A stretch of DNA of 64,000 nucleotides. It comes from Verrucomicrobiota bacterium (GTDB lineage: Bacteria; Verrucomicrobiota; Verrucomicrobiia; Limisphaerales; SXTU01). Positions 1 through 64,000 of the stretch are shown one piece after another. The notes under the pieces are model-generated. The model searched no databases and was not told where the DNA came from. It worked only from the letters and a program-made list of their open reading frames with translations. Made by a program: the position numbers and the translations under genes. Position 1 is the first letter of the stretch; each line of letters begins with the position of its first letter. The stretch lies in assembly GCA_016235545.1 (NCBI GenBank), contig JACRKB010000189.1:1863-65862 (forward strand). Direction: 5' to 3'.

Positions 1-97
1 CAACGCCCCCGGCTCCGGGACGGACCCGGATGGAGTTTGGATGAAAGCCGGAGCCAGCGAACCTGAATAGCCCGGAAAGAAACCCCTCAAACCCTCG

Positions 98-895
98 ATG
101 AATCTTAGACCTCGGATTACGAACCTCGCACCAGTGAGCCGCCCGCCTGGCTTCACCCTCATCGAACTCCTCGTCGTCATCGCGATCATCGCCATATTGG
201 CGGGGATGTTGTTGCCCGCATTGAGCAAGGCAAAAGCGAAGGCCAAGGGCACGCAGTGCCTGAACAACAACCGCCAGGTGTGTGTCGCGCAGAAGCTGTA
301 TATCGACGACCACGACGCCGCGTTCGTGTTCCTCTGGCGCAATCCTCGCAATCCCGCCGAATCGGGCGAGCCGACGCTCGCAGAAAGCCTTGTGCCGAAC
401 CTGACTGTAATCTGGTGGCCCGACAAGCTCTCCCGTTACATCCCCGGCAACTCCAAATCATTCAATTGCTCCGCCCTCACGCGGCCCGCCATACAAGCGG
501 CAGGCGGGTCGGCAAGCATCACTAATTTCCTCGGTGTCGCCATGAGCCATGTTGAATTTGGCATCACCACGACAGCCCCTGCCACGGCGAAGATTCGCGA
601 AGTTCAGGTCGCAAAGCCTTCCGCCTCGATCTTCATTTCGGACTCCGCCCAAATTAGCAACCCAACTGAGACGAATCCCGACCTGTGGAAAGAGATCGAG
701 GGACGGGCCTCCGTCTATCTGCGCCCCCCAACGGACAGTTCATTCCTCGCCGTCGAACCGACGCGCTTGGTGGCACGCCATAACCAGCGGGCACCCTGCG
801 GCTTTGTGGACGGCCATGTGGAGACCCTCAGGCCCAGCGAAACTGGAATGCAATTCCCCAATGGCGATCCGCGTGCGCTCTGGGACAAGCAGTAG
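98..895 (+). CDS. Prepilin-type N-terminal cleavage/methylation domain protein with H-X9-DG-like C-terminus (DUF1559-like pseudopilin family)
   Basis: ATG at 98. The N-terminus [32 protein letters not shown] is a type IV pilin/T2SS pseudopilin class III signal. The C-terminus [15 protein letters not shown] fits the H-X9-DG signature. Confidence 0.85.
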
Positions 896-924
896 CCGGA
901 ACAAGATTTCCGTCCTGTCAGGTC

Positions 925-1251
925 ATGCTTGCTGCCATGAGTTCACGCCTCGTCCTCCAGTTCACGGCCATCCTCTTCGCACTGAGCCTACAGCTTGGTT
1001 GCAAACGCAAGAAGACGGCGGAAACACCGGCACTCCCCGCACCTCCAGCCTCCATCGCGACCACTCCTGAGGAGGCCGTTGCGGAGATCAATCGTGCGTT
1101 GCAGACTTGGATCTTCCAGCGCAACCAACCTCCAAAGGAGTTGAGCGAACTGGTGACAGCCGGATACCTGCAACGCCTCCCCACACTGCCACCGGGAAAG
1201 AAGTTCGCATTCGACCCGCTCAAGATGCAGGTGCATTTGGTCGCGGAGTGA
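925..1251 (+). CDS. Small secreted lipoprotein with Pro/Ala-rich linker and C-terminal PPGKKF motif; homolog of 8762-9073
   Basis: Signal peptide ending in lipobox LQLGC (alternative ATG at 937). It aligns by eye with the 8762-9073 product: lipobox, K/R patch, P/A linker, L..LN.AL, then PPGKK(F/Y)..D....V.LV. It lies 30 nt downstream of the pilin-like gene. Confidence 0.6.
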   Translation: MLAAMSSRLVLQFTAILFALSLQLGCKRKKTAETPALPAPPASIATTPEEAVAEINRALQTWIFQRNQPPKELSELVTAGYLQRLPTLPPGKKFAFDPLKMQVHLVAE

Positions 1252-1691
1252 GGCGGATGCGGTTTGATATAGCTGGAGCGGTTCATTGGCCGCGGTTGGA
1301 ACACAGATGGGGACGAGGAAGACTCAACCTTGCAAGGAATCGTTCCGGCTAAGGAATCGTTGGCTTAACGCAAAGACGCAAAGACGCAAGGCCGCGAAGA
1401 AAACCGACTGGGCTGGTTTCGTTCCCGCCCTTACCGCGCTGGTGAATGCGTTTCAGCGTGGCAAGCCAGTTTAATTCCTTCCTCACTCAGTCTATGCGCC
1501 CTTGCGTCAACTGCGATTTTTGGTTTCAACCCGAACTCCGAATCGGAATGGCCGCGAGAGGGAGCGCCGCGCTGGAAGGTCACCAAAAGACAAAAACTCG
1601 GCACGGAGGGTGTAGCGACGTTCTGGTGGGGGGCGTAGGATGGAACCGTCATCAACCACAAACTCCAGCGTCAATCCATTTCAAGCCTGCC

Positions 1692-2486
1692 ATGAAACTC
1701 GGACGTCTCCCCGCCCTCGCCGGTCGCGCCTTCACGCTCATCGAACTGCTCGTCGTCATCGCCATCATCGCCATTCTGGCGGGCATGCTGTTGCCGGCCT
1801 TGAGCAAGGCCAAGGCGAAGGCAAAGACGACGCATTGTTTGAACAACAACAGACAACTGGGAATGGCGACGATGCTATACAAGGATGAGTTTGATGACCG
1901 GTATTGCTTCGGCACATTCCGGGTCAACAATCCGGCGACGCTGGTGAACCCGGGCGGCTGGGTGACGATGCTCATCACCTACATGGGGGGCAGCACCAGC
2001 AGCCCGCCGAAGGCGTTTGTTTGCACTTCCGCCATGACCGATGCCTTGGGGGCTTTCCCTTTCAAAATGCATTACCGGGCCAACCGGCACATCTTCCGCG
2101 ATACGACCTTCGCGCCGGCTCCCACTCCGGTGCGCGGCGCGTTCATCCAGAATCCGTCGCTGATCAACATCCACACGGAGAAGGATGCCAACAATGGCGG
2201 CTTCAGCGACGATGTGGGGGCCTTCGACGGCTACCGCACGAGTTGGAACTTTCCTCCTGATGGGCGCACCAGCTTGAAGCGGCACAAGGGGGGGATGGTC
2301 GGCACGGTGGCGGATGGGCATGCGGAGTGGTTCAGGATGCCGCCGTTTAGCAGCGGGGCCACTCCTCCCGCCAACCTGGAGGAGCTGGGAGACATTGCGG
2401 GCCTCGACCAGAGCGGTGCCAGCTGGCCCAAGAGCGGGCGGGAGAAGTTCTTCCTGCGGTTCCAGAATGCCAATGGAGGATTCTGA
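1692..2486 (+). CDS. Prepilin-type N-terminal methylation domain protein, tandem paralog 1
   Basis: In-frame ATG at 1692 gives [45 protein letters not shown]. The C-terminal [17 protein letters not shown] is H-X9-DG-like. The product ends NANGGF like paralogs 2 and 3. The longer ORF from 1446 has no pilin-like leader logic. Confidence 0.85.
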
Positions 2487-2508
2487 ACGCATCAACCCCA
2501 AGCCTGCC

Positions 2509-3312
2509 ATGAAACTCAACCGTCACGCCGCCCTTGCGCGTCGAGCCTTCACGCTCATCGAACTGCTCGTGGTCATCGCCATCATCGCGATTCTTGCTGG
2601 CATGCTGCTGCCGGCCTTGAGCAAGGCCAAGGCGAAGGCGAAGCAGACGCAGTGCTTGAACAACAGCCGGCAACTGGGGATGGCGACGATGCTTTACAAG
2701 GATGACTTCGATGACCGGTATTGCTTCGGGACCTCGAGGGTCCAATTTGCGCCGATGATGCTAAGCCCGAGCGGCTGGCTGGTGATGCTCATGCCCTACA
2801 TGGGCGGCAGCACCAGCAGCCCGCCCAAAGCTTTCGTCTGCCCCGCCGTGATGAATGACGCTTTGGCGACGAATAATTACGCGTTCAAGATGGATTACTG
2901 CGCCAACCGGCACGTATTTCGTGACCTGACTTTCGTGCCGGCTCCCAGTCCGGTGCGCGGTGCGTTCATCCAGAATCCGTCGCTGATAAACATCCACACG
3001 GAGAAGGACGCCGACCAAAGCGGCTTCAGCGACGACGTGGGAGCCTTTGACATTTATCGCACCACTTGGAACAGGGCTTCTAGTAATGGCCGCCCCGGCC
3101 GGCGGCGGCACAGCGGGGGCATGGTCGGCACCGCTGCGGACGGGCACGCGGAGTGGTTCAGGATGCCGCCTTTCAGCAGCGGGGCCACGCCTCCCGCCAA
3201 CTTGGAGGAGCTGGGAGACATCGCGGGCACTGACCAGAGCGGTGCCAGCTGGCCCAAGAGCGGGAGGGAGAAGTTTTTCCTACGGTTCCAAAATGCCAAT
3301 GGAGGATTCTGA
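2509..3312 (+). CDS. Prepilin-type N-terminal methylation domain protein, tandem paralog 2
   Basis: ATG at 2509, 22 nt after the stop of paralog 1, gives [22 protein letters not shown]. Both ends are near-identical to paralog 1 while the middle has diverged. Confidence 0.85.
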
Positions 3313-3334
3313 ACGCATCAACCCCAAGCCTGGC

Positions 3335-4123
3335 ATGAAACTCAACCGTCACTCCGCCCCTGCCCGGCGTGCCTTCACCCTCATCGAACTGCTCGTGGTC
3401 ATCGCCATCATCGCGATCCTTGCGGGTATGCTGCTGCCGGCCTTGGGAAAGGCGAAAGCGAAGGCGAAGCAGACGCAGTGCTTGAACAACAACCGGCAAC
3501 TGGGGATGGCGACGATGCTTTACAAGGATGACTTCGATGACCGGTATTGCTTCGGCAACCAAGTCACCACTCCGGCGAACCTGATGAGCCCGCTGGGCTG
3601 GGTGGCGCAACTCATCACCTACATGGGCGGCAAGACCAACAGCCCGCCCAAGTCACTTGTCTGCTCCGCCGAACCCGATGTCTCCGCCGGGGCGTTTGCG
3701 TTCGTCGTGCATTATCGCGCCAACCGGCACCTCTTTCGCGACGGGGGCTTCACCGTTCCCGTCCCGATTCGCGGCACAGCTATCCAGCGACCGTCGGAGA
3801 TAAACATCCATTCGGAGAAACACGCCACCAACATCAACTTCAGCGCGAACAACGCCGCCTACACCGGCTTCCGCACCAGTTGGAATAACCTCCCTGTCCC
3901 GCTGCTTGGTATGAGGCGGCACAATGAGGGCATGACCGCCACCGCTGCGGATGGGCGTGCGCTGTGGGTCAAGATGCCTCCCTACCTCGGCAACAACATT
4001 GCCCCGACGGGCCTGGAGGAGCTAGGTGACATCGCGGGCGACGACCAGCAGGGTGCCAACTGGCCCAAGACCGGGCGGGAGAAGGTTTTCATCCGCAACA
4101 ATAATGCCAATGGAGGATTCTGA
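3335..4123 (+). CDS. Prepilin-type N-terminal methylation domain protein, tandem paralog 3
   Basis: ATG at 3335, 22 nt after the stop of paralog 2, gives [22 protein letters not shown]. The product ends NANGGF. Confidence 0.85.
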
Positions 4124-4145
4124 AAGCATCAACCCCGAGCTTCGC

Positions 4146-5009
4146 ATGAAACTCAACCGTCACTCCGCCCTTGCCCGTCAGGGCTTCACCCTCATCGAAC
4201 TGCTCGTGGTCATCGCCATCATCGCGATCCTGGCCGGGATGCTCCTGCCGGCGCTGGCCAAGGCCAAGGCCAAGGGGCAGGGCATCGCGTGCCTCAACAA
4301 CAGCCGACAGATCATGCTCGCGTGGCAGCTTTATTCCGGCGACCACGACGACCGGATGGCGTGGTGCGCGAACAGCATCAACGCGGGCAAGCAGGCCAAC
4401 GCAGCGAGCTGGGTGACCGGCTTCCTGGGCAAGCCGGGCACGGCTCCCACGGACAACACAAACACCGACATGCTCATCGGCCAGAGCTATGTGCAATTTG
4501 GCTCCATCGGCCAATACACGAAGGCGGCGCAGGTCTATAAATGCCCTGCCGACAAGAGCACGTTCAACAACGCCCCGCGCACGCGGAGCATTTCGATGAA
4601 CGGCTTCATGAACCCGAACCCGACAAGCAGTCCCAGCGCCGGCCTGACCACGGGCGTGTATGCCACGCTCGCCAAGTTCAAGCGTCTCGGCGACCTCGTG
4701 TCCCTCTCGCCCGCGAACGCGATGGTGTTCTGGGATGAGAACGAGGACAGCATGAACGACGGATTTTTCCTCGTCGTGGGGAATGGCGCAAATCCCAAGG
4801 ACCCCACCCAATACCGGATTGTGGACTGGCCAGCCGCCTATCACAACGGCGCGGCAGGCATCGCCTTCGCGGACGGCCACTCGGAGATTCACAAATGGGA
4901 GGATGCGCGCACCATGCCGAAAATCGGGCAGTTGCCGGCGGGCACTGTGGCACAGCCCAACAACAACGACATCGGCTGGATGCAGGCGCACGCGACAGCG
5001 GGGCCTTGA
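4146..5009 (+). CDS. Prepilin-type N-terminal methylation domain protein (DUF1559-like), tandem unit 4 with unrelated body
   Basis: ATG at 4146, 22 nt after the stop of paralog 3. It shares the same leader [22 protein letters not shown], but the mature domain differs. The C-terminal [16 protein letters not shown] is an H-X9-DG motif. Confidence 0.85.
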
Positions 5010-5036
5010 CCTGCCAGCCGCAACTCAAGAATTTAC

Positions 5037-5771
5037 ATGAACATGAAACACCTGACACCCCTGCTCACCTTCGCCATCGCCAGTGCCTTTTCAGTGGCGG
5101 CGGCGGAAGCGGAATTCAAGCCCCTCTTCAACGGCAAGGACCTCGCCGGCTGGGAAGGGTTGCCCGGATACTTCTCCGTGAAGGACGGGGTGATTCACGC
5201 CGAGACGACAGCCGCGAACGCGCTCAAGAAAAACACGTTCCTCATCTATACCAACGCCGAGTTCGGTGACTTCGAGCTTCGATTCGACTACAAGTGCGTG
5301 GGAGGCAACTCTGGGATGCAATACCGCAGCGAGCGGCTGCCGGACTTCGTGATGAAAGGCTACCAGTCCGACTTCGAGAACCAGAACCGTTTCACCGGGA
5401 TGTTCTTCGAGGAGAACGGCCGCATGTTCATGGCCTACCCCGGCGAATACGTGACGGTGAAGCCGCTCGGCCAGCTCACTCCCGAAGAAGCAGGAAAGAA
5501 AAACAAACCCAAGGCCCGGCTGGACAAGGTGAAGTTCGCCACGACGGACGAGGCCTTCAGCCACATCAAGGACGCGACCGCGTGGCACGCCATGACCATC
5601 ATCGCCCGTGGCAACACCTTCGTTCACATCCTCGACGGCCGCGTGATGAGCGTGGCAGTGGATGAGGACGCGGCGAACTTCCGCAAGTCCGGCCTGCTCG
5701 GCCTGCAGGTCCACCAAGGCCCGCCGATGACCATCGACTTGAAGAACGTGCGCATCCGGGAGCTGAAGTGA
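5037..5771 (+). CDS. DUF1080 domain protein (3-keto-disaccharide hydrolase-like, secreted)
   Basis: Signal peptide, then FKPLFNGKDLAGWEG. The C-terminal GLLGLQVHQGPPMTIDLKNVRIRELK is the characteristic DUF1080 ending. Confidence 0.85.
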   Translation: MNMKHLTPLLTFAIASAFSVAAAEAEFKPLFNGKDLAGWEGLPGYFSVKDGVIHAETTAANALKKNTFLIYTNAEFGDFELRFDYKCVGGNSGMQYRSERLPDFVMKGYQSDFENQNRFTGMFFEENGRMFMAYPGEYVTVKPLGQLTPEEAGKKNKPKARLDKVKFATTDEAFSHIKDATAWHAMTIIARGNTFVHILDGRVMSVAVDEDAANFRKSGLLGLQVHQGPPMTIDLKNVRIRELK

Positions 5772-5780
5772 GGCGCGAGA

Positions 5781-5809
5781 GCAGCCCCAATCTTTGGGTT
5801 TTCTGCTGC
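5781..5809 (+). terminator. Possible rho-independent terminator after the DUF1080 gene
   Basis: GCAGC-CCCAA-TCT-TTGGG-TTTTCT-GCTGC: a short GC-poor stem (CCCAA/TTGGG) followed by a T run. It starts 10 nt after the stop codon. Confidence 0.35.
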
Positions 5810-6165
5810 GGATTCATGGTCCCAATGCGCGGGTTTTCGGCCTGTGGCGGCTACCCATGAATCTCTGCGGCATGAAGGCAGCGCTCCAACGGCAGCTTCC
5901 CGTGTTGGCTGATTGTTGTCTTTTGCCCGCTGTGGCAAAGAGATGGAGGGAAAGTGTTTCCAGATTCTGGTTCCGCCCGAAGCGACGGTTGTGTTCGGAT
6001 GAGGAAATGAAGGCTGTGGCTCCTGTGTGAGGTGACAGAATGATGGCCGTGGAACGCAGCTTTGGCACGCGTTAGCAATCGAGCTCATCTCGCTGGCGAA
6101 AATGTTTCATGTTGTGTTTCCAAGTTGTGGCGCGCTTTGGCATTGGCATCGCTTCGAGCGTTGCC

Positions 6166-6330
6166 ATGTTGTCTCAGCCACTTGAATCCGCCCTGTCAAA
6201 GCACAAACTGAAAACCTTGCTCCCGCGCCTCCTGGCAATGCTGGCCTTGGGGTTGTCGCTCACCGGTTGCGGCACCGTGGAAGAAGGTCGCAGCCTGCAA
6301 CAACCAAGGCATCTCGGTCATGGGCACTGA
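6166..6330 (+). CDS. Hypothetical very small lipoprotein (54 aa precursor)
   Basis: MLSQPLESALSKHKLKTLLPRLLAMLALGLSLTGC has a good n-region, h-region and lipobox. Only about 20 residues follow the Cys. It could be a truncated remnant. Confidence 0.3.
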   Translation: MLSQPLESALSKHKLKTLLPRLLAMLALGLSLTGCGTVEEGRSLQQPRHLGHGH

Positions 6331-6437
6331 CGAGAGGGTGTTGAGTTTTGAGCGGAACGGGCTGCGAGAAACAAAGCGCCGGAGGCGGGCGTGAAGGTAG
6401 TCGGTGGGTGCGCCTCTCCCTTCTGGCTTCTGGCTTC

Positions 6438-6671
6438 TGATATCATTTCGGAATGAGATTCGGTGGAATGGCAAGGCACCGCGACGTGCGCTGGCTCCCT
6501 CTCCCTTCCTCGGAGGAGGGGAGAGGGTTGGGGTGAAGGGTTGCGTGGGTAGGCATGGGACGCCCCACCCCTCATCCGGCCTGCGGCCACCTTCTCCCCT
6601 CCTCCGAGGAAGGGAGAAGGCGCGCGTCGTGGCGTCCTGTTTGCATTCCACCGACTGGCATTGGGAATTGG
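6438..6671 (+). repeat. MITE/REP-like structured intergenic repeat, copy A
   Basis: Near-identical to 9088-9309 except for a 9-nt insertion. It has terminal imperfect inverted repeats (TCGGTGGAATGGCAA ... TTGCATTCCACCGA). It also has two internal ~15-bp-stem palindromes at 6497-6527 and 6590-6620. Confidence 0.85.
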
Positions 6672-6793
6672 TATGACTCCATTCCTTTGCGCTCTTTGCG
6701 CCCTTTCGCGGCCATTCCATTTCAGAGTTCCGGCTCAACACGGCGGAAAAGCCTGCACTCCATCCTCCTTGAAGCTTGGTCCTGTCCACTGCG

Positions 6794-7882
6794 CTACACC
6801 GTCTCGCCGGGGACATAAGCTGGCATCAGCCGGATGGAGATCGCGGGCAGCGTGCCGGTTTCGGCCAGTTGCCGGGCCGCCAGGGAGATACGGCGTGCGA
6901 ACCGGGCGGGATCGACGGCGTAGCGCGCGATGGACGGGCTGGTGGCCTGCAGATAGGTGTCGTCGTCGCGCGAGATGACTGCCACATCCTGCGGGATGCG
7001 CCGGCCCCAGCGCATCAGGTGCATCATCACCGTTAGCACATGGGTCGGGCGCGCGACAACGTAGGCGGTGGGCGGGCCGGATTCCCGCAAGGCGTCGTCG
7101 AGCAGCGAGCAGAGGTGCTCGGCGGTGCCATCGTGCCGCAGCACTCGCAGTTGCGTGTCGCGTCCGGTGCCTAGCGATTCACGCAACCCCTCCTCGCTGG
7201 CGACATCGCCGGCGGCATTTCTCTGCGGCAGCACCAGTGCGATCCGCTGATGCCCTTTGCGCAACAGAAGGCCGCCCGCGTGCCGGCAGACGGCGCGATG
7301 GTCAGCATCAACAGAGGGCAGGGCGATGCCCGGGCAGGAGGACCCCAGGACCAGGCAGGGCAGCCGTTGGCGAAAGAACCATTTCTGCGTTGGCTCCGCA
7401 GAACCGACCAGCAGCCAGACTGCGGCGGAGCGGGCGTGAACGAGCTGCCGCAACGCGCGCGCGGGATGGGCTGAGAAGCAGCGGGGGATGACGTGCAGCT
7501 CCATCGAGCATCCCGCGTTGGCCAGCTTTTCCCGCAGCACGTCCACGAGCACGAGCGCCTTCTGGGACATCGCCTGCAAGGGCGAGGGGGAAAGCACTGC
7601 CACCATGCCTTTCGGGGCGGCGGGTCTGGCAGCGGCCCGCTTGCGTTTGATGCGGCGGGATTGACGGTGCGTGACATCGAGCCAGCCCGTGCGCTGCATC
7701 TCCTCCAACGCGGTGCGCAAGGTTCGGCGGCTGACCTGGAGGCGCTCACACAGCTCGCGCTCGCCAGGCAGACGCTTCTGCCAGTGGCCTGCGAGAATGC
7801 CCTCGCACAGGGTGTGCATTGTCTGGGTGACGAGCGAGAGGCGCTTGGGCAGTGCAGGGGAGTGGGCGGTTTTGGCTGTCAT
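6794..7882 (-). CDS. GntR-family HTH transcriptional regulator with LacI/PBP1-type sugar-binding domain
   Basis: Start at MTAKTAHS (ATG at 7882). The longer ORF to 8152 would overlap the opposite-strand pilin gene. The HTH LPGERELCERLQVSRRTLRTALEEMQRTGWL is GntR-like. The C-terminal ~270 aa resemble periplasmic-binding-protein type I effector domains. Confidence 0.8.
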   Translation of the reverse strand: MTAKTAHSPALPKRLSLVTQTMHTLCEGILAGHWQKRLPGERELCERLQVSRRTLRTALEEMQRTGWLDVTHRQSRRIKRKRAAARPAAPKGMVAVLSPSPLQAMSQKALVLVDVLREKLANAGCSMELHVIPRCFSAHPARALRQLVHARSAAVWLLVGSAEPTQKWFFRQRLPCLVLGSSCPGIALPSVDADHRAVCRHAGGLLLRKGHQRIALVLPQRNAAGDVASEEGLRESLGTGRDTQLRVLRHDGTAEHLCSLLDDALRESGPPTAYVVARPTHVLTVMMHLMRWGRRIPQDVAVISRDDDTYLQATSPSIARYAVDPARFARRISLAARQLAETGTLPAISIRLMPAYVPGETV

Positions 7883-7903
7883 CTGGTCCCGTAAAGTGAC
7901 CAG
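7883..7903. promoter_or_regulatory. Candidate GntR-type operator CTGGTC-N9-GACCAG
   Basis: Perfect 6-bp inverted repeat with a 9-nt spacer. It abuts the regulator start codon and lies 95 nt upstream of the divergent pilin-like gene. It contains the GT...AC core typical of GntR operators. Confidence 0.45.
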
Positions 7904-7997
7904 AAGCTTAAGGTTGTCCCCGGCAACCGACAAGGCAAAGGTAGCTGCATGGGCAGTAGAATGAATCGCTTCAGCCAGGCAACCAACTGATTCTCGT

Positions 7998-8726
7998 ATG
8001 AAAGCCAAGTTCTCCTCCGCGTTCACCCTCATCGAACTCCTCGTCGTCATCGCGATCATCGCGATCCTGGCTGGAATGCTCCTGCCCGCCTTGTCCAAGG
8101 CCAAGGACAAGTCCATCGGCATCAAGTGCGTGAGCAACAAGAAGCAGATCACGCTGGCGATGCTGCTCTACGCGGGCGACAACGACGACCAGCTTCCGCA
8201 TTTCGCTTACAATTTCCCTGCGCCCTTCACCAATTGGTGGTGGATGGCGATCAGCCGTTACGTCGGCGTTTCCAACGTGACCACCACGACCACCGCCGCC
8301 GGTGCATTCGGCGGGCGAGATTTGGAATGCCCCAGGGTCAGACATGCCGCGAATGCCCCGACCTACAGCATCAACTACGGTGTGGTGTTTCGCTATCTGG
8401 CACCTTCCCTTGGAGCACTCGGTTCCGGTTCCAAGCGGCTGGCGGTGCTTCCGCCTGCTACTTATCTGTTGTTGGACGCCACCAACATCGTTTACTCGCC
8501 CGCCAACTGGGCATTCAACACGGACTACGACGGCGACGGTCTCGTGGACGGGCACAGCGCCCTGAGCAACCCCTACTACAACGGCTTGTCCGCACCTCAT
8601 GGCATGTCAGGTGCCACGCAACGGGGTCAGGCTGACAAGGCCTCGATGGGCTTCGTGGATGGCTCCGCCCGGTTGGTTTCGCGCATTGAATTCGTCCGGG
8701 GCACCAACATGTGGGGCGGACTGTAG
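7998..8726 (+). CDS. Prepilin-type N-terminal cleavage/methylation domain protein
   Basis: [39 protein letters not shown]. The C-terminal [14 protein letters not shown] is a degenerate X9-DG motif. Confidence 0.85.
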
Positions 8727-8761
8727 GTCCAGCCTCTGCGCCTCTGGAGAACGACTCTCGC

Positions 8762-9073
8762 ATGTCAACCCGACTCCTTGTCCTCGCCCTGGCTTGCGCC
8801 GTGATTTGCGGTTGTCGGCGAAAAGCGCAGCCTGCGGAGACCGCTGCCCCTCCTGCACCCGTCGCCATGCCGCGCAATGAGCCGGGAGCCACCGTGAGCC
8901 TTGAACAGTTGAACCAAGCCCTCAAGATGCACTACGAGGTTAGCCCAATCGTGCCCGACGATTTGACCGTCCTGGTTCGCGCCAAGATCATCCCCTCTGT
9001 CCCCCCGCCGCCGCCCGGCAAGAAATACTTTGTGGACAAGCAAAAGGTGGAAGTGCGGCTGGTGAACCAGTAG
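8762..9073 (+). CDS. Small secreted lipoprotein with C-terminal PPPPPGKKY motif; homolog of 925-1251
   Basis: MSTRLLVLALACAVICGC lipobox, a Pro/Ala linker, and the ending IPSVPPPPPGKKYFVDKQKVEVRLVNQ. It occupies the same position after a pilin-like gene as 925-1251. Confidence 0.6.
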   Translation: MSTRLLVLALACAVICGCRRKAQPAETAAPPAPVAMPRNEPGATVSLEQLNQALKMHYEVSPIVPDDLTVLVRAKIIPSVPPPPPGKKYFVDKQKVEVRLVNQ

Positions 9074-9087
9074 GCGGCAATTTGTTA

Positions 9088-9309
9088 TGATGTCATTTCG
9101 GAAAGAGATTCGGCGGAATGGCAAGGAACCGCGACGTGCGCTGGCTCCCTCTCCCTCCCTCGGAGGAGGGGAGAGGGGTTGCGTGGGTAGGCATGGGACG
9201 CCCCACCCCTCATCCGGCCTGCGGCCACCTTCTCCCCTCCTCCGAGGAAGGGAGAAGGTGCGCGTCGTGGCATCCTGTTTGCATTCCACCGACTGGCATT
9301 GAGAATAGG
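9088..9309 (+). repeat. MITE/REP-like structured intergenic repeat, copy B
   Basis: Same orientation and architecture as copy A. It sits between the lipoprotein stop (9073) and the probable GTG start of the SMP-30 gene (9331). Confidence 0.85.
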
Positions 9310-9330
9310 CATGAGTTGTCAGGGAATCTT

Positions 9331-10188
9331 GTGAAGCCAGACCTTGTTGCGGACTGCCAGTGCGTGATTGGCGAGGGGCCGCTGTGGCACCCGACCGAGA
9401 AGCGTGTTTATTGGACCGACATCCCTGCGGGAAAAATGTTCCGCTACGATCCAGCCACTGGCCAGCATGAGCAGTTCTACGAGGGCGAGGTGGTGGGCGG
9501 ATTCACCATTCAGGCTGACGGGGGCCTGCTCTTGTTCATGGCGCGCGGCGCGGTGAAAGTCTGGCGCGATGGCAAACTCACGACGGTAATCGCAGAAATC
9601 CCCGGCGAACTCGGCTCGCGGTTCAATGACGTGATTGCCGACCCGGCAGGCCGGGTGTTCTGCGGCACGATGTCCTGCGAGGAGCACGCCGGCTCGCTCT
9701 ACCGGCTCGACACCGACGGGCGGCTCACCAAGGTGCTAGGCGGCATCGCCTGCTCCAACGGCATGGGCTTCACGCCCGACCGCCGGCACCTTTATTACAC
9801 CGACTCTTTGAAGCGTGAGATCTACCGTTTCGACTACGATGCGGCGACCGGCTCCATCGCCAACCAGCAGTTGTTTGAGCGCACGCCCCAGGGCGAGGGC
9901 TTGCCTGACGGGCTGACCGTGGACGCCGAGGGCTGCGTGTGGTCGGCGCGTTGGGACGGCAGCATGCTCGTGCGGTTCGCGCCCGATGGAAGCGAGGAGC
10001 GGCGCATCACTTTTCCGGCGAGGAAGGTCTCCAGCGCCAGTTTCGGCGGAGACGATCTCTCCGACCTGTATGTGACGACCGCTGGCGGCGACCAGCGGGC
10101 GACGGAAGGCGCGGGCGCGGGCGCGCTGTTTCGAGTGCGGTCCGGCATCCGGGGGCTGCCTGAATTTTGTTCGCGCGTCGGCCTGTGA
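9331..10188 (+). CDS. SMP-30/gluconolactonase/LRE family protein (sugar lactonase)
   Basis: DCQCVIGEGPLWHPTEKRVYWTDIPAGKMFRYDP, NDVIADPAGRVF and SNGMGFTPDRRHLYYTDS are typical SMP-30 propeller motifs. I chose the in-frame GTG at 9331 because the upstream ATG at 9118 lies inside repeat copy B. Confidence 0.8.
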   Translation: MKPDLVADCQCVIGEGPLWHPTEKRVYWTDIPAGKMFRYDPATGQHEQFYEGEVVGGFTIQADGGLLLFMARGAVKVWRDGKLTTVIAEIPGELGSRFNDVIADPAGRVFCGTMSCEEHAGSLYRLDTDGRLTKVLGGIACSNGMGFTPDRRHLYYTDSLKREIYRFDYDAATGSIANQQLFERTPQGEGLPDGLTVDAEGCVWSARWDGSMLVRFAPDGSEERRITFPARKVSSASFGGDDLSDLYVTTAGGDQRATEGAGAGALFRVRSGIRGLPEFCSRVGL

Positions 10189-10308
10189 AATCTTGTCCCT
10201 CACGTGGCCAATCGCCTACGCTGGGCCGTGCGCCCCACTAGCTGAAGGTTTTGCCATGCTCAGCAATGTCGCTCCTGAAGCATCTGCGCGCTTGAACTTG
10301 TTCTCAAA

Positions 10309-11649
10309 ATGACTGACCGCTACGCCAATTCCCGACGCCTCTTCGAGCGCGCTACCCGCAGCATCGCCGCCGGCGTGAACAGCGGCATCCGCAAGATGGA
10401 GCAGCCGGTGCCGCTCTACTTCCAGCGCGGCACCGGCTCCCGTGTGTGGGATGTGGACGGCAACGAATACATTGATTTCCAGATCGGCCAGGGCGCGCTG
10501 CTTTACGGTCATGCTCCCGCCGGCATGGCCGAGGCCATCGCGGCGCAGGCCAGGCTCGGCACGCATTGGGCCGCGCAGTCGGAGCTGGAGATCGAAGTCG
10601 CCGAGCGCTTGCAGGCGATGATTCCCTCCGCGGAACTCGTGCGGTTGAACAATTCCGCCACCGAGGCGGTGCTCTCCGCGTTGCGGCTCGCGCGCGGCCA
10701 CACGGGTCGGCCGCTCATCCTCAAGTTCGAGGGCCACTATCACGGCTGGGCTGACGAGGGCCTGGTAGGTTTCGCGCCGCCCCCGGACAAGTGGGGCACC
10801 GACGAAGCGCCGGCACGCCTGCACCCCAGCCAGGGCGTCATCCCCGAGGTGCTGGAGAAATTTGTCGTCGCGCGCTGGAACGATCCCGACCACCTGCGCC
10901 GCCGCGTCGCGGAGTTCAAGGGCCAGATCGCCGCGATCATTTTCGAGCCGGTGCTCTGCAACACCGGCTGCATGGAGCCGGTGCCCGGCATGATCGAGAC
11001 GATCCGCGAGCTGTGCGACCGCGAGGGGATGCTGATGATCGCGGACGAGACGATTACCGGCTTCCGCTTCGGCCCCGGTGGGGCGCAGAAACATTTTGGC
11101 TTCGTGCCCGACCTGACGGTTCTCGGCAAAGCGGTTGGCGGCGGCGTGCCTTTCGCCGCGTTGGTGGGCAGGCAGGCCGCTATGAGGAAGATCATTGACG
11201 GCTCGGTTGTTCACGCGGGCACGCTCAATGGCAATCCTCTCTGCCTCGCCGCGAGCAAGTGGTGCCTCGACAGCATCGCATCGCTCGGCGAGCGGCATCC
11301 GCGCGAGGTCACCGCGCTCGGCAGCCAGATGATGGCCGGACTGCGCGTGCTAGCGGACCGCCACGGCATCCCGCTGCGCCCGCAAGGGCCGGGCCTTGTC
11401 TTTCACACCGTCATGCTCAAACCCGGTGCGGCTGAAGGCACGGTTCGGGATTACCGCGACTACGTGCGCCGCCATGATGCCACACGCTGGACGCATCTTC
11501 GCCGCTGTCTGCTGGACGACGGTGTGCGGGCCATTGAGCGCGGCCTTTGGTTCATCAGCCTCGCGCACCGGCAGGCCGATGTGGCCGAGGCTTTGCAGAA
11601 GGCGGAACGCAGCTTCGCACGGCACGCGAGCGAGTGGAAACCCGTCTGA
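10309..11649 (+). CDS. Class III PLP-dependent aminotransferase family protein (glutamate-1-semialdehyde aminomutase-like)
   Basis: AAGVNSG, YFQRGTGSRVWDVDGNEYIDF, LNNSATEAV, ADETITGFR and the PLP lysine context DLTVLGKAVGGG. Confidence 0.8.
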   Translation: MTDRYANSRRLFERATRSIAAGVNSGIRKMEQPVPLYFQRGTGSRVWDVDGNEYIDFQIGQGALLYGHAPAGMAEAIAAQARLGTHWAAQSELEIEVAERLQAMIPSAELVRLNNSATEAVLSALRLARGHTGRPLILKFEGHYHGWADEGLVGFAPPPDKWGTDEAPARLHPSQGVIPEVLEKFVVARWNDPDHLRRRVAEFKGQIAAIIFEPVLCNTGCMEPVPGMIETIRELCDREGMLMIADETITGFRFGPGGAQKHFGFVPDLTVLGKAVGGGVPFAALVGRQAAMRKIIDGSVVHAGTLNGNPLCLAASKWCLDSIASLGERHPREVTALGSQMMAGLRVLADRHGIPLRPQGPGLVFHTVMLKPGAAEGTVRDYRDYVRRHDATRWTHLRRCLLDDGVRAIERGLWFISLAHRQADVAEALQKAERSFARHASEWKPV

Positions 11650-11657
11650 CGCCGGCC

Positions 11658-12059
11658 ATGAATCACCCGCTTGTTTCCCATCCTCGCGCCGCCGGGACGC
11701 CGGCTTCCCACCTTCCCTTCAGTCCATCCGTCGTGGTGGGCGACTTGATTTTCGTTTCCGGGCAAGCCTCGGTGGATGCGACGGGAAAGATCGTCAGCGA
11801 CACCTTTGACGGCGAGTTCCGCCGGTCGGTGGAAAATCTGCGTCTGGTGCTCGAAGCCGCCGGCAGCGACCTCGCTCATGTCGTGCAGACTCGCAACTAC
11901 GTCCGCGATGCGGTGGACGTGCCACGCTTCAATGAGCTCTACCGTGAGTATTTCTCCTCTCCGTTCCCCGCGCGCACGACCATCACCAACTGCCTCCCGC
12001 CCACGCTGCGTTATGAAATCGAAGCCGTCGCGGTGAGATGCCACAACCCATCACCATGA
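11658..12059 (+). CDS. ridA: RidA/YjgF/UK114 family enamine-imine deaminase
   Basis: FSPSVVVGDLIFVSGQASVD, the VQTRNYV region and ARTTI...LRYEIEAVAV are typical RidA features. ATG at 11658, 8 nt after the upstream stop. Confidence 0.8.
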   Translation: MNHPLVSHPRAAGTPASHLPFSPSVVVGDLIFVSGQASVDATGKIVSDTFDGEFRRSVENLRLVLEAAGSDLAHVVQTRNYVRDAVDVPRFNELYREYFSSPFPARTTITNCLPPTLRYEIEAVAVRCHNPSP

Positions 12060-13540
12060 CCGCCGAGAACCTTCTCAAATCATCGCTGTCGCTTGCCGCC
12101 AGCCTTCTGGTGATTGGCACCAGCCACGGTCGCGCCGCTGCCGCACCGCTGGACATCGGCTCGCGGCGCGAGCTCTTTGTGGACCGGCATCTCACCGAGC
12201 GCCTCGACCGCGTGAGCCTTCACCTGCACGAGCCGCGCGACGAAGGAGCTGTGCTGAAGTTCGATGAGCCGTGGGAGGGCCTTCACTCCGGCTATTGCAC
12301 TGTGATCCGCGACGGGGCGCAGTTTCGCGTTTATTATCGCGGGCTGCCGGTGACGGGGCGCGATGGCACTCCCAACGAAGTCACCTGCGTCGCTGAGTCC
12401 TCCGACGGCATCCGCTGGAAGAAGCCGAAGCTCGGCCAGTTCGAAGTGCGCGGCACAAAGGAGAACAACGTCGTGCTGGCCGACGCCACTCCCTTCTCGC
12501 ACAACTTCAGCCCGTTCCTCGACCCACGACCGGGCTGCCCGCCGGAGCAGCGCTACAAGGCAATCGCCGGACTCGACGGCAGCGGGCTGGCCGCATTCGT
12601 GTCCGCCGACGGGCTGCGCTGGACGAAGCTTCGCAGCGAGGCCGTCATCCCGCGCAAGGCCCCGTTCAAATTCACCCATCTGTTCGACTCTCAAAACCTC
12701 GCGTTCTGGTCCGAGTCCGAGAGGAAATACGTCTGCTACTTCCGCGTCTGGGACGGCGTCCGCCGCATCGCACGCTGCGAGAGCGCTGACTTCCTCCAGT
12801 GGAGCGACCCCGTCCTGATGGGCTACGTGACCGACGGCCAGCCATCGCCGGTCGAGGAGCTTTACACGAACCAGACCCATCCATACTTCCGCGCGCCTCA
12901 AATCTACGTCGCGGTAGCCGCGCGCTTCGTCCCCGGACGACAGGCCATCAGCGACGAGGAGGCCGCCGCGCTCCGCGTCGCCAAGGGCTACCACAAGGAC
13001 GTGTCCGATGCCGTGCTCATGACCACGCGGGGCGGCAGCGCCTACGACCGCACGTTCCTGAGCTCCTTCATCCGGCCTGGCATCGGCGCGCGGAACTGGG
13101 TCTCTCGCTCGAACTATCCCGCTTGGGGAATCGTCCAGACCGGACCGGACGAGATGTCCCTCTACACGAACCAGGACTACGCGCAGCCGACCGCCCACTT
13201 GCATCGCTACTCGCTGCGGCTCGACGGCTTCGCCTCGGTCCGCGCTGACTATGGCGGCGGCGAACTGCTCACCAAGCCGCTGCGGTTCACCGGTGCTTCG
13301 CTCCGGCTCAACTTCTCCACGTCCGCAGCCGGCTCGATTCGTGTCGAGGTTCAGGACGGGGCCGGCAAGCCGATTTCCGGTTTCGCGGCAGCCGACTGTG
13401 TTGCCGTGATTGGCAACGACACAGACCGCCCGGTGCGGTGGAAGCCCGGCGGCGACCTCGCCAAGCTCGCCGGCCAGCCGGTCCGGCTGCGTTTCGTGAT
13501 GAAGGACGCGGATGTCTTCGCGCTACGTTTCGCTCCCTAG
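12056..13540 (+). CDS. Secreted Asp-box beta-propeller glycosidase-like protein (paralog group with 19393 and 32414)
   Basis: Signal peptide, then LFVDRHL...LHEP...PWEG...FRVYYRG. Asp-box-like ESSDGIRWKKPKLG and SADGLRWTK. An ATGA start/stop overlap with ridA supports the ATG at 12056. Confidence 0.55.
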   Translation: MTAENLLKSSLSLAASLLVIGTSHGRAAAAPLDIGSRRELFVDRHLTERLDRVSLHLHEPRDEGAVLKFDEPWEGLHSGYCTVIRDGAQFRVYYRGLPVTGRDGTPNEVTCVAESSDGIRWKKPKLGQFEVRGTKENNVVLADATPFSHNFSPFLDPRPGCPPEQRYKAIAGLDGSGLAAFVSADGLRWTKLRSEAVIPRKAPFKFTHLFDSQNLAFWSESERKYVCYFRVWDGVRRIARCESADFLQWSDPVLMGYVTDGQPSPVEELYTNQTHPYFRAPQIYVAVAARFVPGRQAISDEEAAALRVAKGYHKDVSDAVLMTTRGGSAYDRTFLSSFIRPGIGARNWVSRSNYPAWGIVQTGPDEMSLYTNQDYAQPTAHLHRYSLRLDGFASVRADYGGGELLTKPLRFTGASLRLNFSTSAAGSIRVEVQDGAGKPISGFAAADCVAVIGNDTDRPVRWKPGGDLAKLAGQPVRLRFVMKDADVFALRFAP

Positions 13541-13605
13541 CCGCCATGCACTGGCCTCCTGCGACAACCTCCCGTGTTCCACTCAACTGACAGAATGATT
13601 TCGTT

Positions 13606-15093
13606 ATGAGATTTTTGGACTGGCTGGTGATCGCCGGCTACGCCGCCGGCATGCTCGCGATCGGGCGCTACTACGCATCGCAGAACAAGACCACCGAAGA
13701 CTACCTCCTCGGGGGACGGCGCATGAGTCCTTTTGCCATCGGGCTTTCGCTGTTCGCCACGCTGACCAGCTCGCTCTCCTACCTCGCGGTGCCGGGCGAG
13801 ACGATCAAGCACGGCCCCATGCTGATGTCGCAGTTCGCGTCGTTCCCGTTCATCGCGCTCGTGGTGGGCTGGGGTTTGATCCCGTTCATCATGCGGCAGA
13901 ACGTGACCAGCGCATATGCGATGCTCGAAGAACGTTTCGGCGTCAGCGTGCGGCTCGTGGGCGCGACGATGTTCCTGACCATGCGCCTGGCCTGGATGGC
14001 GACGATCCTGTATGCGACGTCCGACAAGGTTCTCGCGCCGATGCTGGGCCTGGGGCCGCAGGCAACGATCTTTGCCGCCGTGATCATGTGCGTCATCACG
14101 CTCATCTACACGGCGGAGGGCGGCTTGCGCGCCGTGGTCGTCACCGATGTCGTCCAGTCCCTGATCATGATCGGCGGCGCGTTGGCGGTGGTCCTCGTCG
14201 TCACGGTGGACTTGGGCGGCGTCTCCGCCTGGTGGCCGCATCAATGGGCCGCGCACTGGGACGCGCCGCAGTTCGGCTTCGACTCCTCCACCCGCATCAC
14301 TTTCCTCGGCATCGCCACCTCGGCCTTCGCCTGGTATGTGTGCACCTGCGGCTCGGACCAGATGGCGATTCAGCGCTGGCTCTCCACGCGCGACGCGCCC
14401 GCAGCCCGCAGGTCCCTGTTCACCACGCTCGTTGCGGAAGCCATCATCGGCCTCCTGCTGGGACTGGTCGGCCTCGCGGTGGTGGGCTACTTCACCGCGC
14501 ATCCAGAACACTTCACAAGCTCCGCCAACCTCGTCACCTCTGCGGACCGGCTTTTCCCGCGCTTCGTCATGGTCGGCCTGCCAGCGGGAATGACCGGGCT
14601 GATCATTGCGGCGGTGCTGGCCGCCGCGATGTCCAGCCTGTCGGCGGGGATGAACTCCTCGTCCTCGGTGATCACGGAGGATTTCATCGCGCGTTTCCGA
14701 TCCGCGCCGATGACCGACACCGCCCGCATGAAGCTGGCGCGGCTCCTCTCCGTGGGCATCGGCGTCACCGTGATACTGCTCAGCCTGCTGGTGAGCCAGA
14801 TTGAGGGCAACCTCGTGGATGTTTGCTACCGCGCCATCAACCTGCTGACCGCGCCGCTCTTCGTGCTCTTCTTCATGGCCATCTTCGTGCGCTGGGCCAC
14901 GACGTTCGGCGCGCTGATGGCGGGGCTGGCAAGCGTGGTCACGGCGGTGTGCATCGCCTTCTCAGGGCCGCTGGGTCTTCCTCCCGTCAGCATCATGTGG
15001 ATCATGCCGGGGTCTTTCGCCACCGGCGTCATCTGTGGAAGCATCGCCAGCCTGCTGCCCATCGGCTCCCGGTCCAAGGCTGGACAGTCGTAA
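13606..15093 (+). CDS. Sodium:solute symporter (SSS/SSF) family transporter
   Basis: Polytopic hydrophobic protein. The N-terminal YLLGGRRMSPFAIGLSLFATLTSSLSYLAVPGE is characteristic of the SSF family. Confidence 0.85.
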   Translation: MRFLDWLVIAGYAAGMLAIGRYYASQNKTTEDYLLGGRRMSPFAIGLSLFATLTSSLSYLAVPGETIKHGPMLMSQFASFPFIALVVGWGLIPFIMRQNVTSAYAMLEERFGVSVRLVGATMFLTMRLAWMATILYATSDKVLAPMLGLGPQATIFAAVIMCVITLIYTAEGGLRAVVVTDVVQSLIMIGGALAVVLVVTVDLGGVSAWWPHQWAAHWDAPQFGFDSSTRITFLGIATSAFAWYVCTCGSDQMAIQRWLSTRDAPAARRSLFTTLVAEAIIGLLLGLVGLAVVGYFTAHPEHFTSSANLVTSADRLFPRFVMVGLPAGMTGLIIAAVLAAAMSSLSAGMNSSSSVITEDFIARFRSAPMTDTARMKLARLLSVGIGVTVILLSLLVSQIEGNLVDVCYRAINLLTAPLFVLFFMAIFVRWATTFGALMAGLASVVTAVCIAFSGPLGLPPVSIMWIMPGSFATGVICGSIASLLPIGSRSKAGQS

Positions 15094-15115
15094 TCACGCT
15101 CGGACCGGAACCGCC

Positions 15116-17461
15116 ATGCCGCTCCAGCTCGTCACGCAACTCACCGACACTGACCGCCGCCTGCTCGTCCGTGCGTCGGATGGATTCGTGCCGGAGCAAG
15201 TGTTCGACATCCACGCGCATCTGTTTCACTCGCGCCATTTCGCCGCCGGCAATCGCCCGGCTTTTTTGGATGAGAATCGCGGCTATGGCGTGCGTGACTT
15301 CGACGAAGCGATGGCCCGCTGGATGCCGGGCCGCACGGTGGAAGGCTTGTTCTTCGGCTATCCAAGTCCGGGCAACAATCGCGCCGGCGAGAACGCCTGG
15401 CTGAACGAGCAAGTCAGCCCGCTCGCCGGCAACACGAACTCCCGCGCGCTCGTGCTCGCCGCGCCCACGGATGACCCGGCGGAGGTTCGCCGGCTGTTGG
15501 CGACCGGCGTCTTTGTCGGCATCAAGCCGTATCGTCTCTACGCTGACGTGTCGGACACGCGCGAGGCGGCGATTGAATCCTTCGCGCGCGAATGGATGTG
15601 GGAGGCCTGCCATGACCACGATGGCGTGATGGTCCTGCACATCATGCTCGCCGATGGCATCACCGACCCGCGTAACGTCGAGGCAATCCGCCGCCTCTGC
15701 CGCCGCTACCCGCGCTGCCGGCTCGTGCTCGCGCATATCGCGCGCTCGTTCAACTACCGCCACGCACGCGATGGACTTCATGCCGTCGCGGACCTCGACA
15801 ACGTGGTCGTGGACACCTCCGCGGTGACACAGGCCGGTGCTTTTCGCGCCGCCTTGGAAATCCTCGGCCCGCGCCGCGTGCTGTGGGGCAGCGACTACAT
15901 GGTGAGCGAGCTGCGCGGCTCGTGCATTTCGCAGGGCGATGGCTTCACCTGGATTTACTCGGAAGACGAATCCGCGCAGAAGCTCACCATCTTCGGCAGC
16001 TACACGCTCGTCGGCATCGAGTCGCTGCTGTGCCTGCGCGAAGCCTGCGACGACACGGGCATGACGACCGCCGATGCGCGGGACATTTTTCACGACAACG
16101 CGCTGCGCCTCCTCGCACCTCATCTGCGCGCCGAAATCCGTCCCGTCGCCGCCAGCGGTCCCGAGCTGTGGTCGCAGGCGAAGACGAAAATCTCCTGCGG
16201 CACCGGACTGCTCTCCAAGCGCGCGCACCTGTTCGACCCGGTTGAATGGCCGTCCTATTTCTCGCGCTGCAAAGGCGCGGACATCTGGGACACGCAGGGG
16301 CGGCGCCTGACGGACTTCACCGGCGGAGTCGGAGCCATCCTACTCGGCCACGCGGATGAGGATGTGAACCGCGCGGTCGTCCGGCGCGTGTCGCACGGCA
16401 CCTACTGCACGCTCGTCTCGCCCGATGAGCCTGTGCTCGCGGAGCAACTCCTCGCCCTGCATCCGTGGGCCGCGCGTGTGCGCTACGCGCGCGGCGGCGG
16501 CGAGGCGCTCTCGCTCGCCGTTCGCATTGCCCGCGCGGCCACGGGCAAGAGCGGCATCGCCTTCTGCGGTTACCACGGCTGGAGCGATTGGTATCTCGCG
16601 GCCAATCTCGCCGATGACAAATCGCTCGATGGCCACCTGCTGCCCGGCCTCACGCCGCTCGGTGTGCCGCGCGAACTCGCCGGCACGGCGGTGCCGTTTC
16701 GCTACAACGACCCCGCGTCGTTCCGCGAGGCCATCACAAAGCTGGGCGGCAACTTCGCCGCCGTCGTGATGGAACCAATGCGCTCCGAGTCGCCGCGCGA
16801 CGGCTTTCTGCAAAACATCATCGCTGAGTGCCAGCAGCGCGGCGCGGTCTTTGTTCTGGATGAAGTCACCAGCGGCTGGCGCTACGGCTTTCCGGGCGCG
16901 TCACCGGGACTCGGCATCGAGCCGGACATCGCCGTCTATGCGAAGGCGATGAGCAACGGCATCCCCTGCGCCGCCATCGTCGGTCGCGCGAGCGTGATGG
17001 ATGCCGCGAACGAGAGCTTCATCTCCAGCAGCTACTGGACGGACGGCATCGGCCCCGCCGCCGCGCTGGCGTGCATCGGCAAGATGCAGCGGCTCGGTGT
17101 GCAGGCGCGTGTGTGGGCGCTCGGCGAACGGATGCAGCAAGGCTTGCGCGACATTGCGGCCCGTCATCCCGCACTGAACATCAAGGTCGGCGGCCAGCCC
17201 TGCGCGCCGTCGTTCGCCTTCGGTCTCGGTGACGACAGCGCGGCGGCAAAGGCGCTGATGATTCGGGGGATGCTGCACCGGCAATTCCTTTTCAGCAGCC
17301 AGCTCTACGCCATGTGGCCGCACAGCGAGGCGATGATTGCCGACATGCTTTCCGCGTTGGACGAGGTGCTCGTCGGCCTCGATGAGTTGCACGAGCGCGG
17401 CACCTTGCGCGCGGTGGCGGGGCCAGCCGTCGTCCCCGCAGGCTTTGCCCGGCTCGCTTGA
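15116..17461 (+). CDS. Fusion protein: amidohydrolase_2 (metal-dependent hydrolase/lactonase-like) domain plus class III PLP aminotransferase domain
   Basis: The N-terminal half has VFDIHAHLF (HxH), VLAHIARS and WGSDY, typical of the amidohydrolase TIM barrel. The C-terminal half has GAILLGHAD, the GYHGWSDWYL region, LDEVTSGWR and the PLP lysine context DIAVYAKAMSNG. Confidence 0.75.
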   Translation: MPLQLVTQLTDTDRRLLVRASDGFVPEQVFDIHAHLFHSRHFAAGNRPAFLDENRGYGVRDFDEAMARWMPGRTVEGLFFGYPSPGNNRAGENAWLNEQVSPLAGNTNSRALVLAAPTDDPAEVRRLLATGVFVGIKPYRLYADVSDTREAAIESFAREWMWEACHDHDGVMVLHIMLADGITDPRNVEAIRRLCRRYPRCRLVLAHIARSFNYRHARDGLHAVADLDNVVVDTSAVTQAGAFRAALEILGPRRVLWGSDYMVSELRGSCISQGDGFTWIYSEDESAQKLTIFGSYTLVGIESLLCLREACDDTGMTTADARDIFHDNALRLLAPHLRAEIRPVAASGPELWSQAKTKISCGTGLLSKRAHLFDPVEWPSYFSRCKGADIWDTQGRRLTDFTGGVGAILLGHADEDVNRAVVRRVSHGTYCTLVSPDEPVLAEQLLALHPWAARVRYARGGGEALSLAVRIARAATGKSGIAFCGYHGWSDWYLAANLADDKSLDGHLLPGLTPLGVPRELAGTAVPFRYNDPASFREAITKLGGNFAAVVMEPMRSESPRDGFLQNIIAECQQRGAVFVLDEVTSGWRYGFPGASPGLGIEPDIAVYAKAMSNGIPCAAIVGRASVMDAANESFISSSYWTDGIGPAAALACIGKMQRLGVQARVWALGERMQQGLRDIAARHPALNIKVGGQPCAPSFAFGLGDDSAAAKALMIRGMLHRQFLFSSQLYAMWPHSEAMIADMLSALDEVLVGLDELHERGTLRAVAGPAVVPAGFARLA

Positions 17462-17480
17462 TTGCCAAAAACAAAACACC

Positions 17481-18230
17481 ATGACCAGTCCATCAGAACA
17501 GGATTTGAACCGCATCGTCGCTGACTACCAACGCGACGGCGTTGTTGTGCTCCGGCATTTTTTCAGCGCAGAGGAAGTCGCCGAGGTGCGCGCCGAGGTC
17601 GAGCGCTACATCCGCGATGACCTTGCCACCAAGCCGGCCGACGCCGCCACGCGCGAGGCCGATGGCGTCACCGTCCGCAACCTCTGGCGGCTCGAACAGC
17701 ACAATGAAAAGCTGCGCGCCCTCGCCGCGTCGCCGGCTATCCGCGACCTCGTTGCTCCACTGGTGCACGGCGAACCGGTGCTCGCGGGCATCGAGACGTT
17801 CAACAAGCCGGCGCGCATCGGCTCCGGCGTGCCGTATCATCAGGACAACGCCTACTTCTGCCAGACGCCACCCGACATGCTGACAGTCTGGATCGCGCTC
17901 GACGCCGTGACGGCGGCGAACGGCCCCGTGTTCTTCGTGAAAGGCTCGCACAAGCTCGGGGCGCTACCCACCAAGCCCTCTGGGGTGCGCGGGAATTCCA
18001 TCGGCATGGCTGAGCCGTCCGCAGTGCCGCTGGCGGAACAGTTCTGCGGTCTGCTCGCGCCGGGTGATGCGACGATTCATCACTGCAACACGATCCACCA
18101 CTCCGCGCCGAACACGACGGATTTCCCGCGGCTCGGATTTCTGCTGGTCTTCCGTGGCCGGCACACGCAGACGGATCCCACCTTGAAAGCCACTTACACA
18201 ATCGCCGCCACCGCGACGCCGCCCGCATGA
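17481..18230 (+). CDS. Phytanoyl-CoA dioxygenase (PhyH) family Fe(II)/2-oxoglutarate oxygenase
   Basis: Y.RDGVVVLRHFFS at the N-terminus, an HxD triad element (VPYHQDNAYF) and a distal His (TIHHSAPN). Confidence 0.75.
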   Translation: MTSPSEQDLNRIVADYQRDGVVVLRHFFSAEEVAEVRAEVERYIRDDLATKPADAATREADGVTVRNLWRLEQHNEKLRALAASPAIRDLVAPLVHGEPVLAGIETFNKPARIGSGVPYHQDNAYFCQTPPDMLTVWIALDAVTAANGPVFFVKGSHKLGALPTKPSGVRGNSIGMAEPSAVPLAEQFCGLLAPGDATIHHCNTIHHSAPNTTDFPRLGFLLVFRGRHTQTDPTLKATYTIAATATPPA

Positions 18231-19393
18231 GGACCGTCCTCGCCACCGTCTTGCTTGCATCCGTCTGCGCTCACGCGCGTGACATCCACGTTGGCAAAGA
18301 CGCTCCCACCATCCACGCCGCGATCAAGATCGCGCAGCCTGGTGACACCATTCACCTCGAACCCAAGGTCTATCGCGAGTATGCCGGCTTCTACGGCAAA
18401 CGAGGCGCGCCGGGCCGCCCCATTACTCTCGACGGTCACGGCGCCACGCTCGAAGGGTCCGATCCGATTGATCCATCGAAGTGGAGCGAGGTCTCGCCCG
18501 GCTTGTTCAAGAACGACAACCTGCTGCCACGACTCGACGACGCCATCACTGCGCGATGGTTCTTCATCATCAATGGCAAGATGAACCTCATGGGCCGCAC
18601 CTCGAAAGGCAGGAGCGCGCCCTACAAAACCCCCGAGGCCCTGCAAGCCAACGAATGGACCTTCATCAAAGGCCCGCCGCGTGCCGATGCGAAGCCGCAG
18701 CAATCTTTCGGGACATTTTTTCTCAAGCTCCCGGCGGGGCAGAAGCTCGCGGAGGCCGGCATCGCCATGCCCGTGCGCAGTGCCGGTGTGCAGCTCAGCG
18801 GCGACAACGCGCATCTGGTCATCAAGAACCTCACCGCCACGCATCCTTACAACGATGGCTTCAACATCCACGGCGACTGTCGCGATGTTGTTTTTGAAAA
18901 CATCCGCGCCATCGAATGTGGCGACGACGGCATCAGCGCGCACGAGTCCGCACAGTATCGGGTCGATGGCTTCGTGAGCATCGGCAACAGCACCGGCATC
19001 TGCGACACCGGCACCGCACAGACGAGTTACACTCGCGTCTTCATCGCCGACTGCGCTGGCGTGGACCTCTATTTCCTCGACCACGGTCGCTACGGCGTGA
19101 CGAACGCTGTGGTGTTCTCTTCCTCTCAACATGCGCTTGTCGTGACGGGTGACTGCCGCCTCACGCTGGACAATGTTCTCATCCGCCGCTCACGCCCGCT
19201 GCACGAAGGCAACGTAACCACCCGAGCCACGCTTGCCGCGAGGCGCTGCACTTTTGAAAACATGGAGGTCAAGGTGACGGGTGTGGCGACATGGGACGAT
19301 TGCCTCATCAACGGCAAACCAGCGCCGGATGCCCAAGCGAAGGGCGCAATCCTGCCCGAACTCAACAAACTCATCCCAAAGAATTACCAGTGA
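18227..19393 (+). CDS. Secreted right-handed parallel beta-helix repeat protein (pectate-lyase fold)
   Basis: Signal peptide. I.AAIKIAQPGDTIHL, then repeated turns: NDGFNIHGDCRDVVFENIRAIECGDDGISAHES. ATGA overlap with the upstream gene. Confidence 0.7.
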   Translation: MRTVLATVLLASVCAHARDIHVGKDAPTIHAAIKIAQPGDTIHLEPKVYREYAGFYGKRGAPGRPITLDGHGATLEGSDPIDPSKWSEVSPGLFKNDNLLPRLDDAITARWFFIINGKMNLMGRTSKGRSAPYKTPEALQANEWTFIKGPPRADAKPQQSFGTFFLKLPAGQKLAEAGIAMPVRSAGVQLSGDNAHLVIKNLTATHPYNDGFNIHGDCRDVVFENIRAIECGDDGISAHESAQYRVDGFVSIGNSTGICDTGTAQTSYTRVFIADCAGVDLYFLDHGRYGVTNAVVFSSSQHALVVTGDCRLTLDNVLIRRSRPLHEGNVTTRATLAARRCTFENMEVKVTGVATWDDCLINGKPAPDAQAKGAILPELNKLIPKNYQ

Positions 19394-20916
19394 TGAAATC
19401 GCTCATCCTCCTCGCCACCCTCGCCACATTGCCACTGCACGCCGAGGAGCGCGTGCTCTTTGCCTTTGATGAGCACAACATCGCTTGGCAGCACAACCTG
19501 AAGTTGACGCTCGTCGCGCCCGACAAGCATTCCGCGAATCCTGTCGTGCGCTGCGGGCCGAAGGGTTCGCCGGATTATGGCCACGCGATTCTCTACGGCA
19601 CCGTCCTCCATGACGGCCGCAAGTTCCGCATGTGGTATCTGGGGATGATCCAGCGGGAACTGGAGCGCGGCCAGGCTCCCGGCTGGTGGCGGCCGATGTG
19701 CTACGCCGAGAGCACCGACGGCATCGTGTGGACCAAGCCGGAGCTTGGGCTCGTGGACCTCGGCGGCAACAAGCAGAACAATATCTGCCTGCTCGAAGGC
19801 GAAGTTCACTCCATGACTCGGGTCAACGACTTCCTCTCCGTCATGCACGACCCGGAGGAGCGCGACCCCGCGCGGCGGTTCAAGGTGGCCTACATCGCAC
19901 ACATGCCCTACGACGACATTCGCGGCGGGATGAGCCGCGTTGGCGTGAAGGAATCGCGCGTCGGGGCCATGATCACGGCCACGAGCGCGGACGGCTTGCG
20001 CTGGAAGATCGTCGGGGATCGCCCGGCCAACGCGGGGGGCGAACGCTTTGAGGTCAGCAGCCTGTATCGCTTCGGCAAGTTCTACCACGCCTCCGGTCAG
20101 CTCGCCTCGCCATGGTGCTGGCTCAACGACGGGCGGCCGGCGGGTCGCGTGATGATGACGTATCGTTCGCCCGACTTCCGCTCGTGGTCGCAGGCGAAGG
20201 CGCTCTCGATGGTCCTGCCGCAACAGCAGACCGACCCGCAGCCGACCGTCAACGAGATGCTGCAAGGCTTCAGCAAACAGATGCACATGGGCGTCGGCGT
20301 GTGGAATCGCGGCAACGTTTTGGTGGGCTTGCAAGGCATCTGGCAGGCGCAGCCGGCCGGCACCAAAGGTCACGACGGCCTGAAGATTGACCTCGGTCTG
20401 GCCATCAGCAACGACGGTGTCCACTTCCGAGAGCCGGTTCCCAACTTCAAGTTCCTCGAACATGGCCGCGACGGCGAGTGGGACTCGATCGCGCTGCTGC
20501 AAGGCCACGCGTTCGTCAACGTCGGCGAGAAAACTTACATCTGGTATTCGCACTGGGACTGCGAGGGGAAATTCCGTTCGCAGGAGATCGGCCTGGCCAC
20601 GCTGAGGCGCGACGGCTTCGGTCATCTCTCGCGGAAGCAGGACGACAACGACGCGCACTTCATCACCAGCACGTTCACCGCGGGCAAGGCGAGCATCAAC
20701 GTGGACGGCATCACGCCGGAAGCGCCGTTGACCGTGCAACTGCTCGATCCTCTCGACCAGCCCATCGCCGGCTGCACCGCCACCATCACGCAGAACGGCA
20801 CGCGGCTGCCGATCCAGTGGAGCAAGAAAGTGCCCTCGGGCCGCAGCGTGGCCTTGCGGTTGAACTTCCCCGCCAACAGCCGCGCGAAGGTGTATGCGGT
20901 CTATCTCAACAATTGA
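19393..20916 (+). CDS. Secreted Asp-box beta-propeller glycosidase-like protein (paralog of 12056 and 32414)
   Basis: Signal peptide MKSLILLATLATLPLHA. FRMWYLG, ESTDGIVWTKPELG, SADGLRWKI and ISNDGVHFRE. TGATG stop/start overlap with the upstream gene. Confidence 0.55.
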   Translation: MKSLILLATLATLPLHAEERVLFAFDEHNIAWQHNLKLTLVAPDKHSANPVVRCGPKGSPDYGHAILYGTVLHDGRKFRMWYLGMIQRELERGQAPGWWRPMCYAESTDGIVWTKPELGLVDLGGNKQNNICLLEGEVHSMTRVNDFLSVMHDPEERDPARRFKVAYIAHMPYDDIRGGMSRVGVKESRVGAMITATSADGLRWKIVGDRPANAGGERFEVSSLYRFGKFYHASGQLASPWCWLNDGRPAGRVMMTYRSPDFRSWSQAKALSMVLPQQQTDPQPTVNEMLQGFSKQMHMGVGVWNRGNVLVGLQGIWQAQPAGTKGHDGLKIDLGLAISNDGVHFREPVPNFKFLEHGRDGEWDSIALLQGHAFVNVGEKTYIWYSHWDCEGKFRSQEIGLATLRRDGFGHLSRKQDDNDAHFITSTFTAGKASINVDGITPEAPLTVQLLDPLDQPIAGCTATITQNGTRLPIQWSKKVPSGRSVALRLNFPANSRAKVYAVYLNN

Positions 20917-20965
20917 ACCAACTCGCCATTCATTTTGTCAGAGTGAGGCACCAATAATCACCAAC

Positions 20966-22567
20966 ATGAATCGCGCCAAGCCGACATCCGAACCGCCACA
21001 GTCAACTCATCTGCCGCAAACAGGCCCCGGAGCCTCCCTTGTTCCTGATCACTCACGCCGCCGTTTCCTCAAGTCCACGGTGTTGGCTGGCGCCACAGTG
21101 ACAGTCGGCGGGTTTGCCCACGCAGCGGCAGCGGACGGCAAGGCTCCGGGGGAACCCGATGTGGAACTTGAACTCACGGCTGCGCCCGGCGAACTCCCGC
21201 TGTTCAAAGGCAAGGCGACCCCTGTCTGGCGTTACGAGGGAAATGTTCTCAAAGGCCGCAAGGACTCCCTCCGGCTTGGCGAGGGTTATCTCGGCCCAAC
21301 TCTTCACCTCCTCCGTGGCGAGCGCGTTCGCATCCACTTCGCGAATAATCTCCCCGAGGCTTCGATAATTCACTGGCACGGATTGATCGTCCCTCATGCG
21401 GCAGATGGGCTTCCCAGCCACGCGGTCTTGCCCAAGGGACGCTACACCTACGACTTCACGGTCACGAATCCGGCGGGGACTTACCCGTATCACCCGCATC
21501 CTCATATGCGCACGGGGCCGCAGGTGTATCGCGGGCTGGCAGGCATCATCATCGTCCGTGATCCCGCGCACGACAGCATCGGGCTGCCAGGCGGAAAGCA
21601 GGACCTCAGCCTGGTGATTCAGGACCGGCGCGTGGACGCCGACAATCGCTTTGTCTATTCCGAGGCCATGATGGACATGATGGGCGGAATGCTCGGCCCC
21701 ACCGTGATGGTCAATGGCCGTCCCGACGCCGCCTTTCGCATCGAGCGGCGGCCCCATCGCCTGCGTCTGCTCAACGCCTCCAACGCACGCATCTACAAAC
21801 TCGCGTGGTCGGACGGCTCGCCCATGCACGTCATCGGCACCGATGGCGGCCTGCTCTCCGGCGACGAGGGGCCGCAGCAGCGCCCGTTCGTCGTCCTCGC
21901 GCCCTTTGAGCGCGTCGAGCTGTGGGAGGATTTCTCGACCCGGAAACCCGGCGCCCAGCTCACGCTCGTCAGCGAGCAGTTCACCATCAACATGGGCATG
22001 GTCGGCATGGGACCGGGCCGGGGCGGCGGGCCCGGCATGATGATGAACATGAACATGGGCGGGGGTGAGAAGCTGCAAATCGCCCGGTTCGAGATTCAGC
22101 CAGGCGATGCGCGCCCCGGTGCGCTGCCCAAGTTGCCGGGCCAGAAACCCAGGCTGGCGGAGGCGAAGCGCGAAGTCCGCACCACGCTGGGCTTCCGGAT
22201 GATGCGCGGTTTCCTCAATGGGCGGAACTTCAAGGAGGACGACCTGCTCGACCAGGAGAAGTTGAAACTCAACGAGCCGGTCATCTGGACTTTCGACAAC
22301 GCGAGCGAAATGGGGATGCAGATGCCGCATCCCATGCACATCCACGCCGTCCAGTTCCGCGTGGTCGAACGCAAGGGCGGAAGCATGGGCGAGCTGGCCA
22401 AGGGCGTCATGGACGACGGCTGGAAAGACACGGTGCTGGTCTTCCCCGGAGAAACCGTGAAGCTGCACGTGCAGCCGACCGAGCGCGGCACCTTTGTCTA
22501 TCATTGCCACAACCTGGAGCACGAGGACATGGGCATGATGCGCCACTTTGAGGTGGCTGGCGGATAG
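20966..22567 (+). CDS. TAT-exported multicopper oxidase with methionine-rich insert
   Basis: Twin-arginine leader SRRRFLKSTVLAGA. Copper ligand motifs HWHGL, HPHPH, HPMHIHAVQF and YHCHNLEHEDMGMM. Met-rich loop GMVGMGPGRGGGPGMMMNMNMGGG. Confidence 0.9.
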   Translation: MNRAKPTSEPPQSTHLPQTGPGASLVPDHSRRRFLKSTVLAGATVTVGGFAHAAAADGKAPGEPDVELELTAAPGELPLFKGKATPVWRYEGNVLKGRKDSLRLGEGYLGPTLHLLRGERVRIHFANNLPEASIIHWHGLIVPHAADGLPSHAVLPKGRYTYDFTVTNPAGTYPYHPHPHMRTGPQVYRGLAGIIIVRDPAHDSIGLPGGKQDLSLVIQDRRVDADNRFVYSEAMMDMMGGMLGPTVMVNGRPDAAFRIERRPHRLRLLNASNARIYKLAWSDGSPMHVIGTDGGLLSGDEGPQQRPFVVLAPFERVELWEDFSTRKPGAQLTLVSEQFTINMGMVGMGPGRGGGPGMMMNMNMGGGEKLQIARFEIQPGDARPGALPKLPGQKPRLAEAKREVRTTLGFRMMRGFLNGRNFKEDDLLDQEKLKLNEPVIWTFDNASEMGMQMPHPMHIHAVQFRVVERKGGSMGELAKGVMDDGWKDTVLVFPGETVKLHVQPTERGTFVYHCHNLEHEDMGMMRHFEVAGG

Positions 22568-22622
22568 GACACTGACAGGATGAGTTCCGAAACACGTCCA
22601 AAATGCCGCCCACATCACCATC

Positions 22623-24122
22623 ATGAATCCCCCCAACGAGAACGACGAGCTGGCACTCTCCAGCCGGTTTCGGAAGACAGCAGGCGCAAGTTTCCTTCAC
22701 GCGCTCCTCGCCGCGATTCTGTTCCTGCCTGCGCTCGCACTTCACGCCGAAGACTGGCCGCAGTTTCGCGGAGGCAATGCCAGCGGTGTCTCGTCGAGCA
22801 CGGGGCTGCCCGCAGAGTTCTCCTCGCAGAAAAACGTCGCGTGGCGGGTGAAGCTCGGTGATGGCATCGGCTCGCCGGCGGTGATGAGGGGCCGCGTCTT
22901 CAGCACGGCGATGGTGGGTGAACGTGCGGTCGCAGTGTTCGCTCTGGATGCCGCGAGCGGACAGCAGCTCTGGCGCACGGAGTTCGCGACGGGCGTCTTG
23001 CCGCGCATCACGCCGCCGAACAGCCACGCTTCATCCACGCCCGCTGCCGATGGCGACCGGGTCTATGTCCACTTCAGCACCATCGGCCTGCTCGCCTTCG
23101 ATGCGGCCACCGGTGCCGAGGTTTGGCGCTACGCGATGACGAAGCCCGCGTATCTCATGGACTGGGGCGCGGCTTCGTCGCCAATCGTCCACGGGGGCAT
23201 GGTCATCTTTTGTCAGGACGATGACCTCGCGCCGTTCCTCGTCGCGGTGGATGCGAAGACGGGGAAGGAGAAATGGAAGACGCTGCGCAAGGACATGCTC
23301 GCGGGCTATGCGTTGCCCGTGATGTGCAAGGCCAATGGCCGCACAGACCTCGTCATCGCCGGCAGCGGCAAGCTGAAGGGCTACGACCCCGGGACGGGCC
23401 GCGAGCTGTGGACGTGCAACACGCTGCTGCGGACCATCATGACTTCGCCCGTGGTCAATGACGGCGTCATTTACATCGCCGTGCAGAGCTACGGTGACTC
23501 CACGCGCACGCTCAAGCACGCGCTGCTGGAGTGGCTCGACACGAATCAGGACGGCATCCTCTCGCGCGACGAGGTGCCGAAGGAATTCCACGAGCGCTTC
23601 GATGCCTCCGACAAAAACAAGGACGGCAAGATTGGTCCCGAGGAAATCGACACTGCCTTCCAAAGCTCTGAGAACATGGCCGCCGGCGGCAACATCATCC
23701 AGGCAGTCAAGGGCGGCGGCACGGGCGATGTGACGAAGACCCATGTGCTCTGGAACTTCGATCACAAGACGCCCTCGAACCTCTCCTCGCCACTCTTCTA
23801 CAACCACCGGCTCTACCTCGTGAAGAGCGGCGGCATGTCGAGCTGCTACGATGCGCGCGATGGCAAGGTGCTCTGGGAGCGCACGCGGCTGGGCAATTTT
23901 GGCGACTACTTCGCCTCGCCCATCGCCGCCGATGGCAAGGTCTTCATCACAGGCAAGAACGGGTTCGTCATGGTGCTCAAGGACGGCCCAGAGATGAGGG
24001 TCCTCGCCAAGAATGACATTGGAGAGGAGATCATCGCCACGCCTGCGATTGCCGACGGGCGCATCTTCATTCGCACCCGCGAGAACCTGATCTGCGTGGC
24101 CAGCAAGCCAGCCAAACCCTGA
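22623..24122 (+). CDS. PQQ-like (BamB-type) beta-propeller repeat protein with embedded EF-hand pair
   Basis: DWPQFRGGNASGV, repeated W-containing blades, and two EF-hand loops (DTNQDGILSRDE and DKNKDGKIGPEE). Confidence 0.75.
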   Translation: MNPPNENDELALSSRFRKTAGASFLHALLAAILFLPALALHAEDWPQFRGGNASGVSSSTGLPAEFSSQKNVAWRVKLGDGIGSPAVMRGRVFSTAMVGERAVAVFALDAASGQQLWRTEFATGVLPRITPPNSHASSTPAADGDRVYVHFSTIGLLAFDAATGAEVWRYAMTKPAYLMDWGAASSPIVHGGMVIFCQDDDLAPFLVAVDAKTGKEKWKTLRKDMLAGYALPVMCKANGRTDLVIAGSGKLKGYDPGTGRELWTCNTLLRTIMTSPVVNDGVIYIAVQSYGDSTRTLKHALLEWLDTNQDGILSRDEVPKEFHERFDASDKNKDGKIGPEEIDTAFQSSENMAAGGNIIQAVKGGGTGDVTKTHVLWNFDHKTPSNLSSPLFYNHRLYLVKSGGMSSCYDARDGKVLWERTRLGNFGDYFASPIAADGKVFITGKNGFVMVLKDGPEMRVLAKNDIGEEIIATPAIADGRIFIRTRENLICVASKPAKP

Positions 24123-24128
24123 CCCGCC

Positions 24129-25574
24129 ATGTGGAAAATCTTTTCCCTCTGCCTCGCGCTCCTCAGCCCGGCCTTCGCTGCGCCAAAGATCACTATTGTC
24201 GTTGGTGAGAAGGCACCTGCCGTGGAAAAAGTCGCGGCGACGCAACTCGCCCACGACCTGACCGCGCTCTTCGAGGCCGACGTTCGAATTCAAACCGCAC
24301 TGCCCGGCGGTGCAGGCAGCACGATCCTGCTCGGCAGCCCCGCCACCAATCCTGCAATCCCCGCCGATGGCTGGCCCCGGCTGTCGCCGCAAGGCCACGT
24401 GCTCAAGACCACGCCGCGCGGTCTCATCGTCGGCGGAGGCAGTCCCGCAGCCACGCTGTGGGCTGTGAGCGAACTGTCGTATCGCTTCGGCATCCGCCAC
24501 CTGCTGCACGGTGACGTGCTGCCCATCGCGAAGCCGCCTTTCAAAGTCGATGGCTTCGACGTGCTGCTCGACACAAAGACGAGGTCGCGAGCGTGGGATG
24601 GATTCAACGGCCAGCCTTTCGGCTTGGACTCGTGGAGCGCCGACGATTGCGACGCCCTGCTGGCCCAGCTCGCGAAGCTGAAGTTCACGCACATCGTCCT
24701 GCCGGAAAAGATCGCACCGTTCAAACCGCTGCCGGTGGACGGTGACTCCGCCGGGCGCACCGCATTCAAAGGGGCGAAGGCTTTCGCCAATCCCGACGCT
24801 GCTGCCGTGGTGGCTCACCTCAAAGTGAAAGCTGCGGAGCTTGGTCTCGGCGTCATTGCTTCCGGTCCAGCCGCTGATTCGCTCGTGCATCTCGGCGCTC
24901 CGTCGAGCTCCGTGCTGCCGCAGTTCTCGCTCCAGAAACTTGCTGCCGATCTCGCGGGGCACGAGCGGATTGTTTGCCGGGCCACGATGGCCGGCGATCT
25001 GGATGCCTCGGCGCATTTTGTCAGCCGCGCGGCCTTCGATTCCAAGCTCACGCCGGAGCGTGCTCTGGCCGATCTGGTCACGCCGATTTGTGGAGAGGGT
25101 GTCGCCGAGCGCCTGTGGATGGGCTTTGGTCATGTCGAGAAAGCGGCCCGGCTCATTGCAGCCAACGACCCTCGTGTCGGCGTGCCGGACACCAGGCTGT
25201 TTCTCCGGCATCTCGAATCCAAGGAGCCGTTGCCCGCGTGGATCACCGAAGCGAAGACCCATTACACCGCCGCGATGAACGAGATGTATCGCGGCAACAC
25301 GCGCGCCCGTGGCGGGGCGCGGCCCTTCATCCTCTACCATGCCAAGCGGCTTGAGTTCGCACTGCACTACTTTCTTGCGCTGGAGTCGCTCTACAAGGCC
25401 CACGGCGCCCCGGTGCGGGCCGACTCGCTGGAAGCCGCCGTGGAGTCCACCTACAACGCGCTCAACGCCTATGCCGACGTGGCGCGCGACCCCAGCGATC
25501 GCGGCGTCATCGCCGTGCTGAACGAGCACGGATATCGTGCGCTGCGCAAGGTCGCCGACCGGGATGGAAAGTGA
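24129..25574 (+). CDS. Hypothetical secreted protein, possible glycoside-hydrolase accessory-type N-terminal domain
   Basis: Signal peptide. The N-terminal region (ITIVVG...ATQLAHDL...GHVLKTTPRGLIVGGGSPAATLWAVSEL) resembles the alpha/beta N-domains of GH20, GH67 and GH115 enzymes. I recognised no catalytic motif. Confidence 0.35.
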   Translation: MWKIFSLCLALLSPAFAAPKITIVVGEKAPAVEKVAATQLAHDLTALFEADVRIQTALPGGAGSTILLGSPATNPAIPADGWPRLSPQGHVLKTTPRGLIVGGGSPAATLWAVSELSYRFGIRHLLHGDVLPIAKPPFKVDGFDVLLDTKTRSRAWDGFNGQPFGLDSWSADDCDALLAQLAKLKFTHIVLPEKIAPFKPLPVDGDSAGRTAFKGAKAFANPDAAAVVAHLKVKAAELGLGVIASGPAADSLVHLGAPSSSVLPQFSLQKLAADLAGHERIVCRATMAGDLDASAHFVSRAAFDSKLTPERALADLVTPICGEGVAERLWMGFGHVEKAARLIAANDPRVGVPDTRLFLRHLESKEPLPAWITEAKTHYTAAMNEMYRGNTRARGGARPFILYHAKRLEFALHYFLALESLYKAHGAPVRADSLEAAVESTYNALNAYADVARDPSDRGVIAVLNEHGYRALRKVADRDGK

Positions 25575-25580
25575 CGCGCC

Positions 25581-26501
25581 ATGTCTGAACCCATCGTCTA
25601 TTTGAACCACGGTTTCGTCCCTGCCTCGCAGGCGAAGCTGAACATCTACGACCTCGGCCTCGTGCTCGGCGCGACGCTCACGGAGATGACACGCACGTTT
25701 CGGCATCAGCCGTTCCGCGCTGAGGAGCATGTTGCTCGTCTCTATCGCTCGCTGAAGTATTCCGGCATCACAGTTCCTCTAACGCAGGAGGAGATGCTGG
25801 CGCGGACGCGTGAGCTTGCCGAAGCCAACTGCAAGCTGCTGCGGCCGGACGAGGACATTGGGATCGTCCACTTCGTCACGCCGGGCGAACACGCGATGTA
25901 TGCCGGCAGCGCGGGCGCGGCTGCGCCTTTGACGCCCACGATCTGCATCCACTCGTTTCCGCTGCGCTTCATCATGTGGCGGCACTTGTTCGTCGAAGGC
26001 GCGCACGTCGTCACGCCGTCCATCCGTCACATCCCGCCGCAGTGCATCGAGCCAAAGATGAAGAACCGCAGCCGCCTGCACTGGTTCCTCGCCGACAAGC
26101 AGTCGCAGGCCGTGGACCCGCGCGCGATCACGCTGCTGCTCGATCTCGAAGGCAACGTCACCGAGTGCGCCGGCTCGAACTTTGTCATCATCAAGGATCA
26201 CACGATCATCTCGCCGACGACGCGAAACATTCTGTGGGGCGTCAGCCTGCAAACCGTGAAGGAACTCGCGCCAAACCTCGGCATGGAGTTTGTGGAGAAA
26301 GAATTCCAGCCCTACGACGTGGTCAACGCCGACGAAGCCTGGCTCACCACCACGCCTTATTGCCTGGCTCCATGCACAAAGATCAACAACATCCCCATCG
26401 GCACCGGCAAACCGGGGCCGATGTTCCAGCAGATGCTCGCGGCATGGAGCCGGCGCGTCGGCATGGACATCGAGGCGCAGTTGCTAAAGGCGCAGGGATG
26501 A
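25581..26501 (+). CDS. Class IV PLP aminotransferase family protein (D-amino-acid/branched-chain aminotransferase or ADC lyase-like)
   Basis: YLNHGFVPASQAKLNIYDLGLVLGATLTEMTRTF....F...EHVARLYRS matches the fold-type IV N-terminal pattern. The length (~306 aa) is typical. Confidence 0.7.
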   Translation: MSEPIVYLNHGFVPASQAKLNIYDLGLVLGATLTEMTRTFRHQPFRAEEHVARLYRSLKYSGITVPLTQEEMLARTRELAEANCKLLRPDEDIGIVHFVTPGEHAMYAGSAGAAAPLTPTICIHSFPLRFIMWRHLFVEGAHVVTPSIRHIPPQCIEPKMKNRSRLHWFLADKQSQAVDPRAITLLLDLEGNVTECAGSNFVIIKDHTIISPTTRNILWGVSLQTVKELAPNLGMEFVEKEFQPYDVVNADEAWLTTTPYCLAPCTKINNIPIGTGKPGPMFQQMLAAWSRRVGMDIEAQLLKAQG

Positions 26502-26588
26502 AGCTCATGAAAGAAGTCCCGACGCTGCAACGTGCCACTCTGTTTCAGGCTCGCCAATGTCAGTCGCACCTCGTGACGGCTTGAGCTC

Positions 26589-27368
26589 TTATTTCGCCGT
26601 GTAGCCGCCGTCCACGGGGAGGTTCACGCCGGTGATGTAGCGGGAGGCTTCGCTCAACAGGAACACCACTGCGCCGCCGAGGTCGCTGTCGTCCGCCATG
26701 CGGTTGAGCATGGTGTGCTCGCAGTAGCGCTTCAAGAAAGGCTCGGGTTGGTGGTTGAAGAAGCCACCGGGAGCAAGGCAGTTCACGCGCACACCGCGCG
26801 GGCCGTAGAGCGCGGCGTAGAAACGGGTGAGGTTCAACATTCCGCCCTTGTGGAAGAAGTAATCCGGCGGCATGTCGCCCATGTTGGTGCCTTCATACAA
26901 CTCGTAGCTCGGGCCGATCATGCCCTGGATGCTGCCGATGTTCACGATGCTCCCGCTTCCCGCCGCCGCCATCGCTTCGCCGAAGTGGCGGTGCATGAGC
27001 ATGACGCCAGTGGCGTTCACGCGCAGCGATTCCTCCCATTGCGCCACGCTGCCGCCCGCGCCTTTCATCGGGCGCAACACGGAGTTGTTCACCAAACCGT
27101 GCAGGACGTCGAAGCGCTCTTCGATGCGTGTCTTCAATGCGAGGATGGAGGCTTCATCGCCTTGATCGAAGCTCTCCGCGAAGACGCGGTGGCCGCGCGC
27201 GGTTTCCTCGGCGGCGACGCTTCGGAGCTTGTCCGCGTTGCGCGAGGCGATGACAAGGGTCGCGCCGGCCTCCGCAAGTGCCGCTGCGAGGCCGCGACCG
27301 AACAGGCCAGCCGCGCCGGTGAGCAGGACGACTTTGTCTTGCAGGCTGAAGCTGTTGATTGTGCTCAT
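26589..27368 (-). CDS. SDR family oxidoreductase
   Basis: Start MSTINSFSLQDKVVLLTGAAGLFGRG (TGxxGxxG), NNS motif, and C-terminal ASRYITGVNLPVDGGYTA. Confidence 0.85.
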   Translation of the reverse strand: MSTINSFSLQDKVVLLTGAAGLFGRGLAAALAEAGATLVIASRNADKLRSVAAEETARGHRVFAESFDQGDEASILALKTRIEERFDVLHGLVNNSVLRPMKGAGGSVAQWEESLRVNATGVMLMHRHFGEAMAAAGSGSIVNIGSIQGMIGPSYELYEGTNMGDMPPDYFFHKGGMLNLTRFYAALYGPRGVRVNCLAPGGFFNHQPEPFLKRYCEHTMLNRMADDSDLGGAVVFLLSEASRYITGVNLPVDGGYTAK

Positions 27369-28174
27369 GGCTTGGCTTGGTAGGTGGATGCCGGCGCAAC
27401 TGCGCTGACGGCCCGGTAGTCGGCGACCATCTTGTTGAAGGCTGCGCCAAGGCTGACCACATCCGCGCCGAGATTGAAGATGCGCCAACCTTCAGCTTCG
27501 AGTTCCGCACGCGGGGCGATCAGGCCGGGCGTCATGAGAAACTTCCCATGCTGCTGTGCGGCGGCGGCCACGCGCTTTCTCGCCGCCACCACCGCTGCAT
27601 CACCGAGCTGGCCGGCCTTGCCGATGAGATGGCTGAAGTCGCCGGGGCCGAAGAGCAGCACATCGAACCCCGGCACAGCGGCGATCTCCTCCACGTTGGC
27701 GAGGGCATCCGGCGACTCGATTTGAAAGATGAGCAGGCGTTCCGTGTTGCCGTGCTTGAGGTAATCGCCGATCGGTATCTGGCAGAAGCCGCCGTCAATG
27801 TTCCCACCGTCCATCGGGCGGCGGCCTAGCGGCATGAAGCGGGTCATCTCCACGATCTTGCGCGCCTCGTCGGCGGTGGTCACGTGCGGCACCATGATCG
27901 CCGTGGCGTCCATCTCGAACGGCTTCACGTAGTCGCTGTAACTGCCCTTGCTCACGCGGACGATGCTGTCGAGGTCGTGCAGCTTCGCGGCGCGCACCTG
28001 GTTTTCGAGATTGATCCAGTCATTGGGCACGTGCTCGTTGCACAGCCAGACGGCGGAGGCACCGGACAGTCCGGCCATCTCGGTGATGCGCGGGTCGTTG
28101 AGGTTGAGCTTGAGGGTGGCGGGGTTCTTGCCGGCGTTCAGTTCGCGAAGGAGTCTTGAGGGGCGGAGTTTCAT
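27365..28174 (-). CDS. HpcH/HpaI family class II (pyruvate/2-keto-3-deoxy-acid) aldolase
   Basis: IVRVSKGSYSDYVKPFEMDATAIMVPHVTTADEARKIVEMTRFMPLGRR, then FQIESPDALANVEEIAAVPGFDVLLFGPGDFS. 4-nt overlap with the downstream SDR. Confidence 0.8.
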   Translation of the reverse strand: MKLRPSRLLRELNAGKNPATLKLNLNDPRITEMAGLSGASAVWLCNEHVPNDWINLENQVRAAKLHDLDSIVRVSKGSYSDYVKPFEMDATAIMVPHVTTADEARKIVEMTRFMPLGRRPMDGGNIDGGFCQIPIGDYLKHGNTERLLIFQIESPDALANVEEIAAVPGFDVLLFGPGDFSHLIGKAGQLGDAAVVAARKRVAAAAQQHGKFLMTPGLIAPRAELEAEGWRIFNLGADVVSLGAAFNKMVADYRAVSAVAPASTYQAKP

Positions 28175-28179
28175 GTAAG

Positions 28180-29145
28180 TCAGGCTGCGTTGATTTCTTT
28201 GAACATGTCGGGAATGTGAATTCGAGAGCCGCCTTGCTCGCGGCTGCGACGGCCAGCGATGAGGATCGCCATCAGCTCGATGGTCTGGCTGAAATCAAAC
28301 GGCGCGCGGCCCGTTTGCAGCAGCCCGATGAACGACACCAACTGCGCGCGGAAGGCCGTGTAGTAATCGCGGCAGAGCAATGGCAGTTGAGATTTCGTGC
28401 CATAGAGATGGACGGCACCGAAACTGCCGCCCGCGTCATGGATCGCGCCCAGCGTCACTGGCACACCGCTCCGATGCGTGAGCTGCACGATGTCGCTCCC
28501 CTCGCGATGCGTGACCTGCGCCGTCTCAAAGCCGGGGCCGAGCAGCGGATAAACGGCCTCCAGCGCGTGGATGCCGTAGCGTTCCCAGCTCTTGCAGGTG
28601 AAGCTGGTAATCCATCGCAACTCACCAAGCGCCGCTCGCTGTTCCGCGCTGAGCTGCAACTCCGGGGCATACCTCATGCCGCTGCTGCTGAGAATGACTT
28701 TACCGGCGCGCTGCCATTGCACGAACTGCCGCAGGTCGGCCAAGTTTGTCGCCATCGGCTTGTCCACGAACACCGGCAGGCCGGCTTCGACGAAAGGCGC
28801 AACTCGTCGCACATGATCGTCGCCATCGTCCGTGGCGATCACAACCGCGTCCACATGGCCGATGACGTCTTCCGGTTTGCCCGCGATATGCCCGATCAAA
28901 CTCGCCGCGGCCACCTTCGGAGCATCCGCAGGATCGTCCGTCCAGACGTGCGTGACGCGCGCCCCGGGGATGCGAACGCTCTCGAACGCCTGCTTGCCGA
29001 GGTAGTCGAGGATCGTGGGATAGGGACAGCGCGCCATCGCCGCGCGGTCGTAGCCATTGATGATGGCGCTCCAAGAATACGGATGCCCGTTGCCCTCGAT
29101 CATGCCGAGCATCGCTAGACGGAGTTCTTTCCGGTCCGTGTTCAT
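28180..29145 (-). CDS. Gfo/Idh/MocA family oxidoreductase-like protein
   Basis: Start MNTDRKELRLAMLGMIEGNGHPYSW, chosen because of an ATGA overlap with the upstream gene. The fold is called from overall similarity: VDAVVIATDDGDDH, FVDKPMA. Confidence 0.6.
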   Translation of the reverse strand: MNTDRKELRLAMLGMIEGNGHPYSWSAIINGYDRAAMARCPYPTILDYLGKQAFESVRIPGARVTHVWTDDPADAPKVAAASLIGHIAGKPEDVIGHVDAVVIATDDGDDHVRRVAPFVEAGLPVFVDKPMATNLADLRQFVQWQRAGKVILSSSGMRYAPELQLSAEQRAALGELRWITSFTCKSWERYGIHALEAVYPLLGPGFETAQVTHREGSDIVQLTHRSGVPVTLGAIHDAGGSFGAVHLYGTKSQLPLLCRDYYTAFRAQLVSFIGLLQTGRAPFDFSQTIELMAILIAGRRSREQGGSRIHIPDMFKEINAA

Positions 29146-30164
29146 TCGATGGTGACGGGGAGGCCCGTGTCCGCTGAGCGAAGCGCCGCCTGGTTGAATT
29201 TCAACGTCTGCACCGCCTGCTCGAAAGTGCAAATCGGCGTCGCCCGGCCTTCCATGCCGTCGAGGAAAGCGTTCGCTTGCGCGATGAACAAGTCATCGCG
29301 CTCCAGCGGCGGCGTCTTCTGCCATGACCAGTCTTTGTCGCCTGTCCGCAGCACCCCCCAGCGTTGTTGGTGGCCCTCGATCTTGAGGCTGCCGCGCTCG
29401 CAGTGGATCAGAATGGTCGTCTCGTTGGGCGATTGGAACTGGTTCATCGCGTAGCTCACCAGCACCGAGCCGTGACGTGCCGTGACGTTGACCGTGTCTT
29501 CCACGGTGACGCCCTCCAGCGCCTGATGCGCGGCATCGCAAAAGACGCGCGTGCCGGGGCCGATGAGCCATTCCACGGCGTTCAACAGATGTGTGAGGGC
29601 ATCCTGCACCGCGCCGCCGCCCTGCTCCCGGCGTGCGTAGTAGATGTCCCGATACGCGGGCCGGAAGGTGGGGAAATGCTGCCCGGCAGTGATGCTGGCG
29701 TGCAGGGCCTTGCCCAGTCCGCCGCCGCTCAACAGCCCGCGTGCGCCCGCGAGCCAAGGCATGACATGATATACGTAGGCCACGGCCACAAAGCGTCCGG
29801 AGCTGGCGATGGCGGCGCGCACGGCGGGCACGAGCGCGTCATCAATTGAGAGGGGTTTCTCGATGAATACATGCATGCCGGCGGAAAGGAGTTTCACCGC
29901 CATCGGCAAGTGCAGCGGGGCTGGCGTGCAGATCACGGCGGCATCGAAGCGCGAACCGGCTAGCGCCGCATCCAGCGAGGCAAACACCGGCACGGCATAC
30001 TTCTCCCTCATGCTGCCCAGCAACGCGGCGTTGCTGTCGCACGCCGCGACAGCGCAGCGCGCGGTCCGCTGAAAGCAGCGCAGGTGCCGTTCGCCGATGC
30101 TGCCGCAGCCGATGATGAGGACGGAACTCAAGCGCGCAGAGCATCGGCATTCTGCGCCGCGCAT
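29142..30164 (-). CDS. Gfo/Idh/MocA family NAD(P)-dependent oxidoreductase
   Basis: VLIIGCGSIGERHLRCF Rossmann start, AAVICTPAPLH, FIEKPLS. The start at 30164 is the only in-frame ATG. Confidence 0.8.
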   Translation of the reverse strand: MRGAECRCSARLSSVLIIGCGSIGERHLRCFQRTARCAVAACDSNAALLGSMREKYAVPVFASLDAALAGSRFDAAVICTPAPLHLPMAVKLLSAGMHVFIEKPLSIDDALVPAVRAAIASSGRFVAVAYVYHVMPWLAGARGLLSGGGLGKALHASITAGQHFPTFRPAYRDIYYARREQGGGAVQDALTHLLNAVEWLIGPGTRVFCDAAHQALEGVTVEDTVNVTARHGSVLVSYAMNQFQSPNETTILIHCERGSLKIEGHQQRWGVLRTGDKDWSWQKTPPLERDDLFIAQANAFLDGMEGRATPICTFEQAVQTLKFNQAALRSADTGLPVTIE

Positions 30165-30178
30165 AAAAGCCGATTCCT

Positions 30179-30199
30179 CTGGTCACATATTGCGACCAA
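30179..30199. promoter_or_regulatory. Candidate GntR-type operator CTGGTC-N9-GACCAA in a divergent promoter
   Basis: Same half-sites and same 9-nt spacing as 7883-7903, with 11 of 12 half-site bases identical. It lies 15 nt upstream of the minus-strand operon start and 83 nt upstream of the plus-strand aldolase start. Confidence 0.4.
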
Positions 30200-30281
30200 G
30201 AGCTTGGGTTTGCTCGCGGCAACCAGATGGGGGAGGATGCCCTCCCAGAAAGATCGAAACCAAAGCGCGACGCCTCCAGTC

Positions 30282-31106
30282 ATGAGAAAATCGAAAATCC
30301 TCGCCAAGCTCCGCTCCGGCAAAGTCGCCCGCGTCGCCTGCACCGGCTCGCCCATCTGCATGTTCCCGGCGCTCGCCGCACACTTCCACTACGACGGCGT
30401 CTGGGTGGACGCCGAGCATCGCACCTGGGATCCGCACGAGGCGCAGGCCATGATCGCCAATCATCATGCGGCGGACATTGACTGCCTCTGGCGCGCGGTG
30501 ACGAAGGAGAAGACGGCGCTTTACCGACTCCTCGAGGAAGGCGCATCCGGCCTTATGATTCCCCATGTCGGGACGCCGGATGAAGCGCGTGCCCTCGTGC
30601 AGGCCGTGAAGTTTCCGCCGCTGGGCGACCGTGGCCTGTGCGGCGGCGGACGCGACGCGAACTTCTGGGTCGGTGCGCCGAAGGACTACACCACGCAGGC
30701 GAATCGCGAGACATTTCTCACGGTGCAAATCGAGACGCCGGAAGCGCTCGCCAACGCCGAGGCCATCGCCGCCGTGCCGGGCGTGGACGTGCTTTTCATC
30801 GGTCCCGGCGACATGTCGTTGCGGCTCGGCTGCACCGCCGCTGTCAGCGATTCGAAGATGCTGGAGGTGCAAAAGCAAATCGCCGCCGCCTGTCGCAAGC
30901 ACGGCAAGGCCTGGGGCCGTCCCGTGGGCACGGCTGACGACGCGCGCACCATCATTGAACTGGGCGCACAACTCGTGGTTCTGGGCAGCGAGTTTGGAGC
31001 CTTGCACAAGCATCTGTCCGAATGCTCCGACCAGTTCGATGGCTTGCTCGACGAAAAGGCCGGCGCACCCGCAACTCCTCTTCCGGCGACCGGCAGGACC
31101 TACTGA
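30282..31106 (+). CDS. HpcH/HpaI family class II aldolase (second copy)
   Basis: MRKSKILAKLRSGK, DGVWVDAEHRTWD, LMIPHVGTPDEARALVQAVKFPPLGDRG, VQIETPEALANAEAIAAVPGVDVLFIGPGD. Confidence 0.8.
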   Translation: MRKSKILAKLRSGKVARVACTGSPICMFPALAAHFHYDGVWVDAEHRTWDPHEAQAMIANHHAADIDCLWRAVTKEKTALYRLLEEGASGLMIPHVGTPDEARALVQAVKFPPLGDRGLCGGGRDANFWVGAPKDYTTQANRETFLTVQIETPEALANAEAIAAVPGVDVLFIGPGDMSLRLGCTAAVSDSKMLEVQKQIAAACRKHGKAWGRPVGTADDARTIIELGAQLVVLGSEFGALHKHLSECSDQFDGLLDEKAGAPATPLPATGRTY

Positions 31107-31111
31107 GCACC

Positions 31112-32350
31112 ATGAACCCCTGGCACATCCTCACCGCAGTCACGATTTCCGTTGCGCTTCATTCAAGCCTTCCCGCCGCCGAGGCTCCCGCCTTCGACAT
31201 TAAGCTCGACACCATCAGCACCGGCTTCGACAAGAAATCCTGCTGGGTGCATCCGCGCGCTGGCACCATTCCGGGGGCGGTGCCGAAGGTGGTGCTCACG
31301 ATGCAGAAGGCGATGCTCGTGGGCAGCGACATTTTTTATGCGCTCAACGAGATGCGAACCGATGACCTCGGCAAGACTTGGTCCGGCCCCGTTGAGCACA
31401 CCGCGACGCTGGGCCGCCGCGATGAACCGAATGGCGTCGTCGTGGCGGCGAGCGACTTCTGGCCCAAGTGGCACGCGAAGTCCGGCAAGCTCCTCGGCAT
31501 CGGCCACAATGTCCGTTATCAGAACAACAAGGTCATGCCCGCACCCGTCCGTTCGCGCGAGACGGTCTTCTCCATCTACGACCCGGACAAACGCGCTTGG
31601 ACCGCCTGGGAACCGCTGGCGATGCCGGACGAACCGCGCTTCTTCAACTCCGGTGCCGGCTGTGTGCAGCGGCTCGACCTGCCCGACGGCGATATTCTGC
31701 TGCCGGCATATTTTTCGGCGAAGGGCGGCAAATTCAGCCGCGTTGCCGTGCTGCGCTGCGGCTTCGACGGACAGAAGCTCAGCGTGAAAGCCGTCGGCAA
31801 CGAGCTCAGCGTGGACTCAGATCGCGGTGTGCATGAGCCGTCACTCACGAAGTTTCGGGGCCGATATTATCTGACCATCCGCCACGACCAGCGCGCCTAC
31901 ATCACCACCAGCGGCGATGGGCTGAACTACGGCGCGCTCAAGCCTTGGACCTGGGACGACGGCTCCGACCTCGGCAGCTACAACACGCAAGCGCACTGGG
32001 TCACGCACGACGAGGCGCTGTTCCTTTGCTACACGCGGCGCGGCGCGATGAACGACCACATCCCGCGCAATCGCGCGCCGCTGTTCATCGGCCAAGTGGA
32101 CCCGGAGAAGCTCCACGTCCTCCGCGCCACCGAGCGCGTGCTGATGCCGCAGCGCGGCGCGAAGCTCGGCAACTTCGGCATCACCGAGGTGAATGAAAAT
32201 GAAACCTGGGTGACCGACGCGGAATGGATGCAGACCAGCGGCCCGAACTACGCCGACTTCACACAGTGCACGAAATACGGTTCGGACAACGCGGTGTTCG
32301 CCGCGCGCATCCAATGGAAGAAGCCCAACACGACTTGGAACCAGCGCTGA
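31112..32350 (+). CDS. Secreted sialidase-superfamily-like beta-propeller (degenerate Asp-boxes), paralog of 50934-52190
   Basis: Signal peptide. One clear Asp-box-like element (TDDLGKTWSGP) and partial ones (SGDGLNYG). There are long conserved blocks shared with 50934-52190: EPSLT.F.GRY.LT.R, GSYNTQ.HW, YTRRGA.NDHI.R.RAPLF, RGA.LGNFG. Confidence 0.5.
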   Translation: MNPWHILTAVTISVALHSSLPAAEAPAFDIKLDTISTGFDKKSCWVHPRAGTIPGAVPKVVLTMQKAMLVGSDIFYALNEMRTDDLGKTWSGPVEHTATLGRRDEPNGVVVAASDFWPKWHAKSGKLLGIGHNVRYQNNKVMPAPVRSRETVFSIYDPDKRAWTAWEPLAMPDEPRFFNSGAGCVQRLDLPDGDILLPAYFSAKGGKFSRVAVLRCGFDGQKLSVKAVGNELSVDSDRGVHEPSLTKFRGRYYLTIRHDQRAYITTSGDGLNYGALKPWTWDDGSDLGSYNTQAHWVTHDEALFLCYTRRGAMNDHIPRNRAPLFIGQVDPEKLHVLRATERVLMPQRGAKLGNFGITEVNENETWVTDAEWMQTSGPNYADFTQCTKYGSDNAVFAARIQWKKPNTTWNQR

Positions 32351-32413
32351 AGCCACGAATCCAACTATCCGGGCACTTCGCCAGCTTGACCCGGTTTCAA
32401 TGACTCAACTCGC

Positions 32414-34072
32414 ATGACCAAGATTTCCACTCTCCTCTGCCGACTCCTTGGCGCGATCTTGTTGCCGCTGCTTGAGGGGTTGGGATTCGCGGCTGAAAAG
32501 CAACCTGACATCACCATGCTCGGGCAGCGTGTCGAGCATCGGGCCACACTGCTGGCGATTGATGATGCGTCGTTGCCGTTGCGAAAGAACCTGGGGCTTT
32601 ACTTGAGCAAGCCCAAGGTGCGCGCCGAGGCCGTGTTGAAACCCAGTTCGTTCGGCAGCGGCGCGCCGGATGATCTCGCGGCGCACTTCTATGGCACCGT
32701 GCTGCAGGACGGCGACAAGTTCCGCATGTGGTATTACGCCTGCCATTGGGGCAAGAATCCTGACTGGTCGCCGCGCCTGATGCAGCAGGTGGCGAAGGCT
32801 TCCTACGGCCCGCTTTACCAAGGGCCGCTGTGTTACGCCGAGAGTGACGACGGCATCACCTGGAAGAAGCCGGAACTCGGGCAGGTGCTCTTCAAAGGCA
32901 GCAGCAAGAACAACGCGCTCGCCCTGCCGCACACGGTGGTCAGCGGTGCAATCGTCATCAAGGACGCCGCCGACCCGAATCCGGCTCGACGCTACAAGAT
33001 GACCTACCAATTCTTCCCCGAGTTCAGCCAGCCCACCGTCGCGGAATACGGCCGTCAACCTTCGGTGGCGCTGGCCGTGTCGCCTGATGGCTTGAAGTGG
33101 CAGGTGATCGGCATTCCGTTTCGCAATCAGTTCGTCGAGCCGTCCAGCTTCGTCAAACACGCGGGTCACTACGTCATTCACTATCAGGCGGCGGGCAGCT
33201 TGGGCGGCTACTTTGCGGAAGGTGGCACGTCCAGCGGACGGACCGGAGTGGCGCGCATCACCATGGATTTTGCGCGCTGGCCCGACGCGCTCGCTGAGGC
33301 GTTCGCGCTGGCCGAGCCCGAGGATAAATCCAAACGCGGCTTGAGTGGCGACTACGATCAAGCGCATCTCGGTGTCGGCGCGGCCAGCTTTGGCAACGTC
33401 TGCGTCGGCCTCTACGGTCTCTGGCACAATGCGAATTTCAGCCAGGCATTCGATCAAATCTCCTGCGACTTCGGCCTGCTCGTCTCCAACGACGGCGTGA
33501 AGTTTCGTGAGCCGGTGAAAGGCCACCGCTTCCTGCGTCGGGAGGACTCACTGGTCACACCCGTGCCAGGTCGCGACTTCAACACCATCCTCTGCCAGGC
33601 CAACGGCATCCTCAACGTCGGCGACGAGACGCGGATATACCACGGTCGCTGGCGCAACGCGGCCAAACGTGCCGAGAAGGATGATCTCAAGCATTACTAT
33701 GCCGAGGTCGCCCTGGCCACGCTGCCGCGAGATCGCTGGGGCGCGCTAGGGCTTCATCCGGGTGCCAATGAAGGCACCGTGTGGACTGCGCCCATGACGA
33801 TCAACAAGCCCGGATGCGAGGTGACGCTCAATGCCGATGGTGTGCAAGGCATGAGCGTGGAGATCGCCGACGGGAGCTTCGCACTGTTGCCAGAATACTC
33901 CGGCGCCAACGCGGGAATCGTCTCCGCCAAGGACGGGCTCGATTGCCAGGTGAAATGGCCCAAGGCCAGCCTCGATGCACTGGTCGGCAAGACCGTGCGC
34001 CTGCGCTTTCAACTGAAGAAGGGCGACCATGTCGAGCCTCGACTCTTTGCCGCGCATGTGACCGTCGAGTAG
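32414..34072 (+). CDS. Secreted Asp-box beta-propeller glycosidase-like protein (paralog of 12056 and 19393)
   Basis: Signal peptide. FRMWYYACHW, ESDDGITWKKPELG, SPDGLKWQV, VSNDGVKFRE. The C-terminal ~100 aa look like a beta-sandwich tail, as in 19393. Confidence 0.55.
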   Translation: MTKISTLLCRLLGAILLPLLEGLGFAAEKQPDITMLGQRVEHRATLLAIDDASLPLRKNLGLYLSKPKVRAEAVLKPSSFGSGAPDDLAAHFYGTVLQDGDKFRMWYYACHWGKNPDWSPRLMQQVAKASYGPLYQGPLCYAESDDGITWKKPELGQVLFKGSSKNNALALPHTVVSGAIVIKDAADPNPARRYKMTYQFFPEFSQPTVAEYGRQPSVALAVSPDGLKWQVIGIPFRNQFVEPSSFVKHAGHYVIHYQAAGSLGGYFAEGGTSSGRTGVARITMDFARWPDALAEAFALAEPEDKSKRGLSGDYDQAHLGVGAASFGNVCVGLYGLWHNANFSQAFDQISCDFGLLVSNDGVKFREPVKGHRFLRREDSLVTPVPGRDFNTILCQANGILNVGDETRIYHGRWRNAAKRAEKDDLKHYYAEVALATLPRDRWGALGLHPGANEGTVWTAPMTINKPGCEVTLNADGVQGMSVEIADGSFALLPEYSGANAGIVSAKDGLDCQVKWPKASLDALVGKTVRLRFQLKKGDHVEPRLFAAHVTVE

Positions 34073-34096
34073 TTGTCACCCAGAAGTGATCCAGCC

Positions 34097-34972
34097 ATGG
34101 ACTTCCACAAATATCTCCGTCACATCACTTCTGCCACGCTGCTTGTTGTCCTCATGGCGTCGTGTTCCCAAGCGGCGGAAACAAAAGCGCCGATGCAAAT
34201 GCTCCGCACGCCTGGCAACGTCCGCTTCGGCATCATCGGCGGGCAGACGGGGGCGATGTCTGCGACGTTGCTCGTGGTGGCGATGAGCATCGAGGACATG
34301 CAGCGCGAACCGGTGTTCACTGAAGTGTCCCGGCTCCTGGTTGAGCAGGGATTCCTGAGCATTGTTATTGAGCCTCCGTGTCACGGCGAAGATCGCAAAC
34401 CTGATGAGCCGGATGGACTCGCGGGTTGGCGTCATCGTCTTGATCGCGATGAGAACGTGGTGCAATTGTTCAACACCAAAGCGCGGGCGGTGCTTGACCA
34501 TGTCATCGCCCAAGGCCTTGCCGATCCCGGTCGCGTCGCCATCTGCGGGACTTCGCGCGGCGGTTTCCTCGCCTTCCACTTCGCCGCCAGCGAACCCCGG
34601 ATCAAAGCCGTCGCTGGTTTTTCGCCCGTTTCTGATCTGCAGGGCTTGACCGAGTTCAAAGGCGCGGCGACCGGCAGTCTTGCTGAAAAGCTGGCGCTGA
34701 GGCACATCGCTCCGCAACTCATCGGTAGGCCAGTGTGGTTGAGCATCGGCAACCACGACGGGCGAGTGGACACCGACAGTGCCATCGCCTTCACTCGCGC
34801 GCTCGTTCATGCGAGCGCCCGGCAGAGCAAGGAGGCGAAACCACTGATTCCAGTCGAGTTGATCGTCGCTCCGACTGCGGGCCACTCCAAAATCGATCAC
34901 GCCCACGAACTCCTCGCCGCCTGGTTGGCGAAAGTAATGCCGCCCATTCCACCCGCACCTAAACACCAGTAG
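34097..34972 (+). CDS. Secreted alpha/beta hydrolase (dienelactone hydrolase/esterase-like)
   Basis: Signal peptide with ASCSQA. Nucleophile elbow VAICGTSRGGFLAF (G-x-S-x-G). C-terminal AGHSK supplies a candidate catalytic His. Confidence 0.65.
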   Translation: MDFHKYLRHITSATLLVVLMASCSQAAETKAPMQMLRTPGNVRFGIIGGQTGAMSATLLVVAMSIEDMQREPVFTEVSRLLVEQGFLSIVIEPPCHGEDRKPDEPDGLAGWRHRLDRDENVVQLFNTKARAVLDHVIAQGLADPGRVAICGTSRGGFLAFHFAASEPRIKAVAGFSPVSDLQGLTEFKGAATGSLAEKLALRHIAPQLIGRPVWLSIGNHDGRVDTDSAIAFTRALVHASARQSKEAKPLIPVELIVAPTAGHSKIDHAHELLAAWLAKVMPPIPPAPKHQ

Positions 34973-34975
34973 TCC

Positions 34976-35935
34976 GTGAAAAAGCGCTATCGCCCCTGCG
35001 TCCTCGCCACGTGCTGTGTGCCGTGGCGTGAGAACGACACCTTTGCCGAGGACATCTTCCGCCGCTCGGTGCGCCACCTCATCGCGCATGGCATAAACGA
35101 CCTCTACACCTTCGGCACAGCGGGCGAAGGCTATGGCGTCACTGAAAGACAATTCGACGAGGTCACCTGCGTGTTTCTCGATGAGACTCGCGGTGATGGC
35201 GTGCAGGGCATGGTGGGTCTCATCAGCCTTTCGCTGCCGACCGTCATCGACCGCATCGAGCGGGCAAGAGGAATGGGCGCGCGGCGATTTCAATTGAGCC
35301 TACCAAGCTGGGGCGCGCTGAGTGACGCAGAGATGAGGACGTTCTTTCGCGAGACCTGCGGACGTTTTCCCGACTGCGAATTCCTGCACTACAATCTCAT
35401 GCGCACCGGCCGCATCATCACAGGCACCGATTATGGCCGCCTCGCCGCGGAGCATCCCAATCTCGTCGCCACCAAGAACAGCACGGCGGACGAGCAGCGG
35501 CTGCGCAGCCTCATGCAGGACGCGCCGCAGCTCCAGCACTTCATCACCGAGGCGGGATTCGCCAAGGCTGCCGAGCTTGGTGAATGCGGGCTTCTCATCT
35601 CCTTTGCTTCCTCGAATCCGGCTCTGGGGCTGGAATACTTCCGCGCCGGGCACGAACGAAACTTCACCTTGCTCCGCGAGATCGAGCAGGAACTCAGCGT
35701 CCTGGCGTCCGACCTGGTGGCAACCGTTGCGGGCGGCGCGCACATGGACGGTGCGTTCGACAAGATGTTCTGCCGCCTGCACGATGCCGGATTTCCTCTG
35801 CGCCTTCTGCCGCCTTATGCGTCCATAAGTGACGAGACCTTTCAGCGCTACGCGGAAGTTTTGCGCACGAAGCATTCACGCTGGATGCCTGAGTGTGCAG
35901 TTGCAGCAAGCCAAACAATCGCTTGCGGAGGCTGA
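34976..35935 (+). CDS. DapA/NanA (DHDPS) family class I pyruvate aldolase
   Basis: GTG start. TFGTAGEGYGVT matches the GT(T/A)GE motif. NLVATKNSTAD provides the Schiff-base lysine context. Length ~319 aa. Confidence 0.65.
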   Translation: MKKRYRPCVLATCCVPWRENDTFAEDIFRRSVRHLIAHGINDLYTFGTAGEGYGVTERQFDEVTCVFLDETRGDGVQGMVGLISLSLPTVIDRIERARGMGARRFQLSLPSWGALSDAEMRTFFRETCGRFPDCEFLHYNLMRTGRIITGTDYGRLAAEHPNLVATKNSTADEQRLRSLMQDAPQLQHFITEAGFAKAAELGECGLLISFASSNPALGLEYFRAGHERNFTLLREIEQELSVLASDLVATVAGGAHMDGAFDKMFCRLHDAGFPLRLLPPYASISDETFQRYAEVLRTKHSRWMPECAVAASQTIACGG

Positions 35936-36020
35936 CCGGCCATTGAACCGCGTGACACATACACCGCCCTTTCCTGGCCGAGCAAGCCCGTGAGCAAACG
36001 ATGCAGCGGACAATCCCACC

Positions 36021-36803
36021 ATGAACACGAATCCGTTTGATTTGACCGGCCAGGACCACTGGGTCGTCGGGGGCGCGGGCTACCTTGGACAGCCAATCGT
36101 GAAGTTGCTCGCGAGCCTCGGCGCGCGGGTGTTGTGCATCGACATCGAAGATCGGGCGGTGAATTTTATCGAGAGCGCCGGACTGGCTTCTCAAGTCACC
36201 GCTGGCCGGATCGATGCGAATGACACCGAGGCCGCGCAGCAGTTTGTCGCGTCGCAACTCTCCACGCGCGGTGTGCCGCACGGTTTGGTGATGATGAACT
36301 ACGCCTCCACGGCGAAACGGCTCGAAGAGCTTTCGGCGGAGGACTTTGACCGCGTGAACCACGGCAATCTCACCTCAACCTTCATGTTCGCTCGCGCCGT
36401 CGCCACTGCGATGCGCGGCGAGAAGCGCGGCTCCGTGGTGCTGTTCTCCAGCATGTATGGCAGCGTCGCGCCCGACCCTGCGATCTACCGGGCGCCGCAG
36501 ACGCCGAACCCGATAGAATACGGCGTCAACAAGGCGGGCATCCAGCAGATGGCGCGCTACCTGGCGATGCACTTCGGTCCCGACGGCGTGCGCTGCAACG
36601 CGATCTCTCCCGGCCCGTTTCCAAACCCGGAATCGCAGCGCGTGAATACGCACATGATCGCGAGCCAGAATCTCAAAGTGCCGCTCGCCCGCATCGGCCA
36701 GGCGGAGGAGATCGCGGGCGCGGTCGCCTTCCTCGTCAGCGATGCCTCGACCTATGTCACTGGCATCAATCTCCCCGTGGATGGCGGCTGGACGGCTTGG
36801 TGA
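36021..36803 (+). CDS. SDR family oxidoreductase
   Basis: VVGGAGYLGQPIV glycine-rich loop, YGVNKAG (YxxxK), C-terminal ASTYVTGINLPVDGGWTAW. Confidence 0.85.
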   Translation: MNTNPFDLTGQDHWVVGGAGYLGQPIVKLLASLGARVLCIDIEDRAVNFIESAGLASQVTAGRIDANDTEAAQQFVASQLSTRGVPHGLVMMNYASTAKRLEELSAEDFDRVNHGNLTSTFMFARAVATAMRGEKRGSVVLFSSMYGSVAPDPAIYRAPQTPNPIEYGVNKAGIQQMARYLAMHFGPDGVRCNAISPGPFPNPESQRVNTHMIASQNLKVPLARIGQAEEIAGAVAFLVSDASTYVTGINLPVDGGWTAW

Positions 36804-36902
36804 AAAATGAAAACGCGGCGCAACTGCCGAGAGATTGAGGGCGCGGAAGAAATTGATTGCGAGCTCATTAGTAGATTGGCAGTCTAGAACAAGAATCCAC
36901 TC

Positions 36903-37511
36903 GTGAAAACCCGCCCCCTCAACCGCCTTCCGGCAGAGCAACGCAAGCGCGAGGTGCGCGACGCGGCGCTGCGGTGTTTCCTGGCGAACGGCTATGCGGC
37001 TGCGACGTTGCAGCAAATCCGCCTGGCCTCGGGCGCGAGCCACGGGAGCATCTACCATCACTTCGGCAGCAAGCAGGCCATCGCGCGCGAGCTCTATGAG
37101 GAAGGGCGGCGGCAATACACGCAGCACATGCTCGCGGCGCTGCGTCGGCAACAATCGCCAGAGGCCGCGGTGCGCGTGCTGGTCACGGAGCATCTGCGGT
37201 GGACGCGGTTGCACCGAGATTGGACGCTGTTCCTCACGCGCATCGCCACGGCGGAAGTGAATGCGGAGATGCGCGGGCGCATGATGGAGCTGGATGCGGA
37301 GTTTGCGGACGCGGTGCACGAGTGGTTTGCACCGTTCATTCGCAAGCGACTGATTGTCCGGCTTCCGGCTGAGCTTCTGGTGTTGCAGCTATTCGGCCCC
37401 TGCATCGCGTTTGCACGCCGCTGGATCGGTGGCATGGCTTCGACAGGCATAAGGTCCGCTGAGCGCCTCCTCGCCGACGCGGCCTGGCATGCGCTCTCGA
37501 CCGAGAATTGA
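36903..37511 (+). CDS. TetR/AcrR family transcriptional regulator
   Basis: GTG start. The HTH ATLQQIRLASGASHGSIYHHFGSKQAIA is the TetR N-terminal signature. Confidence 0.85.
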   Translation: MKTRPLNRLPAEQRKREVRDAALRCFLANGYAAATLQQIRLASGASHGSIYHHFGSKQAIARELYEEGRRQYTQHMLAALRRQQSPEAAVRVLVTEHLRWTRLHRDWTLFLTRIATAEVNAEMRGRMMELDAEFADAVHEWFAPFIRKRLIVRLPAELLVLQLFGPCIAFARRWIGGMASTGIRSAERLLADAAWHALSTEN

Positions 37512-37614
37512 GCTTTCCGAGAGAACGAACCCCATGAAAATCCACGCCGTGAACGCCGCCGCTCCGCCCCCGCTGGCTTCGCCCTGCACTGACAAAATCT
37601 ATTCCCGGCGATCG

Positions 37615-38607
37615 ATGCGCCTTCGCATGATCTCTTCGTTGACGCTGGGCTTGCTGCTGGCGCTCGCAGACGTCTCGCATGGGGAGCAGCCCGCCAGGCT
37701 TGTGAAGCTCTCCCGCAACGAGACGACGCAAGCCTTTGACTTTGAAACTCCGGTCATGTCGGGCAGCATCCGGGCGGAGGGGAATTACCACGGCGTGTCG
37801 CGGTTGGTGGATAAAAAGAGCGGGCGGTCATTGTTGGATGCGCGTTACTCGGCGTTGAATTTGTTCCGCTTGTTTTCGGTGAATCTCGGCATGGGCACGC
37901 CGCGCACGATGAAGAGCACCGTGCGCGCGACCGATACGGCGGTGGAGATCACCTGGCCTGCCACGCCGGAGCATCAGGGCGTGATCACCGCGCGCTACGA
38001 AGTGCGCGAGCCGGACACCATCGACCTGCATCTGACGCTGCGCTGCAAGGGAACGTATGCGGGCTACGAGCTGCTGCTGCCAAACTACTTCGAGAGCTCG
38101 ATGGTGCCGCATGTGTATTTGCTGCGCCGCGCCATCGGCGACAAGGCACCCGCCGCCGACCTCGTGGTGCCGGGCTTCAGCGAGGTGTATCGCGGTTGCT
38201 CGCTGGTGTTCCCGCGCGATGCGCACGCCGCGCGGCGTCCGCTGGACGGCCGCTGGAACCGCAGCGAGTTCGGGGCGAGCGTCGCGCCGTTTTTCCCCCT
38301 GCGGCACTACGCCCATCCGGTCGTCTTCATGACGGATGCGGAGAAGACACTCGCCGTGGTGATGATGATGAAACGCGAGAGCTGCTCGGCGATCAGCGCG
38401 CGCTACTTCACCGAGAAGCCGCAGGAGCGCGCGTCGAGTTACAGCGCGGTGGATTTCCTCGTCTTCGGCGACGACCTCCTGCCCGGCGATGTGCGGACGG
38501 CGGATGTGCGACTGGTGCTCACACCGCTGGACGCCGAGATGTCGCAGCCGCTGAGGCTGCACGAAAAATTTCTTTCCGAGCCCGATTCCCCCAAGCCCAA
38601 GCCATGA
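37615..38607 (+). CDS. Hypothetical secreted protein
   Basis: MRLRMISSLTLGLLLALADVSHG is a signal peptide (alternative ATG at 37534). GC3-rich frame. No recognisable domain. Confidence 0.5.
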   Translation: MRLRMISSLTLGLLLALADVSHGEQPARLVKLSRNETTQAFDFETPVMSGSIRAEGNYHGVSRLVDKKSGRSLLDARYSALNLFRLFSVNLGMGTPRTMKSTVRATDTAVEITWPATPEHQGVITARYEVREPDTIDLHLTLRCKGTYAGYELLLPNYFESSMVPHVYLLRRAIGDKAPAADLVVPGFSEVYRGCSLVFPRDAHAARRPLDGRWNRSEFGASVAPFFPLRHYAHPVVFMTDAEKTLAVVMMMKRESCSAISARYFTEKPQERASSYSAVDFLVFGDDLLPGDVRTADVRLVLTPLDAEMSQPLRLHEKFLSEPDSPKPKP

Positions 38608-38614
38608 TCCTGCC

Positions 38615-39889
38615 ATGAATGACATCATCACCCGCCGTGACTTTTTGAAAGTCACCGGCTCACTTTCCGCGACCGCTGGCTTCCCGGGCATCATCAACGC
38701 CGCGGGCGGCACGCAGACGCTGCGCATCGGCCTCATCGGCTGCGGCGGGCGCGGCACGGGCGCGGCGATGGAGGCGCTGGCTGCGGACAAGAACACCGTG
38801 CTCGTCGCGATGGGCGATGTGTTTGAGGATCGGCTCGCATCGAGCCTCGATGCCTTGCAGAAGAAGGCGCCGGAGCGCGTGAAGGTGGAGAAGGACAAGC
38901 GTTTCCTCGGCTTCGACGCATATCGCAAAGTCATCGCCAGCGACGTGGATGTCGTCCTGCTCGCCACGCCGCCGGCGTTCCGCCCACAGCATCTCAAGGC
39001 CGCCGTCGAAGCAGGCAAGCACACCTTTGCCGAGTGCATCGCCGCCGTGGATGCGCCGGGCGTGCGCTCTTTCCTCCGCTCATCGGAACTCGCCGCGAGC
39101 AAGGGACTGGGCATCCTCTCCGGCTTCTGCTGGCGCTACGACAACTCCGCGCGGGCTGCAAAGCAGCAGATGCGCGCCGGTGCCATCGGCGACATCCGCG
39201 CGATCTACGCCACCTATTATCGGCAGAGTTTCACTCTGCACTACGGCAAGCAGCGTCGCCCGGAATGGAGCGACCTCCAGTGGCAGATTCGCGATTGGGC
39301 GGATTTTCTCTGGCTCGGCGGTGACTTGTGCATCGGCCTCTCCGGGGGCCATAGCGCGGACAAGATGGCCTGGTGGATGAACGATGTGATGCCAATCAAA
39401 GCCGTGGGCGTCGGCGGCAGGCAGACTCCCGGCGAGGGCAACACCTTCGATCATTGCGAAATCACCTATGAGTATGCCAGCGGCGTGCGCGGCTTCCTCG
39501 GACTGCGCTGTCAGGACGGCTGCCACAACGAGAATGCCGACTACATCATCGGCAGCGACGGCGTCTGCACCATCGGTCGCGGCCCCGCGCCCGTCATCAC
39601 CGGCGCGCATCCGTGGACCTTCGCTGACAAGCGCAATCGCATGCATCAGAACGAGCACGATGAGTTCTTTGCCAGCATCCGCTCGGGCAAACCGATCAAC
39701 GACGGCAAACGCATGGCGCACACCACGCTGATGACTCTGATGGGCCGCATGGCGACCTACACCGGCAAGGAGATCACCTGGGAACAGGCGCTCAACTCGA
39801 AGCAGCAACTCGTGCCCGACGAGATCGACTGGGACACCAAGATCGAACTAACCCCGCAGGCGCAGCCCGGCGTGACGAAGTTTTTCTGA
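38615..39889 (+). CDS. TAT-exported Gfo/Idh/MocA family oxidoreductase (periplasmic glycoside-oxidising type)
   Basis: Twin-arginine leader TRRDFLKVTGSLSATAG, then the Rossmann start LRIGLIGCGGRGTGAA. VVLLATPPAFRPQH. Confidence 0.85.
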   Translation: MNDIITRRDFLKVTGSLSATAGFPGIINAAGGTQTLRIGLIGCGGRGTGAAMEALAADKNTVLVAMGDVFEDRLASSLDALQKKAPERVKVEKDKRFLGFDAYRKVIASDVDVVLLATPPAFRPQHLKAAVEAGKHTFAECIAAVDAPGVRSFLRSSELAASKGLGILSGFCWRYDNSARAAKQQMRAGAIGDIRAIYATYYRQSFTLHYGKQRRPEWSDLQWQIRDWADFLWLGGDLCIGLSGGHSADKMAWWMNDVMPIKAVGVGGRQTPGEGNTFDHCEITYEYASGVRGFLGLRCQDGCHNENADYIIGSDGVCTIGRGPAPVITGAHPWTFADKRNRMHQNEHDEFFASIRSGKPINDGKRMAHTTLMTLMGRMATYTGKEITWEQALNSKQQLVPDEIDWDTKIELTPQAQPGVTKFF

Positions 39890-39899
39890 AACGCCGCTG

Positions 39900-42191
39900 A
39901 TGAAGAAATTCGTGTCCACCGTCATCGCGCTGCTGCTTTCCTCATTGGCGCTTCTCCAGGCTGCGGAGGAATCCGTGACACGCACGATGGCGGTGTTCAC
40001 CAACCTCACGCTCGCCAGCGGTGTGCAGGAGACAGTCAAGTTCGTCGCCGAGCCGCCGCCATCGGACAGGGAGGCTGTGCTCGCGCTCAAGGCGCGCTTG
40101 GACAACCCGCGCAACGGTGGCTTCGCCCATGCGCTGCGGCTCACGCTGAACGGGCGCGTGCTCGACGGCGCGCGGCTGCTGAACAAGCCGCTCAAAGGCA
40201 GGGCGGCGGACGGACGCACGCACTCGCTCGTCGCCGGTGATCGCTTCGCGGCGTTTCATGGCCCCGATTTCACAGCGGCGGACACATCGCCCTACGCCAT
40301 CGCCGGCGTGAAGACAGGCGAGTTTGAGCTGCGCGTGACCGACCTGCTGCGCGCGGGGGAAAACGAACTCGTCATTGCCAACGCCGCGTTGCCAAAGATG
40401 CAGCGCAATCTCGTGGTGGCGGACGGCCGCGTCATCGTGGGCGATGCCACGTCGTTCGCCACAAAGCTGAAGACGGCCGGGGCGCCGACCGGGCCGCTTG
40501 ATGCCTTTACGCCGGCGAAGGACCACAAGGTTTCTTTTCAGGCCAATGAGCTTCCCGGTGCCCGGTTGGAAATTGCAGTCGGAGGCGAATTGTTCACGGT
40601 TGAAAGCGAGTTCTCCACCCCCGACGGCAAATGGGCGACCGCGTCGAACGCGCATTTCCGCCACACGCGCAAAATCGAGCGGCGCGACGAAGCCATCGTC
40701 GTGTTCGACACGTTCGAGAATCTCACGGACGAAAACCTGCCCTTGATGCAGCGCCACCGTGCGCAGACCACGGCGGGCATGCAGCGCGTCTGGCTTGGCG
40801 GTCTCTCGCCCGCCTCTTTGAACGGCTTGGCCAGCGAGCCGGCCAATCCGGCGGTCTTTGGCGCGACGGCCAGGAATGGCATCGGCCTGCTGCCGCTGAA
40901 CGACGAGTTTCAGGTTCACGTCCGGCAGGAATCCGCGGCCGGCGTGCTGGCGTTGTCCGATTTGCAGTTCGTCCTGCGCCCGCGCGCGAGCTACACCGCC
41001 GAGTGGGCCGTCGTGCCGGTCACGCGGCCCGAATATTTCGATTTCGTCAACGCCACGCGCCGTTTGCTCGATGCGAACTTCACCATTCGCGAGTGCTTTG
41101 CTTTTCTCCGCGCCGGGCCGTTGACGGAGAAGTGGAGCGACGAACAGTTCGCGGCCTTCATCCGCCTCAAGAGCGCCAGCATCGTCTGTGCGAGCATCGA
41201 GCAGCCACGCTACCGGGGGCAGATCCCGCACGGCACCTCGTTCCAGAGAGTGGCGCATGACAGCCATCAGCGCTGGGTTGAGCGCGTCCACCGGCTCGCG
41301 CCGGGCGTGAAGACGAGCGTCTATTTCCACTGCTTCCTAGACACGGTGGAGGACTCGCCCACCACCTATGCCGACTCGCGCAACCTGCTGCCCAATGGCG
41401 CGCAGGCCGACTATGGACAGGCCGTCTTCAAGAATTTTTTCCCCACCGAGAGCAACAGCTACGGGCGCGCCATCGGACGCAACGTGGACCTCATCCTCGA
41501 CGACATTCGCGCCGACGGCGTGTATTGGGACGAATTCGAGCACAGCGCCCACCGCTATCATTACGGCGAGCCTTGGGATGGCTGCTCGGCGGACATTGAC
41601 GCGCGCACGCACCGGCTCACGCGGTTGAAATCATCGGTCACGCTCATCAGCCAGCTGTGGCGGCTGGCGTTGGCCAAGAAAATCCTCGCGCGTGGCACGC
41701 TCATCGCCAACGGCCAGCCCAACACGCGCACGATGGCGCGGCTGAAAATCCCTCGCTTCGTCGAGACCGGCAGCATCAGCAACTGCCGCCGCGCCCAACT
41801 TCACTCGCCCATCGCCCTCGGTGATCACCTCACCGAGCGCAGCGAGGCCGACGCCTATCGCACCATGCTCGACGCGCTTGACTACGGCTGCCTGTATCAC
41901 TGGTATAGCGACATGCTGGTCATCCCGGAGCATCCCACGCTCACGCAGTTCATGTATCCCGCGACGCCGATGGAGTTGCACGAAGGCTTCATCATCGCGC
42001 GCGAGCGGATTCTGACCAAACGCAGCGGCCTTTTCGGCTGGGGCGACGATGCACACCACGAAGTCCACGTTTTCAATGACGCTGGCCGCGAGATGAAAGA
42101 GTTCATCGCGCCGACGGTGACGCGCGACGGAATGACCTTCACCGAACTCCGCCTCGCCGAAGGCTGGTCAGCGGCGATTGTGAGGAAGTGA
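39900..42191 (+). CDS. Large hypothetical secreted protein (763 aa)
   Basis: Signal peptide MKKFVSTVIALLLSSLALLQA. Consistent GC3-rich frame. The C-terminal half (YFHCFLD..., DGVYWDEFEH) is vaguely TIM-barrel glycosidase-like, but I have no firm family assignment. Confidence 0.5.
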   Translation: MKKFVSTVIALLLSSLALLQAAEESVTRTMAVFTNLTLASGVQETVKFVAEPPPSDREAVLALKARLDNPRNGGFAHALRLTLNGRVLDGARLLNKPLKGRAADGRTHSLVAGDRFAAFHGPDFTAADTSPYAIAGVKTGEFELRVTDLLRAGENELVIANAALPKMQRNLVVADGRVIVGDATSFATKLKTAGAPTGPLDAFTPAKDHKVSFQANELPGARLEIAVGGELFTVESEFSTPDGKWATASNAHFRHTRKIERRDEAIVVFDTFENLTDENLPLMQRHRAQTTAGMQRVWLGGLSPASLNGLASEPANPAVFGATARNGIGLLPLNDEFQVHVRQESAAGVLALSDLQFVLRPRASYTAEWAVVPVTRPEYFDFVNATRRLLDANFTIRECFAFLRAGPLTEKWSDEQFAAFIRLKSASIVCASIEQPRYRGQIPHGTSFQRVAHDSHQRWVERVHRLAPGVKTSVYFHCFLDTVEDSPTTYADSRNLLPNGAQADYGQAVFKNFFPTESNSYGRAIGRNVDLILDDIRADGVYWDEFEHSAHRYHYGEPWDGCSADIDARTHRLTRLKSSVTLISQLWRLALAKKILARGTLIANGQPNTRTMARLKIPRFVETGSISNCRRAQLHSPIALGDHLTERSEADAYRTMLDALDYGCLYHWYSDMLVIPEHPTLTQFMYPATPMELHEGFIIARERILTKRSGLFGWGDDAHHEVHVFNDAGREMKEFIAPTVTRDGMTFTELRLAEGWSAAIVRK

Positions 42192-42268
42192 GGCGGCCCC
42201 AGAGATTGAAGTTGTTACCCCGCGACCCGAACGACCATCAACCCATCAACCACGGAAGATTGACCGCC

Positions 42269-43852
42269 ATGAAACCAGCCCCGGCAACAACCGAAACCCC
42301 ACCATTAACCCGCCTCCGAAAAACCGTTTTCGGAAGCTCCATGTTGTCTGGCATACTCGCTGGCTTCCTGGCGGCAACGCCCGCCGCTTTGTCCGCCCAG
42401 CAGCCGACGAGTCAGATCATCCCGCGTCCACGGCTCGAAAAACTTACGGGCGACGCTGTGACGCTTGCCGGTGCCGGCGGCGACATCACCGTGTCGTATG
42501 TGTCGGGCGAACCAAAGCCCGCCGCTTTGACGGAAGGTCTCGGATTGCTCGCGGCCCGATTCAAGTCGCTGGGCGGCTCCCTCCGCGACGCCAAGGCCGA
42601 CGCCACGCGTGCGATGATTGTGTTCGAGAAATGCCCGATGGAAACGATGGCGCGGACTCTGTCAGCGCGAGGCGTCAAAGAGGTGCTGGATCCGAAACGG
42701 CTGGCACAGGCGTATCAACTGTCAGTGAGCGCCAGTGGGAAGGGTCAGGTGACCCTCAGGGCTGCGGGCGACTTGGGTCTTTATTACGGCGTTGTGTCAC
42801 TGGTGCAATTGGTGGAGGCGGACTCGAAGGGAAAGCTGCAAGTGCCGGCGGGTGAAATCCTGGATTGGCCGGAGATTGCCCATCGTCTCGCCAAGACCAG
42901 CGCGACGGACAACGCCCCGGCCATCGTGAACCGGTTCGCCGCCTGGATGCCGTTCTACAAGATCAGCCAGGTGGGGCTGCAGTTTCACGGGGTAGAATCC
43001 CTCGAACTGGACACGAACTTCACCACGAGCATCAAGGCGATTTGCGGCTGGGCGCGCCGCACCGCGATTTGCGAGACGGTCGTGTATTTCTGCCCGTTCC
43101 GCGGCAAGCCCAAGAATGTGGGCGCGTATGATTTTCGCCTTCCCGAACACCGGGCGGCTTACGTGCAGTTGCTGGAAGGATTCCTGGCGCAGGGCGCGCA
43201 TGGCATCGAAGTGGATTACAACGACTGGGGGGACAACCCGGAGATACCGATCGAGGATGTGCTTAATCTGGCGTGTGAATCCGTCTGGAAAAAGGATCCC
43301 GCCGCGTATGTCTTCTGGTGCGCGCCGAACCTCGGAACCGCCACCTACAACGGGCCAGCAACACCGGAGTTGGCGCGGATTCTCTCCAAAGTCCCTGACC
43401 GTGTCTGGCCATTGTGGGTTGGGAGTCCGGAAAACTGGAATGGTTTTCGTGGCGCCATCCCCCGGCGGCTGGAGGCCGAAGACTGGACCAGGACAACGGG
43501 GCGTCGTCCGTTCCTTTGGCTGAATCGTGTTTCATTTGGCGTGACAAATGAAATGGGGCGTGCCCTTGCGGAAGCGCAAGGCGCGCATGCCTTCCGGGGC
43601 GAGGTTATGCCGAAGGATCTAAACCGGCTTATTGCCGGAGTCCATTTCAACGCCGGGATGAGCAAGGGATACATGAAGTTGCCGAACGAGTTCTCGCCGG
43701 AAGCACTCGCGTATTTCGCCACCGCTGCCGACTACGTCTGGAATCCGCACGATTGGGAGGCGGTGGAATCCTGCCGCCGCGCCCGGCGGTTCATGAGCAT
43801 CATGTCGCCTTTGCTGGCACAGCGAGTCGCCCTGGTCGCAGCAGAAAACTGA
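42269..43852 (+). CDS. Hypothetical secreted protein with hexosaminidase-like (GH20/GH84-type) N-terminal domain
   Basis: Signal-like N-terminus. IIPRPRLEKLTGDAVTL...GLYYGVVSLVQLVE...ILDWPEIAHR resembles the N-domain/catalytic-domain junction of beta-N-acetylhexosaminidases. The start is uncertain (GTG 42188, ATG 42269 or ATG 42341). Confidence 0.4.
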   Translation: MKPAPATTETPPLTRLRKTVFGSSMLSGILAGFLAATPAALSAQQPTSQIIPRPRLEKLTGDAVTLAGAGGDITVSYVSGEPKPAALTEGLGLLAARFKSLGGSLRDAKADATRAMIVFEKCPMETMARTLSARGVKEVLDPKRLAQAYQLSVSASGKGQVTLRAAGDLGLYYGVVSLVQLVEADSKGKLQVPAGEILDWPEIAHRLAKTSATDNAPAIVNRFAAWMPFYKISQVGLQFHGVESLELDTNFTTSIKAICGWARRTAICETVVYFCPFRGKPKNVGAYDFRLPEHRAAYVQLLEGFLAQGAHGIEVDYNDWGDNPEIPIEDVLNLACESVWKKDPAAYVFWCAPNLGTATYNGPATPELARILSKVPDRVWPLWVGSPENWNGFRGAIPRRLEAEDWTRTTGRRPFLWLNRVSFGVTNEMGRALAEAQGAHAFRGEVMPKDLNRLIAGVHFNAGMSKGYMKLPNEFSPEALAYFATAADYVWNPHDWEAVESCRRARRFMSIMSPLLAQRVALVAAEN

Positions 43853-43874
43853 TTTCAGCAACTCACACCCATAC

Positions 43875-45275
43875 ATGAGACAACTCCTCACTCTCACCTT
43901 CCTGCTGCTGTCAGCAGTGGCGGGACTGCGCGCCGGAGTTGTGCCCCTGCGGATCGCCACGTTTCAAGCGGATGCCACTCCGCCCATCGGTTCGGCGCTG
44001 TGCTTCGGGAATGTGAAACCCGTGAAGGAAGTCGTGACCCCGCTCACGGGGCGCGGGGTGATCCTGCTCGGCGCAGGCGAGCCCATTGTGCTGTGCGCCT
44101 TCGACTGGCTGGGCATCGCCAATGAAAGCCATGATGCCGCCCGCGACGCGCTGGCGAAAGCCGTGGGCACTTCCCGCGACCGCGTGACCGTTCATGTGCT
44201 GCATCAGCACGACGCGCCGGGCAGCGACTTTGGCGCGGAACGATTGCTCGCGGAACACGGACTGGGCGGTCAGGGATCGAATGCGGAATTCGACCGGCAG
44301 GCCTTTCAACATGTCGCGTCGGTGGCGAAGGCTTCGCTCGCGACGGCGCGGCCCGTGACGCACGTCGGGCTTGGCGCGGGCAAGGTCGAGCAGGTTGCAT
44401 CAAACCGGCGCATCCTCGATCCGTTCACGCGGCGCGTGGCCATCGTCCGGTTGAGCGCCACACGCAGTCCCGAGGCGCAGGCCGCACCCGAGGGGACGAT
44501 TGATCCGCTGGTCCACCTCGTCGCCTTTTGGAGCGAAGACAAACCCGTTGCCGTGATGACGTATTACGCCACGCACCCGCAGAGCTACTACGGGCAGGGC
44601 TCCGTGAACTGGGATTTCGTCGGCATCGCACGCGAGTTGCGCGAGAAGGCGCTGCCGGGCGTGGCGCACATTCACTTCGACGGCGCGGGCGGGAACGTGG
44701 CCGCTGGCAAATACAACGACGGCTCGAAAGACAAGCGCCCCGTCCTCGCCCAGCGCCTTGCCGACGGCATGAAGCTCGCGTGGGACTCGCAGAAGAAGCA
44801 GCCGATCCGCGCGGCAGATGTCGGGTGGCAGGTCGCGCCTGTCGCGATGCCGGTGCGCGACACGCTGGAGGATAAGCAACTGCTCGCCAAACTCTCCGAC
44901 ACCACGCAGAAGCAGCTCGATCGCCTCCGGGCCGCGCGCGATTTGTCGTTTTTGCGCCGCACGCGCGGCGGGCATCAGATTCCGGTGAGTTGTCTGCGGC
45001 TCGGCACCGCACGCGTGCTGCACCTGCCGGGCGAGTTGTTTGTGGAATATCAGATCGCCGCCCAGCAGATGCGCCCCGACGATTTCGTCGCCATGGCTGC
45101 CTACGGAGACCTCGGTCCCGGCTACATCGGCACGGAGCTCGCCTACGGACAGGGCGGCTACGAGACCGGCATTGTCTCCCGCGTGGCGCCGGAGGTGGAG
45201 AAAGTGCTGGTGGGCGCGATGCAACACTTGCTCGGAAACAAGCCAGGAATGATCCAGCCGAAGTCATCACGATGA
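43875..45275 (+). CDS. Hypothetical secreted protein (possibly neutral-ceramidase-N-terminal-like hydrolase)
   Basis: Signal peptide. ADATPPIGSAL.FG and HVLHQHDAPG are reminiscent of ceramidase-like proteins. This assignment is weak. Confidence 0.35.
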   Translation: MRQLLTLTFLLLSAVAGLRAGVVPLRIATFQADATPPIGSALCFGNVKPVKEVVTPLTGRGVILLGAGEPIVLCAFDWLGIANESHDAARDALAKAVGTSRDRVTVHVLHQHDAPGSDFGAERLLAEHGLGGQGSNAEFDRQAFQHVASVAKASLATARPVTHVGLGAGKVEQVASNRRILDPFTRRVAIVRLSATRSPEAQAAPEGTIDPLVHLVAFWSEDKPVAVMTYYATHPQSYYGQGSVNWDFVGIARELREKALPGVAHIHFDGAGGNVAAGKYNDGSKDKRPVLAQRLADGMKLAWDSQKKQPIRAADVGWQVAPVAMPVRDTLEDKQLLAKLSDTTQKQLDRLRAARDLSFLRRTRGGHQIPVSCLRLGTARVLHLPGELFVEYQIAAQQMRPDDFVAMAAYGDLGPGYIGTELAYGQGGYETGIVSRVAPEVEKVLVGAMQHLLGNKPGMIQPKSSR

Positions 45276-45342
45276 AACCCGCCGCACCGAAAACCGCACC
45301 TCATCACCTCAACTCTGAAACTCCGTTCCCAGAAATTCTGAA

Positions 45343-46572
45343 ATGGCCATGAAACACCCAACCGACCCAACACTCCAAACAAAGCAGACCCACTCCGTCT
45401 CGCGCCGCACATTTTTGAAAACCACGGGTGCGTTCACCGTCGGCGCGCTCGCGGGACTGCCGGGGCGCGCGTCGGCAGCGCCCAGCGTGAGCGTCATCGA
45501 AACCAAAGTCATCTCGTGGGAGCCGCAGTTTTACCACGGCTGGCCGACGGTCGCGCGTCGGGCGAATGGCGAGCTGTGGGTGACGTGGTCGGGCGGACGC
45601 GAGGGTCATGTTTGCCCGTTTGGACAAGTCCATGCGATGACCTCTCGCGATGATGGCAGGACGTGGAGCTGGCCGCGCGTGTTGCTGGACAGCGCCATTG
45701 ATGATCGCGATTCCGGTGTGCTCGTCACGGCGAAAGGCACGCTCATCGTCACCACGTTCACCTCGCTTGCGTATGAGCGGTTCTTTGTCAAGGGCACCGC
45801 CGATGGTGATCCGCAGCCGCTCAACAAGGCGATGGCACCGGAGCACTTTGCGAAATGGAAGGCCGCGCATTTGCGATTGAGCGCGGCGGAGCGGAAGGCG
45901 GAGCTTGGCGAGTGGTGCATCCGCTCCACCGATGGCGGGCTCACCTGGTCGGCGCGGATGCCGACCCTCGTGAACAGTCCGCACGGCCCCATCCAACTCA
46001 AGGACGGACGCCTGCTCTACGCAGGCAAGCAACTGTGGACCGGCGAGAACAAGAGCGGCGTCTGCGAATCAAAAGACGACGGCCTGACCTGGCAATGGCT
46101 CGCACAAATTCCCGCGCGCCCCGGCGACAATGCCGCCGGCGAATACCACGAACTGCACGTCGTTGAAGCCGCCAACGGCACGCTCATCGCGCAGATTCGG
46201 AAAGAAGGCGCAGCCGACGGCGGCCACACGTTGCAAAGCGAATCCAAGGACGGCGGAAAAACGTGGAGCGTGCCGCGTGTGATCGGTTTCGGCATCCCCT
46301 CGCATTTGATCAAGCTGCGCGATGGCCGCCTGCTCATGACCTATGGCCACCGCCGCCCGCCTTACGGCACGCAGGCGCGTGTCAGCGCGGACAATGGCAG
46401 CAGTTGGAGCGATCCGCTCGTCATCACTGACGACTGCCCGCGCAACGATCTCGGTTATCCCAGCACGGTGGAACTCGCCGACGGCACGTTGCTCACGATC
46501 TGGTATGAGAGCGTGGAGAAGGTCAAAGCCAAGCCGACCGTGCTGCGTCAGGCGAAGTGGAAGCCTGCGTAA
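45343..46572 (+). CDS. TAT-exported BNR/Asp-box repeat sialidase-superfamily (GH33-like) protein
   Basis: Twin-arginine leader SRRTFLKTTGAF. Five Asp-boxes: SRDDGRTWS, STDGGLTWS, SKDDGLTWQ, SKDGGKTWS and SADNGSSWS. Confidence 0.8.
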   Translation: MAMKHPTDPTLQTKQTHSVSRRTFLKTTGAFTVGALAGLPGRASAAPSVSVIETKVISWEPQFYHGWPTVARRANGELWVTWSGGREGHVCPFGQVHAMTSRDDGRTWSWPRVLLDSAIDDRDSGVLVTAKGTLIVTTFTSLAYERFFVKGTADGDPQPLNKAMAPEHFAKWKAAHLRLSAAERKAELGEWCIRSTDGGLTWSARMPTLVNSPHGPIQLKDGRLLYAGKQLWTGENKSGVCESKDDGLTWQWLAQIPARPGDNAAGEYHELHVVEAANGTLIAQIRKEGAADGGHTLQSESKDGGKTWSVPRVIGFGIPSHLIKLRDGRLLMTYGHRRPPYGTQARVSADNGSSWSDPLVITDDCPRNDLGYPSTVELADGTLLTIWYESVEKVKAKPTVLRQAKWKPA

Positions 46573-46579
46573 ATTCACC

Positions 46580-47527
46580 ATGAAGCTCATCATCACTCTG
46601 ACCCTCGCCATCCTCTGCATCTCGATCCCGGCCCGTGCGCAAGATGCCAACGTGAAACCCAAGCTCACGCCGCCGTATCGGCTGATGTATGGCTACAAGG
46701 ACTTGGCGGGCTTCAGGCCGCAGCCGTTCTGGTCGGACACCAAGGAGTGCGCGCGGTTGTGGGATGAGGTTTTTGAACGCTTCAACATCATCACGGGCAA
46801 GACCACCGATGCTGCGGTGGTGAAGCGTTTGCGCGAGCATGGGATCGTCTTCGCATTCAGCGTGAGCAACAATCGCAACGCTACGCACAAGACGACCGAG
46901 GACTTCGTGCGCGAGTGGTCGAGGCCGCTGGAGGACACGCTGGGCGGGCAGCTGCCGGGAGGATTCGATGGAATCTCGATTGATGAGCTGCACGGCGACA
47001 CCGATGGGAGCGCGGACTCGGAGATCACGATCAAGGCTGTGCGCGAGGTGCGGCGGCGTTTTCCGCAGAAGGCCATCCTCGCCTGGGCGCCGATGGTCGT
47101 GGTGCTCGCCGGTTCGCCGGATAAGAACGGGCTGCGCTACGCGAAAGGCAAGATGTGCGACAACCAGCTCCGCATGGTGGCCGAGTGTTGTGACCTCTTG
47201 ATGATCGAGTGCTACCACAGGGAGAGCAGCACGCATCTCGACTGGTTCGCCGAGGCCGCGAAGAATCTGAACACGCGTGCGCCTGGCCTGCTGGACAAGA
47301 GTGTGTTCGGCCTCTGCGTCTCGCAGCGCGAAGACCTCAACATGGACGACAAGCCCGAGATGGACTTCGCGCAGCATGTGGAGAAGCAGTTCAAGCTCCT
47401 GAAAACGGAGCCGCTGGTGAAGCAGACACCGGGCGTGGCGATCTACGCCTTCTACCGCGCGAAGCCCGAGATGATCCGCGCGATTAATCTTCTAGCCGAA
47501 AAGTATTATCCAGCAGCACATCCGTAG
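46580..47527 (+). CDS. Hypothetical secreted protein
   Basis: Signal peptide MKLIITLTLAILCISIPARA. GC3-rich frame. No recognisable domain. Confidence 0.5.
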   Translation: MKLIITLTLAILCISIPARAQDANVKPKLTPPYRLMYGYKDLAGFRPQPFWSDTKECARLWDEVFERFNIITGKTTDAAVVKRLREHGIVFAFSVSNNRNATHKTTEDFVREWSRPLEDTLGGQLPGGFDGISIDELHGDTDGSADSEITIKAVREVRRRFPQKAILAWAPMVVVLAGSPDKNGLRYAKGKMCDNQLRMVAECCDLLMIECYHRESSTHLDWFAEAAKNLNTRAPGLLDKSVFGLCVSQREDLNMDDKPEMDFAQHVEKQFKLLKTEPLVKQTPGVAIYAFYRAKPEMIRAINLLAEKYYPAAHP

Positions 47528-47540
47528 TCTCCGAATCACC

Positions 47541-48818
47541 ATGAAACATATCATCCGTCTCACCGTCACCCTGCTCGCAGCACAGGCGCTTCTTCACGCA
47601 GAGACCAAGCCGGCCACGCTCACCGTCACCGCCGACCACCCCGATGCCGTTTACAAGAAGGGAGAAACTGTCACGTTTACGATCAACATCGCGCAGCCCA
47701 GCGACGCGCAGGTGAGCTGGACGCTCTCCAAGGATGGCGTGCCACCGACTTCTTCGGGCAAGGCCACGCTCCTCGGCGGCACTGCTACCGTCACTGGCAG
47801 GCTTGATGAACCCGGCTTTCTCTTGTGCCGCGTCAGCTACATAAATGCCGACAAATCGAGCACCGTCGCGCTCGCGAGTGCCGCGATTGATCCGTTGCAG
47901 ATCAAGCCCAGCATGGCCCCGCCCGCTGACTTCGATTCCTATTGGGCCGGCGAAAAAGCGAAACTCGCGCGCGTGCCGATGAATCCGAGGCTCACGCCAC
48001 AAAACTCGGCGTCGAAGGGCGTCGAGGCGTTCGATCTGCAAGCCGATTCGCTTGGCAAGCCGGTGTCGGGCTACTTCGCGCGGCCCTTCGGCGCGAAGTC
48101 GAAGAGCCTGCCGATCATCCTCACCGTTCATGGAGCTGGCGTCGTAAGCTCTGGCCTCGCCGGGGCCACTGGCTGGGCGGAGAGGGGCTTTCTTGCGTTG
48201 GACATGAACGCGCACGGCATTCCGAACGGTCAGCCGAAGCAATTCTACACGGACCTCGCGAGCGGATCCTTGAAGGATTACCGCACGCGAGGCCGTGATT
48301 CGCGCGACACGATTTACTTCCACGACATGTTCCTCCGGCTTGTGCGCGCGCTGGATTTCCTCACTGCGCAGCCCGAGTGGGATGGCCGCACGGTGGTCGT
48401 GCATGGCAGCAGCCAGGGGGGGTATCAATCCATCGTCGCCGCCGGACTCGATCCGCGCGTGACCTTTTTCGCAGCGGGCGTGCCCGCTGGCTGTGACCAC
48501 ACGGGCTTCAAGGCGGGTCGTGTCAACGGTTGGCCGAAATTCATCGCCACCGGCGAAACGCCAGCACCTAACATCGTCGAAGCCGTGCGCTACTATGACG
48601 CCGTGAGTTTCGCCACGCGCACCAAGGCGGCGGGCATTATCACCGTTGGATTCATCGACACGACTTGCCCGCCGTCAGGCATCTACGCGGCTTTCAACGC
48701 CCTTGGTGGAAAGCGCGAGATCTTCAACAGCATCCGCACCGGTCACGTCGGTGCGGCACCCACCACCGAAGCCATGCGCAACGCCATCTTCGCCCACGCT
48801 GCAGCAATGAAGCGGTAG
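47541..48818 (+). CDS. Acetyl esterase, CE7 (acetylxylan esterase/cephalosporin-C deacetylase) family, with N-terminal extra domain
   Basis: DFDSYW...L..VP and the CE7 signature nucleophile motif VVHGSSQGG. Signal peptide present. Confidence 0.75.
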   Translation: MKHIIRLTVTLLAAQALLHAETKPATLTVTADHPDAVYKKGETVTFTINIAQPSDAQVSWTLSKDGVPPTSSGKATLLGGTATVTGRLDEPGFLLCRVSYINADKSSTVALASAAIDPLQIKPSMAPPADFDSYWAGEKAKLARVPMNPRLTPQNSASKGVEAFDLQADSLGKPVSGYFARPFGAKSKSLPIILTVHGAGVVSSGLAGATGWAERGFLALDMNAHGIPNGQPKQFYTDLASGSLKDYRTRGRDSRDTIYFHDMFLRLVRALDFLTAQPEWDGRTVVVHGSSQGGYQSIVAAGLDPRVTFFAAGVPAGCDHTGFKAGRVNGWPKFIATGETPAPNIVEAVRYYDAVSFATRTKAAGIITVGFIDTTCPPSGIYAAFNALGGKREIFNSIRTGHVGAAPTTEAMRNAIFAHAAAMKR

Positions 48819-48870
48819 CCTGTCTCATGCTTTGCGAAAATCCGAACCAAGCGCCTCCAATCGACGCGTA

Positions 48871-49380
48871 ATGGCACCTGACAAGAATCCCCTGCCTTAC
48901 ACCGACACCAAGCCCGTCGGCGCTGCGGATTTTTATTTCGCCATCAACGCGACGTTTCGCTTCGTCCTGCGGAAGCTGGGTGCTGATGGTCTGCGCCGAT
49001 ACTGGACGCACATGGGCACGCACTATCATGCCCCGGTGACGGCCCGGTGGAGCGCAGGCGGTGCGTCGGCCATCGCCGCCCATTGGCGCGCGTTCTTCGC
49101 GGCGGAGCCGGGCGCGGAAGTCGAAGTCAGCGAACGCGGGGATATCGTGAGGCTTGAGGTGAAGGTCTGTCCTGCGATCAGCCATCTGCGGGCGAATCGC
49201 CGCGAGATTGTTCCGTGCTACTGCCAGCACTGCTATTTTGTCAGCGAGGCCATTGCCGCCCCCGCAGGCTTCACCGTTCGTGTCAGTGGCGGCAACGGTT
49301 CGTGTCGGCAAATCTTTCAGCGGCGCGACGCGCAGCTCCCGCCCCAAGACTTCGCGCAAATCAAGGAGGCCACATGCTAG
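48871..49380 (+). CDS. Hypothetical Cys-rich protein (paralog-like partner of 49374-49937)
   Basis: Shared layout with the next gene: Y(W/F)....H, V.V.CP....L, YC.HC and a terminal C-containing strand (GNGSCRQIF). It may have an ATC-hydrolase-like fold, but that is a low-confidence recollection. Confidence 0.45.
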   Translation: MAPDKNPLPYTDTKPVGAADFYFAINATFRFVLRKLGADGLRRYWTHMGTHYHAPVTARWSAGGASAIAAHWRAFFAAEPGAEVEVSERGDIVRLEVKVCPAISHLRANRREIVPCYCQHCYFVSEAIAAPAGFTVRVSGGNGSCRQIFQRRDAQLPPQDFAQIKEATC

Positions 49381-49937
49381 GCAGCTACGACTTCTGCGGG
49401 CACTACGAGTGGACCTTCGAGTGGCTGCGAGAGCAGGGTGGGGATCCGCTGGTGCGCGTGTATTGGGATGAGGCCATTCACCGCGACTCGCAGACGCACG
49501 CGCGCGAATTGATCGTTGCCGGCGGAATCGCCGGAATGAAAAAATACTGGGCGCACACGCTCGATCACGAGGCCGCTGGTTTTGCCATCACCCACAAGGA
49601 TGATGTCATCCGCATCGACATGCACGACTGCCCCTCGAAGGGTTTCCTCATCCGCAACGGCCTCGCGCAATATCGCGACTACTGCGACCACTGCATCGGC
49701 TGGATTGGCCCGCTGATGAAGGAGGCGGGCTTCGTCATTGATCACGCGCACAACCACTGCGGCCAGTGCTGGTGGGAAATGCGCTGCGCGGACGACTTCA
49801 CGCCTCCCAGCGCCAAGGGCGAGCTGAGCGGGCAGGGGGATGTGCGGCTGCGTTCGGACTGGAATCAGGCCGGGGAGATGGATGTCTTCCAGCGCGCCAC
49901 CGACGTTGATGACAAGACCACAGCCAGCCCCGCCTGA
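49374..49937 (+). CDS. Hypothetical Cys/His-rich protein
   Basis: AAGGAGG lies 6 nt upstream of the ATG at 49374. The start overlaps the upstream stop. MHDCPSKGF...YCDHCIGW...HAHNHCGQCWWEMRC. Confidence 0.5.
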   Translation: MLGSYDFCGHYEWTFEWLREQGGDPLVRVYWDEAIHRDSQTHARELIVAGGIAGMKKYWAHTLDHEAAGFAITHKDDVIRIDMHDCPSKGFLIRNGLAQYRDYCDHCIGWIGPLMKEAGFVIDHAHNHCGQCWWEMRCADDFTPPSAKGELSGQGDVRLRSDWNQAGEMDVFQRATDVDDKTTASPA

Positions 49938-49938
49938 C

Positions 49939-50934
49939 ATGATTCCACGACTCGTCACACATCTGCTCACCATCATTGCATTCATGAACCATGCACACGC
50001 TGCCACCTGGGAAAAACTGCCGTCGTTGCCCGAACCAAACGGCGGGTGCATGGCCGGTTGCGTTGGCGGAAAAATCATCGTCGTAGGTGGCACGAACTGG
50101 CGCGATGACATGAAGCGTTGGCTCGATACGGTGCGGGTGTTTGACCCGGCCACGAAGCAGTGGGCCATCGGACCGTCGCTGCCGCATCCTCTCGCGTATG
50201 CGGCCTTCGCGAGTGACGGAGCTAGGCTCTACATGGCGGGCGGTGCCGACGGCAAGCGGGCACGCCGCGAGGTGTATGGCCTCGACGCGAACTTGAAGCT
50301 CGTCCACATCGGGGACTTGCCGATGCCGGTGGTGTTTGCAGGCGGCGCGCTTCAAGGAGGCAGGCTGGCAGTGTTTGGTGGGACACCCGATCCCGATGAT
50401 TGGAGCAAGGTCACTGCTGATCTGCACGCTGTGAACTTGACCAATGGAATCAGCTCGCCGCGCACGCCTTTGACGGGGCTGTCGCATGGCGTCGGCATTC
50501 CCGCAGTGGCAGTGGCAGGTGGCGGGCTATACACATTCACAGGAGCCTGGCTGGATCCAGCGAGTCAGCAGGTGCGCAACGTTGCTGCCGCGTTCACATT
50601 TGACTTCGCCAGCAATTCATGGAGGCCCGTTGCGCCGTGTCCGAAACCGGCTCGTGGCGTGTCCGCCGTCGCTCTGGACGACAGTCACATTTACCTTGCG
50701 GGCGGTCACGGCACCGATGCGGAAGGGTTTCTTTCCACTGCTTTCATTTACAACGCGAGCAAGGACCGCCACACGCCAGCCTTGCCACTCCCCCTCGCCG
50801 GAATGACCTGCCTGGTGAGGTGCGGCGAGTTTGTCTATGCGCTCGGTGGCGAGGACAGGAAGAAGCACCGCAGCGATGCCTGCTTTCGGATCCGTGCTGC
50901 CGAGTTGCTCGGTGAAACTCAACCCAAACTGTGA
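49939..50934 (+). CDS. Secreted Kelch-repeat beta-propeller, N-acetylneuraminate mutarotase (NanM/YjhT)-like
   Basis: Signal peptide, then W..LP.LP....G...G..GGKIIVVGGTNW and repeated GG...(Y/F)..GG Kelch blades. The size and the sialidase context fit NanM. Confidence 0.6.
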   Translation: MIPRLVTHLLTIIAFMNHAHAATWEKLPSLPEPNGGCMAGCVGGKIIVVGGTNWRDDMKRWLDTVRVFDPATKQWAIGPSLPHPLAYAAFASDGARLYMAGGADGKRARREVYGLDANLKLVHIGDLPMPVVFAGGALQGGRLAVFGGTPDPDDWSKVTADLHAVNLTNGISSPRTPLTGLSHGVGIPAVAVAGGGLYTFTGAWLDPASQQVRNVAAAFTFDFASNSWRPVAPCPKPARGVSAVALDDSHIYLAGGHGTDAEGFLSTAFIYNASKDRHTPALPLPLAGMTCLVRCGEFVYALGGEDRKKHRSDACFRIRAAELLGETQPKL

Positions 50935-52190
50935 TGACATCCATAAAACTCATTTCCGCCATTCGCATTCTCACACTTCTGCTCACCGCCCTGCCGCTGT
51001 GCGCAGCAGAGCCGTCACCGGTGGAGTTCACCGTGAAGCTGGAGACCGTGATGAAGCATGATGACGGGAAGTTTCTCTGGTTTCATCCTCGCGCGGCCGC
51101 CATTCCTTCTCGCGCTGTGGGTGACCCGTCCGTCGTGATGACGATCCAGAAGCATCTCAAAATCTCCGACTACTACTCCGGGCTGCATTTCATGACACGG
51201 GCAGGCAGCAATGCGCCGTGGGTAGGCCCCGTGCTGCCGCCGGAACTGGACTGGCGACAGATGCCTGAAGGTGTGACCATCAGCGTGGCGGATGTCACGC
51301 CCGGCTGGCACGCGCCGACTGGCCGCCTGCTCGCCATCGGCTGCCAGGTCCGCTACAGCCCGAAGGGCAAGCAGCTTGAAGATGTCAGGCGCGCGCATCA
51401 GACAGTCTATGCGGTGTTCGATCCGAAGGGCGAACGATGGACGCCATGGCAGGTGCTCGACCTGCCGGGGGACGAGCAGTTTGATTTCGCGCGCAATGCC
51501 TGCGCGCAATGGCTTGTGAAGCCTGATGGCACGCTGCTGGTGCCGCTCTACATTGGCAAGAGCACCAAGGATCGCTTCAGCACCACGGTCGCGGAGTGCC
51601 GCTTCGATGGCACGAAACTCACCTTCGTGCGAAACGGCACTGTGCTGCGTCTCGATGTGGCTCGCGGCCTTTACGAGCCGTCGCTGACCACATTTCAAGG
51701 CCGCTACTTCCTGACGCTGCGCAACGATCTGAAAGGCTACGTGAGCGTGAGCGACGATGGCTTGCAGTTCTCTGAGGCAAAGCCGTGGCTCTTCGATGAC
51801 GGTGCGGAGCTGGGCAGCTACAACACGCAACAGCACTGGCTCGCGCACAGCGACGGCTTGTTCCTCATCTACACTCGGCGCGGCGCGAACAACGACCACA
51901 TCGTGCGGCATCGCGCGCCGCTGTTCATGGCGCAGGTCCACCCCGAGACGTTGCAGATCATGCGCCGCACGGAGAAGGTTGTTGTGCCGGAGCGCGGCGC
52001 GGAGCTGGGCAACTTTGGCGCGAGCGCGATCAGCGCGACCGAATCATGGGTCACCGTTTCCGAAGGCATGTTCATGAAGGACTCGAAGCAGCGCGGAGCC
52101 GAAGGAGCCACGTTCGTCGCGCGGATTCTCTGGGCGAGGCCGAACAAGCTCGTCATCGGCACCGGCACCCCGCCTGCGCCCGTGAAATGA
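50934..52190 (+). CDS. Secreted sialidase-superfamily-like beta-propeller, paralog of 31112-32350
   Basis: TGATG stop/start overlap with the Kelch gene. Signal peptide. Long blocks shared with 31112-32350. Confidence 0.5.
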   Translation: MTSIKLISAIRILTLLLTALPLCAAEPSPVEFTVKLETVMKHDDGKFLWFHPRAAAIPSRAVGDPSVVMTIQKHLKISDYYSGLHFMTRAGSNAPWVGPVLPPELDWRQMPEGVTISVADVTPGWHAPTGRLLAIGCQVRYSPKGKQLEDVRRAHQTVYAVFDPKGERWTPWQVLDLPGDEQFDFARNACAQWLVKPDGTLLVPLYIGKSTKDRFSTTVAECRFDGTKLTFVRNGTVLRLDVARGLYEPSLTTFQGRYFLTLRNDLKGYVSVSDDGLQFSEAKPWLFDDGAELGSYNTQQHWLAHSDGLFLIYTRRGANNDHIVRHRAPLFMAQVHPETLQIMRRTEKVVVPERGAELGNFGASAISATESWVTVSEGMFMKDSKQRGAEGATFVARILWARPNKLVIGTGTPPAPVK

Positions 52191-52199
52191 CTGATTGTC

Positions 52200-53948
52200 A
52201 TGAATCACCTCATCCTGACACTCACTTCCCTGCTGCTGGCCCCGATGGCCGCGCTGCACGCAGCGGGCTTCCCGCTCACGCTGCATCCCAAGGCGCAGAA
52301 ATTGCCGTTCACGCACCAGGGGCCGTTTGTCACCAAGGCGGGCGGTGGAGTGCTCTGTGTTGATGCGCAGAATGCGTTGAGCAGTGCAGATGAAGGCAGG
52401 ACATGGACGAGCACGCCTGTGTTCCGTGAGGCGAGCAAGTTCAACATCAGCAACGAGCGCGCCCTGCTGCGCACCCGCGACGGGGTTGTGATCGCGGCAT
52501 GGATGAATGGCGCGGAAAAGAAGACGCCGCCGGGCTGGAACTGGGGCGTGAAGGGCGTGGACTGGCAGGATTTCGTGCTGCCGACCTATGTGTGCCGCAG
52601 CCTCGATGATGGAAAAACCTGGGAGGAGCCAGTCCTTCTGGGCAGGCCGTGGTGCGGCTGCATCCACTCGATGATCGAGACGAGCAGCGGGCGCATCGTC
52701 CTCGTCGGGCAGGAGATCATTCCGCAGTGGCGTCATGCAACGGTGAACTTCGTCTCCGATGACAAGGGCAGGACATGGCAGCGCAGCAACATGCTCGACT
52801 ATGGCGTTGGCGCGCATGATCACGCGGGATCGATCGAAGGCACGGTCGTCGAGCGCAAGGACGGCTCGCTGTATCTGCTGCTGCGCACCGAGTCAGGTTT
52901 CCTATGGGAGGCGGCCTCGCGTGATGGCGGGTTGAAGTGGGCTGGTTTGCAGCAATCGCAAATCAAGTCCGTGACGTGCTGCCCGCAGATGACTCGCCTC
53001 GCGGATGGACGCATCGCGCTGCTGTGGAATCATCCGCCGCGACACAGGCCGGACAGCAGGACGAGTCGCGAGGAACTCTCCCTGGCTTTCTCATCCGATG
53101 AGTGCGCGACATGGTCAAAGCCCGTGGTTGTCGCGGCATCCTATGGAGGCGGCGCGCGTGTGTCTTACCCGTATTTGTATGAGCGCAAGCCTGGCGAGCT
53201 GTGGATTACCACAATGCAGGGCGGCCTGCGCATGAAGGTCAATGTCGCCGGCCTGGGTCAGGCCGAGATTCCCGTCTTCCAACCGCCCGCTGCCTCACTG
53301 CCCAAGGAAGGTGGCATCGTCATGTTTGGCGACTCCACGACGGCGGAGCGCCCCGGGGCCGTGGACAAGGTTTATGCCGCCCGCGTGAGCGAGATGCTTC
53401 AAAGCATTGGCTCTTCACTTTCCGTCCACAATGCCGGCACGCCGGGCAACACAACACGCGAGGCAAGGAAGCGCTTCGAACGAGATGTGCTGGCACACAA
53501 GCCTCGCGTGGTGGTCATCCAATTCGGCCTCAATGACGCCGCCGTGGACGTGTGGAAGACACCCCCGGCGTCCGCCCCCCGAGTCCCCTTGGCGGAGTAT
53601 GAGCAGAACCTGCGGTGGATGCTCGACACCCTACGCACCCAGAAAGCGAAGCCGGTGTTGATGACCACCAATCCGCTGCGCTGGACCAGCAAGCTGCGCG
53701 ACCTCTACGGCAAGCCACCCTACCGCCCCGATGATGCCGACGGTTTTGATGCGCCCGTTCTCGCGCGCTACAACGAGGCAGTGCGGCAGCTCGCGAAGGA
53801 GCTCGCAGTGCCACTTGTGGAAATTCACGACTTGTTTGCCGGCAAGAACGCCGACCAGCTCCTGCTCGACGGCATGCACCCCAACGACGCCGGCCACGAG
53901 CTGATCGCCGCGCAGCTCATGCCGGTGATTCGAGCCCAGATAAGGTGA
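52200..53948 (+). CDS. Fusion: BNR/Asp-box sialidase-superfamily propeller plus C-terminal SGNH/GDSL hydrolase (esterase) domain
   Basis: Asp-boxes SADEGRTWT, SLDDGKTWE, SDDKGRTWQ, SRDGGLKWA and SSDECATWS. These are followed by SGNH blocks: IVMFGDSTT (block I), NAGTPGNTT (II), IQFGLNDA (III) and DGMHPNDAGHE (V). Confidence 0.8.
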   Translation: MNHLILTLTSLLLAPMAALHAAGFPLTLHPKAQKLPFTHQGPFVTKAGGGVLCVDAQNALSSADEGRTWTSTPVFREASKFNISNERALLRTRDGVVIAAWMNGAEKKTPPGWNWGVKGVDWQDFVLPTYVCRSLDDGKTWEEPVLLGRPWCGCIHSMIETSSGRIVLVGQEIIPQWRHATVNFVSDDKGRTWQRSNMLDYGVGAHDHAGSIEGTVVERKDGSLYLLLRTESGFLWEAASRDGGLKWAGLQQSQIKSVTCCPQMTRLADGRIALLWNHPPRHRPDSRTSREELSLAFSSDECATWSKPVVVAASYGGGARVSYPYLYERKPGELWITTMQGGLRMKVNVAGLGQAEIPVFQPPAASLPKEGGIVMFGDSTTAERPGAVDKVYAARVSEMLQSIGSSLSVHNAGTPGNTTREARKRFERDVLAHKPRVVVIQFGLNDAAVDVWKTPPASAPRVPLAEYEQNLRWMLDTLRTQKAKPVLMTTNPLRWTSKLRDLYGKPPYRPDDADGFDAPVLARYNEAVRQLAKELAVPLVEIHDLFAGKNADQLLLDGMHPNDAGHELIAAQLMPVIRAQIR

Positions 53949-54049
53949 ATCCGTCGCCCGCGGAAATTATTCTGGCCCGCCGAATACCGATCCACCACCA
54001 TCAACCCAGTCCCGACCCGCAGTCGCCGAACTTTCCTCGACAGAATGAC

Positions 54050-54508
54050 ATGAACACGTCTCCCCCAATCTATCCGCCGCTCTCCGCCTACCTTGCCGTC
54101 CACGACGCCGCCCGGGCCATTGAGTTTTACAAGGCCGCGTTTGGCGCGACCGAGCTCTTCCGGCTCAACGACCCTGAGTCGGGCAAGATCGGCCACGCGG
54201 AACTCATGATCAACGGCGCCCTCATCATGCTTTCCGACGAATATCCCGCCATCCATAAGTCGCCGCAGACCCTCTCCGGCACGTCGGTGCGGTTCTGCCT
54301 CATGGTTGAAAATGCGGATGCTGCCGTGGACCGGGCCGTCACTGCCGGGGCGACCGTTGTCAGGCCCCCGGGCGATCAATTTTACGGCTTCCGCTGCGCA
54401 TCCGTTCGAGACCCCTTTGGCCACGAGTGGTTGCTCCAGCATCAGATCGAGAAGGTGTCGCCCGCCGAGATGCAGCGGCGTTGGGATGCGATGGCGAAAA
54501 AATGCTAA
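54050..54508 (+). CDS. VOC (glyoxalase/bleomycin-resistance, PhnB-like) family protein
   Basis: YLAVHDAARAIEFYKAAFGATELFRLNDPESGKIGHAELMINGALIMLSDEYP and FGHEWLL are typical of the PhnB-like VOC family. Confidence 0.75.
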   Translation: MNTSPPIYPPLSAYLAVHDAARAIEFYKAAFGATELFRLNDPESGKIGHAELMINGALIMLSDEYPAIHKSPQTLSGTSVRFCLMVENADAAVDRAVTAGATVVRPPGDQFYGFRCASVRDPFGHEWLLQHQIEKVSPAEMQRRWDAMAKKC

Positions 54509-54524
54509 GCCGCGATGGCGGGTG

Positions 54525-54590
54525 TTGACGCGAGTCACGCGGGCACCTTCATTCTCGCCGTTCCGCCGAACCTCATTCCGAAATGGCGTC
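54525..54590 (-). repeat. Degenerate terminal fragment of the MITE/REP-like repeat (reverse orientation)
   Basis: GCCGTTCCGCCGAACCTCATTCCGAAATG (54557-54585) matches the reverse complement of the copy A 5-prime end (GCCATTCCACCGAATCTCATTCCGAAATG) with three transitions. Confidence 0.6.
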
Positions 54591-54708
54591 GGACGAACCT
54601 GTCGCCGCAAGAGGGCGGAGCGGAAACAGGGCGCGGCATTTCAAATCGTAAGCCGGCCCGTGAGCGCTCCAGGGCTGGGTGAAGCGCGTGTCGCAGAGAA
54701 GCCACTTT

Positions 54709-55071
54709 TCACACCATCACGTCCCGCACCACGTTGCCGAACACGTCGGTCAGGCGGAAGTCACGGCCGGCGTGGCGGTAGGTGAGGCGCTCCTGGTCGA
54801 GGCCGAGGAGGTCGAAGTAAAGGCGGCGGACCAAGGTGCGGTTGTCGGCCGGCGGATTCGGCTTCAGCCCGCGCTTCTTCAACTCGGCGAAGATGAAGCG
54901 GTCAATGGGATGGCTGGACCAACTCGCGTCGGCTGGGGGGACGGCCCGAACGGGCCGATAGGCTCAGTGCTTCGCATCCGGCGGCGCGGCGAGGGAACCG
55001 GGCGGCGAGAAGAGAGTCGGCGAGGCAGCCAGCAACGCGGCGGCAGACAGCGCGTTGGGCAGCGGGAACAT
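54709..55071 (-). pseudogene. Remnant of a DUF1549 (PSCyt2-type) family gene: signal peptide, in-frame TGA, then about 84 codons of the DUF1549 N-terminus, then stop
   Basis: The reverse frame reads MFPLPNALSAAALLAASPTLFSPPGSLAAPPDAKH-TGA-AYRPV...[47 protein letters not shown]. The HPIDRFI...GL.P...AD...L.RR...DL.GL pattern is the conserved DUF1549 start. Full-length members are many hundreds of residues long. Confidence 0.6.
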
Positions 55072-55203
55072 CGTCGAGTCTCAGATGCTTCCTTGCGCGC
55101 GGAGGATTCAGGGATGTGCGGCGCGTCGATCGTTGATTTCAGCGTGCAGTGAGCAAAATGACTTTGCGCTCGTGCGCCCCGTCTTTAAGCTCCGCGCGAC
55201 CGT

Positions 55204-55923
55204 ATGCCGAAGCAGATTGCTGAAATGCTCATCGAGTCGGTGACGATGGAGCTGCCCGACACGAAGACCCTCCGCCTCAAATGGCCGGAGGGTTATGACG
55301 TGGATTTCAAGACGGGGCAGTTCATCACGGTGTATTGGCCGGACACGCCGACCTACAAACGCGCTTACTCGCTGAGTTCCTGCGCGCTGGACCGGGGCTT
55401 TTATGAGGTGACGGTGAAGCGCGACGGCAAGATGGGCACGCGCCTCGTGGACTGGGCCAAGCCGGGCGACAAACTCGGAGTCATCGAGCCGGTCGGCAAG
55501 TTCCTCCCCATCTTCGACCCGCCGGGCAAGCACCTCGTCTGCATCGCGGGCGGCAGCGGGGTGACGCCCTTCCGTGCGTTTGCCCGCGAGGCCACGCGCC
55601 GCGAACTCGACACCCGGCTCACCATCCTCTACAGCGTCCGCACGACCAACGACATCATCTTCCGCGAGGAGTTTCAGCAGCTCGAACAGGAGAACGAGCG
55701 TTTCGACTTCTACGTCACTTGCACGCGCCTGCATCCCGATGACCCGTGGACGGGTCGGCGCGGTCGCATCACCGCCGACTGGGTGAAGGAACACGTTCAC
55801 GACCTGCCCAACACCGTCTTCTACGCCTGCGGCACAAACGAACTGGTCGAAGCCACCGAGCGTCTCGTGCTGGACGAACTCAAGCTGCCGAAAGAGCAGA
55901 TGAAGACGGAGAAGTGGGGATAG
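55204..55923 (+). CDS. Ferredoxin-NADP reductase-like FAD/NAD(P)-binding oxidoreductase
   Basis: RAYSLSS (RxYS FAD motif), GKMGTRL and LVCIAGGSGVTPF (NAD(P) motif). Confidence 0.8.
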   Translation: MPKQIAEMLIESVTMELPDTKTLRLKWPEGYDVDFKTGQFITVYWPDTPTYKRAYSLSSCALDRGFYEVTVKRDGKMGTRLVDWAKPGDKLGVIEPVGKFLPIFDPPGKHLVCIAGGSGVTPFRAFAREATRRELDTRLTILYSVRTTNDIIFREEFQQLEQENERFDFYVTCTRLHPDDPWTGRRGRITADWVKEHVHDLPNTVFYACGTNELVEATERLVLDELKLPKEQMKTEKWG

Positions 55924-55927
55924 CCAA

Positions 55928-56000
55928 ACGCGGAGCTCGGAACGCGGAACGCGGAATCAAGAACTGAAACTCGAAACCCAAAACTCAAAACCCGAAACTG
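55928..56000 (+). repeat. Short tandem motifs in an A/C-rich leader
   Basis: CGGAACG appears about three times (55938-55958). GAAACTCGAAACCC, AAAACTCAAAACCC and GAAACTG follow at 55966-56000, immediately upstream of the DUF3088 gene. Confidence 0.5.
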
Positions 56001-56007
56001 CGCCAGA

Positions 56008-56355
56008 ATGCACCGCGACATCCTCTTCCTCCTCAAGCACGACTTCCCCGACGGCCCCGGCACGCCCTACTACTGCCCCGAGTGCGCGCAACTCACCGGC
56101 GTGCTCGCCTACTACCCGCAGCTCCGCCACGTGCTGGACTTGCGCTACGTGGACTTCCCGCGCCCTCGGAAGGAAATCCTCTCGCTCATCGGCGAGGCGA
56201 ACCAGAGCTGCCCTGTCCTCGTCATCGCGGACGGCCCGCCTGCCAATGTGCAAGGCGTCGAGATCGGCACCTTCAACGGCCTGCACTTCGTCTCCGGCGC
56301 GGCGGCGATTGGGAATTACCTGGCGCAGGTGCATGGCGTGGGCAGGCCGCACTAA
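56008..56355 (+). CDS. DUF3088 family protein
   Basis: LFLLKHDFPDGPG.PYYCPECAQLTGVLAYYPQLRHVLDLRYVDFPRPR....L.GEANQSCPVLV matches my recollection of the DUF3088 consensus. Confidence 0.65.
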   Translation: MHRDILFLLKHDFPDGPGTPYYCPECAQLTGVLAYYPQLRHVLDLRYVDFPRPRKEILSLIGEANQSCPVLVIADGPPANVQGVEIGTFNGLHFVSGAAAIGNYLAQVHGVGRPH

Positions 56356-56369
56356 ACAGGTTCAACCTG

Positions 56370-56801
56370 ATGGACCTCGACCCGAAGAGTCTGAAACTCG
56401 ATGAGAACGCCAAGTCGGCGGATGAGAGCCTCCCGGCTTTTCTTGCGCGCCCCGATGATGCGCCGGTCTATCACGGATTTCCGCTTGTCCCTGAAACCAC
56501 AACTGACGGCTGGTGTCTTGGCGCAATTACGGAATACGCCGACCCAAGCGGTTGTGAGAGTGGTGATGCCTTCGTGGTTGCGCCCGATGGTTCACGCGCG
56601 GGCCTAGTCTGGGATGTTGGGGAAGGTGAATTGATGGTGATTTGCCCGCCAGATAACGGACGGTGGGGAGTGTTTCAAGTCTGGTTTCCGAAGCCGACCC
56701 GAGACACGGCTGATTTGGTGGACTGCTTTCGAGCGATTCTCCCCGCCCTCAAACAAGCATTTTCGGAACATCAGTCCGGTCAGACCAATCCTGTTTCATG
56801 A
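56370..56801 (+). CDS. Hypothetical protein (143 aa)
   Basis: ATG at 56370. ATGA overlap with the gcvT start. No recognisable domain. Confidence 0.45.
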   Translation: MDLDPKSLKLDENAKSADESLPAFLARPDDAPVYHGFPLVPETTTDGWCLGAITEYADPSGCESGDAFVVAPDGSRAGLVWDVGEGELMVICPPDNGRWGVFQVWFPKPTRDTADLVDCFRAILPALKQAFSEHQSGQTNPVS

Positions 56802-57931
56802 CTCTCAAGCGCACTCCTCTCTTCTCCGCCCACCAGCGCGCGGGCGGCAAGCTCATCGAATTCGGCGGGTGGGAAATGCCGGTCCAGTATTCCACCATCA
56901 CGGACGAGCATCTCTGCGTCCGCCGTGCGGCCGGCATCTTCGACATCTCGCACATGGGCGAGGTCATCGTGCGCGGGCCGGCGGCGGCGGCGTTCCTCAA
57001 CGCCACGCTTACCAACGACGTGCGCAAGCTCGTCGTCGGCCTCGGCCAATACACGCTCATGTGCCACGAGCACGGCGGGGTGATTGACGACCTCTACGCC
57101 TATCGCCTCGGCGCGGAGGAATACCTGCTCATCATCAACGCCTCGCGCATCGAGCCGGATGTGGCGTGGTTGCAGGAGCACCTTGGGGCCTTCCCACAGC
57201 ACGCGGACGTGACGCTCGCGAACCTCTCCGACCACACCGCCGCCGTCGCCATCCAAGGGCCGAAGACGCCCGGCTTGCTCGACCAGCTTTTCCCCGCCGC
57301 TTCCACCGGCGGCACGCACGTCGCGAAGCCGAGCGAGCTGACGAAGAACCAGATTGCGCAGTTTGCGTTCGACGGCCAGCCCGTCTGCGTGGCGCGCACG
57401 GGCTACAGCGGCGAGGACGGCTTCGAGGTCATCACGCCCGCGACGCTCGTCGAGGCGGTCTGGGACAAGGCGCTGAATCTTGGCCATCAGTTCTGCCTCC
57501 AGCCCTGCGGCCTCGGCGCGCGCGACACGTTGCGCACGGAGGTTTGCTACCCGCTCTACGGCCACGAGCTGGACGAGAACACCACGCCCGTCGAGGCCGG
57601 CGTCGGCTTCTTCGTCGCGCTGGACAAAGGCGACTTCGTTGGGCGCTCCGTGCTCGCGGAGCAGAAGGCGAGCGGCACGAAGAAGAAGCTCGTCGCCTTC
57701 AAGATGACGGACAAGGCCCCGCCGCCGCGTCCGCACTATCCGATTTGGGTAGGTGGCGCAGCGGTGGGTGAAGTCGTCAGCGGCACGCAAAGCCCGTCGC
57801 TGAACAACGGCATCGGCATGGGCTACGTCCCGCCGCAGTTAGCAGAGGTGGGCAGGAAGATTGAGATTGAGATTCGCGGTCGCCGCTTCGCCGCCGAGAT
57901 TGTGAAGAAGCCGATTTACAAGAAGGCGTAG
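56798..57931 (+). CDS. gcvT: Glycine cleavage system aminomethyltransferase (T protein)
   Basis: KRTPLFSAHQRAGGKLIEFGGWEMPVQYS.I.DEH..VR..AGIFDISHMGE, RTGYSGEDGFE, LGARDTLR.E....YGHEL. Confidence 0.95.
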   Translation: MTLKRTPLFSAHQRAGGKLIEFGGWEMPVQYSTITDEHLCVRRAAGIFDISHMGEVIVRGPAAAAFLNATLTNDVRKLVVGLGQYTLMCHEHGGVIDDLYAYRLGAEEYLLIINASRIEPDVAWLQEHLGAFPQHADVTLANLSDHTAAVAIQGPKTPGLLDQLFPAASTGGTHVAKPSELTKNQIAQFAFDGQPVCVARTGYSGEDGFEVITPATLVEAVWDKALNLGHQFCLQPCGLGARDTLRTEVCYPLYGHELDENTTPVEAGVGFFVALDKGDFVGRSVLAEQKASGTKKKLVAFKMTDKAPPPRPHYPIWVGGAAVGEVVSGTQSPSLNNGIGMGYVPPQLAEVGRKIEIEIRGRRFAAEIVKKPIYKKA

Positions 57932-57992
57932 GAAGGCAGAGCCTGCGCGTGTCTTGCGAAATCATGGGCGCCGGCCGGCCCTCCCACATCCG

Positions 57993-59714
57993 ATGACCAA
58001 ACTCACAGATCTCACCACCGGACTCGTCCTGTCATGGTCCGTCTCCGTGACTCATTCCCTCGCCCACGATGTGGGCGACGCCGAGCACGACGGAGCCGCG
58101 CCGCACCACGGTTTCGCTTCATCGGAAGTCGTTCGATTGCGCGGGTCGCAACTGCGCGCAGGCATTGTGCTTGTGGCTCAGGCGCAGCGCCCGCTCCGGC
58201 CCGCCGCCGCGAATGCGATGCCGCCGAAGGCCGCGCCATTCCAAGCGTTCGCGCCGAAAGTGAAGGTCCGCGCCGACGGGCAGTTCCTCTACGTTGAGTC
58301 CGACGGCATGCCGGCGCACAACATGATGGTCGGCATCACTGCATGGCAGCAGCAGGTGCCGTTGCCGCAGGCTTACACGGGCAACAACGCGTGGCGCATC
58401 CCGCTGAATCCGGTGCCGTCGAAAAATCCACCGTCCATCAAGGGCCGGTTCCTGCGCGGTGCCATCGCGCTCGCGGCGAACGGCATTCCCATTTTCAACC
58501 CGCAGAACAACCGTGGCGAAGTCTCGCAGGAGATTGGCGAGTTGGACCAATGGGGTGGCCACTGCGGGCGTGCGGATGATTACCATTACCACGCCGCGCC
58601 GTTGCACTTGCAGGCGATGGTCGGCAAGGGCGCGCCCATCGCTTTCGCGCTCGATGGCTACGCGATTTACGGCCTCACGGAGCCGGACGGTTCCGCGCCT
58701 AGGAAGCTCGACGCCTTCAACGGCCACGAGACGCCTGCGCTCGGTTATCACTATCACGGCTCGACGAAGTATCCTTACGTGAATGGTGGTTTTCACGGCG
58801 AGGTCACCGAGCGCGATGGCCAGGTGGACCCGCAGCCACGCGCGCAGCCGATGCGGCAGGACCTGCCGCCGTTGCGCGGCGCGCGCATCACGGGCTTCAC
58901 GACGAAGGACAAGAGCTACAGCCTGAAGTATGAGGTCGGTGGCGAAGCGCGCTTCGTGAATTACGCGCTCAACGACAACGGCTCGGTGAAATTCGACTAC
59001 GTGGATGGTCGTGGTCAGGTCAAGTCGGAGACTTACACGCAGCGACCCGGAGGCGGCGACCGTCCTCCCGGCGAGCCAAAGGGCAAGGACGGAAAGAAGA
59101 AAGGCCCCGGCAAGGGCGACCGTCCGCCGCCGCCACCCGACGGACCGGACGCGCGTGGCCCCGGCGGCAGTCCTTACGTTCCGAACCCGGCGGCGAATTA
59201 CACACCGAAGCGCAGCGGCAATTTCATTCTACGCAGTCCCGCCGTGGTCAGCGGCGGCGCGCTGCCGGTGGAGTTCACCGGCGACGGAGCCGGCGCGACT
59301 CCGCCGCTGGAGTGGAGCGGGGCACCGTCAGGCACGAAGAGTTTCGCGGTCATCATGCACCACAGCCCCGGCCCCGGAGACTCGAAGTGGTATTGGACGC
59401 TCTACAACATTCCCGCGACCGTCCAGAGCCTGCCGAAGAACGTGCAAGGCGTCGGCGCGCTCGGGAGCAACAGCGTGAACCGTCGCCCCGGCTATGCGCC
59501 GCCGCACTCGAAAGGCCCCGGCGTGAAGACCTACACCCTCACCGCCTACGCGCTCTCCGCGCCCGTGCAAATCTCCACGCCGGCCACCGAGGTGAACCGC
59601 GACGCGCTGCTCGTCGCAATGAAAGACCTCATCCTCGACAGCGCGGAGCTGAAAGTGACTTACGACCGAACGGGCATTGTCGGAAGCGCGCCGAACGGGG
59701 AGAAGAAGCAGTGA
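57993..59714 (+). CDS. Secreted fusion protein: YHYH domain plus Pro/Gly/Lys-rich linker plus PEBP (YbhB/YbcL-like) domain
   Basis: GGHCGRADDYHYHAAP and GYHYHGSTKYPYVNGGFHG are YHYH-domain motifs. Linker: RPGGGDRPPGEPKGKDGKKKGPGKGDRPPPPPDGPD. The C-terminal LPVEFTGDG...PPLEWSGAPSGTKSFAVIMHH...GYAPPHSKGPGVKTYTLTAYAL resembles bacterial PEBP proteins. Confidence 0.65.
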   Translation: MTKLTDLTTGLVLSWSVSVTHSLAHDVGDAEHDGAAPHHGFASSEVVRLRGSQLRAGIVLVAQAQRPLRPAAANAMPPKAAPFQAFAPKVKVRADGQFLYVESDGMPAHNMMVGITAWQQQVPLPQAYTGNNAWRIPLNPVPSKNPPSIKGRFLRGAIALAANGIPIFNPQNNRGEVSQEIGELDQWGGHCGRADDYHYHAAPLHLQAMVGKGAPIAFALDGYAIYGLTEPDGSAPRKLDAFNGHETPALGYHYHGSTKYPYVNGGFHGEVTERDGQVDPQPRAQPMRQDLPPLRGARITGFTTKDKSYSLKYEVGGEARFVNYALNDNGSVKFDYVDGRGQVKSETYTQRPGGGDRPPGEPKGKDGKKKGPGKGDRPPPPPDGPDARGPGGSPYVPNPAANYTPKRSGNFILRSPAVVSGGALPVEFTGDGAGATPPLEWSGAPSGTKSFAVIMHHSPGPGDSKWYWTLYNIPATVQSLPKNVQGVGALGSNSVNRRPGYAPPHSKGPGVKTYTLTAYALSAPVQISTPATEVNRDALLVAMKDLILDSAELKVTYDRTGIVGSAPNGEKKQ

Positions 59715-59751
59715 ACCCTCTGCTCTTAGAAGCAGAACTGAACGGGACGTT

Positions 59752-59770
59752 GGCGGGACAATTGCCCGCC
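59752..59770 (+). terminator. Possible terminator hairpin after the YHYH-PEBP gene
   Basis: GGCGGG-ACAATTG-CCCGCC followed by GCTTTCCTC. A second hairpin, CTGCT-CTTAGA-AGCAG, lies at 59720-59735. The T tract is weak. Confidence 0.3.
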
Positions 59771-59873
59771 GCTTTCCTCGGCTTGGCGTATTTCTGGTCT
59801 TGCTGACATTCTCCGAGTGAAGCTGCGCGCCGACTTTACATTGGCTGGGGTCATCACCACAATTCGCCTCAAC

Positions 59874-60260
59874 ATGAGCATGCAAGTTCCCGCTGATTTG
59901 AAATATGCCAAGAGCCACGAGTGGTTGCGCGTCGCCGGCGACGTGGCGACCGTGGGCATCACCGACCACGCGCAGCACGAGCTGACGGACATCGTGTTCG
60001 TCGAGTTGCCCGCCGTGGGCCGCAAGGTGAAGGCTGGCGAGGCGTGCGCGGTGGTCGAGTCCGTGAAGACCGCCAGTGACATCTACGCACCAGTGAGCGG
60101 CGAGGTGGTCGAGGTGAACAAGCCAGTGACGGATGACCCCGGGTTGGTGAACGGCGAGCCCTTCGCGGCGGGCTGGTTCTTCAAGCTGAAGCTGACGAAC
60201 GCGGCGGAGGTGGGAGCGCTCCTGACGCCGGAGGCGTATCGCACGCAGATTGGTGGGTGA
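59874..60260 (+). CDS. gcvH: Glycine cleavage system H protein (lipoyl carrier)
   Basis: [10 protein letters not shown]...[22 protein letters not shown], the lipoyl-lysine motif VESVKTASD, and NG.P...GWFFKLK. Confidence 0.95.
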
Positions 60261-60375
60261 GGTGCGAGTTGATAGGGGGGGAGTTGATAGTTGATGGACG
60301 GGCAATGGCGTTCGGACACGGCGCGCGATTCTCAACCATCAACTCCCCAACTCTCAACTTCCCCGCCCCTCGCAC

Positions 60376-61032
60376 TCACGCCGACACAATGTTGTTCCTC
60401 ACCGCGTAGCGGACGAGTTCGCCGACGGAGTGGAAACGCAGCTTGCGCATGATGTTCGTGCGGTGCGTCTCGACGGTCTTCACGCTGATGTTCAGGACGC
60501 TGGCGGCTTCCTTGTTGCTCTTCCCCTCGGCCAGCAGTTGCACGATTTCCTTCTCGCGCGGCGTCAGGCGGCTGCCGATGTCCTCGGCCTCGATGGCCTG
60601 CGCGCCTTCCTTGAGCGTGCTGTCGGAGACCATCTGCGAGATGCGCGAGGTGAAGTAGTTCTTGTGCGCGCTGACGGATTTCACGGCTGCGACCAGCTCG
60701 CGCCCGGCGTCGGACTTGAGGATGTAGCCGCGCGCGCCGACCTTGAGCACCTCGCTGGCGATTTGCTCGGACTCGTGGACGGTGAGGATGAGAATCTCGG
60801 TGTGCGGCAGGAGTTTCTTGATTTGGCGCGCGGCTTCGAGGCCGTTCAACTCCGGCATCGTCACGTCGAGGATGCAGACCTCCGGCGTGGTGGCCTTGGC
60901 CTTCTCGACGGCCTGGCGGCCGGTGCCGGCCTCGGCGACGACCTGCCAGCCGGGCTGGTCGTCGAGGAGCGCCTTCATGCCGGCGCGAACGATGTCGTGG
61001 TCGTCTGCGATCAGTAGTTTTAGAATGCTCAT
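60376..61032 (-). CDS. NarL/LuxR family response regulator
   Basis: REC domain: LLIADDHDIVRAGMKALL, ILDVTMPELNG. LuxR HTH: LTPREKEIVQLLAEGKSNKEAASVLNISVKTVETHR. Confidence 0.9.
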   Translation of the reverse strand: MSILKLLIADDHDIVRAGMKALLDDQPGWQVVAEAGTGRQAVEKAKATTPEVCILDVTMPELNGLEAARQIKKLLPHTEILILTVHESEQIASEVLKVGARGYILKSDAGRELVAAVKSVSAHKNYFTSRISQMVSDSTLKEGAQAIEAEDIGSRLTPREKEIVQLLAEGKSNKEAASVLNISVKTVETHRTNIMRKLRFHSVGELVRYAVRNNIVSA

Positions 61033-62237
61033 GATTGTTCCTCCGGTAGCGGCACCACGACCATCACGGTGGTGCCGCGGCTGTTCGAGTTGATTTCCAA
61101 TGCACCGCCAAATTGTCGCACGCGCTCCCACACGCCCGCCACGCCGACGCCCAGCGCGGAGACGTTGCCATGCACTTTCTCCAGCTTCTCCGGTGGAATG
61201 CCGGTGCCCTCGTCGCGCACTTCGAGGACGATCTCGCCGGGCTGGCGCGTGAGCTTGATGAAGGCAGTCTTGCTGCCGGAATGGCGCGCGACGTTCGTGA
61301 GCGTCTCCTGCACGATGCGGAAGATGGTGACTTCGATGTCGGCGGGCAGGCGGTCGAACTCGGCGGGTGCGTCCACCTCGGTCTTGATGCCGCTGCGCTG
61401 GGTGAAGCCGTTCGCCAGCCACGCAATCGCTGCGAGCAGGCCCGATTCCTCGAGCAGCGGTGGGTGCAGCAGGTAGGAGATGGTGCGGATTTCGCGTGAG
61501 GTCTGCTCGGCTATTGCGGCGGTGTCGGCGATGAGGTTTCTCAACTTCTGCGGCGCTTCGGGGACCATGTTCTCGATGCGCGAGAGGTTGACGGCGATGG
61601 CTGCAAGCGTCTGGCCCGAGTTATCATGCAGCTCACGCGCGATGCGGCGGCGCTCCTGATCCTGCGCGTGCATCAGGTGGCCGGAAAGCTGGCGGAGCAG
61701 CTCCTCCTTGCCCTTGCGGTCAGCGATCTCGGTCTGGAGCGAACTGTTCGCCTTCGTGAGCTCATCAGTGCGGTCGCGCACGCGGCGTTCCATGTCGGAG
61801 AAGGCGCGTTCCAAGGTCTTCTCGCGCCGCCAGCGCTGGAGCGAGATCGCGGCGGCGAGCCACACCATCGCAATGGAGAGCACGCGGTTCGCCATCTCGG
61901 CCCCGTGCGGCCCGCCGAGCGGGCCGCGCATGAAGCCCAATACGGACAGCCCTGTCGCCGCGTAGGCCAGGTAGAGCGCGTGCTGCGTGTTCTGCGACCA
62001 GAGCGCCAGCAATACCGGCGCGACGTAGAACGCGGCGACGGGGGAGTCATCGCGCTGGCCGAGGTCGAGCGTCGCAATGACCAGCAGGCTCAGGCAGGCG
62101 GCGGGGATCTGCCAGTTGGTCACGAGCCATTGCGCCGCAGGGGAACTCAGAGCGGCGGCGGGAGCGCCCAGCCGACGTGCGGTGGACGTCGCGCCGTTCG
62201 AAGCAGCGGTAGGTGCGGACGCGGAAGGTGAGTTCAT
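61029..62237 (-). CDS. Membrane sensor histidine kinase (HisKA_3/NarX-DegS type)
   Basis: Start MNSPSASA at 62237. Hydrophobic N-terminal segments, a coiled-coil, the H-box ERRRIARELHDNSGQTL, and HATPase_c motifs (VRDEGTGIP, GVGVAGVWERV). 4-nt overlap with the response regulator gene. Confidence 0.85.
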   Translation of the reverse strand: MNSPSASAPTAASNGATSTARRLGAPAAALSSPAAQWLVTNWQIPAACLSLLVIATLDLGQRDDSPVAAFYVAPVLLALWSQNTQHALYLAYAATGLSVLGFMRGPLGGPHGAEMANRVLSIAMVWLAAAISLQRWRREKTLERAFSDMERRVRDRTDELTKANSSLQTEIADRKGKEELLRQLSGHLMHAQDQERRRIARELHDNSGQTLAAIAVNLSRIENMVPEAPQKLRNLIADTAAIAEQTSREIRTISYLLHPPLLEESGLLAAIAWLANGFTQRSGIKTEVDAPAEFDRLPADIEVTIFRIVQETLTNVARHSGSKTAFIKLTRQPGEIVLEVRDEGTGIPPEKLEKVHGNVSALGVGVAGVWERVRQFGGALEINSNSRGTTVMVVVPLPEEQS

Positions 62238-62375
62238 GAGTGCTGACGGGGCGAAGCTAATTCCCGCGCCGGGGCGAAGCAAGTGCGGCACGGTAGGGTG
62301 ATTTGCGGAGAGACACCCTGGCCGCGCGAGCAGCGAGTGTTCGACACCGAATGGCCGCTCGTCTATCAAGCGGGC

Positions 62376-63947
62376 ATGAACTTCTCCTCCCTCGCGGGCT
62401 TGCTGCTCTGCGCGATGGTTACCCTTGCCCCTGCCCAAGACTACGACCTCCTCCTGCGCGGCGGGCGCGTAGCGGATGGCACTGGCAACCCCGCTGTCTC
62501 TGCCGATGTGGCGGTGAAGGGCGGGCGCATTGCCGCCGTCGGGCGCGTCACCGGCACGGCGAAGCGCGTGGTGGACGTGAAGGGGCTGGTGATCGCGCCC
62601 GGCTTCGTGGACACGCACACGCACGCCGAGGGCATCGAAGACCAGCCGCTCGCCGAGAACTTCCTGCGCATGGGCGTCACGACGCTTGTGCTCGGCAACT
62701 GCGGCGGCTCGCGGCTGAACCTCGGCGAGTATTTCAAGGAACTCGAAGCCACGAACATCTCGCCCAACGTCTGTTCGCTCATCGGCCACAACACCGTTCG
62801 CCGGCAGGCGATGGGCGGCTCTTTCCTCCGCCCGCCGACCGATGCGGAGCTGGCGAAGATGAAGGGCTACGTCGAGCAGGGCATGAAAGACGGCGCGGTG
62901 GGGCTGGCGACGGGGCTGATCTACCTGCCCGGCACGTTTGCGAAGACGGAGGAGATTGTGGAACTCGCCAAGGTCGCCGGCGCGCACGGCGGCATATACG
63001 CCAGTCACATGAGGAGCGAGGGTGAAAACATCTTCAAGGCGCTTGATGAGCTCTTCCGCATCGCGCGCGAGGGCGGCACGCGCGGCCACATCTCGCACAT
63101 CAAGCTCTCCGGGAAATCCTACTGGGGCCAGACCGCCAAGGTCATCGCCGCCATCGAAGGCGCGCGTGCCAGCGGCCTCGACATCACGCAGGACCAGTAT
63201 GTATATCCCGCGTCCAGCACGGGACTCTCGCAGCTCATCCCCGACAGCGCGCGCGAGGGCGGCGCGGACAAGTTCCGCGAGCGCATCATCGACCCGGCAC
63301 AGCGGGCGGACATCGCCAAGCGCATGAAGGAAACCCTCCGCAAGCAGGGCCGCGACGACTACAGCTACGCCGTCATCGCGAACTACTCGAAGGATAAATC
63401 GCTCAACGGCCTGAACGTCGTCGAGGCCGCGAAGAAGAAGCGCGGCAACGACTCGCTCGACGACCAGGTGGAGCTGCTGCTGGAGATTGAGAAGAGCGGC
63501 GGTGCCTCCGCCGTCTTCCACGGCATGAGCGAGGACGATTTGCGCGAGTTCGCGAAGCACCCGAACACCATGTTCGCCTCCGACAGCGGCGTGCGGAAGT
63601 TCGGCGAGGGCGTGCCGCACCCGCGCGGCTACGGCAACAACGCCCGCGTGCTCGGCGAGTATGTGCGCGAGGCGAAGCTGCTCCGACTCGAAGACGCCGT
63701 CCGCCGCATGAGCTCGCTCCCCGCGACGACCTTCAAGCTCAAGGACCGCGGTCTCGTGCGCGAAGGCGCGTGGGCCGACATCGTCGTGTTCGACCCCGCG
63801 AAAGTCACGGACAGGGCCACGTTCAAGGAGCCGCACCAATACGCCACTGGCTTCAAGCTCGTCACAGTGAACGGCGTCGTGGTGGTAGAGGACGACAAGC
63901 ACCTCGGCACGCGGCCGGGCAAAGTGATTCGGATGAATCACCAGTAG
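62376..63947 (+). CDS. Secreted N-acyl-D-amino-acid deacylase (D-aminoacylase) family amidohydrolase
   Basis: Signal peptide. DLLLRGGRVADGTGNP....DVAVKGGRIAAVG, VIAPGFVDTHTHAE, HISHIK. Length ~523 aa. Confidence 0.8.
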   Translation: MNFSSLAGLLLCAMVTLAPAQDYDLLLRGGRVADGTGNPAVSADVAVKGGRIAAVGRVTGTAKRVVDVKGLVIAPGFVDTHTHAEGIEDQPLAENFLRMGVTTLVLGNCGGSRLNLGEYFKELEATNISPNVCSLIGHNTVRRQAMGGSFLRPPTDAELAKMKGYVEQGMKDGAVGLATGLIYLPGTFAKTEEIVELAKVAGAHGGIYASHMRSEGENIFKALDELFRIAREGGTRGHISHIKLSGKSYWGQTAKVIAAIEGARASGLDITQDQYVYPASSTGLSQLIPDSAREGGADKFRERIIDPAQRADIAKRMKETLRKQGRDDYSYAVIANYSKDKSLNGLNVVEAAKKKRGNDSLDDQVELLLEIEKSGGASAVFHGMSEDDLREFAKHPNTMFASDSGVRKFGEGVPHPRGYGNNARVLGEYVREAKLLRLEDAVRRMSSLPATTFKLKDRGLVREGAWADIVVFDPAKVTDRATFKEPHQYATGFKLVTVNGVVVVEDDKHLGTRPGKVIRMNHQ

Positions 63948-64000
63948 GTCAGTGCTTCCAGCCTGACATCCATTTGAGAAAAAGCCGCTTGAGCGGGAGC

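Follow-up and report, generated by a model that had tools for sequence, protein, structure and literature searches.

A CTGGT-N11-ACCAG palindrome as the predicted operator of an autoregulated GntR/LacI-type regulator and its catabolic genes in a Verrucomicrobiota bacterium

Introduction

Does a single local regulator act at two promoter regions that lie 22 kb apart and carry the same palindrome? The question is raised by a stretch of 64,000 nucleotides of Verrucomicrobiota DNA, analysed here at its full length and referred to as the window, in which one copy of the palindrome adjoins the start of a regulator gene and the other lies between two divergent sets of catabolic genes. A preliminary description of this DNA had proposed that one sugar-sensing regulator controls a surface pilin-like module together with a sugar-acid catabolic locus. 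Transcriptional regulation in the Verrucomicrobiota, especially in the uncultured Limisphaerales, is almost unmapped, and a literature search found no description of the regulator family or of the operator motif in this phylum.

Results

Two palindromes in divergent promoter regions

Site 1 (7883..7903) reads CTGGTCccgtaaagtGACCAG, is a perfect 6+6 palindrome and adjoins the ATG of the regulator gene (7882, minus strand), and site 2 (30179..30199) reads CTGGTCacatattgcGACCAA and lies between two divergent catabolic operons. Reading the sequence again returned both palindromes exactly where they had first been placed. The exact pattern CTGGTC-N9-GACCA has no match in the 64-kb window other than these two, against 0.02 occurrences expected from 100 shuffles. 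A looser 12-base pattern allowing up to two mismatches gave 8 matches against 3.06 expected, a count that 5 of 100 shuffles reached and that is not significant alone, and the case therefore rests on the exact pair together with independent evidence. For the shorter pattern CTGGT-N11-ACCAG, four other matches at 9 of 10 positions are present in the window.

A weight matrix derived from 28 autoregulatory sites of other loci, with the window and its closest relative (L001) left out, was run over all 64,000 positions of the window (GC 59–67%). Site 1 ranked first with 28.9 bits and site 2 second with 21.0 bits, followed by a third match with 10.0 bits; none of 200 window shuffles reached 21 bits, and the maximum over all 200 was 18.6 bits. 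The best score in the other non-coding gaps of the window was 8.4 bits, which bears out, within the window, the earlier impression gained by eye that no further copy exists. Nor was the motif similarly frequent in coding sequence of the window, the two sites being the top two matches of the 64 kb and both lying in divergent promoter regions. Two weaker matches, one at 20934 (10.0 bits) and one ahead of gcvT at 56681 (8.4 bits), were considered and set aside as shuffle level, the mean maximum of the shuffles being 9.4 bits.

The similarity of the two sites continues for 25 nt past the palindrome on the plus strand, with 18 of the 25 positions identical, and AGCTTnnGnTTGnnCnCGGCAACC is found without mismatches solely at 7905 and 30201 in the window. 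This flank similarity was absent from the preliminary description.

The regulator joins a GntR winged helix to a LacI-type core

The regulator gene (6794..7882, minus strand) encodes a protein of 362 aa with an N-terminal GntR winged helix-turn-helix (PF00392) and a C-terminal LacI-type, periplasmic-binding-protein-like sensor (PF13377). The PF00392 match, at 37.2 bits against a cut-off of 27 and covering residues 25–75, places the protein in the GntR superfamily, and PF13377 (Peripla_BP_3) matches with 62.5 bits. No FCD or FadR_C match was found with Pfam, the C-terminus being Peripla_BP_3, and the LacI-type helix-turn-helix PF00356 was likewise not found, so that GntR is the sole N-terminal helix-turn-helix detected. 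These assignments agree with the original reading of site 1 as adjoining the start of a GntR/periplasmic-binding-protein-like regulator. Sequence matches in the PDB divide in the same manner, with FadR matching residues 37–79 and LacI-family cores matching residues 126–330, and full-length orthologues align with the regulator.

According to the table of FadR base contacts in PMC4494728, the contacting residues are R35, T44, R45 and H65; these align with R42, S51, R52 and H72 of the regulator. The predicted G-contacting arginine of the recognition helix, R52, aligns with FadR R45 and is invariant in six orthologues. The operator signature quoted for the GntR family in PMC1950556, (N)y-GT-(N)x-AC-(N)y with x = 0–15, is matched by CTGGT-N11-ACCAG with x = 11, here and at 30 orthologous sites, as had been anticipated from the GT-N-AC core of the motif.

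The palindrome accompanies orthologous regulator genes

Loci with orthologues of the regulator were gathered without reference to the motif, 8 from genomes and 37 from metagenomes, the latter found with an alignment of six orthologues. Upstream sequence was available for 41 loci, and in each of these the region from −250 to +40 of the start codon was scored for its best match to CTGGT-N11-ACCAG. Among these 41 loci, whose orthologues are 37–91% identical to the regulator, 36 have the palindrome at the regulator start codon; the best match had 10 of 10 positions in 25 loci, 9 of 10 in 5 and 8 of 10 in 6, and in nearly all cases it ended 0–12 nt before the start codon. The site was kept across 50–91% protein identity and across locus GC contents of 48–68%. 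Second-best scores in the same upstream regions were 6–7, with one of 8, and because the best scores stand well apart from these the signal is taken to be real. The remaining five of the 41 loci had no good site. The comparison of orthologous promoters thus upheld site 1 at the position expected for it.

The consensus of the orthologous sites is wwCTGGTymsnwwwnskrACCAGww, in which TGGT and ACCA are nearly invariant, the information content of this core being inflated because the sites were picked by core match. L001, a metagenome-assembled genome of the Limisphaerales (Verrucomicrobiota) and the nearest relative within the genome collection, encodes a regulator 91% identical; it has unchanged palindrome arms and a few differing flank bases, and is too close to inform alone. 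At the other extreme stand three loci with 37% identity, the most distant ones; their palindrome is CTGGCC-N9-GGCCAC, placed about 50 nt upstream, and the regulators of this clade have the recognition helix SRNTCRN instead of SR(R/P/T)TLR(T/A).

Further sites of at least 20 bits were found near other regulator orthologues, at loci L004, L006, L024 and L037. At L004, a divergent HpcH aldolase gene and a Gfo oxidoreductase gene have a 10/10 site between them. At many regulator loci no second site was found within 10 kb.

Site 2 is kept ahead of an oxidoreductase operon

Pfam assignments agreed that site 2 lies between a minus-strand GFO_IDH_MocA gene and a plus-strand HpcH aldolase gene. On the minus strand, the four-gene Gfo operon (26589..30131) encodes a Gfo/Idh/MocA oxidoreductase of 329 aa starting at TTG 30131, a second Gfo/Idh/MocA protein, an HpcH aldolase and an SDR; on the plus strand, the string at 30282..36803 encodes an HpcH aldolase, two proteins without family, an esterase, a DHDPS-family lyase and an SDR. 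TTG 30131 is most likely the start of the first oxidoreductase. The database gene call has 329 aa, the best 120 homologues are nearly all of 326–334 aa and mostly of 329, and four orthologues have just 3–7 residues ahead of their ILIVG motif; on account of the homologue lengths and these short N-termini, the upstream ATG at 30164 was rejected as the start. With the start at TTG 30131, site 2 lies 47 nt upstream of the minus-strand gene, not 15 nt as previously described, the divergent region measures 150 bp rather than 117 bp, and the two palindromes do not share a position relative to their minus-strand start codons, the distances being 0 and 47 nt.

Conservation of site 2 was examined by searching for homologues of the oxidoreductase and retrieving four contigs (L046–L049). 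L046, with a Gfo protein 88% identical, has CTGGTCACTTCATGTAACCAG at 25.3 bits, 47 nt from the start codon; L047 (79% identical) has TTGGTCACATAATGAGACCAG at 24.3 bits and 48 nt; and L048 (74% identical) has TTGGTCCCATTTGGATACCAG at 16.3 bits and 47 nt. These scores exceeded those of 300, 300 and 298 of 300 shuffles, respectively, and in each of the three the palindrome was the top weight-matrix match of the whole locus. The fourth Gfo operon, in L049, has merely a degenerate GTGGT-N11-ACCAC about 50 nt upstream. The gene order Gfo-Gfo-HpcH-SDR is kept in L047 and L048. The expectation that site 2 would be conserved in orthologous loci was thus borne out in three of the four, where the palindrome stands 47–48 nt ahead of the oxidoreductase operon.

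Both palindromes share a putative promoter layout

Strict scans for consensus promoters and terminators gave nothing useful in either region of the window, and positions relative to transcription starts are therefore deduced solely from conserved spacing, by our own reading of a 30-locus alignment anchored on the palindrome. On the catabolic side, the palindrome is followed by a 10-nt linker, TTGnnn (−35-like), 16–18 nt, nAnnnT (−10-like) and 6–10 nt to the start codon, a layout which implies that the catabolic mRNAs would be leaderless or nearly so. From palindrome to divergent ATG the distance is 45–52 nt in 18 of 31 regulator loci. On the regulator side, TAnnCT ends 1 nt before the palindrome and TTGyCn lies 17–18 nt further up.

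Read in this manner, the putative regulator promoter (7905..7933, minus strand) has its −35 box TTGTCG at 7933–7928 and, after a 17-nt spacer, its −10 box TAAGCT at 7910–7905, in the conserved spacing. The putative divergent promoter at site 1 (7914..7942, plus strand) has TTGTCC at 7914–7919, 10 nt from the palindrome, a 17-nt spacer and AAAGGT at 7937–7942, ending 6 nt before the ATG of a mini-ORF at 7949. At site 2, the putative Gfo operon promoter (30140..30168, minus strand) has TTTTAT at 30168–30163, again 10 nt from the palindrome, and, beyond a 17-nt spacer, GATGCT at 30145–30140, 8 nt before TTG 30131; the putative promoter of the HpcH-aldolase string (30210..30238, plus strand) has TTGCTC at 30210–30215, at the same 10-nt distance, a 17-nt spacer and GAGGAT at 30233–30238, 43 nt before ATG 30282. 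The plus-strand flank of site 2 aligns position for position with that of site 1, and the Gfo promoter layout is repeated in L046, L047 and L048, for example as TTGGCG-16-TAAATC/TAAAGA with 9–10 nt to the ATG.

The similarity of the two sites beyond the palindrome is, on this reading, a shared promoter layout, and the inverted repeat CTTGyC..GrCAAG seen at many loci is the two interleaved −35 boxes of divergent promoters. The shared flank AGCTT..TTG..CGGCAACC had been considered as a second operator, a sigma-54 or ECF promoter, or a repeat; these candidates were rejected in favour of the common layout of the 30-locus alignment, and even the 91%-identical relative does not keep CGGCAACC, which is as frequent as expected by chance. 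A regulator −10 box inside the palindrome, suggested by TATAAT in low-GC orthologues, was dropped for the conserved TAnnCT upstream, both readings being putative. No RNA family was found by Rfam anywhere in the window.

The gene strings at the two sites form one conserved set

Downstream of site 1, a putative operon on the plus strand (7998..26501; Pfam assignments) runs from a pilin-like gene to a class IV aminotransferase gene. In order, it encodes a pilin-like protein, a small lipoprotein-like ORF, a gluconolactonase, an aminotransferase, a protein of 500 aa without family assignment (unk500) and an SSF transporter; an amidohydrolase-aminotransferase, a PhyH protein, a beta-helix protein and a second protein without family assignment, of 541 aa (unk541); and lastly a multicopper oxidase, a PQQ propeller protein, a further protein without family and the class IV aminotransferase. 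Two gaps in this string approach 400 nt. The gene at 7998 has a prepilin N-methylation motif and the small ORF next to it a lipoprotein-like signal, in keeping with the earlier placement of site 1 upstream of a divergent pilin-like and lipoprotein pair. Between site 1 and the pilin-like gene, the sequence contains a 13-codon mini-ORF (7949..7990, plus strand), which begins 45 nt from the palindrome and 6 nt after the putative −10 box, at the usual start position of the divergent gene. Its counterpart in L001 is of equal length, and 5 of 7 nucleotide differences alter the peptide.

A pilin-like gene is adjacent and divergent to the regulator solely in the window and L001; elsewhere a catabolic gene takes this place. 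In this lineage specifically, the pilin-like gene heads a long putative catabolic operon, and it is no separate conserved target. Conservation at site 1 concerns the promoter of the regulator itself and the catabolic operon with its beta-helix, PhyH and two family-less proteins. In other genomes, homologues of the beta-helix protein (46–65%), unk541 (56–63%), unk500 and PhyH are encoded in the operon divergent from the regulator, and homologues of the BNR, Gfo_b (43–62%), HpcH_b and SDR_b (62–81%) proteins flank the regulator; SDR (62–81%) and HpcH (25–34%) homologues lie near it in L009, L010, L023 and L034. Since homologues of both loci stand beside the regulator elsewhere, the two loci of the window represent one conserved gene set, which in other genomes frequently stands immediately divergent to the regulator.

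The family-less proteins of this regulon received no names from NCBIfam. Farther along, the window encodes a GH20 enzyme, BNR sialidase-like proteins, a NanM-like Kelch protein and esterases. The BNR, NanM-like Kelch, SSF transporter, GH20, esterase and DHDPS-family lyase genes loosely suggest an acidic or amino sugar, such as a nonulosonic acid, as the substrate.

Discussion

Both palindromes are, with good probability, operators of the form CTGGT-N11-ACCAG, to which the regulator encoded at 6794..7882 would bind as a dimer; it would switch its own autoregulated gene and a set of sugar-catabolic genes that is conserved across the Verrucomicrobiota. Domain homology and residue conservation suggest that each DNA-binding domain would read a TGG/CCA motif as FadR does, with the two motifs 13 bp apart, in a dimer geometry presumably set by the LacI-type core. 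At site 1 the operator would lie between the −10 box and the start codon of the regulator gene and would span the transcription start together with the short 5′ UTR in full; a bound regulator should thus prevent transcription of its own gene. Of the functional predictions from these sequences, negative autoregulation has the strongest support, since the operator stands between the predicted regulator −10 box and the ATG in nearly every locus. For the divergent promoter, which would drive the pilin-led catabolic string, the same operator would lie 10 bp ahead of the −35 box, and site 2 would lie 10 bp from the −35 boxes of two divergent promoters, those of the Gfo-Gfo-HpcH-SDR operon and the HpcH-aldolase string. 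The precedents of AraR and the LacI family suggest that a sugar or sugar-acid from the substrate of the locus may bind the sensor, alter DNA binding and so switch the whole set.

For this single-regulator model, the core of the proposal made at the outset is supported: operators shared between the two loci, as judged from conservation at 36 of 41 and three of four orthologous loci and from the top matrix ranks in the window, would link the loci under one regulator, and the pilin-like gene falls away as a conserved target. The term "surface pilin module" overstates that target, since pilin adjacency is limited to the window and L001.

The direction of control at the catabolic promoters is less evident than the identity of the sites. 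The operator centre would lie about 57 bp upstream of each predicted catabolic start site, at the Gfo sites on both sides. This position is compatible both with repression, by hindering upstream contacts of RNA polymerase, and with activation; it is no classic repressor position. For CcpA and GalR, of the LacI/GalR family, the sites of action are centred near −56.5 and −60.5, not far from the approximately −57 deduced here, and CcpA reportedly activates ackA from its site near −56.5. Most regulators with a LacI core, however, are repressors released by sugar. Repression is tentatively preferred at the catabolic promoters because AraR, itself a GntR/LacI chimera, is a repressor released by its sugar (PMC1950556).

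The main alternative concerns the mode of action and not the identity of the sites: the same regulator at the same sites may be a ligand-dependent activator of the catabolic promoters and a repressor of its own, with LysR- or AraC-like logic. The tightly fixed distance from palindrome to start, in the 18 of 31 regulator loci noted above and at 47–48 nt in four Gfo operons, speaks for this, as does the geometry of the Gfo sites, which carry no constraint from a regulator promoter and still keep it on both sides (L046, L047). The catabolic promoters of the window are also poor against consensus, as is often so for activator-dependent promoters. Fixed spacing could, however, stem from compact intergenic regions, a leader of about 45 nt on the Gfo mRNA would make the operator overlap the core promoter, and the AraR precedent of release by sugar (PMC1950556) weighs on the side of repression; activation is judged somewhat unlikely. 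An extended form, in which the chimera binds half-sites spaced by roughly one and a half turns of the helix and is a bidirectional ligand-dependent activator of leaderless operons from a fixed position about 57 bp upstream, with the same site switching off its own promoter and a pilin-like (prepilin/DUF1559-type) gene recruited in this lineage, appears doubtful.

Whether the adjacent regulator is the protein that binds is a separate matter. The half-sites CTGGT/ACCAG are those of the Escherichia coli FadR operator (PMC3592433), and as sequence analysis cannot assign a site to a protein, a factor encoded elsewhere, for example a FadR-type GntR protein, might bind while the regulator is a bystander. 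In 36 of 41 loci, however, the site accompanies the start codon of the regulator, and it changes with the recognition helix, half-site and helix being altered together in the most divergent clade; both observations make another factor improbable, and the 13-bp spacing differs from the 5 bp of FadR. Still less probable is an origin of the 46-bp shared module as a duplicated promoter fragment or repeat, with the palindrome forming an RNA or DNA hairpin. The 18 of 25 identical flank positions could come from an intragenomic duplication, and the palindrome could form a hairpin with a 6-bp stem and a 9-nt loop; against this, there are two copies only in the 64 kb, the Gfo sites in L046–L048 keep the palindrome and not the AAGCT flank, and the 4-bp core TGGT/ACCA is near invariant in sequence across distant genomes, not merely complementary. 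A transcribed hairpin is further disfavoured by the position of the palindrome upstream of the predicted catabolic −35 boxes, from which it would not be transcribed, and by the lack of a T-run after the palindrome and of an Rfam match. A chance coincidence picked by eye, to which the unenriched loose pattern and the four other 9/10 matches might have pointed, is effectively refuted, given an exact pattern expected 0.02 times, site 2 unreached in 200 shuffles and both sites conserved at orthologous positions.

In architecture, the predicted regulator most resembles AraR of Bacillus subtilis, which likewise combines a GntR-type N-terminal DNA-binding domain with a GalR/LacI-type effector domain (PMC1950556; Pfam for the present protein), and which has palindromic operators fitting GT-Nx-AC, an operator at its own gene and several sugar-utilisation promoters under its control. 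The two differ in their operators: the AraR box is the 16-bp ATTTGTACGTACAAAT, whose motifs AraR reads 6 or 8 bp apart (PMC3592433), whereas TGG and CCA here are 13 bp apart, and AraR uses paired in-phase operators with looping, in contrast to the single sites 22 kb apart in the window. AraR structures are present in the PDB as 4EGY, 4EGZ and 4H0E (PMC4494728), and no AraR chain was among the phmmer matches to the PDB at E ≤ 0.01, either with the full protein or with its N-terminal 92 residues, so the relation to AraR is one of architecture and not of close homology. Set beside the AraR subfamily, then, the regulator has the GalR/LacI-like C-terminal core, shows no sequence relationship to AraR in the phmmer search and has no box with 6–8-bp spacing.

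In DNA recognition, the likeness is to FadR, the best PDB match of the helix-turn-helix (residues 37–79), with base-contacting Arg, Arg and His conserved in the regulator and with identical half-sites CTGGT/ACCAG in CATCTGGTACGACCAGATC, where FadR reads TGG in each half with the motifs 5 bp apart (PMC3592433). The regulator departs from FadR in the wider 13-bp spacing and in its LacI-type core, the C-terminal domain of FadR being all-helical and acyl-CoA-binding. For the FadR-subfamily consensus NyGTM-N0-1-KACNy, correspondingly, the half-sites match and the GTM and KAC cores are separated by N11. FadR is described as both repressing and activating, by site position (PMC4259882). With the LacI/GalR family, exemplified by CcpA at ackA and GalR at gal OE, the protein shares the fold family of its sensor and dimerisation core, differing in its GntR winged helix, where that family has a LacI-type N-terminal helix-turn-helix and hinge helix.

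The predicted circuit is that of an ordinary local, autoregulated, sugar-responsive regulator with a palindromic operator, and as a standard regulator-operator arrangement it holds modest surprise; what sets it apart is the unusual half-site spacing and the lineage-specific link to a pilin-like gene. Half-sites of FadR type at a much wider spacing, paired with a LacI-core dimer, bear on operator-spacing geometry and on biosensor design. For a group of bacteria with so little regulation mapped, CTGGT-N11-ACCAG provides a testable motif, and the conserved regulon that it would define takes in widespread family-less proteins, namely the beta-helix protein, unk500 and unk541. Pilin-like genes of the Verrucomicrobiota are many and unexplained. 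The arrangement at site 1 would be the first regulatory link of a pilin-like gene to a specific catabolic pathway, and if the novel activator reading were true, this class of genes would be tied to the uptake or processing of a specific glycan.

Gene neighbourhood and promoter features of the regulator locus

Six pilin-like genes lie within 9 kb around the regulator gene (6794-7882, minus strand). Five are in tandem at 98-5009, each encoding a prepilin N-methylation motif, accompanied by DUF1559 in three of the five, and are followed downstream by a 3-keto-disaccharide hydrolase gene (5037-5771). The sixth starts at 7998, across the palindrome from the regulator. Between this palindrome (7883-7903) and the sixth pilin-like gene is a 13-codon ORF (7949-7990), which begins 6 nt past the inferred -10 box and whose start occupies exactly the usual start position of the divergent gene, the first gene opposite the regulator in other loci. 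A mini-ORF of equal length, with the peptide MVSRTNRLGQAAN, is found in L001, the relative whose regulator is 91% identical. Since five of the seven nucleotide differences between the two alter the peptide, the mini-ORF looks, from this sequence comparison, like a remnant or a leader rather than a conserved peptide.

On the plus side of the second palindrome (30179-30199), there is a perfect hairpin, GGGAGG-atgc-CCTCCC (30231-30246), which overlaps with the -10 box and the start region inferred for the HpcH-aldolase promoter and has no T-run after it. A further match to the simple pattern CTGGT-N11-ACCAG, CTGGTTTCCGAAGCCGACCCG at 56681-56701, agrees at nine of ten positions and lies about 97 nt upstream of gcvT. 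With the weight matrix it scores 8.4 bits, a level that shuffled sequence also reaches, and it was taken as a chance match.

Variants of the regulatory module in other loci

A second complete regulatory module was found in L037 (6309-6329 of that locus), comprising a palindrome of 28.9 bits, both -35 boxes and the divergent start codon. The palindrome is followed by an ATG that opens an ORF of a mere four codons, ATGACCGCTCCGTGA. The intact regulator of L037 is located 3.7 kb away and has a weaker site of its own (19 bits). The second module looks like the stump of a regulator gene that was lost or displaced. An ATG directly after the palindrome, as at the regulator gene, also occurs in two loci with orthologues of the Gfo oxidoreductase of the second site (L046, 1633-1682, and L048, 5622-5670). 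In L046 it starts a 16-codon ORF that ends in a TGA overlapping the ATG of Gfo (ATGA), an arrangement not conserved in L047, a third such locus, or in the window.

The most divergent regulator clade (L042, L043 and L045; 37% identity) carries CTGGCCtgaaagtcaGGCCAC upstream of the regulator gene, some 50 nt from its start, with TGGCC half-sites and an unchanged inner spacing of 9 nt. The recognition helix also differs in this clade, and the two sequence changes together possibly represent a specificity switch.

Proteins accompanying the regulator

By GC3 and Pfam, no confident gene was found at 53949-55203 (1.3 kb) or 60261-62282 (2.0 kb), and long ORFs overlap on both strands from 60.3 to 64 kb. 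Elsewhere in the window, four genes encode proteins that travel with the regulator: a 500-aa protein (unk500; 12038-13540), a beta-helix protein (18227-19393), a 541-aa protein (19291-20916) and a 419-aa protein (50931-52190). Their co-occurrence across Verrucomicrobiota, seen in L003, L004, L007, L012, L019, L027, L029 and L037, is at 46-65% identity, with some unk500 matches down to 27%. Searches of Pfam and NCBIfam gave no assignment for the four, except a sub-threshold Beta_helix match for the beta-helix protein. All four are good candidates for as yet unassigned enzymes of the pathway.
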